From assembly GCA_964016885.1 (NCBI GenBank), contig OZ024740.1, positions 113,212,001-113,276,000 of the forward strand: DNA of 64,000 nucleotides. Reading direction: 5' to 3'. Numbering within the stretch: position 1 is the stretch's first letter; each line of letters starts with the position of its first letter. Both the position numbers and the translations under genes were made by a program. The notes beneath the pieces are model-generated. The model saw nothing but the letters and a program-made list of their open reading frames with translations. It ran no database searches and was not told where the DNA came from. The DNA comes from Eledone cirrhosa (taxonomy: Eukaryota). This document shows positions 1-64,000 of this stretch, piece by piece.

Positions 1-829
1 TGCCACCACTGCACATTAAGTTGGGGTTGATGAAGCAGTTTGTGAAGGCTCTCAACCAATAATCGGCCGCTTTTAAGTACCTTCTTGAGTTCTTCCCCAA
101 GTTATCTGAGGCCAAAATCAAAGGTGGAATTTTTGTTGGACCTCAGATAAAGAAGGTGTTTGAGTCTACAGAGTTCTCCAATAAGCTCTATAGGATTGAG
201 AGAACAGCATGGAACTGTTTCAAGGCAGTTGTTAAGGGATTCCTGGGCATCTACAGAGCTGAAATCTACCAGCAACTGGTGCAGGATCTGATAAAGGCTT
301 TTGGCGCCATGTGATGTAGGATGTCGCTTAAACTCAATATGCGGGACGCTCACCTGGAAACATACAAGGACAATATGGGCGCCTACTCGGAAGAACAAGG
401 CGAACAATTCCACCAAGATGTGAAAGAGATAGAGCGGAGGTACCAGGGCCACTACAATGAAAACATGATGGGGACTATATCTGGGGGCTAGTGCGGGAAT
501 GCGACCTGGACTACAACCGCAAATCCAGGAAATCCAGTCATTTCTGACGTGTATAAGTTGCTTTATATGTTTTATTTGTTTTTACTTGTTTGCTTTTGAT
601 AAGCTTGTGTAATAAAATAAATATATACTCTGTTGATTTAATTATATGAACTGATAAATTTAAAAAAATGTGTTTTTTCTTGAAAAATATGAAAATTTCG
701 AAATATCAAACTCCTGACTATAAACCCAAACTTCTGATTAAATAATAGTGTTTTTTTTTATAATAATGGGATATAACAAACCACGAAATGACACTTAGAA
801 CCGAGGAACAAAAAATATGTTACACGGTG
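1..829 (+). mobile_element. Chapaev3-like (CMC) DNA transposon 3' part with decayed transposase C-terminus
   Basis: From nt 3 reads PPLHIKLGLMKQFVKALNQ*...KIKGGIFVGPQI...EEQGEQFHQD...RRYQG, motifs I recall from Chapaev3 transposases; stops at 60 and 312, frameshift near 478, ends ~547. Terminus ...TTACACGGTG (829) followed by TTA fits CAC/GTG ends with a TWA TSD. Confidence 0.7.
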
Positions 830-1032
830 TTACCAGTGCAATTTTTATCCCCAGCACCCTCTTTTGTTTTAACATTCAGGTTATGGTTATGTTTTCTTAA
901 CTTCATAAGGCATACTGTTGGTTGAGGGAATATTAATCAAAAGTACCACATAAAAGTCTACACTGTAGACTCTACAGTTTTTAAGCCAAGAAAGGAACTT
1001 AACATTGTAACTTTAACACAGCTACTGAGCAT

Positions 1033-1061
1033 CCCCGAGCAACGCCGGGCTTTACTGCTAG
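1033..1061 (+). mobile_element. Helitron-like 3' terminus
   Basis: Imperfect GC hairpin CCCGAGCAACGCCGGG followed ~8 nt later by CTAG|T. No 5' end identified. Confidence 0.55.
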
Positions 1062-1227
1062 TTACTGATAAATCCATAACCATCTAATTCCCGACAAGTG
1101 AATTCTCTTCGGCCAGCAGTCTACAAATGTATGCATCTATCTATCTATTTTTTTTTCATATACCTGTATGTTAAACTCCCCATTTGTATTTGTCCCCTTC
1201 TTTTGTGCTCTTGTGGCTAATAAAGAA

Positions 1228-1284
<57 letters not shown>
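1228..1284. repeat. (ATCT)n microsatellite
   Basis: Direct reading. Confidence 0.95.
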
Positions 1285-1475
1285 GATAACTAGCTATTTA
1301 TAAAGTATCACCCTCTCTCCCTTTCTCTCTCTTTCACCTCACTGTACTTTACGTTACAACCAAGAAACGTCATTTAAGAAATATTTGATAGCGTGCATAA
1401 AATTGACATATATACAGATGAAGAAAATTCCGTGTACAGTCAAAAATTCAATCAACGACAATAATATTATCACCA

Positions 1476-1476
<1 letters not shown>

Positions 1477-1543
<67 letters not shown>
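1477..1543. repeat. (CTA)n microsatellite
   Basis: Direct reading. Confidence 0.95.
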
Positions 1544-2251
1544 GAAACAATAAAATGGTTGAACTACAGTACAAAGCTCATCCATTTTTAGAGAAGTTGT
1601 TTGTTTCGTTAGGAGTTGACCTTGAGTGAAACCTCAACAACAAACAGTGGTATTCATTCTAACGTATAACGCTGCTATTGAGTTAACTGAAACATATTTT
1701 GTTAAATGAAAGGCCAGCTTCACCTTTGAAGATGCGTCTGCTCGTTCTGGGGCGAAATATCAACAAAAATAACAACAGCAAGCACGTGCAATTGTTCTAA
1801 AGTTTAGCATATATTTATTTACCATGTATGTATTTTATTAAATGATAACCCAAGTCAACATTGAACATATGTTTGCTCGATTAGGACTGACATGCGCATA
1901 ACCGACAACAACAGCCTGGAATATATAATTCATTCATTTGACTATAAAGTACAAGTCAATCTTTGGACATATTTCAGGACTGAGCTACGGTTAAACAACT
2001 GAAAGACAACAACAATAACAACACCATCATCTCCATTAAAAACAAAAACACTAGCTACAAACTGGTATAGATATTTTGTCTGGTATTTACTTAATTGTCT
2101 GCTATGTGTTTTATTGAAGATATGATCAAGTCCACCTTTGAATATAGGTGTATGTATTCAAGATTAAGCTGGTTTTAAACAACAAGGAAGATTGACATAT
2201 ATATATTACTGTTTGATAGTTAATTCATTGCCTGTTCAAATTTGATTGAAT

Positions 2252-2553
<302 letters not shown>

Positions 2554-2738
2554 GATAAATCTACCAAGAGTTTACGGTAGTGTCCAATCCGTATGAAGAA
2601 CTCAATGTATTCCGGATATCATGGAAAGAAGAGATGTAATGAAAAACCACTTTCGGTGAAAGATAAACGGTATACAGAGTCAAGATAAAATATTAAACAA
2701 ATAATGAATAAACAATTCCTTATATTAAACAAAAAAAG

Positions 2739-2893
2739 TTCATTATTTAACGATCGTTTCTAGGATATATATGTGTTATAATTGGTATGCATATTCAACA
2801 GATCTATGTACAAAATTATACAAAATTATACAAATTATCAAGATTAAATATACATACCAAACACATATATACGCCGTCTTCAGAAATAATGAA
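2739..2893 (-). ncRNA. Type I hammerhead ribozyme with long stem II (PLE-1 pLTR, left arm)
   Basis: Reverse complement of 14461-14615. Confidence 0.72.
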
Positions 2894-3712
2894 GTATATT
2901 TATTGATAATAACAACAATTCAAAATTTCAGTTCAAAATTGACCAATGAAAACACAAAAGGTTAAATGCAGTTCGGTGTGTGTATATACATGTAAAACCC
3001 TTACACATATTTTACAAAAATGTATGTATAATTTGTATACGCATACTAAAAGGATGGATGCAAATACGAAATTTCAAGGTTAATGTCTCTGTGAGCCTAC
3101 ATGCGCAGATAAGATGCGCATTGATACTTATGAAATCAAGTATATAAATATATTTTTTCATACTCACACATATCAGTACAATCACACATACACGCGCGTA
3201 TATGCATAAATATACACATAACCACGAACATACAAACACACACACACACCCCCACTCACATTTATATATGTGGATATAAAATCATAAGCACATGGATATT
3301 AATTCACTCACATAAAACACTGGCACACACATTTCTAGATCAAGATACAGAAATTAGGTGGGAGGGGGGGGGAGGGTTCAGTATTCAACTGTCTGAGCAA
3401 ACTGTCTAATATAAATGTATCTATAAATTAAGAAAAATAAAAAAATAAAACAATAAAATATAATAAATATAATGTAATATACATACACATACAGATATAT
3501 ACACATACATACATGTACGCACACATAGAAATATTTACGCATACGCACATACACACATACATATACAGTCATACACACACATACACTTACACGAACATAC
3601 ACATACACATATATAAAGATATATATATACACACACACACATACACGCAACACATACACACATACATATATATATAAAAATAAATAATAAAGATATATAC
3701 CTATATATATAT

Positions 3713-3761
<49 letters not shown>

Positions 3762-4160
3762 CACACACATACATCTAAATATACATACACATACATACAC
3801 ACATACATGTACATACATGTACATACATATACGCACATCGATATACATATATATATATATACATATATATATATACACACACATAGACATGTAGATACAT
3901 ACACACACAACTTACATACACACATATATATATACATGTATATTCATACATAGAATTAGATATATAATCATACATACTTATGCACTTACTTATACTCATA
4001 TATACAAATACATACGCATCTATATATGCATATATACATAAAAAAAACTACAACCTCACCTAACTCAGACATACAAATAAAAATAATAATAAAAAGACAT
4101 ATGTATATACATACACACACGCATTAATAGAGATATATATATAGAGACACATACATACAC

Positions 4161-4191
<31 letters not shown>

Positions 4192-4204
4192 TATATATAT
4201 ATAT

Positions 4205-4405
4205 ATAGGAACCAGTAAGACCCCGACAGCTGAGCTCAAGCCGTTTCGACGGCTAATTCTGGACTAGTCCAGAATTAGCCGTCGAAACGGCTTGAGCTCA
4301 GCTGTCGGGGTCTTACTGGTTCCTATTACCCACTCTACTACCTCAAGTATTGAGTACTTTGGTGCGTTATGGTCCACCTGGTTCCTTACCACATTTCCTT
4401 TGTTA
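4205..4405 (+). mobile_element. Family F fold-back element present in the left palindrome arm only
   Basis: Perfect 122-bp palindrome 4205-4326 centred on ACT|AGT plus ~80-bp tail; mirrored (TA)n at ~13146-13172 is uninterrupted. Confidence 0.85.
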
Positions 4406-4442
4406 TATATATATATATATATACACACATACACTCATACAC

Positions 4443-4473
<31 letters not shown>

Positions 4474-4707
4474 CACATAGATATCCACACACTCATACCA
4501 CCATAAATACACATATAAACACCCACATATATATATATATACACACGTATATATATATATATATATATATATACAGACACACATAAAAAACAGACATGCA
4601 CATATATATATATATTAATTACACTTATATATACACATATTATATACACGTACACAACCTCACTTATACATACATACACATAAGTTATATTATAATAATA
4701 AAGAATA

Positions 4708-4754
<47 letters not shown>

Positions 4755-4854
4755 CATATATATACATACATACATACATATACATACATACACATAAACA
4801 TATACATACATAAATACACACATACTAATAAAGACATATATTCACACATAGACA

Positions 4855-4906
<52 letters not shown>

Positions 4907-6052
4907 TATACATATATACACACACACATATACACAGACACATATACACACTCACATATATATATGTGTGTGTGTGCGCACACACACATATGTACACACA
5001 CACACACAAATACACATAAACACATACATATGCATACATGCACACACACACACACATATATCACATAGATACGAAGATAAACATATAAATAGAGAGACAT
5101 ACATATATATACAACACACATACACACACATACATACACACGCATATACATATACACATATATATACATATATATATTCCTATATATACATGCATACACA
5201 TATATACACATATATACACTTACATACACATATACGTACACACATTCACATACACATACATATATAATGCATATATACACATATATACATACATATACAC
5301 ACTCATATATACACACGCAATCTTACATTCATATTTGCATGCGCATATATGTATTTTTATATTTAGATATAAATACCCAAACCTATATAGACACCTACCT
5401 ACATATATATTCATACATAGACGCTTACAAATACAGATGATAATAGTATGGGGGAAAGGGGGGGGGGGTTGGAGAAGGGGATCAAAGTAAATATATGTTT
5501 CAAGAAACATAGAAAATTTTCCGTATTTTTATCCAATGTATGTTCTTACATATTTTCAGTGTTAGGAAATACGACAAACAAGAACTAAGGCAAAATCTAT
5601 GCATCTCAAAATAAATAAGTATATCATTAATTATATGTTAACTAAACCAAAGATAGTCAACATATTGATTTCTAAGGTGTAAATTAGTTAGGTTTATAAT
5701 ATTTGAAGCAGAATTTTGAAGTCAAACAGTAGTAGATTATTAATTACAGTATAACTAAATTAAAGTTAATAACGTTATGGTATCAATATTAGGAAATGAA
5801 TTTAGTAATAGGGAAAAAAATAAAATAAAGTATTACATCGGTAGTAGAATATAAATTATATGTTAACTAAATTAAAAATTATATATTTATTTCAATAGTA
5901 TATGTTAATTAGGTATACAATACATAAAGCAGATACTGTATTTCATCAATAGCATAATATAATTATATGCAAATAGAAATCAAAATTAATACGCATACAT
6001 ATACATATACATACACATACACATATACATACATATACACACACATATATAT

Positions 6053-6111
<59 letters not shown>

Positions 6112-6630
6112 TACATACACATACACATACACACACACACATACACATACACATATACATATACATATCTTTTTCAAAAAATTGCACAGAATATATTAAC
6201 TAGGTATATATCCAGAACGCATCCCATTCTATGAATACATGACATTCTGCAATTCGTCTGTATAAGGATACTAATTTTAAGCAAATTAAAATTAAAATTT
6301 TTAGGTTGATTAAAACTAAAACCAAATAATAAATATATTTCTAAAATGTATATTAATTAGGTCTATAATACTAAAAATTATTTCTCTGTCATTGGATACA
6401 CGATATTATTTTGTTATGTTTTATCTGTAAAAGAGTTATAATAAAAGGTTTAAATAAATTAAAATTAATCTATAAATTAAATTACTAAGTATATATTAGT
6501 AATATTTAAAGGTTTTTCATAATTTATGATTACATAATATTTTATATTCTCATCTGTAATAAAATATTAATTAAATTAAATTTATAGGTTAACTAACATT
6601 TAAATTAAATTAATTTCTAAAATAATGTTA

Positions 6631-8769
6631 TTAATTAGGTTTATAATATTTAAATGTTTTTTTTAGTTTATGATTACACGATATAATTAATTCCTGTCGT
6701 TTATTTAATAAGATATCCTTAGACTTCATTATTTCAAATAGTTCTTGGGAGCATAATCTACATTCATTTCTATTATTTTGATAAGGGGTGGCTCTTTTGA
6801 GCACACTCCAGGTCAAATCATATTTTATATTCTTATTTTTATAACTATTGATTTTTTCTGCTAGAGATGTTGTATTAGCCAGTGCGGCATTTTTAAAACT
6901 ATGCTTGTGGGTATTAAACCTTGTCTTAAAATTGTTAGAGGTAGCTCCTATATATGAGCAAATAGAATCTTTAGTTTTAACATTACATTTATAGACTATG
7001 TTGTTAACAAGACAATTCCCTTTTAATGGGCAGTTTGCTTTGTTTCTACAGTTACATCCTTTCGTTAATTTTGTATTTGAGGAGATATTATGGTTAATTT
7101 GATGTACTGGTGGTATACTTATAGTTTTCTTACATTTATATGCATTATATGCACTTATATTTTGTTTTATGTTATTTGTTGTAGAGTATGAGAATTTAAC
7201 TGTAGACCTATTTAAGATTTGATGGTATTTGTGGTTTGGCGGGAAGTTTTTCTCAAGGATATAAAAAAATTTTTTAGCAATATTATCCTTAACTTGTAAA
7301 TTAAAAGGAGCATTATACCAAGTAACTCGTCTATTACGGTTTCTATGTTGTTTATTATTTTTATTATTTTTATAGGTTGTATCGTGATTTTTACTAGGAG
7401 GATTAATGTTAATGATCTCACCACAACTATTTTTAGTTATATTTGTAGATTTAGGTGTTTTATCTTTTTTATTAGGAGTTTTATTATTAATATTTATTAT
7501 AGTTGTATGATGAGTAGTTTTTTGAGAGTTACTATACTTTATATTAGAAGATTTAGTATTTTGGGGTATAGTGTGGGTGGCATTTAGGTGTGTACTTTTC
7601 ATTTGGTGTTTGTTGGTAATATTATGTTGTATGCTTTCAGTATTTTTAGTAGAAGGTATATATTCTAATCTATTTTTGTGGCCACTTCTATCTAGAGCTT
7701 CGTTATAGAAGGTCGCATTTTTATCAAATACATCTTGGTTAGAAGAAAGGTTAGAAATTCTAAGTGATATATTATATGCAAGGTTTTTAAGGATAGATTT
7801 AGGGTGATTAGATTGTGAGTGTATGTAATGTAAGTTTTGGTTAGGTTTATGGTAAGGTTGGTAGATACCCGTAGCTAAATCTAAAGTTATATCTAGGAAA
7901 TTTACTACTTTACTTGTTTTTTCAAAAGTAATATTAAGATTATAATAGTCTTTAAGGAAAGTTCTAATATGTTTTTTGTTTTTTTCGATTTCTGAAAGGC
8001 TAAGGTTGTTAGAAAGAAGAAGACAGTCATCACGATATAAACCACCTTTGAGGTGGGGAAAAGAGGCATTTATGTTGAAAAGGAGAAAGAGGCCCACAAG
8101 ATCAGTAATTTGGGCGGAATCGCTTGAACCCATAGTAATATCAAAAAGATTACTGTATGTGTTTCTGGTCCAGTATTCACTCTGAAATTCAATAAGTGTT
8201 AGTCTAGCATGTGTAATAATGTTAATGTCATCCAAAGTTAAGTTAGATCTATTTTTAGCAAATATCAATGCTTTGTTCAGGAGTATAGGTGATATAGAAG
8301 AATAGTAATTATCTATATCAAATTGTAGGAAAGAAGCAGAAGATTTACACCTAATATTTTTAAACCAGTTAATTACCTGGGAGGTGTTTTCCCAGAGTGG
8401 TAAAATAACGTGTTTTCTTATTTGTGGGATGACTCTATCTAAAATTTTTTTGCTAATTATTCCAATATCTGATTTGGAGGGACAAATAAGTCTAATAGAA
8501 GGATTTGAGTTAAAGTTAGATTTGTGATCTTTCAGGTTGAAGTGTGGTCTTTTCAATGCCAAAGGTTCAGTTCTATCTTCAATGTTTAGTTTTTTTACTA
8601 TGTTGTGTGTTTTGTTGTTGATGTTGGTGAGTGACACATTATTAGATTTTTTATAATTTTTTCTGAGTTCTTTATATATGAACTCGTTATAATGTTCAAT
8701 ATCCATATGATACAAGTTACCAGTTTTGTCCGAGTGGACATGGATTTTTTTAGACTTTTTTAGGTCCAA
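6631..8769 (-). CDS. PLE RT/GIY-YIG polyprotein, N-terminally truncated
   Basis: DKTG motif, RT motifs QFDIDNYYSSI, MGSSDS, LYRDD, NFLDITL; Cys linker CNCRNKANCPLKGNC; NIVY..SYIG..R..H..E..LLN endonuclease. Starts at TTG; lacks ~100 aa present in the 36874 homologue. Confidence 0.9.
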   Translation of the reverse strand: MDLKKSKKIHVHSDKTGNLYHMDIEHYNEFIYKELRKNYKKSNNVSLTNINNKTHNIVKKLNIEDRTEPLALKRPHFNLKDHKSNFNSNPSIRLICPSKSDIGIISKKILDRVIPQIRKHVILPLWENTSQVINWFKNIRCKSSASFLQFDIDNYYSSISPILLNKALIFAKNRSNLTLDDINIITHARLTLIEFQSEYWTRNTYSNLFDITMGSSDSAQITDLVGLFLLFNINASFPHLKGGLYRDDCLLLSNNLSLSEIEKNKKHIRTFLKDYYNLNITFEKTSKVVNFLDITLDLATGIYQPYHKPNQNLHYIHSQSNHPKSILKNLAYNISLRISNLSSNQDVFDKNATFYNEALDRSGHKNRLEYIPSTKNTESIQHNITNKHQMKSTHLNATHTIPQNTKSSNIKYSNSQKTTHHTTIININNKTPNKKDKTPKSTNITKNSCGEIININPPSKNHDTTYKNNKNNKQHRNRNRRVTWYNAPFNLQVKDNIAKKFFYILEKNFPPNHKYHQILNRSTVKFSYSTTNNIKQNISAYNAYKCKKTISIPPVHQINHNISSNTKLTKGCNCRNKANCPLKGNCLVNNIVYKCNVKTKDSICSYIGATSNNFKTRFNTHKHSFKNAALANTTSLAEKINSYKNKNIKYDLTWSVLKRATPYQNNRNECRLCSQELFEIMKSKDILLNKRQELIISCNHKLKKTFKYYKPN

Positions 8770-8802
8770 TAGGGTAGAATCAAGGTCACTGATTCTACCC
8801 TA

Positions 8803-10941
8803 TTGGACCTAAAAAAGTCTAAAAAAATCCATGTCCACTCGGACAAAACTGGTAACTTGTATCATATGGATATTGAACATTATAACGAGTTCATATATAA
8901 AGAACTCAGAAAAAATTATAAAAAATCTAATAATGTGTCACTCACCAACATCAACAACAAAACACACAACATAGTAAAAAAACTAAACATTGAAGATAGA
9001 ACTGAACCTTTGGCATTGAAAAGACCACACTTCAACCTGAAAGATCACAAATCTAACTTTAACTCAAATCCTTCTATTAGACTTATTTGTCCCTCCAAAT
9101 CAGATATTGGAATAATTAGCAAAAAAATTTTAGATAGAGTCATCCCACAAATAAGAAAACACGTTATTTTACCACTCTGGGAAAACACCTCCCAGGTAAT
9201 TAACTGGTTTAAAAATATTAGGTGTAAATCTTCTGCTTCTTTCCTACAATTTGATATAGATAATTACTATTCTTCTATATCACCTATACTCCTGAACAAA
9301 GCATTGATATTTGCTAAAAATAGATCTAACTTAACTTTGGATGACATTAACATTATTACACATGCTAGACTAACACTTATTGAATTTCAGAGTGAATACT
9401 GGACCAGAAACACATACAGTAATCTTTTTGATATTACTATGGGTTCAAGCGATTCCGCCCAAATTACTGATCTTGTGGGCCTCTTTCTCCTTTTCAACAT
9501 AAATGCCTCTTTTCCCCACCTCAAAGGTGGTTTATATCGTGATGACTGTCTTCTTCTTTCTAACAACCTTAGCCTTTCAGAAATCGAAAAAAACAAAAAA
9601 CATATTAGAACTTTCCTTAAAGACTATTATAATCTTAATATTACTTTTGAAAAAACAAGTAAAGTAGTAAATTTCCTAGATATAACTTTAGATTTAGCTA
9701 CGGGTATCTACCAACCTTACCATAAACCTAACCAAAACTTACATTACATACACTCACAATCTAATCACCCTAAATCTATCCTTAAAAACCTTGCATATAA
9801 TATATCACTTAGAATTTCTAACCTTTCTTCTAACCAAGATGTATTTGATAAAAATGCGACCTTCTATAACGAAGCTCTAGATAGAAGTGGCCACAAAAAT
9901 AGATTAGAATATATACCTTCTACTAAAAATACTGAAAGCATACAACATAATATTACCAACAAACACCAAATGAAAAGTACACACCTAAATGCCACCCACA
10001 CTATACCCCAAAATACTAAATCTTCTAATATAAAGTATAGTAACTCTCAAAAAACTACTCATCATACAACTATAATAAATATTAATAATAAAACTCCTAA
10101 TAAAAAAGATAAAACACCTAAATCTACAAATATAACTAAAAATAGTTGTGGTGAGATCATTAACATTAATCCTCCTAGTAAAAATCACGATACAACCTAT
10201 AAAAATAATAAAAATAATAAACAACATAGAAACCGTAATAGACGAGTTACTTGGTATAATGCTCCTTTTAATTTACAAGTTAAGGATAATATTGCTAAAA
10301 AATTTTTTTATATCCTTGAGAAAAACTTCCCGCCAAACCACAAATACCATCAAATCTTAAATAGGTCTACAGTTAAATTCTCATACTCTACAACAAATAA
10401 CATAAAACAAAATATAAGTGCATATAATGCATATAAATGTAAGAAAACTATAAGTATACCACCAGTACATCAAATTAACCATAATATCTCCTCAAATACA
10501 AAATTAACGAAAGGATGTAACTGTAGAAACAAAGCAAACTGCCCATTAAAAGGGAATTGTCTTGTTAACAACATAGTCTATAAATGTAATGTTAAAACTA
10601 AAGATTCTATTTGCTCATATATAGGAGCTACCTCTAACAATTTTAAGACAAGGTTTAATACCCACAAGCATAGTTTTAAAAATGCCGCACTGGCTAATAC
10701 AACATCTCTAGCAGAAAAAATCAATAGTTATAAAAATAAGAATATAAAATATGATTTGACCTGGAGTGTGCTCAAAAGAGCCACCCCTTATCAAAATAAT
10801 AGAAATGAATGTAGATTATGCTCCCAAGAACTATTTGAAATAATGAAGTCTAAGGATATCTTATTAAATAAACGACAGGAATTAATTATATCGTGTAATC
10901 ATAAACTAAAAAAAACATTTAAATATTATAAACCTAATTAA
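8803..10941 (+). CDS. PLE RT/GIY-YIG polyprotein, N-terminally truncated (identical protein to 6631-8769)
   Basis: Same 712-aa translation; no stops; RT catalytic Asp residues retained. Confidence 0.9.
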   Translation: MDLKKSKKIHVHSDKTGNLYHMDIEHYNEFIYKELRKNYKKSNNVSLTNINNKTHNIVKKLNIEDRTEPLALKRPHFNLKDHKSNFNSNPSIRLICPSKSDIGIISKKILDRVIPQIRKHVILPLWENTSQVINWFKNIRCKSSASFLQFDIDNYYSSISPILLNKALIFAKNRSNLTLDDINIITHARLTLIEFQSEYWTRNTYSNLFDITMGSSDSAQITDLVGLFLLFNINASFPHLKGGLYRDDCLLLSNNLSLSEIEKNKKHIRTFLKDYYNLNITFEKTSKVVNFLDITLDLATGIYQPYHKPNQNLHYIHSQSNHPKSILKNLAYNISLRISNLSSNQDVFDKNATFYNEALDRSGHKNRLEYIPSTKNTESIQHNITNKHQMKSTHLNATHTIPQNTKSSNIKYSNSQKTTHHTTIININNKTPNKKDKTPKSTNITKNSCGEIININPPSKNHDTTYKNNKNNKQHRNRNRRVTWYNAPFNLQVKDNIAKKFFYILEKNFPPNHKYHQILNRSTVKFSYSTTNNIKQNISAYNAYKCKKTISIPPVHQINHNISSNTKLTKGCNCRNKANCPLKGNCLVNNIVYKCNVKTKDSICSYIGATSNNFKTRFNTHKHSFKNAALANTTSLAEKINSYKNKNIKYDLTWSVLKRATPYQNNRNECRLCSQELFEIMKSKDILLNKRQELIISCNHKLKKTFKYYKPN

Positions 10942-11460
10942 TAACATTATTTTAGAAATTAATTTAATTTAAATGTTAGTTAACCTATAAATTTAATTTA
11001 ATTAATATTTTATTACAGATGAGAATATAAAATATTATGTAATCATAAATTATGAAAAACCTTTAAATATTACTAATATATACTTAGTAATTTAATTTAT
11101 AGATTAATTTTAATTTATTTAAACCTTTTATTATAACTCTTTTACAGATAAAACATAACAAAATAATATCGTGTATCCAATGACAGAGAAATAATTTTTA
11201 GTATTATAGACCTAATTAATATACATTTTAGAAATATATTTATTATTTGGTTTTAGTTTTAATCAACCTAAAAATTTTAATTTTAATTTGCTTAAAATTA
11301 GTATCCTTATACAGACGAATTGCAGAATGTCATGTATTCATAGAATGGGATGCGTTCTGGATATATACCTAGTTAATATATTCTGTGCAATTTTTTGAAA
11401 AAGATATGTATATGTATATGTGTATGTGTATGTGTGTGTGTGTATGTGTATGTGTATGTA

Positions 11461-11511
<51 letters not shown>

Positions 11512-12658
11512 ATATATATGTGTGTGTATATGTATGTATATGTGTATGTGTATGTATATGTATATGTATGCGTATTAATTTTGATTTCTATTTGCATATA
11601 ATTATATTATGCTATTGATGAAATACAGTATCTGCTTTATGTATTGTATACCTAATTAACATATACTATTGAAATAAATATATAATTTTTAATTTAGTTA
11701 ACATATAATTTATATTCTACTACCGATGTAATACTTTATTTTATTTTTTTCCCTATTACTAAATTCATTTCCTAATATTGATACCATAACGTTATTAACT
11801 TTAATTTAGTTATACTGTAATTAATAATCTACTACTGTTTGACTTCAAAATTCTGCTTCAAATATTATAAACCTAACTAATTTACACCTTAGAAATCAAT
11901 ATGTTGACTATCTTTGGTTTAGTTAACATATGATTAATGATATACTTATTTATTTTGAGATGCATAGATTTTGCCTTAGTTCTTGTTTGTCGTATTTCCT
12001 AACACTGAAAATATGTAAGAACATACATTGGATAAAAATACGGAAAATTTTCTATGTTTCTTGAAACATATATTTACTTTGATCCCCTTCTCCAACCCCC
12101 CCCCCCCTTTCCCCCATACTATTATCATCTGTATTTGTAAGCGTCTATGTATGAATATATATGTAGGTAGGTGTCTATATAGGTTTGGGTATTTATATCT
12201 AAATATAAAAATACATATATGCGCATGCAAATATGAATGTAAGATTGCGTGTGTATATATGAGTGTGTATATGTATGTATATATGTGTATATATGCATTA
12301 TATATGTATGTGTATGTGAATGTGTGTACGTATATGTGTATGTAAGTGTATATATGTGTATATATGTGTATGCATGTATATATAGGAATATATATATGTA
12401 TATATATGTGTATATGTATATGCGTGTGTATGTATGTGTGTGTATGTGTGTTGTATATATATGTATGTCTCTCTATTTATATGTTTATCTTCGTATCTAT
12501 GTGATATATGTGTGTGTGTGTGTGCATGTATGCATATGTATGTGTTTATGTGTATTTGTGTGTGTGTGTGTACATATGTGTGTGTGCGCACACACACACA
12601 TATATATATGTGAGTGTGTATATGTGTCTGTGTATATGTGTGTGTGTATATATGTATA

Positions 12659-12712
<54 letters not shown>

Positions 12713-12814
12713 TGTCTATGTGTGAATATATGTCTTTATTAGTATGTGTGTATTTATGTATGTATATGTTTATGTGTATGTATGTATATGTATGTATGTA
12801 TGTATATATATGTG

Positions 12815-12861
<47 letters not shown>

Positions 12862-13095
12862 TATTCTTTATTATTATAATATAACTTATGTGTATGTATG
12901 TATAAGTGAGGTTGTGTACGTGTATATAATATGTGTATATATAAGTGTAATTAATATATATATATATGTGCATGTCTGTTTTTTATGTGTGTCTGTATAT
13001 ATATATATATATATATATATACGTGTGTATATATATATATATGTGGGTGTTTATATGTGTATTTATGGTGGTATGAGTGTGTGGATATCTATGTG

Positions 13096-13126
<31 letters not shown>

Positions 13127-13136
13127 GTGTATGAGT

Positions 13137-13200
<64 letters not shown>

Positions 13201-13599
13201 GTGTATGTATGTGTCTCTATATATATATCTCTATTAATGCGTGTGTGTATGTATATACATATGCCTTTTTATTATTATTTTTATTTGTATGTCTGAGTTA
13301 GGTGAGGTTGTAGTTTTTTTTATGTATATATGCATATATAGATGCGTATGTATTTGTATATATGAGTATAAGTAAGTGCATAAGTATGTATGATTATATA
13401 TCTAATTCTATGTATGAATATACATGTATATATATATGTGTGTATGTAAGTTGTGTGTGTATGTATCTACATGTCTATGTGTGTGTATATATATATATGT
13501 ATATATATATATATGTATATCGATGTGCGTATATGTATGTACATGTATGTACATGTATGTGTGTATGTATGTGTATGTATATTTAGATGTATGTGTGTG

Positions 13600-13646
<47 letters not shown>

Positions 13647-14460
13647 ATATATATATAGGTATATATCTTTATTATTTATTTTTATATATATATGTATGTG
13701 TGTATGTGTTGCGTGTATGTGTGTGTGTGTATATATCTATCTTTATATATGTGTATGTGTATGTTCGTGTAAGTGTATGTGTGTGTATGACTGTATATGT
13801 ATGTGTGTATGTGCGTATGCGTAAATATTTCTATGTGTGCGTACATGTATGTATGTGTATATATCTGTATGTGTATGTATATTACATTATATTTATTATA
13901 TTTTATTGTTTTATTTTTTTATTTTTCTTAATTTATAGATACATTTATATTAGACAGTTTGCTCAGACAGTTGAATACTGACCCCCCCCCTCCCACCTAA
14001 TTTCTGTATCTTGATCTAGAAATGTGTGTGCCAGTGTTTTATGTGAGTGAATTAATATCCATGTGCTTATGATTTTATATCCACATATATAAATGTGAGT
14101 GGGGGTGTGTGTGTGTGTTTGTATGTTCGTGGTTATGTGTATATTTATGCATATACGCGCGTGTATGTGTGATTGTACTGATATGTGTGAGTATGAAAAA
14201 ATATATTTATATACTTGATTTCATAAGTATCAATGCGCATCTTATCTGCGCATGTAGGCTCACAGAGACATTAACCTTGAAATTTCGTATTTGCATCCAT
14301 CCTTTTAGTATGCGTATACAAATTATACATACATTTTTGTAAAATATGTGTAAGGGTTTTACATGTATATACACACACCGAACTGCATTTAACCTTTTGT
14401 GTTTTCATTGGTCAATTTTGAACTGAAATTTTGAATTGTTGTTATTATCAATAAATATAC

Positions 14461-14615
14461 TTCATTATTTCTGAAGACGGCGTATATATGTGTTTGGTAT
14501 GTATATTTAATCTTGATAATTTGTATAATTTTGTATAATTTTGTACATAGATCTGTTGAATATGCATACCAATTATAACACATATATATCCTAGAAACGA
14601 TCGTTAAATAATGAA
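14461..14615 (+). ncRNA. Type I hammerhead ribozyme with long stem II (PLE-1 pLTR, right arm)
   Basis: Stem I TTCATTATTT/AAATAATGAA (10 bp), core CTGAAGA 14471-14477, stem II TATATATGTGTT/AACACATATATA plus TGGTATG/CATACCA, GAAA 14594-14597, palindromic stem III ACGATCGT, predicted cut after 14605 (GUU). Confidence 0.75.
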
Positions 14616-14660
14616 CTTTTTTTGTTTAATATAAGGAATTGTTTATTCATTATTTGTTTA

Positions 14661-14710
<50 letters not shown>

Positions 14711-15139
14711 GTATGACTATTTATCACTTAATCCTTCCACTGACTTGGGCCTAAACACCAACAGTAATACCAAACTAATATTACAAATAAAAACATCAAC
14801 TAGTGGTAGATATTTTCATGTCTGGTACCAAATCATTTTATTGAAAGAAAGGCCAAGTCAACCTTTTGTCGATTTGATCTCAGAACGAAATAAATTATTA
14901 ATATAAAATTAATAAAATAATAAAGATATTACAATATTAATGATAAATTCAGCGAAATGTAAAACATATATGAAGAATAAAACTAAACAAAATGAATGTT
15001 ATATTAGTTGAGAAAAAATATATGAGGAAATTTAAATTAAGGAAATAAATTATTTTACTTTTATTTCTCATATATATATTTATTTTATTAATGAAATAAT
15101 CTCAGTGGAAGGAATAAGTGATAAACATTCATATATTAT

Positions 15140-16502
<1,363 letters not shown>

Positions 16503-16531
16503 GTTATGTAATAAACAACATAAGATAATTA

Positions 16532-16595
16532 ATTCATTTACCAGTGGTTTCTTGAAGACAGATATTTATATCTGTCTTCAGTCGTCAGAACAAAT
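16532..16595 (-). ncRNA. Type I hammerhead ribozyme (inverted copy)
   Basis: Minus strand ATTTGTT-CTGACGA-C-TGAAGACAGATA(TAAA)TATCTGTCTTCA-A-GAAA-CCACTGG-TA-AATGAAT; stem I closes with two G-U pairs. Confidence 0.7.
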
Positions 16596-16619
16596 CCATA
16601 TTTATAAACATTCCATGTT

Positions 16620-16683
16620 ATTCATTCTGACGACTGCAGACAGATATAAATATCTGTTTTCAAGAAACCACTGGTAAATGAAT
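16620..16683 (+). ncRNA. Type I hammerhead ribozyme
   Basis: Stem I ATTCATT/AATGAAT, CTGACGA 16627-16633, stem II hairpin, GAAA 16664-16667, stem III ACC/GGT, GUA cut after 16676. Confidence 0.8.
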
Positions 16684-16776
16684 TAATTATCCTATGTTGT
16701 TTATTACATAACTAAAAAGCTCTGTAGCCTACATAGAACACTCTCTTTTCCTTTACCTTTCCTACGGAAATACTTC

Positions 16777-16820
<44 letters not shown>

Positions 16821-16984
16821 TTCTTTTTATTCCTTTTTCATTTCCCTCTCATAATCCCCCATTTCCTGCCACTCAGTTGCTCTCTACTTCTTGCCTTATG
16901 GTAAACATGGGCTTCATTTTAGGAAGTGGTTCAATTTTAGAGATTATTATAAGGTGGTGGCCGCGTTTAATGTTTAGCAGTATA

Positions 16985-17070
16985 TATTGGGTCGTCAAGT
17001 ATGAAATTTGTAGAAGTTAGTCGAAAAAAACAAAAAAATTTCTACAAATTTCATACTTGATGACCCAATA
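16985..17070. repeat. Short hairpin (MITE-like) element
   Basis: 31-bp arms TATTGGGTCGTCAAGTATGAAATTTGTAGAA / TTCTACAAATTTCATACTTGATGACCCAATA; related copy at 53017-53092. Confidence 0.75.
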
Positions 17071-17317
17071 GATTCGCCTGATTCCTGTGGTTAAAATCTG
17101 ATGGGATCACATTCGGTTTTCAACCCTCCATATTCGATAGCATAAGTACTAGATTTGCACAGTGATCCAATCAAAAGATTGTACCGTTTGACTATAACAT
17201 TTGCTTAGGAGTCTATATTAGAAGCCGTTATTATAATATTCATTTTTCTCTAAGAAAAATTCCTTTTCGTACATGCAACACACACAAACGCGTGCGCGCA
17301 CCCCCATACAAACACAC

Positions 17318-20646
<3,329 letters not shown>

Positions 20647-20753
20647 GGGGGAAAAGAATTTGAAATGCAATTGGAGTCTTTAATAAGGTTTATTTACAAT
20701 AACTGATGAATTAACCGGTTTCATGATTTTCCCAACATTATGTAAGTTGTAAG

Positions 20754-20866
<113 letters not shown>

Positions 20867-20867
20867 C

Positions 20868-20898
<31 letters not shown>

Positions 20899-20905
20899 CA
20901 TATTA

Positions 20906-21607
20906 TTATCCCAATAACTTATTTTAGTTATTGTATCGCCCTAGGTTGAGGTATATTGTCTGTAAAACGAAGAAGTACCTATGATGCCTAGTAGACAACT
21001 GATGATGGATATTCCTAACTTCTATTTCTAATTCTTCATTTTTTATACTTAAATGCAACAACACAGCTCGCCATTTTTTATTTATATATCCCCGTCGCTG
21101 TGACCTGTCTTTTTTCTCTTCCCTTGCAGCTATCCTCTTTCTCTCTCCCTCTTCTCTCTCTCTTTCTCCCTCTTACTTTCACTCACCCCCTCTGATAGTC
21201 ACCATCTCTCGGCTAGCCTCGTCCTCGCACTTTCACTTACTCACTCTCTGCTACTCACCCTCTCTCTCACTTCCTCCATCGTACCACACTGTACCCGGTC
21301 TTTCTTCTCGTTCACATCCGTACGGTTAAGATATGTCTTTGTTCTCCTCGTCAATATTCGCCTGTTCTTATGTTCGAAATGAATTATTGATTTGATTTTT
21401 TTCATTTTTCCTCTCTTTCCGTTGCCTCACCATTCGTGTCTGTTTACATGTCTTTCTCTTTCTCCACCCAACTCTTTTATCCCAATAACTTATTTCAGTT
21501 ATTGTATCGCCCTAGGCGGAAGTATATTGTCTGTAAAACGAAGAAATACCTATGATAACTAGTAGACATCTGATGATGGATATTCCTAACATCTATTTCT
21601 AACTCTT

Positions 21608-21611
<4 letters not shown>
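20906..21611 (+). mobile_element. Non-coding element with ~135-bp direct terminal repeats (partial tandem, 571-bp period)
   Basis: TTATCCCAATAACTTATT...TTCTAA-TCTTCATTT at 20906-21040 and 21477-21611; each has CTGATGA but no downstream GAAA; (TA)n-flanked. Confidence 0.65.
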
Positions 21612-21647
<36 letters not shown>

Positions 21648-21661
21648 TACCATATTTACTT

Positions 21662-21714
<53 letters not shown>

Positions 21715-21825
21715 TTGAAATAAAATGAAAACGAAATTTCATTTCTCACTCATAATACGGCACTTACTTAATTGTAAGTATGTATGTATACGTACATACA
21801 TATATGTATACAGACGCACAGTAGC

Positions 21826-21938
<113 letters not shown>

Positions 21939-22093
21939 CATACAGGTACACATACATATATGCACGTATCAGTTTAGCGGACGCTTATTATAACGCCGCT
22001 TTGTTCTTTGGTAAACAAACTGAACAGACTGAATTTATGCCATACGGTGTTAAGGCAACCACGTCACCTTTTTGTTCAACACTGACACAGGAA

Positions 22094-22134
22094 CGATGTA
22101 CTAGTTTCAAGCTTGTTAGGTATCATCAACACCG
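22094..22134 (-). ncRNA. Mutated hammerhead (family H)
   Basis: Core reads TTGATGA and stem II has a mismatch; probably inactive. Confidence 0.6.
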
Positions 22135-22450
22135 TATACCCTTCTGCCAGATAGTTGAAAGTTTGAAAGTATATACTTTCCTTATGAAAATTAACGGCTG
22201 AGCAGCCTAATTTGCATATCGAGTGAGTTAAATCGGTCAGGCATACCGAAAACGATAAGTTGAAATAAAATGAAAACGAAATTTCATTTCTCACTCTTAG
22301 TAGGGCACATACTTAAATGTAAGTATGTATCGTTTTCGGTATGCCTGACCGATTTAACTCACTCGATATGCAAATTAGGCTGCTCAGCCGTTAATTTTCA
22401 CAAGGAAAGTATATACTTTCAAACTTTCAACTATCTGGCAGAAGGGTATA

Positions 22451-22491
22451 CGGTGCTGATGATAGCTAACAAGCTTGAAACTAGTACATCG
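22451..22491 (+). ncRNA. Minimal type I hammerhead ribozyme (family H)
   Basis: CGGTG-CTGATGA-T-AGCT(AACA)AGCT-T-GAAA-CTAG-TA-CATCG; palindromic CTAG loop III; GUA cut after 22486. Confidence 0.85.
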
Positions 22492-22642
22492 TTCCTGTGT
22501 CAGTGTTGAACAAAAAGGTGACGTGGTTGCCTTAACACCGTATGGCATAAATTCAGGCTGTTCAGTTTGTTTACCAACGAACAAAGCGGCGTTATAATAA
22601 GCGTCCGCTAAACTGATACGTGCATATATGTATGTGTACCTG

Positions 22643-22771
<129 letters not shown>

Positions 22772-23007
22772 GCTACTGTGCGTCTGTATACATATATGTA
22801 TGTACGAATACATACATACTTACATTTAAGTAAGTGCCGTACTAAGAGTGAGAAATGAAATTTCGTTTTCATTTTATTTCAACTTATTGTTTTCGGTATG
22901 CCGGACCGATTTAACTCATTCGATATGCAAATTAGGCTGCTCAGCCGTTAATTTTCATAAGGAAAGTATATACTTTCAAACTTTCAACTATCTGGCAGAA
23001 GGGTATA

Positions 23008-23048
23008 CGGTGCTGATGATAGCTAACAAGCTTGAAACTAGTACATCG
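23008..23048 (+). ncRNA. Minimal type I hammerhead ribozyme (family H)
   Basis: Same sequence as 22451-22491. Confidence 0.85.
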
Positions 23049-23456
23049 TTCCTGTGTCAGTGTTGAACAAAAAGGTTACGTGGTTTCCTTAACACCGTAT
23101 GGCATAAATTCAGGCTGTTCAGTTTGTTTACCAACGAACAAAGCGGCGTTATAATAAGCGTCCGCTAAACTGATACGTGCATATATGTATGTGTACCTGT
23201 ATATATATATATATATACATGCTACTGTGCGTCTGTATACATATATGTATGTACGTATACATACATACTTACATTTAAGTAAGTGCCGTACTAAGAGTGA
23301 GAAATGAAATTTCGTTTTCATTTTATTTCAACTTTTCGTTTTCGGTATGCCTGACCGATTTAACTCACTCGATATGCAAATTTGGCTGCTCAGCCGTTAA
23401 TTTTCATAAGGAAAGTATATACTTTCAAACTTTCAACTAACTGGCAGAAGGGTATA

Positions 23457-23497
23457 CGGTGCTGATGATAGCTAACAAGCTTGAAACTAGTACATCG
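23457..23497 (+). ncRNA. Minimal type I hammerhead ribozyme (family H)
   Basis: Same sequence as 22451-22491. Confidence 0.85.
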
Positions 23498-23648
23498 TTC
23501 CTGTGTCAGTGTTGAACAAAAAGGTGACGTGGTTGCCTTAACACCGTATGGCATAAATTCAGGCTGTTCAGTTTGTTTACCAACGAACAAAGCGGCGTTA
23601 TAATAAGCGTCCGCTAAACTGATACGTGCATATATGTATGTGTACCTG

Positions 23649-23697
<49 letters not shown>

Positions 23698-23744
23698 GCT
23701 ACTGTGCGTCTGTATTCATATATGTATGTACGTATATATACATA

Positions 23745-23791
<47 letters not shown>

Positions 23792-23795
<4 letters not shown>

Positions 23796-26090
23796 TCCAG
23801 GATTTACTTGTGCCCTCGGACAAAGCTGGTAATGTATACATGCTTGACCCTTTTACATATAACGACTGCCTCGGGAAAGAGATTAGGAAAAACAATAGGA
23901 CCACAGGACAGACAAATTTAGATAATATTAACGCCACGACAAAAAGTATACTGACGGGGCTAGGACTACATGATAGGACCGAGGTATATGTTCCTAGGAA
24001 ACCACGGATATCTATTAAGGACCATAAATTAGACTTTAAAACAAAACTACCGGTTAGGTTAATAGCACCCTCCAAATCTGACCTAGGCAGGACCAGCAAG
24101 AATATTATAGATAGGATACTACCGGTACTTAGAAACCAAACTAAGCTTAGCCTATGGACCTCCACTGAGGAGGTAATTGACTGGTTCTCGTTAATACAAA
24201 CAACAAGTACATTTTATTTAGTTAGACATAGATAGTTATTACGCGTCAGTATCTCCGATACTAGTCAATAAGGTCCTCATAAGCGCCATGGCCAGATCTA
24301 GCCTCACTAGGGACAAGACCAACCTCATAGTAGCAGCCAGAAAGACGCTAATTAGATTCGAAGACAAGTTATGGGAGAGGAGGGACAGACTCGACAGTTT
24401 CGATATCAGCATGGGGTCGAGTGACTCGGCGCAGGTGACCAACCTTGTGGGGATATATCTCATCCATAGGCTAACGGAGGAGATCCCGAGGATCGGAGGT
24501 GGAATATACAGAGACGACGCACTTTTCACCTTCAGTTCCCTTAACCCCAGTCAGATAGAGCGTATGAGGAAGCGCATATAGCATTTTTTTAAACAACACG
24601 GCTTATCCGTGACAATAGACCCTAGCACTAAGACGGGCAATTTCCTGGACGTTACCTTGGAAATGAATACGGGCATCCACAGACCGTACCATAAGCCCAA
24701 AGAAAACCTGCAATATGTGAACAGGCAATCGAATCACCCTAAGTCAGTCATAGAAGCCATAGTTAAAGGGGTATCCAAACGCGTATCCACCCTGTCATCG
24801 AACGCAGAAGTGTTTAAACAGCATGCCAAATATTATAATGAGGCACTGTGCAGGGCCGGTTACACAGACACCATAATATATACCCCCGGACAGAGTAGAG
24901 CCAAGTAATGAGGCGTGCAGAAATGCCAATAGCGGGGGCGCCTCCGTAGAAGAACTGACACGGTAGCAGTATCCAGGAACACAAATAGTAACACAATTAG
25001 CATTAATGACGCAGGACCGACCGGAGGTAGGACAAAAGCACCCATAGGGGCAAGACCACCCAGTACGCGGAGGCATTGGCCTGGCAAGCACACTGCATGC
25101 TCCGCAGCAACTGGGAGCAGGGACAGGACATCGACAAATACGGACGGGGAACACGCGAGGGAGCACGCCCATTCTGGCTGTAGTGGTACAACACCGACAG
25201 CAGCATCACATAGACCTAAGGGGAATAGACTTATAGCTGACCACATAGAACGACGTAACTTTATAACTGTAGTGCATAATCCCGACGCCCATAGCGGGCA
25301 AATAGATAGAGACAACACACGGGATGTAATTGTGGTTGGGCCGAGCACAGGACGGACATCGAGTCCTGGATACACCGACAAGAATCCACGCACACGAAGG
25401 AACAGATCTAAGGCCGTTACTTGGTTTAATGAGCCTTACTCCAAACATGTACGCACCAACGTGCCAGAACCTTTTTTCCGAGCGTTGGATGAGTGCTTTC
25501 CGCCGAACAAGTACCACAAAATCTTCAACCCCCACACGGTGAAGTTTTCCTTCTCCACAGCACCTAATATGGTCGACTACATGGCTAAAACTAACGCGGT
25601 GAAGATGGCGCACACTGGCCGTCAACCGCGGCGACAGAGTGACCGTCTTTCGGAGCGTGGAGAACCACCCAGGGACCTGCCCTCAAATGACAACCAGGCC
25701 CCCGAGGCTACCAGAGCGCCCGCGGAGGGTGATGTGGTCCAAGGCCGAGAGGGAAATAGTGGCATGGAGGAGACAACAGTGTCGGTGGTACAACACCCTG
25801 AGAACCTTGAGAGCGCCATAACAGATCGAGGCCCGGACATCGGATGCATAAGAACTGACAACAGAACTTGTAACTGCAGAGCGGGCACTCGGTGCCCCCT
25901 ACAGGGAAAATGCCTGGTGAAGGACCTAATATACAAGTGTGTGGTTACAACCCAAAACGCGCATCGCACCTACATCGGCGCAACATCCACGACCTTTAAA
26001 TCGCAGATGTATAATCACACGAATTATTTCAGGGACCGTAGCAAAAGGCACTTCACTAGGTTAGCGGACCTGGTGTGGGACCTGAGAAGA
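23792..26090 (+). pseudogene. Disrupted PLE RT/GIY-YIG ORF
   Basis: SDKAGN, MGSSDSAQV, IYRDD, NFLDVTL, WFNEPYS, CNCRAGTRCPLQGKC, LIY..TYIG in split ORFs 23696-24235, 24288-24581, 24609-24908, 25272-26204; similarity is lost after LADLVWDL. Confidence 0.9.
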
Positions 26091-26562
26091 TGCACATTTG
26101 CAGCATGGAATCCTCCGGGTGGCGCAGGCCGGGGCATGGGAACGGGTACACACAGACCCGAGCAGACCAACGGGATTAGGGGACCTGACGCCAAGCCCCG
26201 ATGACAGTATGCGACCCGTGAGGCAAACATATGTAAACCAGAGGCGCACCTGACCGAGTACACAACATTGGAAGATACATCGCCTGGGCCGGGAGCGGCT
26301 AACACGGGGCTCACGGCCGCCCGGTCCAATACCCCAAACATAGAACAGCACACACCAGCCACGGTGCCATGCCTCATGGTGACCGGGCCGGTTTTGTTTA
26401 TATATGTATATGTGGAAACATGTGTATGTAAGCAAATATGCATATGTACAGGTGTCTGCATGTGGCAGTCCGTGTGCGTATGTATATGTAGATGTATATA
26501 TGTTTGCATGTGTATATGTATGTATATGTGTAGGTGTGCATATGCATGTAGGGTTTTTTCCG

Positions 26563-26593
<31 letters not shown>

Positions 26594-26662
26594 ATGTATG
26601 TGTGTATGTAAATTTTGTGTACGTATGTGTATTTTGTATGTATGTATGTGCATGAGTGTATA

Positions 26663-26721
<59 letters not shown>

Positions 26722-26724
26722 ATG

Positions 26725-26764
<40 letters not shown>

Positions 26765-27346
26765 CGCGTGTGTATGAGTGTGTATATATATAAATGAATA
26801 TAAGATTGTGCGTAGGTATGTGTGCGCGCGTGTATGTGTGTGTATACGTGTATGTTTGTGTGGGCCGTGCTTGTGGAACCGGATATATGGCGCGACTTAA
26901 GCAGCTGATAAAACGCTTGTGGCGGTATGTATCTAGAAGTGGGTGTGCCTGGGTCCGTGGAAGTGAGGGAGAACGTGTGTGTGTATATATACATATATGT
27001 ATATAAGTGTGTGTGTGTGGGGGGGGGTCTACGCATGTGTGCTTAAGTGTGTGTATGCACGCATGTGTCTGTGTCTGCCAGTGTGTGTACATGTATGTGT
27101 GTATTCGTATGTGTGGGTGCTTGCTCTGGAGTGTGAACAGACGTGTGAGATACTGAACCCAGCATGACTCCATTGAAGTGTGTCGGACGGAAAATGGCTG
27201 ATGACCCGTGTAGCAGTAAATACTGACCAGAACTTAAGATGACGTGGAGTAACAACAACCAATGGCATGACAAGAGTGGAAGAGTTTTTGAGGGTGTTTT
27301 TTTATGATAACACCCCAGTGATAAAATTTGCTCCGAACGAAATACC

Positions 27347-27427
27347 CGTGCCTGAAGGAACCTGCAGCCGTAGATCCATACAGGGACCATGTCTCGAGCT
27401 ACCTGCCGCCGAAACAATTGTAACACG
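27347..27427 (+). ncRNA. Degenerate hammerhead (PLE-2 pLTR)
   Basis: CGTGC-CTGAAGG...GAAA-CAATTG-TA-ACACG then AATAAA (27429); core A9>G and poor stem II. Confidence 0.5.
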
Positions 27428-27587
27428 CAATAAATTGAGTCCAGATACATGACTGTTTTTCGTTTTCTTTATACTATCTACACTCTACTTTGCTGAATAT
27501 TGAGTGCTAATTTTGGCATACCACCCATGGAAGCACCATAGCTACCATTATACACAAGTATATATATGTATATATATATATATATAT

Positions 27588-29716
27588 AAATTACACAATT
27601 ATCAAAGTTATGTTCAAATCATTTAATTGCTGAGAATCGTTTCTTCCGAACTTTCGTTTGTAATCATCGGACCATTATCAATGTTTGTACATATAATTAA
27701 CCTCCTATTCAACTGAACAATCATATAGATACATATATATTGATGTTGTGAGTAACAGTTTCGTATTTACAGGGTGTAATGGATGCGACATATATTATAC
27801 GAAAATTGTACAAAAATTCAAATTAAAATTAAAAGCACAGAGTAGAATACGTGCGACAGATAATACAAGAGAATAGTCTAATAATTGAAGAGGCATTGAG
27901 AAAGAATGAGGAAATAAGCAGTACATATGCAAGCGTGTAGAAAGTGCACCTGCGTTAGTCATATATATGAGAAGGAAATAAGCAAGGGTATTAGGCATAT
28001 ATAGATAAATAAATAAATACTGTATGGCAAGCAAATGTGTTAATGTATTAAAATTTATGGCGGATGTAATGAGATGATAGTGTTCACATTTGTGTGTGTT
28101 GAGAAAATCAAAGTTATTGTAGTCTTTTCCATTACATATGTTAAATTATATTTTAGGTTTATATTGAATGTTTTAAGTTAGTTACAGCAATGGATTGTAA
28201 ATTGGTCTTATTGTATTCTTATTCATGGATTAGAGTTGTTCAACAGGTAGTTTTTCCAACGGTTTAATTTCCGGAAGTGAGTATGAGTTCCAAGATTAAG
28301 GGGAGCTAATGCGTAAGGGGAGGTAACTAGCTAATTAAATTAAATTAAAATATATAGGAATATCAATTATTTAAATTCTTTGCTCTAATACACATTATAT
28401 TGTGATACAAGCGAATCTCTATTACATAATGTTAGATATTTATATTTAATTTTAAATACAGTGTATTTTCCTATAATACATTAAAAGTTTCATTAGATTG
28501 TTATGTATCCATTACTGGACAAGATATAAGTTATGGAAAAATGTATAGCTGTTTACATGTCTAATTAGTTAGATCAATTGTGTAATAATTATATTGTGTT
28601 AAAAGTTAATCCCTTATATACAATGCTATTAATTTATATATTTAATTATAAATGCATATATACTTTATTATTATTATATTACTTTCCAGCATAGTTACGT
28701 CCTTTTACGATTTGAGTTCAAATCCCGCCGAGGTTGACTTTGCCTTTCATCCTTACGGGATCGATAACATAAAGTACCAGTAATGCACTGGGTAATTGCT
28801 GGCCTTGTGCCTAAAGTAGAAACAATTATTATTATATTGTGTTAACAGTTAATCCCTTATATACAATGCTATTAATTTAAATATTTAATTATAAATGTAT
28901 ATATAATTTATTTGCCTTTCATCCTTACGGGGTCGATAAAATAAAGTACCGGTAATGTACTGGGTTATTGCTGGCCTTGTGCCAATAGTAGAAGCAATTA
29001 TTACATGTTACATTAAATGTCTCTACATATTATATATCCATTATTGTATATAATATAATTAAGCTATAGTAGTTATATTAAAAGGTGGTAACTTTATGTT
29101 TATTTCTAATAGTTATTGTAGAGTATAAGGTTACAGATAACTGGAAGTTGTGTAGAGGAAAGAGCTGATCAAAGAGTGTGTTGCTGTGGGGCTGATAAGT
29201 CCTAGAGGTGAAGTGTTAATGGTGGTGAGAAATTCCAATCTGACATTGTTATATACTAGCAGCTAGGTTTAAAGTTATGGAACGAGCGTCGGTAGTGGTG
29301 CTTGCATGAGGAAAATATCTCCGATTTTCTATTTAGGAGGTCTAGTTTCGAAAACAGGTCTCTAGAAGTCAGAGGTTAAACAATTTATTCGGTGGTTTAT
29401 ACGATGTCGCCCTACCTACTACTTCCCTTTGAAGTATATATGGTCTATTTCCAGTTATCAGAGAGTGTATGTAGCTAGATAAATATATGTAGCTAGATAA
29501 CTAAAGTTTGGAAGAAACGATTTTCAGCAATTAAATGATTTGAACATAATTTTGATAATTGTCTAATTTATTTTCCTACTCTGTAAAACACCTGATGTTC
29601 TTACATTGACCTATTTCTCTTACTGGTAATAAGGTAGTTGGAAATTACAGACCTTTCCTGTTTATAGTTGTTTATAGTATATACATAACTATAAAAAGTA
29701 TCATTATTATCATGTT
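27588..29716 (-). mobile_element. Truncated PLE-4 with inverted pLTRs
   Basis: Minus-strand pLTR at 27588-27797; minus-strand endonuclease C-terminus ~29260-29480 (EVVGRATSYKPPNKL..LLNRKSEIFSSCKHHYRRSFHNFKP); inverted plus-strand pLTR 29503-29716 carrying the tail. Confidence 0.72.
28686..29001 (+). mobile_element. tRNA-derived SINE plus partial duplicate
   Basis: GAGTTCAAATCCCGCCGAGG...TTTGCCTTTCATCCTTACGGG...AAAGTACCAG; ~80-bp flank duplicated at ~28588 and ~28831. Confidence 0.8.
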
Positions 29717-29720
29717 TTGA

Positions 29721-29866
29721 AGCATAGAGTTACGTCCCTTTATGATCTGAGTTCAAATCCCGCCGAGGTTAACTTTGCCATTCATCCTTACGGGGTCGAT
29801 AAAATAAAGTACCAGTAATGTACTGGGTAATTGCTAGCCTTGTGCCTAAAATAGAAACAATTATTA
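29721..29866 (+). mobile_element. tRNA-derived SINE (5'-truncated)
   Basis: B box and shared body as in 54583-54772. Confidence 0.8.
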
Positions 29867-29877
29867 TATATATATAT

Positions 29878-32120
<2,243 letters not shown>

Positions 32121-32124
32121 ATAT

Positions 32125-32186
<62 letters not shown>

Positions 32187-32479
32187 GTGGTGGAGGGTAG
32201 GTAGTTAGGTAGGTAGATCATGGAAGACACGGATAAAAATGTTGAAAGTGGCAAATCTTTTGTAAGAATACCTTGACAATATTCTCAGATCTATGTATTG
32301 TTATTTAGTTGCGAAACTGGGTTATCGTTTTACGTGTCTTTTCCAGGATTTGCATAAGTTACACGACGCCAGGAAAATATACCGCTTTCAAAGGCATTAA
32401 ACGACAGATGATGGATAAATCGACTGGACTAGACGCTATATGTCGCAGAGCTAACCTGTAGCTGCTGTTAGCATTCGGT

Positions 32480-32614
32480 TGTAGAGAAGAGAACTTGAGA
32501 AACATACAATGAAGTGTCTTGCCGAATGACACAACGCGTCAGCCGGTCTGGTAAAAAAACCAACAACCTTATGATAGTGATTCCAACACCCTAACCACTA
32601 CGGCACACACCTGC
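32480..32614 (-). mobile_element. Second tRNA-derived SINE family, degenerate
   Basis: Minus strand begins GCAGGTGTGTGCCGTAGTGGTTAGGGTGTTGG (A-box-like); related to 51040-51200. Confidence 0.55.
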
Positions 32615-33489
32615 AGATTCCAGTAGCACTGATAACAAATTGGCTCAAAGACATATGTAACTACTAGGTCTGTTAACTTAATTAGCTTTTCAAACTGCTC
32701 CATCACATCAACCATATCATAACGTTGCTTGAGAATTCTTTATTCAGCATAAGTTTAGAGCATCGAGGGAAGGGGGGCATACTTTTACTAAAATTAATTA
32801 TATTATTAAGGTTTAATTAAATTTGTTTAACCTTTGCTGTGAAATGTTATAGTCAATTGCTATTTTATATCTATAGTTAGTACATGAGCTTCATTTTTAT
32901 CATGGATAATTTCATACATATCTGCTATCTATTGGTCTGTCTATACCCAAAATCCCATAGTTTTTCACAGTTTTTCTATAAAACACTTAGAAATTCATAT
33001 CAGTATTTTTCCTCAAATTATTTCCAACTGTGTGACCAAGCGTATGTGAAAACGGTTTGCTTGTTTATTGTGACTCCAAGTGTTATTCTTGTGTTTGTTG
33101 TGAAAAATGTATTGTTTTGTGTTCATACCTTTATTGTTATTGTAACTATTATTGTTGTTAGTACTGCTGTTGTTTTTGTTGTTGTTACTTGTGTTGTCGT
33201 CGTTGCTGTTTGTGTTTTTGTAGCACCATTGGGATAATCACTAACGTTCTGTGATGTATTTTAATAATTCCCTTGGTGTGGGGTGACGTGTTTGAAATAG
33301 AAGCCTTTCAATTACTTTATTTCGTACACTCTAAAACATATTGTGGTATGATCAAAGAGTTTAGAGGCTTCTTTAGATATTGATGTGAAACTTTCGCTCA
33401 ATTAATCTTGCTTTCTGATAACACAACGTCACTTTCCATATTGTGGTGTGCGTTTACACACACACACACACATACACACACACACACAC

Positions 33490-33635
<146 letters not shown>

Positions 33636-33636
33636 T

Positions 33637-33670
<34 letters not shown>

Positions 33671-33729
33671 AATATTGCAAGCAGGGAAAAGCGGATGTAA
33701 GATAATGAAATATATATATATATATATTT

Positions 33730-37029
<3,300 letters not shown>

Positions 37030-37449
37030 TTATATATATATATATGTGTGTGTATGTGTGTGTGTGTATGTATGTGTGTGTGCCCGCGCATATGTGTATG
37101 CATGTGAGTGACTGTGTGCGTATGTGTCTTTCACGGTGTGGAATCTCACTTTGCCTATAATAACTGTGGTTACAGAGAACGTTATTACCAGTAACAAAAC
37201 TAACGAAACTACTTTGCTATCACAAAGCTAGACATATCCTTGTTGGTTATGTGAAATAGTTAAGAAATATTTAGAGGGATAAAATCCACTCCATAGTAAA
37301 CATGGTGCAACGTATTTTCAACAGCATTATTGTTCGTTTTGTATGTATGTATCGACGCCTATCTCCTGATGCAGTCGTAGGGTCGCTGCTTTTAAACCTG
37401 GCTGAACCCCTATCCTTATCTCCAGTGAAGTTGGAATAGAGAGTGAGAG

Positions 37450-37497
<48 letters not shown>

Positions 37498-37573
37498 GGG
37501 GGGGGGAGAAGAAGAAGAAGAAGAAGAAGAAGAAGAAGAAGAAGAAGAAGAAGAAGAAGAAGAAGAAGAAGAA

Positions 37574-37975
37574 AAGAAACTGGAACACAATAGACCTGAC
37601 CTGGTGGTTTGGGACAAAGAAAAAAGATCGTGCCTGATTGTGGATGTGGCCTGCCCATTCGACACGAGTGTGCAAGAGAAGGAGAGGGAGAAAATTAACC
37701 GATACCAGGACTTAAAGTGGGAGGTAAAAAGGATTTGGAACTGCCATGAAGTCAAAGTGATCCCGATTGTTATAGGCGCACTAGGGACTATCTCAAAAGG
37801 GATGGTTAAAGAAAATTGGCCCCTTCACGCTTTTTGGAACGCTTCAAAAGGCATGCTTGCTGGGAACAGCAAGAACCCTCCGATACGTCCTGAATATCTG
37901 AGGCTACAGGTAGTGGCTTGATATTCATTTCAACAAACTTTCCAGTTAACTAACATCAATGACTGAGACTCAAAG
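37574..37975 (+). mobile_element. 3' fragment of R4/Dong-like RLE LINE
   Basis: KKLEHNRPDLVV..IVDVACPFD..EKINRY; near-identical to the 3' end of 54797-58330; preceded by (GAA)n, followed by (AAT)n. Confidence 0.9.
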
Positions 37976-37984
37976 AGTAATAAC

Positions 37985-38056
<72 letters not shown>

Positions 38057-38060
<4 letters not shown>

Positions 38061-38450
38061 GACCTGACCTGGTGGTTGTGGACAAAGAAAAAAGATCGTG
38101 CCTGATTGTGGATGTGGCCTGCCCGTTCGACACGAGAGTGCAAGAGAAGGAGAGGGAGAAAATTAACCGATACCAGGACCTAAAGTGGGAGGTGAAAAGG
38201 ATTTGGAACTGCCATGAAGTCAAAGTGATCCCGATTGTCATAGGCGCACTGGGGACTATCTCCAAAGGTTTCCAGGGATGGTTAAAGAAAATCGGCCCCT
38301 TCACGCTTTTTGGAACGCTTCAAAAGGCATGCTTGCTTGGAACGGCAAGAACCCTCCGATACGTCCTGAATATCTGAGGCTGCAGGTAGTGGCTTGATAT
38401 TCAATCCAACGGACTTTCCAGTTAACCAACATCAATGACTGAGATTCAAG
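38057..38450 (+). mobile_element. Second 3' fragment of R4/Dong-like RLE LINE
   Basis: RPDLVV..ACLLGTARTLRYVLNI* plus 3' UTR; (AAT)n on both sides. Confidence 0.9.
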
Positions 38451-39049
38451 GAATAACAATAACAATAATAATAATAATAATAGTAATAATAATCAACATT
38501 CTATACTGCACTGGGAATATTTTATTAACTTTAAAAGGATCAAAGGCAAAGTTTACCTCGACGAAATATAATCTCAAAGAGCGTTGTGAGCTGGAATGAA
38601 TATCGTAAAGTATTCTATCCAGATCCTTCAAATCGTTCGGCCTCCTCGGTCTCTGGATGCCGTTTTCCACCGGCCAATCTGTACGGGAGCATCACACCTG
38701 AGGAAGGAACCCTTCGATTCGAATAAATAATGCAGCGGTGGATATCTCGTGTTATTCACCGCAGCAACACTTTCGCCATTTTTCGTAGCTGAAATAAGCA
38801 TCCAATCAAGTCTTTAGAGTTTCGCCCCTCTCCATTTACTTCTCCCTTTCTCTGACCTTTTTATTTCATTATTTTTCTTTTTGTCATTGTTGTATGGGTC
38901 CTGTAACTCCCTCAGAAGTTGTAGTGGTTACGTAGAAACATCCTTTTTAAATCCAGGCGGAACTCATCACTCGCCACGTCTGAACACTGCAGATGTCTCC
39001 CAGAGGATAGAGGGGTGAGAGAATAGATGTGAGAAAGAGATATAGAGGA

Positions 39050-39185
39050 AGAATCAACCCCAGTAGTGGACTGGTACATTTTCTGTTGACTTAGAAAGGA
39101 TGAAAGGCAAAGTTGACCTCGGTGGGATTTGAACTCAGAGAGCACAGAGCCATAAAACATTCTACCCGACGTTCTAGCAACTCGT
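39050..39185 (-). mobile_element. tRNA-derived SINE, diverged
   Basis: AAGGATGAAAGGCAAAGTTGACCTCGGTGGGATTTGAACTC is the reverse complement of the SINE core. Confidence 0.75.
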
Positions 39186-40027
39186 CGCATTATCTGTTTT
39201 GTTATTGTCATATTCTAAATATATTTGACAGTTATAGTCGGTGTTTGTTCAAATCCTATCAGGGCTTAACAATGTTTAATTTGCCCAACGAACGCCGTAA
39301 GTAACGATGGTGCCCTTAGGACTTTATCAAGAGTTACAAATAAATAATATGACGTTTGGCAATTAAACAATGATTACTATAAGTTTAATACTAAAAATAC
39401 TTTAATAGCAATTGATTTTCAAAATACATCACTAACCAGACAGTTGCTTCCATATAATAAACTCAAAAGTGAACAAGCAGCGGACCAAAACAACTAGCGT
39501 TACAGATTTCACATAACATTCAGAGCAAACAATGAAACCTGTACGTGGTCACTCATTCTGCTAGAAAGAGCAGCCAAAATACGCAAAGAAACGCAATCTA
39601 TTAGAAAGACGATTTCATGGATATATTTTAAGCAATACTGACAATGACTGTGTTACGCTTGTCTGCATGTATATGTCCTGATGATTCTGCATCTGTGCGT
39701 AGCCAATGAAGCGAAGGCACTTGGCATTTTGCTGAGTATACACTTAGGAATATCTGTTGCCGCCATTCTCCCCATTAGTTTTAACTATGCAAACATTAAT
39801 CTTCATATCTGCGTCTACTCTGGTATTTATTTATGCTTGAATGTATGTATATATGTATAAATACACACACATATTTGTATATATATATTTATATATATAT
39901 ATACATATTTTTCATGTATACATGTTTTCGTCTCCATTTAGCTATAAATGTGAATGATATCCTACGTAAATATATACATATATATACTCATATATATATA
40001 TATACACACACACACATACACACACAT

Positions 40028-40069
<42 letters not shown>

Positions 40070-40156
40070 TTACATATATATATATATATATTTCTGTATT
40101 AAAGTTTATATACATATATATATATTTATATATATATATATACATAACATAGACAT

Positions 40157-40365
40157 TTTAATATAGAAATGGCTTCTACAGGACTGGAACTGTTTTGTTC
40201 AGAGGAAATCATTAAGAAAGTGTTTCCTGGCAATTTCTTATGACTAAAACAGTTCTAGTCCTGTAGAAGCCATTTCTATATTAAACTTTATGTTTACACT
40301 CTATTAATATATGGAGTACCTTACTAACTGCGGTTACCCTCGGTAAAACCCAGGACCCACACAGA
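40157..40365 (+). mobile_element. Fold-back element (40-bp arms plus ~80-bp tail)
   Basis: Arms 40157-40196/40246-40285 with one mismatch; lies next to TA/CA repeats. Confidence 0.6.
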
Positions 40366-40967
40366 TATATATGCACAAACATTCAAAATTGTTTATTGAT
40401 ATGTAGAAACGAAAGAAAAGAGGAAATGAATAACAACCCCCATACACACGACATACACGCACACACACATACACACATACACACATACACATATATATAT
40501 ACACATATATATATACACATACATATGTATGTGTGTGTGGTGTGTGTCTTTGTGCTTGTGTGTATTATATATATACGCAAATACATACATACATACATAC
40601 ATACATACATACATACATACATACATACATACATACATACATACATACATACACAAATATATACATAAGGCATGCCTGATTTGTTGTAATGTCTCCAAGT
40701 GTCTGTAAGCTTATTTATTTACTTCTGCATGTGTGCATTGTATTCATAGTGAGCCTGTATCGACAAATATCTGTGTATTACTATACAACTTATCATGTAA
40801 CATTGTTATCTGTTTATTTTACATTGCATATTACTGTCAGTAGAGAAGCTAGCTGAGTAGATAATTCGCATGGAATCTAGCTCAGGCAGATGTAGTTCAA
40901 ATCTACCCAAAGGCTTTTCCAGGCAATCGATTTAACTTGGAACCGATGACGGATACATGTGTTATGA

Positions 40968-41365
40968 TTTGCTCGGCCGTGTTTATTACTTTCATCTTTC
41001 GTTTATTAAACCGAGTTTTCTACTTTGATCTTCAGTTTGATGAGCCGAGTTTATTATTTTCATCTTCTGTTGGTTATGCTGAGAATGTTTCAGTTTTTTG
41101 GTTTGCTGAGACAAGATTACTACCTACATCGTTCACTTACTGAGCAGAATATGCTCCCATCTTTTGTTTGTTGATTCGAGTTTGCTTCTATCATTTATTT
41201 GCTGCCTGAGTTTGCTACTACTCCCTTCAAAATGCTTTCGTTTGCTGAGCCGAGATTATTACTTCGATTTTAATTTGCTGAGCAGCGTTTACTTCTTTTA
41301 TCAATAACTTGGTGAGCCGGTTTACTATTCATGTCTCTTGTTTGCTATTCATGTCTCTTGTATTT
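40968..41365. repeat. Degenerate ~33-bp minisatellite
   Basis: Recurring TTTGCTGAGCCGAGTTTA-TACT..CATCTT motif. Confidence 0.65.
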
Positions 41366-42169
41366 TCCATACGTCTGCCAAGAAAATTACAAGTGGTAAA
41401 TTGTAAATGAGAGGCTATATTTTTAAGTTCAGGACCAGCGATACCATTAGTCCAACTAGGCAGTCACCAATGGCATAGACTCAGAGAGGGACATTACTGA
41501 ACCATGAAAAATCACAGATTTATACAAATTTGTATAATTAATTTAAATATATAATAATTTCCCCGCGATCAAAATATATATCATTAAATACCCAAACCGT
41601 TGTAGAAATATTTATAACGTTGGAGAGGGTTGTATGGTGTTATGACTTGTCACAGGATTTGGCCTGGGTGTGTGAGGATTGTGGAATAGAAAATGTAAAG
41701 CTTAGTTGTTTTCTTAGCCTTCGTAGAGCAAGAAATGTCACAAGATGTTTGTCAGCTTACTTAACTGAAAGTCGAAATTATTTTATTGTTGGGCTAGCTT
41801 AGAGCACTAAACATCTTTGCATCGCTCCTGTTTGTCATTCATTTCCTTTCCGCTTCTCAAACTGAATATATTTACGTAGAATATCATTCAGATTTATATA
41901 TCAATGGATATGAAAACAATGTGTCAGCAACAGTAAGTATTACTATTTCTTCGGCATCAATTTGTGCTAACCATTAATAAATAAGCCGTTGATAAACAAG
42001 ATTTTCGACATTTAAAACAGATTATCCAACTAGTCGGATTGATCTCTAGTGTTTAGCGCTGAAGTTCGTGTTATTTATTCATGAGTTATATTTTCAGAAT
42101 GAGCCCAAATATATATTGATGGAACATTTTCTGATCAGCATTTTATGAACATTAATCAGTGTACACTGA

Positions 42170-42430
42170 GGATGAACTCAGAGCTGTGCGGGAGCCTCCC
42201 AAAATCTCGAAAGTAACACAGAGGAGACTAAGGTAAGCTGGACATGCTCACTGACGTTCAGAGTTAACACTGCACTCAGTGCTCCCGTGGTAGCCCCTAT
42301 ATGGACACACTAGAAGAGGGAGACCGCGGTTGACATATGTTGATGACCTATGGACAGACAAAGCTCTCTTGGAGACGCAGGACATGGTGGCGATGATGAA
42401 GGTCAGAGACTGCTGAAGTGAACTCTTCCA
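42170..42430 (+). mobile_element. RTE-like LINE C-terminal fragment
   Basis: ELCGSLPKISK..RRLR*AGH..PW*PLYGHTRRGRPRLTYVDDL; several stops. Confidence 0.65.
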
Positions 42431-42945
42431 TGGATCTCGGGAATTTTACCCCTCTAGATAGGTAGATAGATTTTATGAACAGTACGTATTAACATTAAAC
42501 TGACATCTCTTCGGAATTTATTTGAGATGATCATCAATAAATATTCAGTTATGGCTGATTATAAAATATTAACTAACTGCTCTTATCCCACTAGCTATGG
42601 GTTAATGAAATGTTGATTTCTGTTGACTACAGGAAGATACGGCAAATTATATCTACTTATAACACATTCACTGTTATTACTTCTTTGTCACCCTTTATCT
42701 CGGTTAATTTAGATTTCATTTTCTTTTATCAACGACAATAATCACATTCAGTTATTATGGATAATCTATATTATCAATTAGTGGATCATTCATATAGCTG
42801 GGCGGGCTGCTCCAACCTTGGGAAATTTGTTAAATATATAGAGGAAAATATAGAAAGAAAGCATATAATGAAAAAGAGAGAGTGTTGGAGGAGTGATGGA
42901 CATTGATAAAGTTATGTAAATCAAAATATAACTTTAAAATAGTAG

Positions 42946-43047
<102 letters not shown>

Positions 43048-43225
43048 AAGGGTTTAATAGCCAGAGAAAAAGAGATATTTACAGTTTAAAATTTAAAAAT
43101 GTGAGAAATAAATAAAATAATTATATATTTAAACAATTCAACATGTATCTATGAATTTACTTACATGTGTATGTCTACAACTAAACACAATTCTGTCTAA
43201 GGAATACTATATATATATATGTATG

Positions 43226-43295
<70 letters not shown>

Positions 43296-43341
43296 CATAC
43301 ATATATATATATATTCATACATATATATATATTCATTCATT

Positions 43342-43411
<70 letters not shown>

Positions 43412-44845
43412 TAATAATAAATTTGAAAACTAAAATCCAAAGAGGGCTCGAAATTCTCCGGAACAGACTAGTCAGTTCGATTTCGTCAACGCCCAGAGCC
43501 GCTCCGATGCGTCGTCACACTTGGCCACCACTAATCCTCTATAGAAATCAAGTAGAGGCCAATGAGGTCAAATAATAAATTACAATGATACTAGCCGTTT
43601 ATCGATTTGTATAGGCCAAACCTTATAAATCTTACAGTCTCCTGACTCCAATACTTTCCCTGGTTGGTGCACGTACCATTTGTCTGCCTTGTCAAATCCT
43701 CACTTCTCTCAAAATTTGTGTCTTAAATGGTATTTCACCAAATGTAAGTTCTGGAATCTAAAAGGTTGTATGTTTGTATGGTTGCAACGTGATGTTTTTA
43801 TCTTAATATCTCTTTCGACAATTCACCAATCTGTATTTGCATCAAGTATTTATCGCCTATTTTTGATTGCTTCTTAATTGTCCTCATTAAAAGTAATGTT
43901 AATGTAATGTAACTTAAGTATTTTTACATAGATACTGAATGTACTTTGCAAATTTCATTCGTACAGAAGAAAAAAATAGATGTAAAAGTCTATTAAGATA
44001 TTTTATATACTTAGATGTTCTGGCTGTTTTGTAGCGACAGATATCCAATTGGAAAAATCGCTCGTTCATGTGAAATATATTTTAATTACGAAAATATATT
44101 TTAAGTAAATAATTGGCAAGTAAATAATAAGCTATCGACATTTAACTCGAAGTCAAATACGACTGAGCAGACTTTTAACCTCTTCTAATTCTGGATTGCT
44201 AGAAAGTTAATAATGTGGTAAATTTTCAAAGTCGTTAGAATACCGGACAGAATAGTTTGTTTGCTTTATTCAGTCTGGTTCTCTGCCCTCTGAGTTCAAA
44301 TAACACCAGGATGAACTTTGCTTTTCGTCATTTCCAGGTTGATACATGAAATAACAGTCTGATAAATAAAGTATAGTACTGACTATGAAGTCAATTATTC
44401 CTCTGTCTCAATATTTGACATTCCGTTTCTCATTCTTTGTGACTTAGTAGAAACTATTGTTTATTTTCAAACCCAGTGAAAGATGGATATTTCCAGATTT
44501 AAAATGCACAAGATGCCTCATGTCATGTGGGTGATCCTACGGTTCTCTCAAAAGTTCAGGGCTCATTGTTGGATAAAGTAGCTAGATATATATCAATGTA
44601 GGGAACGAATAAACAAATAATTATATGCAACAACAAATGGTCTAAGGACTGAGGAACAATCGCAAAAACCTGTAATTGACGACGTTAAGGCGTTTATTGC
44701 TGGAACTGTGGTTCAGCGCTTATCCCATTATAATTATTGGTTTATTCATTTATTCACGTATACTTCACTTACAACGAAAACACTTCACCGACCTACTTAA
44801 TTTTGCATTATAAATGTTTCATGAAATATACTAAAATAATATTAT

Positions 44846-45030
44846 GGATTGGCAGTATCGGTAGAGGGTCGGACGCTATGCTTTGACGTATAGAGTTACG
44901 GCCCTTGCCATTTTGAGTTCAAATCCCGCCGAGGTTAACTTTGCCTTTCATCCTTACGGGGTCGATAATATAAAGTACCAGTAATGCTCTGGATAATTTC
45001 TGGCCTTGTGCCAAACGTAGAAACAATTAT
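44846..45030 (+). mobile_element. tRNA-derived SINE
   Basis: A box TGGCAGTATCGG, B box GAGTTCAAATCC, body ending AGAAACAATTATT. Confidence 0.85.
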
Positions 45031-45039
45031 TTTTATTAT

Positions 45040-47200
45040 CCTTTCCTCCTCTTTATTTAACATGGATTTTCTCAGGAATGGCAGTATAAATGCACGTGGT
45101 CTGGGGTCGTTTTGGAAGCAGGGCCACCTGATCAACGCCTTCAGGTCACTGAATAGCGACGTAGTGGCCATCAAGGACAGCAGAATATCTGAGGGAGGAG
45201 CCTTCACACTCATATTTGGTGGCTATGAGTTGTATGCATCTCCAAGCTGTCAGGTATCCGGGGTTTGATTCACTGTATTGTTTCGGAAAGGCTTGGATCT
45301 CACGAAACGGGCGTAAGTTGTTTGTGCTAGATGTGACTGGCAGCGAGGAGCATGCTTTTAGCCTAGTGGCCGTCTATGATCTTACAGAGGCTGATAGGCC
45401 TGATTTCTTCAGGTGCTTAGAGAACTATTTTAGAACGTCTCGTCCTTAGTGTTAGTGATTGGAATAGTGTCTTAGACGCAAGCTGGGACTATGTGAGACT
45501 AGCAGATAGTCGAGTCGGTTGTAAAAGCCTCAGAAATCTGCTCAGGTGCTTTCAACTGTTTGACAGGCACCGATTGAATTTCCCAGATGTCCCAATGTTG
45601 ACAATGGTCAAACCGTTATTGGGTCATCCAGATCGTATTTAGATAGGGTATTCTGTAGAGAAATAAATAGATCTAGTATAGGTTGTGCACAATACAAAGT
45701 AGTCGATTACACAGATAAAAATCTGTGGCCTGTACACTCGTTTAAGTAGGCTTTATGGACAGGGACGCGGTTACTAAAAGCTGAGCGCGTCGATTCCCGC
45801 GCGCAAAGATTAGAGAGACAGGATAAGTGAATTAGTTAAGCAAATCTTGGAAAGGGCAATTAGAGTAGAATCGATAAGGTATAGTAAAGATTAGTGATAG
45901 AAAAAGTAGACTAGAAGTAGAACTAGTTAGAAAGCTCGATAGATTTCAACGGCGCTCTGTGAGGGAGACGGAGTGTTGCGGAAAGCCGATAACAGCCGGT
46001 GAAATGTGGGACGCGATGTTTAAATGTACAAGAGGCAAATCACCTGGATTGGATGGCCTGCCCTACGAGCTTTACGCAAATATGCCAGATTTGTTCGCTG
46101 ACAACTTATTGGACATTTACATCAATTGGCAGCATAACATTTGTTCTTTCGTTTTGTGGTACAGGTGGAAGACGCTTGCCGATGGTCAGGCGGTCCATTT
46201 GCTGCCAACACCCGCTAAGTGAAAGACAGGGTATGCCATGGATGATTATATGCAAACATGCGCTCAAGCTATATCATCTCCAACTCTACCTCTACTGTGA
46301 ACAGGCAATGTCACCATTTACTAGAGGCTGTATTCCACAGCTCATCTTATTGAGAGAGCTGTAGTTCTGGTTCAAGAGAAGAACCCGAGGAAACGCTTGA
46401 AAACTGGAATGTCTCCGATCGCCCACAGCCCGGAGCCAAACGGAGAGTGTAACCATTGGAAACTCCATCTTTGCTTTCTATGGAGAAATTAGGGGTTAGC
46501 GAAAATAGACTAGCCCCTATTTTCCAGGGAATTTTCCGTCCAATGCCCTTGGATAATTTCCAGAAATGCATGGCCTGGCAGTGCTAGAGAGGAGCTTTGG
46601 AAGTTCGAGATAAACTCTACAGGCATGGAAGTGTCGTAGGCCAAGCCTGTCCACTATGTGCGACGAGTGACGAAACCTTCCTGCACTCACTCATCGAGTG
46701 TCCGAATATGCTGACCTGTCTGCGGGTTTATGTCGAAAACCTGCTGACATGTGTGTGACAAACCCGGCTATAAACTGACTCCATTGTGAAGAACATCCCG
46801 CCATCTTCCTTTAGAGCGGAAGGACAAGCAGTTTTCTTCTGCCATGGTGAAAGAAGTCATGTGGTGGACGTACCTGAAAGATGTGAAGACAAGCAGCCCC
46901 AATTAACTTTTTCAGGTTTCACCTAAAGAGAGAAATCAGGGTGGAAAGGGGAATGCTACCTTGCAACCAGTTTGTTGAATGGTGGGTGAGAGAGGCGAGC
47001 ATTGTTCGAGTGAATGGGTTTTCTCTGAGTATGCTCCTGTAAATTGGAGGAAAACACCTAAGAGAGGGCACTTGCCCAAACGGTCAAGGACATCATCGGT
47101 TTTCGTGGGCTTTCTCCATGAGTGACCCTCACAGTTATCCCCACTTTTGGGGAATTTGTTATCTTTTTAATTTAAATGTTTATTTTTAGTTTTCTTTATA
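45040..47200 (+). mobile_element. Decayed Tx1/L1-like LINE ORF2 plus 3' UTR
   Basis: APE start MDFLRNGSINARGLGSFWKQ, GKSPGLDGLPYELY, C-terminal CPLCATSDETFLHSLIEC; homologous to 62763-63900; RT core absent. Confidence 0.8.
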
Positions 47201-48552
47201 CACCTTTCCCTCACACACAGAAACACACACATTGAACTGTCCTGTACCGTATGAGTAATATCCTGACTATCTAAGAATGTAGGGTGTAATTTCAGGGTGT
47301 GTTGACTATCATTTGTGTCAATTCAAGTAAGAACCCTGTAAAGACTGACCGAACAGAAAGGAAATGACGTCCTAGAGACGTTAAAACCAGGCCGTATATC
47401 CAATAAGGGGTTGGAATGTATTTCATAGTCACTAGAAATGCTAGAAAGTGCAACTAAATTATCCTGAAATGATGCACAACCCGTCTTAAAATTTACTATA
47501 TAAATAATGCCGTGGACGATTCCCTGAACATATAGAAACTACGGGGTCCTCACAGCTAAAATTCCTTTCATTTTAGGCCTTCTCGATTCGGGTTGACCTG
47601 GGAAAAATCAATAATAATTGGTTAATATTTATTCATCTCTGCTTGAAAGTATTTATTTGATAGAATCCACTATGTTGTCCACGTATAAAATACCTCACGC
47701 TCATCAGTTTATTTGCATTAAGAATTTACATTCATTGCTTAAGAGGTAGCCATCTCTATTTTGTAATGTGAGAGCCAACAGGGTTGCCGATCCTTGTTTA
47801 TCATAACCAATCATATTTCATTAGCATTGATACGTGATTTGAATAGCTAAATCGAATCCGGTGTCGTTTGCTTCGCTTTCAGCTGATTAACGGATATCCA
47901 ATGGGATGAGATATATATTTCTATCCATCGAACACTGATTCACTTTTAGCAATGGCGGTCGAAACTGAGACGGTAAAAAAAAAAAAAAAATGGAGAGAAA
48001 GAAAAAAAGAAATTAAATATTTTCATCCAAAGGTAGAAGCAAGTATAGGAAGATGACATAAAAAAAATAACATCAGAAAAGAAGAAAAAGACAATAACAT
48101 AAGAAAGACAGAGAAAGGTACAAACAAATATGAAAGATGTCTGAAAGACACGATGATGATGTGGAAGGAATGATATCGAAATAAAGAGATTAATAGCGAA
48201 AATGAGAATAATTTCTAATTTAGGTACAAGGCCAGCAATTTAAGGAGAGGGGAAATGTCGATTATGTAGAACCCAGTACTTCACTAGTACTTGATTTTAT
48301 CGACCCCGGAAGGATGAAGTCAAATTAAAGAGCCGTAACTAAATGATTTGTCTGATACCTTAACAATTCTGCCAATCTCAAGGGCATGAAAAAGAAAACG
48401 AAGAAAATGTAAAAGTAAATAAATTCTTAAAATAAAATTGCGTAAAAGAGAAGGTGCGTATTGGTGACTGAATGGTTAGGGCGCAGTGTATCTAACAGGG
48501 GAGTTGGCGGCATGTATCATGTCATCATTAAATCATAGCTACGTCTCTTTAC

Positions 48553-48871
48553 AGTCTGAGTTCAAATCCCGCCGAGGTTAACGTTGCCTTTCATCCTTAC
48601 GGGGTCGATAAAATAAAGAACCAGTAATGTACTGGGTAATTGCTGGCCTTGTGCCTAAAGTAGATACAATTATATATGTAGATATAGGATGGCAGTATTG
48701 GTAGAGTGTCGGATGCCATGCTTTGACGTATAGAGTTACGGCCCTTGCCATTCTGAGTTCAAATCCTGCCAAGGTTAACTTTGCCTTTCATCCTTACGGG
48801 GTCAATAAAATAAAGTACCAGTAATGCACTGGGATAATTGTCGGCCTTGTGCCAAAAAGTAGAAATAATTA
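48553..48871 (+). mobile_element. Two tandem tRNA-derived SINEs
   Basis: SINE core at ~48556-48672 and ~48687-48870. Confidence 0.85.
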
Positions 48872-48884
48872 TATATATATAAAT

Positions 48885-49248
48885 GGAAAAAATGAAACGA
48901 AATTTCATTTCTCACTCTTGGTACGGCACTTACTTAAATGTAAGTATGTATACGTACATACATATATGTATACAGACGTACAGTAGTATGTATATATATA
49001 CATACATGCACACATATATATATATGTACGTATGGATTTACCGAACATTTATTATAATGCTCGGTTTGTTTGTAAACAAACATCCCGAATTAAGCCGTAC
49101 AGTGTTTAGCAACCATCGTTGCCCTTTTGTTCAACACTGACAAAGGAACGATGTACTAGTTTCAAGCTTATTAGCTATCGTCAGTATCGTATACCTTCCT
49201 GCCAGATGATTGAACGTCTGAAAGTATATACTTTCCTTATGCATATTA
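48885..49248 (-). mobile_element. Diverged solo copy of family H unit with hammerhead (~49149-49189)
   Basis: Minus strand CGATA-CTGACGA-T-AGCT(AATA)AGCT-T-GAAA-CTAG-TA-CATCG. Confidence 0.75.
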
Positions 49249-50637
49249 ACCTGGTGGTTAGTTTATTTATCGACTCTGGAAAGATGAAACGTAAAAACAT
49301 AAGTCTAACCTAAGATAGATTTGGAACTATGAACACAGAAAACCGTAACGGTCAGAATAAAGCTCTAATAACTCTGCCAGTTCGCAGCCTTTACACGTCT
49401 GAAAATATAACTTTAAAGAAATATGAAGTTAAATAAAATAATAAAAGAAATGCAGGTAAAATATGGAATGACGAGGGAATCATAAAAAACGCTCAACACA
49501 ATAAAAGATAAAATATATCATGAGACTCGAAGAAAAAAAAATGAAAATATGGAAGGCTGGAAGAAAGAAAATAAAAATATAAAAATTCTGAAGTGAAAAT
49601 AGACAAGCATAGTGTTAAAAGATGGAATAAATGATGGAAGTAGTAAAGAAGGAAAACAAACGAGATAAATGGATTTGAGAATAAAGAACTACTGATGTAA
49701 AGAAGTAAAATAAACATACATGAAACAAGAAAGAATGAAGAAAAGGAAAGACTTAAACATATCAGAAAAAAGAGCGAAATAAGGGGAGCTAATAAATGGA
49801 AAAGCCTGTTCACGAGGATTTAGGGGTAGTGTGGGAATTGTAAAGTTTAATTAACACGCAATTTAAAGAGAAGAAAAAAAAATTAAGGTCCTTTGAAAGG
49901 TGTAATGGTAATTAATTAAAATTAACATAGAATGTGTTTCAAAACTTCATATTTAGTTAAAGGAGTAATGTAGACACACACACACAAACACACACACACA
50001 TACACACATAAACACACACATGCATACACACGCACACACACACACACACACAAACTTACATATATATGTTTACACACTATATACACACATTACACACGCA
50101 CATATATATATATATATATATATATTTACGAACACAGACGTACACGCACGCAAACAAACATACGCACGCACACAAACACATATGTGAATACTTATTTGCA
50201 CATACACATGTACAATACATACCGTTGCTGACGCATTTGATTTATGCACGTGTTTGTTCTGCCACACAAGGTTGCACGTATATATAAATACCAAAAATAT
50301 GTGTATGCAAGTGTGAGTGGGTGTGTAGGTGTTTATGTACGTATCTGTGTTCGTTTGTGTGTGTGTGATTACAAGCAAGAGGAAATTACTTAATACAAAT
50401 ATTCACTGTAGTGGTAGAATCGGACATTGCTCTTATGCAAGTTCCAACGTCCACATCTAATTAGTCATATCCACATCCAATTAGTCATATCCACATCTGG
50501 TCGCCCTTATTCTACATGCGCTCTTAAGATCTGCTGTGTACCACTGCATCGCACGTGAACAATACGTTATTCATATTACCATTCTTATTTTTTTTAGATA
50601 GGGCTGTGGTTGACTCGAATCATTATTAGACCCAGTG

Positions 50638-50830
50638 AGGCGGTGGATTGGCACTATCGGTAGAGGGTCAGACGCCATGCTTTCCGCATAGAGTTACGCC
50701 CCTTTATGACCTGAGTTCAAATCCCACCGAAGTTAACTTTGCCTTTCACCCTTACGGAGTCGATAAAATAACGCACCAGTAATGAACTGGAATATTTGCT
50801 GGCCTTGTGCCAAAAGTAGAAGCAATTATT
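50638..50830 (+). mobile_element. tRNA-derived SINE, full length
   Basis: GGCGGTGGATTGGCACTATCGG start, B box, ATT tail. Confidence 0.85.
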
Positions 50831-51039
50831 AGACCTAGTGATTTAAGAAGCCTATTGTTCCAAACCAAAAATAAAATAATAATAAAAATTAAAGACTCCC
50901 TTCGCACTAGAAAGTTCCAATCCGAGGCACAAGTATGAGTAAGGTGTTTGTGTGAAAGACCAACAGTCTACCATGCATGCCAGTCTCAAATCTTCGATTA
51001 TTCCAAGGGAAAGGCAAATGGCGATACATCTATACAACT

Positions 51040-51200
51040 TAGCAGCAGTGACCTCGCAACTCATTTCTAGTGCTGAGTTAACTGGAGCAACGTGAAATAA
51101 AGTGTCATGGTCAAGGACAAAACACATCGCCAGGTCCGGAAATCGAACATAAAAATCTAACAATTGTGAATCAAGCGCTCTAGCCATAAAACCATACGCT
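51040..51200 (-). mobile_element. Second SINE family, degenerate
   Basis: Minus-strand GTTCGATTTCC B-box-like motif; resembles 32480-32614. Confidence 0.5.
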
Positions 51201-51499
51201 TTCGCTAAAGAGCTAATAAAGAAATCTGAAAAACCTTTAATAAAAAATGATCAAACTAGTATTTTAAATATAACATTTTGAAAAAGATGTTCCTGTTTAT
51301 ATGCCCGGATACGCACCTCATACACACGCATGCACGCACACACACAAACACATACATACATACATAATGGCTACCCCCTCGTTATCGAGTATGGCATACA
51401 TACATACATACAAAACGACACTAAAATTACCATCATATATTATTAAAATAAAATAAAAATGTGCTGTCCTACGGAAAACTATAGGATATATCCTAAATT

Positions 51500-51650
51500 T
51501 AAAAACAAAGGATGTCTCTATTTTCACTGATAAAATAGAATGTCAAAGGGGTATATTTCAAGGAGACAGTCTCTCTGTGCTACTATTTATTCTGCCATTT
51601 CACTCCTTGTCTTTTCTGCTCAAGACATGTGAAGGATATAGGCTCACAGG
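51500..51650 (+). mobile_element. Non-LTR RT fragment
   Basis: KGVIFQGDSLSVLLFIL-like translation (GIFQGDSLS RT motif B type) around 51549. Confidence 0.6.
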
Positions 51651-52149
51651 CTGAACATCGTGACTTTTCTTCAAATTGATTGAATTGGCATACTTTGTGG
51701 CTCTAACAATCTCCCCAGCACTTTTGCCGGCGCGGAATTATTCGGCAATTACACTTCTTCGGTTCAATTCCTTATTAATATACTATTTTTTTATTTCAGA
51801 TTGAACAAATTATGAATAAGTGATTATTCAAGCTGGTAATATTTAAAACTTAGACTCCAACAAAATCTATACAATTAGAAATATACCCTTTTGAAACTTG
51901 TCCCACTTTACCTGTTACATTCTGTATAACAAAATGTTGTGGTTTGCTTAAAAGCATTGTATATAATATATAATATGGAAAGTGATATATGTAAGACAGC
52001 TAAAACAATGCAGCATGGGCGGTAATCTTTGTTTTTCCCGAAATATTAGGACGAAGAAAAAAATAAATTATCGGTTAACTAACTTTTTCTTACCTTCATT
52101 TTTCCAATTTCGCCCTGCCCTTCCCTTCAATCTTTCTAATTTCTCATTC

Positions 52150-52190
52150 TTTTTTCTGATGAAAGACTAGCGTCCGAAACGTTAAGGCCT
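52150..52190 (+). ncRNA. Isolated minimal hammerhead-like motif
   Basis: CTGATGA-AA-GAC(TAGC)GTC-C-GAAA-CGT-TA; stem I is weak. Confidence 0.45.
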
Positions 52191-52973
52191 TCTTCCTGTT
52201 ATTTCAACAGTTAAACTAATATATTCCTTCCATATACTGTAACGATTGTGTTGTTTCTTGTTAACCTTTTACATACATATATATATTTATTGCGTAGGAT
52301 TCGTCCTTGAGTTGAACCCCCCCCCCCCCTCATTCACATACACACACACATATGTTTGTACGTATATGTTTATGTTTGTCTTTATCTTGTTTTCTCCCTG
52401 TCCAACCGCTCATCAATCCCATTTCCATGTAGTAGAAACATACTTCACCGTACACCCCGCTCGTCATTTTATTTCTCACGTTCCTAGCCCTCTTACTCCC
52501 ATACTGTTTTTTGTATTTTTGACATATACTCACCCCTATCAAGCATTCTTTCCATCATTCATTCCGTCTCTCTCACTGTTTTTCTTCGTTGATTTATTAT
52601 TACTGTTATTGATTATTCCTCTTTGTTTTTATTCCGTTCTCTTTTGCTTATAATTTCATTACTCTTATATTTCCTTATTTCTACCGGTATATCTTTCATA
52701 CAAAATTCTGTAGCTCTCTTATTTTCTTGCTTTCTTTCTACTTATTTAAAAAATGCTCTGCTTCTTCCTTATGCCCTTTCCTTTTCTTTGCTTTTCTCTC
52801 CTTATTAACTTATTTATTTATTTATGTATATAGGTATTTATTTATACAATTATATATTTAAAATTTCATGTTATATTTTTCATCTTTAGTTACTTACATC
52901 ATTTATTATGTAGCCCTCTTTCATCACCTATGTATTTTATTTAAATTTCTATAATTATTTTCTTTCCTCTCTC

Positions 52974-53016
<43 letters not shown>

Positions 53017-53019
<3 letters not shown>

Positions 53020-53092
53020 TCGTCAAGTATGGAATGTGTAGAATTCTTTATTTTTCTGCAAATTTCTACAAATTTCATACTTGACATCCCAG
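53017..53092. repeat. Hairpin element related to 16985-17070, within (TA)n
   Basis: GTCAAGTATGGAATGTGTAGAA / TTCTACAAATTTCATACTTGAC. Confidence 0.7.
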
Positions 53093-53447
53093 TATATATA
53101 TATATATATGTGTGTGTGAGTGTGTGTGTGTGTGTGTATGTGTGTGTGTGTAACTTGTACACATACCGCTGCCTTTTGGTATTACTCAAATCACGTGATA
53201 ATTCTCCCATTCGAAATTATCGCTGGTAGCGGATCTCAGTCGAATCCACTCTTTGAAAATGTTCCCAGGCGTACTGAGTTTTTCACAACATACAATGCTG
53301 GGGTTTACTCAATAAAACTGCAGTAGAGGTGCTCTAAGTATACATATGCGTTGATTTGTATATGCGATTTATATATATATATATATTTGTGCGTTTCGCT
53401 TCGCTTTTCCTGCCCACCGTAAAGGCGATTCTCGCTGAATCTTTATT

Positions 53448-53565
<118 letters not shown>

Positions 53566-53771
53566 CATACATATATAAATCAACTCATATTTATGTATAT
53601 GCATATTTATACAAACATGCATAATATATATATAAGGGGATAAGGGGATAAAGATTCCATAATTTCTTGTGGAGCTGTAGAGGCACCGTTATACGGCATG
53701 TCTAGGGAACTTTTAAAACAGGCGGAGCCCAACCCTCTCCAGGTCTGAACACACCCGATTTTTTCTATCGA

Positions 53772-53865
53772 GGAAGAATCGACCCCAGCACAGGACTGGT
53801 ACATTTTTATCGACCACGAAAGGATGAAAGATAAAGTTGACCTCGGCTGGATTTGAACTCAGAGG
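53772..53865 (-). mobile_element. tRNA-derived SINE fragment
   Basis: Reverse complement of SINE core including B box. Confidence 0.7.
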
Positions 53866-53929
53866 GCGCAATGAGGTGGGACACATATACATTTGAATAT
53901 ATACATATTCATATATGTATAAATAAAAC

Positions 53930-53964
<35 letters not shown>

Positions 53965-54432
53965 GAAAGATAGAGAGAGAGGGAGAGAGAGGGTGAGAGG
54001 GACATGTGTGTGTTTGAGTATACAGTTGTGCGTATGTACGTATATGATTGTATACATACATACGTGCATTGGATTTATTAGTCATGTAGCCATGTAAGCT
54101 TTCCCGTGTTACATAGTTGTCGTCTGCCAGTCCAAAGAGGCTAATACCAGTTAAGTCAGTAAGACTGACACAATCCCCTCTCACCACAACACATTACCAT
54201 CCACTCTCTCAAACAATTTGCATTATAACGTATAGCCAGTTGGATCAAGGACAGCTTTAGACTAAAACCAAGAGATTTCTGTAGTTTTCTTTACTCAGAT
54301 TTCCTTTTTTGTTACTTTTTCACTAGTAAATGTTGATCTTTTATTCTCCGATTCCTGACGATTTATGTCAACCAAATATTTTATTATTAGCTATGTTTGC
54401 AATGGTGTCTCATACGCCATGTCAATAAAGTA

Positions 54433-54501
54433 ATCATCATCGTTGACATCATCATCATCATCATCACCATTCTTCTTCTTCTTCTTCTTCTTCTTCTTCT
54501 T

Positions 54502-54582
<81 letters not shown>
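54433..54582. repeat. (ATC)n-(TTC)n-(TTA)n compound microsatellite
   Basis: Direct reading. Confidence 0.95.
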
Positions 54583-54583
<1 letters not shown>

Positions 54584-54772
54584 GGGCGGTGGATTGGCAG
54601 TATCGGTAGAGGGTCGGACGCCATGTGTTCCAGCATAGTTACTTCCCTTTACGATCTGAGTTCAAATCCCGCCGAGGTTGACTTTGCCTTTCATCTTTAC
54701 GGGGTCGATAAAATAAAGTACCAGTAATGCACTGGGTATTTGCTGGCCTTGTGCCTAAAGTAGAAACGATTA
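54583..54772 (+). mobile_element. tRNA-derived SINE, full length
   Basis: GGCGGTGGATTGGCAGTATCGG (A box), GAGTTCAAATCC (B box), (ATT)n tail. Confidence 0.88.
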
Positions 54773-54796
54773 TTATTATTATTATTTTTTTTTTTT

Positions 54797-57700
54797 AGTC
54801 TCTGTCATTGATATTAGTTAACTGGAAAGTTTGTTGAAATGAATATCAAGCCACTACCTGCAGGCTCAGATATTCAGGACGTATCGGAGGGTTCTTGCTG
54901 TTCCCAGCAAGCATGCCTTTTGAAGCGTTCCAAAAAGCGTGAAGGGGCCAATTTTCTTTAACCATCCCTGGAAACTTTTTGAGATAGTCCCCAGTGCGCC
55001 TATGACAATCGGGATCACTTTGACTTCATGGTAGTTCCAAATCCTTTTTACCTCCCACTTTAAGTCCTGGTATCGGTTAATTTTCTCCCTCTCCTTCTCT
55101 TGCACTCTCGTGTCGAATGGGCAGGCCACATCCACAATCAGGCACGATCTTTTTTCTTTGTCCAAAACCACCAGGTCAGGTCTATTGTGTTCCAGTTTCT
55201 TGTCCGTCAGTATCCTAAAATCCCACAGCACCTTCACCTGATCGTTTTCTATCACCGACTCTGGCTTATGCTCATACCACTTCTCAGAATGTGGTAAATT
55301 GTTTACTTTGCATAGGTGCCAGTGGATCACCCTGCCCATCACATCATATCTCCAGCCCTTATAGTGAGTCTGGGCTAGGAGTTTACACTCGGATACAATG
55401 TGAGCCACAATCTCCTCTCTCTCTCCACAGATCCTGCACAGTGAGCTAGCCTCCTCCTTGTAAATGTGGTGTTTCAACCACTTCGTTTTGAGGGCCTGCT
55501 CCTGCGCAGCCATTAACATTCCTTCTGTAGCCTTTTTAAGGTTTCCTCTTTTCAACCAGTTTCATGTCTGTGGATCTCTAAATTCAGTTTTCTCAAAGAA
55601 GGTACTATGAAGGGATTTTTCCTGAAGGCTGCTCTTTCTCCATGATGTTATTTCCTCCTTGGACATCCCCTGGCTTATTGTCCCCTCCTTCAGTACAGTT
55701 CTGAGCATTGGCTCCTTACTATCAGTCACGTATTTGTGTAGGTTGTTTTTCTCCATCTGAACACAGTCCTCTATGCTGATAAGACCTCTTCCACCTTCAG
55801 ATCTCCTTAAGTAGAGTCTATCGACATCACTCCTCTTGTGGAACATATTGTAGATAGTCAATAGCTTCCTAGTCTTCCTATCCATTTCTTTTTGTACAGT
55901 AACATTCCATCTCAGAATTCCCGCACTGTACCTAATAATAGACACAGCTCGGGAATTTACTGCACTTATGGCATTCTTACTGTTCAGATGTGACTTTAAT
56001 ACGCTCCTTACTCTCCGAAGGTATTCACTTCTTATCAATTCCTTCATGTTTTTGTTCTTGATGTCATCAGCCTCCAGAACGCCCAAATACTTGTATCCTT
56101 CCTCAGAGTCAATTTCCTTTATCATGTCACCTGTTGGTATCTGGATTCCGTTACTTCTGCTCAACTTACCCCACCTCATCACAATGACTCCACACTTACT
56201 AATACCAAATTGCATACATATATCATTGCTGAAAATACGGACAGTGTCAACAAGCACATCCAACTCCTTCTCACTCTTCCCGAAGAGCTTAAGATCGTCC
56301 ATGAAGAGGAGGTGATTGATGGTAAGCCCTCCCTTTCCCAACCTGTATCCTGCTCTCACTTTTCGCAGTACACTGGTCAAGGGCATCAGGGCAAGGACAA
56401 ACAACAGAGGGAACAGACTATCTCCCTGGAAGATACCTCACTTGATCTTTACGCTTCCCAAGGATTCTCCAGTTGATGTTAACTCTGTTTCCCAGGACTT
56501 CATACTTTTGCCCAACAACTGCCTGATGTTATCTGCCACTTTGAAGATCTCCAGGCTTTTGGTGATCCAAGAATGAGGCACCATGTCAAATGCCTTTTTC
56601 TAGTCTATCCATCCCATGGCAAGACCAGTGTGCCTCCTCTTGCAATTCCTCATTACCATCTTATCAATAAGTAACTGGTCCTTTGTACCACGTGACTTCT
56701 TTCGGCATCCTTTCTGTTCGTCCGGTAACAAGTTGTTTGTGTGGAGGTGATGGTAGATTTCCTCAGACATATTGCTTGTCAACAGTTTCCACATTACGGA
56801 CAGACATGTGATAGGTCTATAGTTGGTAACATCATTACCCTTGATTCGGTCTTTCATTATCAGAACTGTGGTACCTTTCGTCAACCACTCTGGTACCTCA
56901 CCTGACACCAAGCAGTCATTGAACATGGTTGTCCGTTTCGGGTGGAGGGATGTTATGTTTTTAATCCAATACCCCTGTACACCATCTGGGCCAGGTGATT
57001 TCCAGTTGGTTAGTTTTTTGGCCTGCCCCTTAAGAGTTTTAACTGTGATACTCAAATCAGTTTGTTGGTGTGCCTGTTCACTGATCTCCTTCTGTACTGT
57101 CTCAATCCACACTGCCTGGTCATTATGTTTAACATCCTGCTCCCATATTCCTCTCCAGAATGTTTTAGTTTGTTCCGCCTCAGGGATCAAGTCGTGCCTC
57201 TTTCCCTTCAAGCTGTCCAAACAGCATCTTCTGGTTGTTGTCGAACATGTGGTTCTGTCTATACTGGCTGACTCTGTTCTTGTATCGCCTGATTTTTGCA
57301 CTCTTTGCTACAATGCGTTGCTTCAGTTACTCTATGATAATATTTAGCTTTTTCCTCCTAGTTTTGTACTTTATTTCCAGTCTATTTTTAGTGTCTATGT
57401 TTTTTAGTGTCCCATTCAGTAGGGACTCAAGCTTTCCAATGTCATTTCTCATTTTGCTGATTTGACCACTCAGTCGTTTCTTCCACCAAGGCTCTGCTCT
57501 TTCTTGTCTGTTGTTTCCTCTCGCTTTTCTACCAAGTAGTTTCCTCGCCGTATTTGCTTTTGCTTTGAGGATATTGTTGTACTAGTGAAGGCTCCTCGCC
57601 TCAAGGTATGGGATGACTTTGTTTACCTTAGCTGTTGTTTCTTTTAACTTTTTTCTGTCTACAAATCTTAGGTTCATAGGTCTCCCACTATCATTGTTCA

Positions 57701-58330
57701 ATTCATCTACCACTAAGTTTAGGATATCTACCAAATTTTGTCCTAGCCCGTCAGCATTCCTATCCTCAGTGGCCGTATCTCTGTTCCAGGTATTATTTAT
57801 CTCTGTATTCAGATCATTGTCTGTTTCGGGTGGTTCCTCCGTTCTCTCGACCTCTTCACCTTCATTTCCCACTGGCTCGTTTGCCTGGAATACTCCACCC
57901 TTCATCTCCAAGCTAATCTCTCTGCTCAGTTCCTCCAGTTCCAGCTCGCTTATCCACCCATTAGTTCTTATTACCCGAGCCTGCCCGGCCAGTTTTTGTT
58001 CATCTAATTTAAATGGACCAATCTCGTTCCGGATGTTATGCATCCTTTTCCTATAGCCTTTCTCCTTGGGGTTACTCTTCAGGTAACATTGCATAACAGT
58101 TCTATTCAATTCTTTCGTCCAGTTGGTTCTGGTCCCTTTCCTTCTTCTTCTTCCTCCGACACCAGCAGTATTTGGTTGATAGCCAGGTCCCTGCTGCTGA
58201 GCCAGGGAGCACCTGTTGGGTGAGAGTCTGTCACATGACATTCTAGTCTCCATTTTACCGTTATTCGAACTGTTTAGGTTCGACATTTAAACACTCTTAT
58301 CGAGGATTGGCGAATGTATGGTTACATAAC
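54797..58330 (-). mobile_element. R4/Dong-like non-LTR retrotransposon (single ORF: RT, CCHC, restriction-like endonuclease), near full length, disabled
   Basis: ORF pieces 58286 to 54866: KSPGPDG, YRPITCL, QKGCR, WID*KKAFD, IFQGDSL, HLLFMDDLKL, CRICG..H..C, RPDLV..D..P..EKINRY; several stops/frameshifts; 3' end abuts poly(A)/(TAA)n. Confidence 0.9.
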
Positions 58331-58611
58331 CACCGGTGAATTACTTGTCTCCGGTGGTTTCGTCACTCCACGTGACTTTTGTGTGGCATTATCACGCTGT
58401 AGACGAACCCAAATAAACAAACAAACAAACAGGCAGAAAAAACCCAAAAAATGAATAAGCATAAGTTTCATTGTAATGTAGTGTTTGAATGTCTGACATA
58501 GTTTTTCCCTTCCCTTCTCTGTCCATCCGTTTGTTTTTCTCTTCATTTTTATTTCCTTTACGTTTTCGTTGTTGCTGTGCTGCTTTGATTTTTATTTTTG
58601 TTTTTTTTTAA

Positions 58612-59915
58612 ATTTTGACCGGGTCATCAATTCAGTCTATTTATACATTTTGATGCCTTCCTCTTTTAGTGAGAACTCTACAATGTAGCAGGGGCTAGCG
58701 GGAGAGAATAGCGGCGGTAGTGACAATGAGGCAGCGGCGGCGGCGATGACGGTGCTGTCCCAGCAGAAACTAGCAGGAGGTAGTGGGAGAGAATAGCGGC
58801 GGCATCGATAATGAGGCAGCGGCGGTGGCGATGTGGTCGTATTACTGTAGCGATGGTGTTGAAGATGGAGTAGAAATTTGAGTCGACTTGACCAGAGTTT
58901 TCATTATGGCAGTGGTGGTGGCACTGGTGGTGAAATTATCATTAGTCGCGTATATGTGTTGACATATTTTCTTAATATTGGAATTAAACATTTTGTTTAA
59001 ACTAAAACTTGATTTTGATTATTGTTTTTTTTTTTTGATTTTGACCCGGTCATCAATTCAGTCTATTCATATATTTTGATGTTTTCCTCTTTTAGTGAGA
59101 GTTATACAATGTAGCAGGGGGTAGCGGGAGAGAATAGCGGCGGTAGTGATATTGAGGCAGCGGCGGCGGTGGTGGTGGCGGTGCTTGGCCAGCAGCAACT
59201 AGCAGGAGGTAGTGGGAGAGAGTAGCGGCGGTAGCGATAATGAGGTAGTGCTGGTGGTGATGATGTGGTCGTATTACTGTAGTGATGGTGTTGAAGTTGG
59301 AGTAGAAATTTGAGTCGACTTGATCAGAGTTTTCATCGTGGTAGTGGTGGTGGTATTGGTGGTGAAATTATCTTTAGTGAAATTATCATTAGTCGCGTAT
59401 ATGTGTTGACATATTTTCTTAATATTGGAATTAAACATTTTGTTAAAACTAAACCTTGATTTTTTTTTTTTTTTTTTTAATTTTTATTTTGACCAGGTCA
59501 TCAATTCAGTCTATTTATATATTTTGATGTTTTCCTCTTTTAGTGGGAATTCTACAATGTAGCAGGGGATAGTAGCGGGAGAGAATAGTGGCGGTAGTGA
59601 TATTGAGGCAGCGGCGGCGGTGGTGGTGGTGGTGGTGGCGGTGCTGTGCTAGCAGCAACTAGCAGGAGGTAGTGGGAGAGAATAGCGGCGGTAGCGATAG
59701 TGAGGCACCGGTGGTGGTGATGTGGTCGTATTACTGTAGTGATGGTGTTGAAGTTGGTGTAGAAATTTGAGTCGACTTGACCAGAGTTTTCATCGTGGTA
59801 GTGGTGGTGGTATTGGTGGTGAAATTATCTTTAGTGAAATTATCGTTAGTCGCGTATATGTGTTGACATATTTTCTTAATGTTGGAATTAAACATTTTGT
59901 TAAAACTAAAACTTG
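58612..59915. repeat. Three diverged tandem units of ~425-450 bp, G-rich on +
   Basis: TTTTGACC-GGTCATCAATTCAGTCTATT at ~58614, ~59039, ~59487; each preceded by a T run. Confidence 0.9.
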
Positions 59916-60339
59916 AGGCAATAGTAATAGTAATTATTATTATTATGCTGAGATTGGTGGTGGTGGTGGTGGTGAAATTGCCGTTATCTGGCTGTTGTGT
60001 TTAGTGTACACAGAGGGGTGATGGGGTAGGTGGTATATCTAGTTTCTGATGTTGGTGAAATTGCTGTTATTTGGGTGTTCTATATAGTGTAGACAGAGGG
60101 GGTTTTCTTCCATTTATAACCATTTTCTTTTTTGAATATAAAATGTATAATACAAAATTGAATATTTGAGCGATATAACAATATATTGTGGATCAGAATT
60201 TTTGGGGACTCAAGCTGGGTGTTTTATGCAACATTTGTACTAAGAATTGTTATTTCACAATTGATTTAAACATGTTAAAAAATCAAAACTTACGGGAGCG
60301 ATTTCTCGACCTTCTATCCACCATGTGTGTCTTCTTCCC

Positions 60340-60383
<44 letters not shown>

Positions 60384-63300
60384 GAATGCTATGGATGACG
60401 GAGGCTCGGCTCTGTAAGGTATTGTAAATTTTGACCGCTATAACAATTGTAAATTGTTTAAAACTTTAACCAAATTGTAGACAAAAACACCCTCCTCCTC
60501 GTGAGAGGGGTCTTTCTGCCCGTTATTTGGCCCTTCGGGGTTAAATAACCGCTTATTGGTGTTTTGTGCCCAATATTTATTTTAAACAAAAAAACATGGC
60601 TACGAAAAAGAATTTTCATAGGTCACTCCCACTCATTCCGTCTTCTTTTTCCTCTCTGTCTCTCTCCCTCCCTTCTCTAAATGTGTCTCTCTGCCTCCAT
60701 TCTCTTTCGCAAGCGACGCCAGTAAAGAAAAATCACGTGCAAAGCGTGCAAAATCTATCCACGACGACGACGACAACGAACAAAAAGGTGTGCGGGGAAT
60801 ACGAAAACCCATTTTATTCCTCTGACGTCATGAATAATAGCAGTAGCAGCCGTAATAACAGTAGCAGCAGCACCAGTGACAAGGAAAACAACAGTAGCAG
60901 CCGCAACAGCATCAACAGCAGCATAAACAACAACAGCATTAGCAGAAACAGCAATAACAACAGCAGCAGCAGCAGCAGCAACAACAACAACAACCACAGC
61001 AACAGCGGCGGCGGCAGTAGTCGTAGTACCTGCAGCAACAACAAAAGAAACAGCAGCTCTGACGACAACAACAACAACAACAGCAGCAAAGAAAAACCAA
61101 TCTCGTTTGCAGGTATCACAAAGAACCTGGAAACCATCCTCATAACAATGAGGAATTAGAGGAAGCGAAGAAGATGGTCACGAAAACCGGACACCTAGCA
61201 ATCAGCAAGGCAGCCGAAACATTTTTCGAAACCCAACAGCACTGTACGGTCACGTACCGTACAGTAAGCACAAAATCCTGTAGGGTTGAAAGAGCCACAG
61301 AGGCTCAAATACAAAAAGCCTTAGGGTCTGTGCGGCAGCGGAAAACGCATATCACCCGAGGCAAGAAATATGCCACCGTAGACGTGCTTTTTTCCACACC
61401 CCAGGAAGCAAAGGCTCAATCCTTAGTGACCCTAAGGAGCGAGGAAATGGTGTTGGTGCCCTCCTACTGCGGCCAAAAAATGTGATGGTCAAACTGACCC
61501 ACGCCCCCCCCCCTGGGATGGCCCCTTCTTGCCTGACCGCGTCTGTCCTCGTCGGAATCGAGGACAAAACAACTGTACTGCAAGTCAAGTACAGAAAAGA
61601 GTAAGAGAAGATTGGGTCGGCACCTCCATTGAGATGCTAATCTAAACCAACCAGGAGTGCATCGAAGCTATCCCGGATGTGATAGACTTCGATAACGGAA
61701 CTCAACTGCCCATAAGTGTTGAGGGCAAACGCCCGAAATGCTTTCGCTGTGGATCGAAGACTCACCTCAGGGCCTTCTGCAACGAGAAGACCCTGAGAAA
61801 GGAGAAAACCCCCTCTTTCCGATTCCGGCTCCATTGCTACCAGCAACAGGACAAGCGGCAACCAGGAACGATAGGTCCGTGGCACCCATACTCACGCCAC
61901 GGAAATCAAGAACAGCAGCAGCAGTGGAAGTATTAACAACAACAACAGTAATACCAACTGCTGCTCCAACAGAGACTCCACTGCAAACATCACCAACAAC
62001 AACAAGTGAAAGAGGGGAGCTGGTACCCCTCCCCGACCTCACATAATCAGACATGGAGTGTGAGGTGGGAGAGGGATAACAAAAGGTCGCAAGAAGGCAC
62101 AAACGCAGAAGCAGCGCATCGTTGCCTTCGAAAAGGGAGGAAAGAAATGAAAAAAAGGGTAAAGGCTACTGCAAATAGACTCACAGCAGCAACACCACCA
62201 TCACCATCACCACCCACACTAGCACCACCATCACCACCGGCGACAACCCAACCGCCAACAACAACAACACCTTCAACACCCCCACCACATGCACCAACAT
62301 CGCAAACACAACAAAACAAAACACACACACCCAGCAACAACGACAAGAAAATAGCAGAACCACACCCCACCCCCAGAAAAACAAATGCACGGCAATAAAT
62401 ACACACAACAAAAAACTAATGACTTACATAATTGAACACACAGACATTTCACAGCACGACTACATAATACCAGCAGCAATCAAAACGCCAACGAACATAA
62501 GACTGCTAAAAATAGCACAGAAACAATACCCAAACATTAAAACGAAATTTCCCAACGCAGTTGGTGATTTCAGAGATCTAGGAGGGACTCTCAACCGGAG
62601 AGTATATTCGGACATACTCATAGAAGAGTCAACGACCAGCCGAAGGGACGATTCAACGGTCCCTTCACCAGACGATCAAGTGAAAAGGGATGGAGAAACC
62701 ATCCTTCCTCTACGAAAAGTACGGTAAGTGGTCTTTCCCATCTTTTCCACTCCATTTTAAACATGACCTCACTCAGAATAGGCAGCATAAATGCGCGTGG
62801 CTTGGGGTCGTCATGGAAGCAGAGTCACCTGCTCAACGACCTCAGGTCACTAAACATAGATGTAGTGGCCATAAGCGGGACCAGAATCTCCGAAGCACGG
62901 GCCTTCGCACCGCTCTTCGGCGGCTACGATGTGTACGCATCTCCCAGCAGTCCTGGATCGGGGGGAAGAGTTACTGTGCTTTTTCGGAAAGGTTTGTATC
63001 TCGCCATACGGGAGAACTAGTTAAAAAATTAGATGAGGCGCCTAGCAAAGGCATCACGGCGACGTGCTTGCGGCGAAATTGGCCCTTGACCAATTCTTCA
63101 ATGCAAAGCACGAAGGCTGCGTTGTCAGAGCTAGGGTGCGTGCTTTCAGACACGAGGGGACGAAAGCCGTTCAATGGGCCCGAGTTGCGGAGGCGCGTCG
63201 TGGCAACAAAGACACGATCCGGTCTTTGGTGGACCACGACGGGCGCATGCTACTCGATCCTGGGCAAATGTGTGAAGCTTTTCAGCGACACTTCGCTCAG

Positions 63301-64000
63301 CGGTGGGCCGGGTCGAGGGAAGGACTTTAGTGTCTACCTCAACGGCCTGCCGCATGTCCGAGATGCGCGCAGGGCGACGAAACCGTCCTGCACGCACTCG
63401 TCCAGTGTCCGAAAATTGCTGACTTCTGGGTTTATGTCGAACACCTGCTGTCGCGTGTAGGACGGATCCGGCTATCATCTGAGTCCATCGTGGGGATTGC
63501 CACTCCTCCTCCTTTAGCCGGGAAGGGCAGGCAGTTTTTATCTGTCTGGTGGCCATGGCGAAAGAGATAGTATGGTGGACACGTTTAAAAGGGCTGAAGT
63601 CGAGCACTTACCTTTTCGGTGATGCCCTGATTGACTTTTTCAAATTTCATTTGAAAAGGAAAATCAGAGTAGAGAGGGAAGTGCTCTCTTCCCAGCATTT
63701 TGTTGAAAGATGGGTGAGAGAAGCAAGAATGGCCCGAGTGAATGGGCCTACTCTGAGTATATATATGTAAATTAAAGGTGGAAAACTGGGAGAGGGCACT
63801 TGCCTTAGTGGTCAGGGTCACTGTGGCCTTTTACTGGGCTTTCTCCACAAATATCCCTCCGAAGTCTCCCCCCCTATTGGGGAATTTTTCTTTGTTATTT
63901 TTTGTTACATCCTCTGTTTTTGTTTTTTACATACAGAAATGCCCATTTGTACCGTCCTGTATTGTCATGCACTGTCCTTAATGTCTACTTTATGTAGACT
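60384..64000 (+). mobile_element. Tx1/L1-like LINE with disrupted ORF1 and internally deleted ORF2
   Basis: Follows (TAT)n; ORF1 from ATG 60596 with CFRCGSKTHLRAFC zinc knuckle; ORF2 MTSLRIGSINARGL (APE) at 62763, jumps near 63010 and 63350 to CPRCAQGDETVLHALVQC; stop at 63770. Confidence 0.82.

Follow-up and report, generated by a model that had tools for sequence, protein, structure and literature searches.

Within the window, a 64,000-nt stretch of Eledone cirrhosa DNA, the seven nucleotides AGGTCAC at 8783-8789 form the centre of a 12-kb inverted repeat in the assembly. Its arms, 5.88 kb long, pair over 5879 bases in all, and exactly over the 2718 bp beside the loop. This palindrome represents a single 5'-truncated insertion of a Hydra-clade Penelope-like element (PLE) family that is young and abundant, and it has the head-to-head form usual for that family; an earlier note was right to see just one PLE family, a joint between truncated 5' ends, and one insertion event. 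The left arm (2551-8787, minus strand) runs from position 441 of the family unit to its 3' end, including five native loop bases at 8783-8787, and the right arm (8790-14669, plus strand) covers unit positions 446-6325, so that the two stop within 5 nt of each other, the left one being longer by 5 nt. The arms had been described as joined by AGGTCAC only; the 7-nt loop is there, but AGGTC is native to the left arm and only AC is untemplated. The junction sequence is single-copy genome-wide, and the native upstream sequence at this point offers a TCAA/TTGA stem that was left unused. At its outer end the left arm alone carries a 134-nt tail (2551-2684, minus strand; previously put at about 135 nt), which in tandem copies runs on into the following unit's 5' UTR. 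As had been noted, the whole lies in (TA)n, at 2518-2550 on the left and 14667-14708 on the right. A microsatellite-rich, non-coding 3.5 kb of the element occupies 10942-14459 (plus strand) and is mirrored in the left arm.

The intact family ORF encodes 813 amino acids with YRDD and SYIG motifs, and with RWR at residue 37, DKT at 115, CNCRNKANC at 673, CRLC at 771, and CNH at 799. In the palindrome the frame is open over 722 codons from stop to stop. The left ORF (6631-8787, minus strand) encodes residues 96-813 without the native start codon; the right ORF (8791-10941, plus strand) encodes residues 98-813, with DKT, CxCx5C, SYIG, CxxC, and CxH kept and RWR cut off. The first AUG of these truncated frames is residue 123 of the 813-aa protein (8866 in the right arm, giving 691 aa). 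The two ORFs are open and identical in DNA, as the earlier note had it, but its length of 712 aa counts from a TTG and the frame is 5'-truncated. Likewise, the entire element was not copied, since 440-445 nt of the 6.46-kb unit are missing, start codon included. Because both ORFs lack a start, the palindromic copy is likely unable to move by itself.

To judge from its sequence, the element is a young Penelope-like family of the Hydra clade. A single ORF with a PLE-type RT and a GIY-YIG endonuclease, partial tandems forming pLTRs (the tandem junction is present in at least 26 of 28 loci), an inverted 5' copy, and a one-sided tail mark it as an EN+ PLE. With the Hydra clade, as characterized in the consulted sections of PMC8557442, it shares the RWR/K (RWK-type), DKT, CxCx5C linker, CxxC, and CxH motifs, the C-terminal GIY-YIG endonuclease, a hammerhead motif, and (TA)n insertion. 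By eye, no CCHH motif was noticed in the endonuclease. Scores of the nearest Atlas clusters are 0.96-0.98, with GIY-YIG or RVT_1 present in some of them; a Pfam search with five frames gave nothing above cut-off, the truncated frame having no RT or GIY-YIG match. The family numbers thousands of copies with a unit of 6.46 kb (6459 nt, tail 134 nt; in our numbering one base of the tail boundary, 6325/6326, is counted double). This unit, with its 3.5 kb of microsatellite-rich non-coding sequence, is larger than the "generally under 3 kb" given in PMC8557442, which is a tendency rather than a defining trait, and the tail is longer than the 30-40 bp given there for PLEs.

The arms differ by three substitutions (5632/11932, 4097/13264, and 3622/13737), a 5-nt indel at 3373-3377, and five further small indels in microsatellites or homopolymers. 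At each substitution one arm carries the commonest or a common family allele and the other (twice the left, once the right) a private one, as assessed in 2, 12, and 33 family copies read. The left arm alone also contains a nested 197-bp insertion of a second family (4208-4404, plus strand), which the earlier note had missed; it consists of 58-bp arms without a loop plus an 81-nt tail, lies in (TA)n, and carries only the back half of a hammerhead. The three substitutions and the nested insertion would have been acquired after the palindrome was inserted. A related palindrome-plus-tail element (2351-2518, plus strand) is a separate neighbor in the same TA run.

Each arm has one outward-facing type I hammerhead-like motif, at 14461-14615 (plus strand) in the right arm, with a predicted cut after GUU at 14605, and at 2739-2893 (minus strand) in the left. 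It comprises a 10-bp stem I, CUGAAGA, a 116-nt stem II region, GAAA, and a minimal palindromic stem III, so that the CUGANGA and GAAA core, an NUH site, and stems I and III are all found in the sequence. The sequence GAAACGATCGTT was found in 159 of the 160 family copies read, with a G-U-compatible variant of stem I in 17; this conservation of the core is not independent, because the search pattern itself required the core. Compared with PMC4209133, the G10.1-C11.1 pair closing stem II is missing, as CC-UA stands before GAAA and leaves two bases extra; this and the 116-nt stem II region also set the motif apart from those of the Hydra clade. The hammerhead fold lies 3.2 kcal/mol above the minimum, and free folding of 14450-14669 gives a strong stem II hairpin (z -5.8) whose topology is not that of a hammerhead. 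Rfam searches gave no hammerhead, either over the window (among 150 of 183 matches listed) or over 14400-14680, and only microsatellite-driven miRNA noise. The motif is a putative, atypical hammerhead. The terminal position previously claimed for it also needs correction, the motifs being set back from the ends by about 55 nt in the right arm and 190 nt in the left. The palindrome, tail, (TA)n setting, and one motif per arm of the earlier note stand, whereas arm identity, completeness, the start of the ORF, and the ribozyme details do not.

Genome-wide, the tailed end of the family abuts (TA)n 3813 times and the tail-less end 1914 times (exact 30-mers, TA targets only; controls, 0). These two fixed outer ends stand 134 nt apart and each share 3 nt with TA. 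The family also has a common stop site (14460-14475, plus strand; unit positions 6116-6131, mode 6120, equal to 14464), which is the centre of at least 657 mini-palindromes elsewhere in the genome and at which a short template RNA probably has its 5' end. Among copies spanning the 5' part of the ORF, 0 of 28 begin at this site, which is therefore not the start of long templates. Two other explanations were rejected. Hammerhead cleavage does not account for the common stop, because the cut is predicted at 6261 and the stop lies at 6120 (the predicted cut rarely coincides with a junction 5' end, at one locus, L121). Recopying of one master palindrome does not fit either, because many different junction sequences occur among the 50 listed.

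We compared junctions across the family at 93 loci on one chromosome, anchored on exact-match tail-less ends, with the window locus excluded (100 ends were listed, of which 4 were left out). Classes were assigned by hand, as automated calls gave misses and false centres, and some junctions lie within microsatellites. The usual form, seen at 79 of the 93, pairs a tailed arm head-to-head with a tail-less one: 27 of these loci are mini-palindromes centred on the stop site, 4 are otherwise near-symmetric, 10 have non-overlapping arms, 23 have a longer tail-less arm, and 15 have a longer partner. Of the rest, 12 had no partner seen and 2 were undetermined. Within 15 kb, 33 of 46 tail-less ends have a head-to-head tailed partner, against 0.4 expected. 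Paired arms of about 4.7 kb or more occur at seven of the 93 loci, whereas long palindromes with a short loop are rare (1/93, the figure on which any genome-wide number depends). The window palindrome is an unusually long example of the family's normal back-to-back insertion layout.

From the observed layout, family, two fixed outer ends, and junction classes, we infer start sites, a shared RNA, stops, and annealing that together amount to twin priming, which is the probable origin of the insertion: two cDNAs primed from both strands of (TA)n at two sites on one RNA and then joined. Each nicked strand of the target would prime one cDNA on the same RNA template, one beginning at the tail end and the other 134 nt further in. 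The cDNAs would often halt at the 5' end of the RNA; in the window, where the RNA would have been broken or synthesis would have paused, the two halting points lie 5 nt apart or less. Annealing of the cDNA 3' ends would then rely on 0-5 matching bases or on a small number of added bases (AC in the window), and each joined cDNA would template the second strand of the other. L1 twin priming likewise involves internal priming by the second target strand on the same RNA and leaves an inversion junction with microhomology, but its internal site is variable and its arms overlap hardly at all, whereas the Eledone family has a fixed site and arms that can duplicate kilobases. Under twin priming the 15 partner-longer loci require either a second RNA or strand displacement beyond the leading cDNA.

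The main alternative is the fold-back self-priming of the earlier note, of which Arkhipova (2013) gives a variant; we consider it unlikely, albeit not negligibly so. A single cDNA begun at the tail would stop at 441, add untemplated bases, snap back, and copy itself, the endonuclease or a second nick trimming the copy at the tail boundary; asymmetry would arise through longer loops or later central deletions. The window's own junction is non-discriminating, as its 7-nt loop and 5-nt-longer tailed arm fit fold-back equally well, although the unused native stem means that untemplated bases would have had to form one. Elsewhere, the identity of paired arms, the strict tailed/tail-less pairing, and a second long case (L064, both arms ending at 1083) are consistent with fold-back, and four junctions with a native 5-bp stem and 7-nt loop (L095, L105, L109, and L114, with the tail-less arm longer in three) look like its products, as does L111, a perfect palindrome with a foreign centre. 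As the general route, however, fold-back is argued against by 33 of the 79 head-to-head loci (the 10 non-overlapping and 23 tail-less-longer ones; 3 equivocal), where the tail-less arm, because it holds sequence that the adjoining tailed arm lacks, is not a copy of it, barring later deletions; at L045 the tailed arm is the tail alone. The 12 solitary tail-less arms, which reach 5.7 kb (L074), and a tail-less/tail-less pair (L112) likewise show that the tail-less end requires no tailed cDNA. Hairpin loops need about 3 nt, so the 0-1-nt loops of 14 of the 27 mini-palindromes (7 of them with AT or TA overlaps) are too tight for hairpin priming. Long palindromes are prone to central deletions, which would make asymmetric loci, and one-sided deletions after insertion could do so as well; yet at 7 asymmetric loci the tail-less end still sits precisely on the stop site, so that any deletions there would have had to run from the centre into one side, and the arms of asymmetric loci are as alike as those of symmetric ones (0-3 differences in about 300 nt).

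A further alternative, that two different RNAs in a protein dimer gave two cDNAs that stopped independently, the window's symmetry reflecting a pause near 438-467, appears improbable. Three other arms do end at 438, 465, and 467 (L087, L092, and L085), and asymmetry runs in both directions (33 loci versus 15), but the two arms stop together far more often than independence would allow: at 27 loci, against 12 expected, both reach their end at the stop site (Fisher p 1e-13), and when the tail-less arm ends there its partner runs past in 0 of 34 cases and is shorter in 7. Paired arms also have variants in common and are nearly always closer to each other than to other copies (in the ORF at 4 loci, 0-1 differences/1351, versus 1-7 when the nearest other copy is compared). 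Head-to-head pairs of two tailed ends are nearly absent within 15 kb (0 among 100 tailed ends listed, read by eye), and the genome has no second palindrome at the window site.

By its anatomy the palindrome is not an assembly or fold-back-read artefact, a reading to which we attach next to no weight: long palindromes are a known failure mode of assembly, and no read over the window junction was found in four sequencing runs, apparently from other samples (the best-matching share 0.48-0.66 of words, and no RNA run is among those listed), but the mirror ends at the family's own tail-less end and not in the flank, both flanks are single-copy (window plus 10 kb before), the three substitutions split common and private alleles between the arms, the nested insertion is confined to the left arm, and the junction class is present in raw reads (a strand-switch joint at 14463/14464 in run X17, with 4 reads and 3 starts, and in an X2 contig, X1 having a loose end that matches).

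The head-to-head tailed/tail-less layout is already known for Penelope elements. The inverted 5'-truncated insertions of PMC8557442 (Fig. 2) and of Adineta vaga Penelopes (PMC3846280), in the parts consulted, share the head-to-head copies, junction palindrome, and one-end tail, but their inverted parts are pLTRs of about 200 bp and palindromes of 18-38 bp, compared with 5.9 kb including most of the ORF in Eledone. Self-priming was proposed for head-to-head Penelope palindromes in 2013 (PMC3846280), whereas our junction census favors two primed cDNAs; PMC8557442 names the origin of the inverted copies and one-sided tails as an open question. The Poseidon protein of Anolis carolinensis (PAc; Frangieh et al. 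2024, PMC11167929), from another clade, is described as a predicted dimer that in vitro nicks and extends both strands of an AT-rich target and starts reverse transcription at two sites bounding the tail, as would the Eledone family. PAc uses both start sites on either strand, which would not by itself predict strict tailed/tail-less pairing, and the consulted parts of that paper leave later steps open and inverted insertions unexplained. No twin-priming model for PLE inversions was found in the open-access literature searched, and the consulted parts of PMC13282606 and bioRxiv 10.64898/2026.07.22.740005 hold nothing bearing on mechanism.

Whether PLEs at large integrate by programmed twin priming is, in our judgement, evenly poised. 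A dimer would place the two strands of the target at a pair of fixed start sites on one RNA, tail and inverted copy would be one signature, inverted repeats of 0.1 to 14 kb would be written routinely by this family, some tens of them multi-kilobase near-perfect palindromes like that in the window, and a short pLTR RNA would have its capped start where the 657 mini-palindromes are centred. Thousands of young insertions of this family supply junctions that separate fold-back from twin priming, and the many long inverted repeats it seeds offer a natural experiment on how stable palindromes are in the germ line of an animal. The locus in the window is probably inert, and the cruciform extrusion, 6-kb dsRNA, small RNAs, and editing suggested in the earlier note would be hypothetical consequences of its layout. 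Long inverted repeats of this kind are a possible source of dsRNA wherever transcripts of the host run through them.

Self-comparison of the window bore out a short-loop inverted repeat, in which two arms of one Penelope-like element (PLE) face each other head to head (2551-8787, reverse strand, and 8790-14669, forward strand). It is centred on AGGTCAC (8783-8789), beside which 2718 bp pair exactly, and its arms are 99.3-99.6% identical as far as 2685/14669. Arm-versus-arm alignment gave three clear substitutions, one 5-nt indel and five small repeat-length indels; two more mismatches, at 4184 and 4188, reflect shifted register within TA and were left out of the three. As described in the earlier note, the DNA of the reading frames is identical between arms, the unit lies within (TA)n, which flanks both ends, and the left arm has a surplus at its outer end, of 134 nt rather than ~135; the left arm alone also carries an insertion of ~200 bp. 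The claim that the entire element had been copied did not hold: the protein begins at residues 96 and 98 of 813 in the two arms, whereas other copies have 445 nt more on the 5' side and the true start of the 813-aa protein.

The PLE unit, 6.46 kb long, also occurs in tandem, with the tail of one unit continuing into the 5' UTR of the next. Its ORF start region had 2123 first-look candidates in the 3.0-Gb genome, and the 41 matches listed were all 99-100% identical. The protein has RWR, DKT, CxCx5C, CxxC and CxH motifs; these and the (TA)n target agree with the Hydra clade as set out in an excerpt of PMC8557442, to which the family would be matched on such sequence features. At L003 (1-796), a locus elsewhere in the genome, a different Hydra-like ORF adjoins a truncated pLTR that belongs to this family and has the same orientation. 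The terminal hammerhead proposed for each arm survives as one predicted type I-like motif, in which stem I has 10 bp, stem II is long and stem III is of the minimal palindromic kind seen in other animal PLEs (PMC4209133), but the base of stem II lacks the usual closing pair and an Rfam search of the motif region returned no match. A further hammerhead-like match (16620-16680; CTGACGA at 16627, 7-bp stem I) lies within an inverted repeat at 16501-16714. Both arms have lost the start of the element, and their pLTRs point outward, so that external read-through or an antisense promoter would be required for a 6-kb hairpin RNA.

Head-to-head pairing is the rule for the family (79 of 93 loci). Among the 46 tail-less ends lying in the first 110 Mb of contig C1, 33 have a head-to-head tailed partner within 15 kb, where 0.4 would be expected by chance, and these pairs span 96 bp to 14.5 kb. 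DNA fetched at 96 of 100 listed tail-less ends yielded 93 loci besides the window, whose junctions were classed by hand curation: 27 are mini-palindromes centred at unit positions 6116-6131, four are otherwise near-symmetric (one of them long, L064, with 4.86-kb arms), 10 have arms without overlap, 23 a longer tail-less arm, 15 a longer partner and 12 no partner within 10 kb, with two of undetermined class. Genome-wide there are at least 657 mini-palindrome junctions. The long form of the short-loop palindrome is rare (1 of 93 loci, which would scale to ~20 among 1914 ends; 95% range 0.5-112). An inverted truncated copy with a one-sided tail is already in print, in excerpts of PMC8557442 and of PMC3846280, the latter proposing self-priming, so the layout is not new. 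The window palindrome is a real locus and a further member of this layout, at its long extreme; the significance rests on the junction census, not on the locus itself. L069 and L089 share breakpoint 237 and the same next seven bases, although their partners differ; they may represent a subfamily variant or a structure that was copied again. At L121, the junction overlap is the 10-bp stem I complementarity, and the partner starts at the predicted cleavage site.

We think that the family's head-to-head pairs were probably made by twin priming, in which both target strands would prime cDNAs at two fixed sites on one RNA and the two cDNAs would then be end-joined. According to an excerpt of PMC11167929, PAc extends both target strands in vitro, and two start sites bound the tail; the window family likewise has two fixed ends, 134 nt apart. 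Arm stops are coupled (27 observed versus 12 expected, p 1e-13), and no partner extends beyond the stop site when the tail-less arm ends there, suggesting a single template RNA whose 5' end both arms share. The stop site is the A of an initiator-like TCATT, and several junctions carry an added C after it (L043, L126 and others among those listed), a lead towards cap templating at the RNA end. In 14 of the 27 mini-palindromes the loop is 0-1 nt, seven of these with AT or TA overlaps, which fits two annealed 3' ends. Counting against twin priming are the 15 partner-longer loci, four native-stem junctions plus L111, the possibility that later deletions produced the asymmetric loci, and the finding that 0 of 28 long copies begin at the initiator-like stop site (unit position 6120, window 14464).

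That the window palindrome instead arose from cDNA that folded back and self-primed, as first suggested, seems to us less likely. Its own junction is compatible, with a 7-nt loop (five native bases plus AC) and a tailed arm 5 nt longer, but the family's junctions are not. A second arm copied from fold-back cDNA must be contained in the first, so the tail-less-longer loci oppose this origin, as do the 10 non-overlapping ones, where the tailed arm is tail sequence only (tail alone at L045) and has nothing in common with the arm it faces; together these 33, among which L071, L096 and L112 are equivocal, outnumber the 15 partner-longer loci (sign test p 0.013). Solitary tail-less arms and the 0-1-nt loops also argue against it. 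By its anatomy the palindrome is not an assembly artefact, and a fold-back read is a very improbable source: such a read would mirror tail and flank too, whereas the mirror stops at the family's own tail-less end, a point at which 1914 further copies likewise run into TA (the left, tailed end is common to 3813 copies). At each substitution one arm keeps an allele found in the family and the other has a private one (two left, one right). The left-arm insertion is unmirrored, the flanks are locally single-copy and the junction sequence occurs once genome-wide. No read crossed the loop in four runs that contain the family, apparently from other samples; the mini-palindrome strand switch is present in raw reads and contigs of public runs.

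Three other arms stop close to the window's 441/446 (unit position 438 at L087, 467 at L085 and 465 at L092), where a pause or break site may lie. Four of 28 long copies, L016 (921), L004, L011 and L021, start in or just before the upstream unit's tail (6326, 6414, 6442 and 6303), as if the first cDNA had halted at the second start site; L016 starts at the tail boundary and adjoins TA-rich DNA.

The left-arm insertion (197 bp, 4208-4404) belongs to a second family, with 513 candidates in a genome search and further members in (TA)n at 2351-2518 and L131-L160. The hammerhead of these ~200-bp palindrome-plus-tail elements is reduced to its back half; a zero-loop centre and TA overlap are common to most top copies, in a sample biased by a query that included the centre, and L147, L149, L155 and L156 have variant junctions. 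Three more pieces cluster at 31667-32040 with short TA runs between them. Two TA-bounded tandem arrays of a ~610-bp unit lie in opposite orientation (17341-20141 and 29877-31454), their units 97-99.8% alike within an array and 81% between arrays; a hammerhead scan of these arrays found none. Nested inverted and tandem 449-bp repeats (21710-23789) lie beside a PLE RT fragment (23618-24235), and decayed pieces of other Hydra-like PLE families, with DKT and CxC-linker motifs by eye, occupy 24933-26204 and 35278-36886. Broken non-LTR retrotransposon frames lie on the reverse strand at 54866-58286 and have a related fragment at 37406-37921; a 457-bp tandem occupies 58585-59916.
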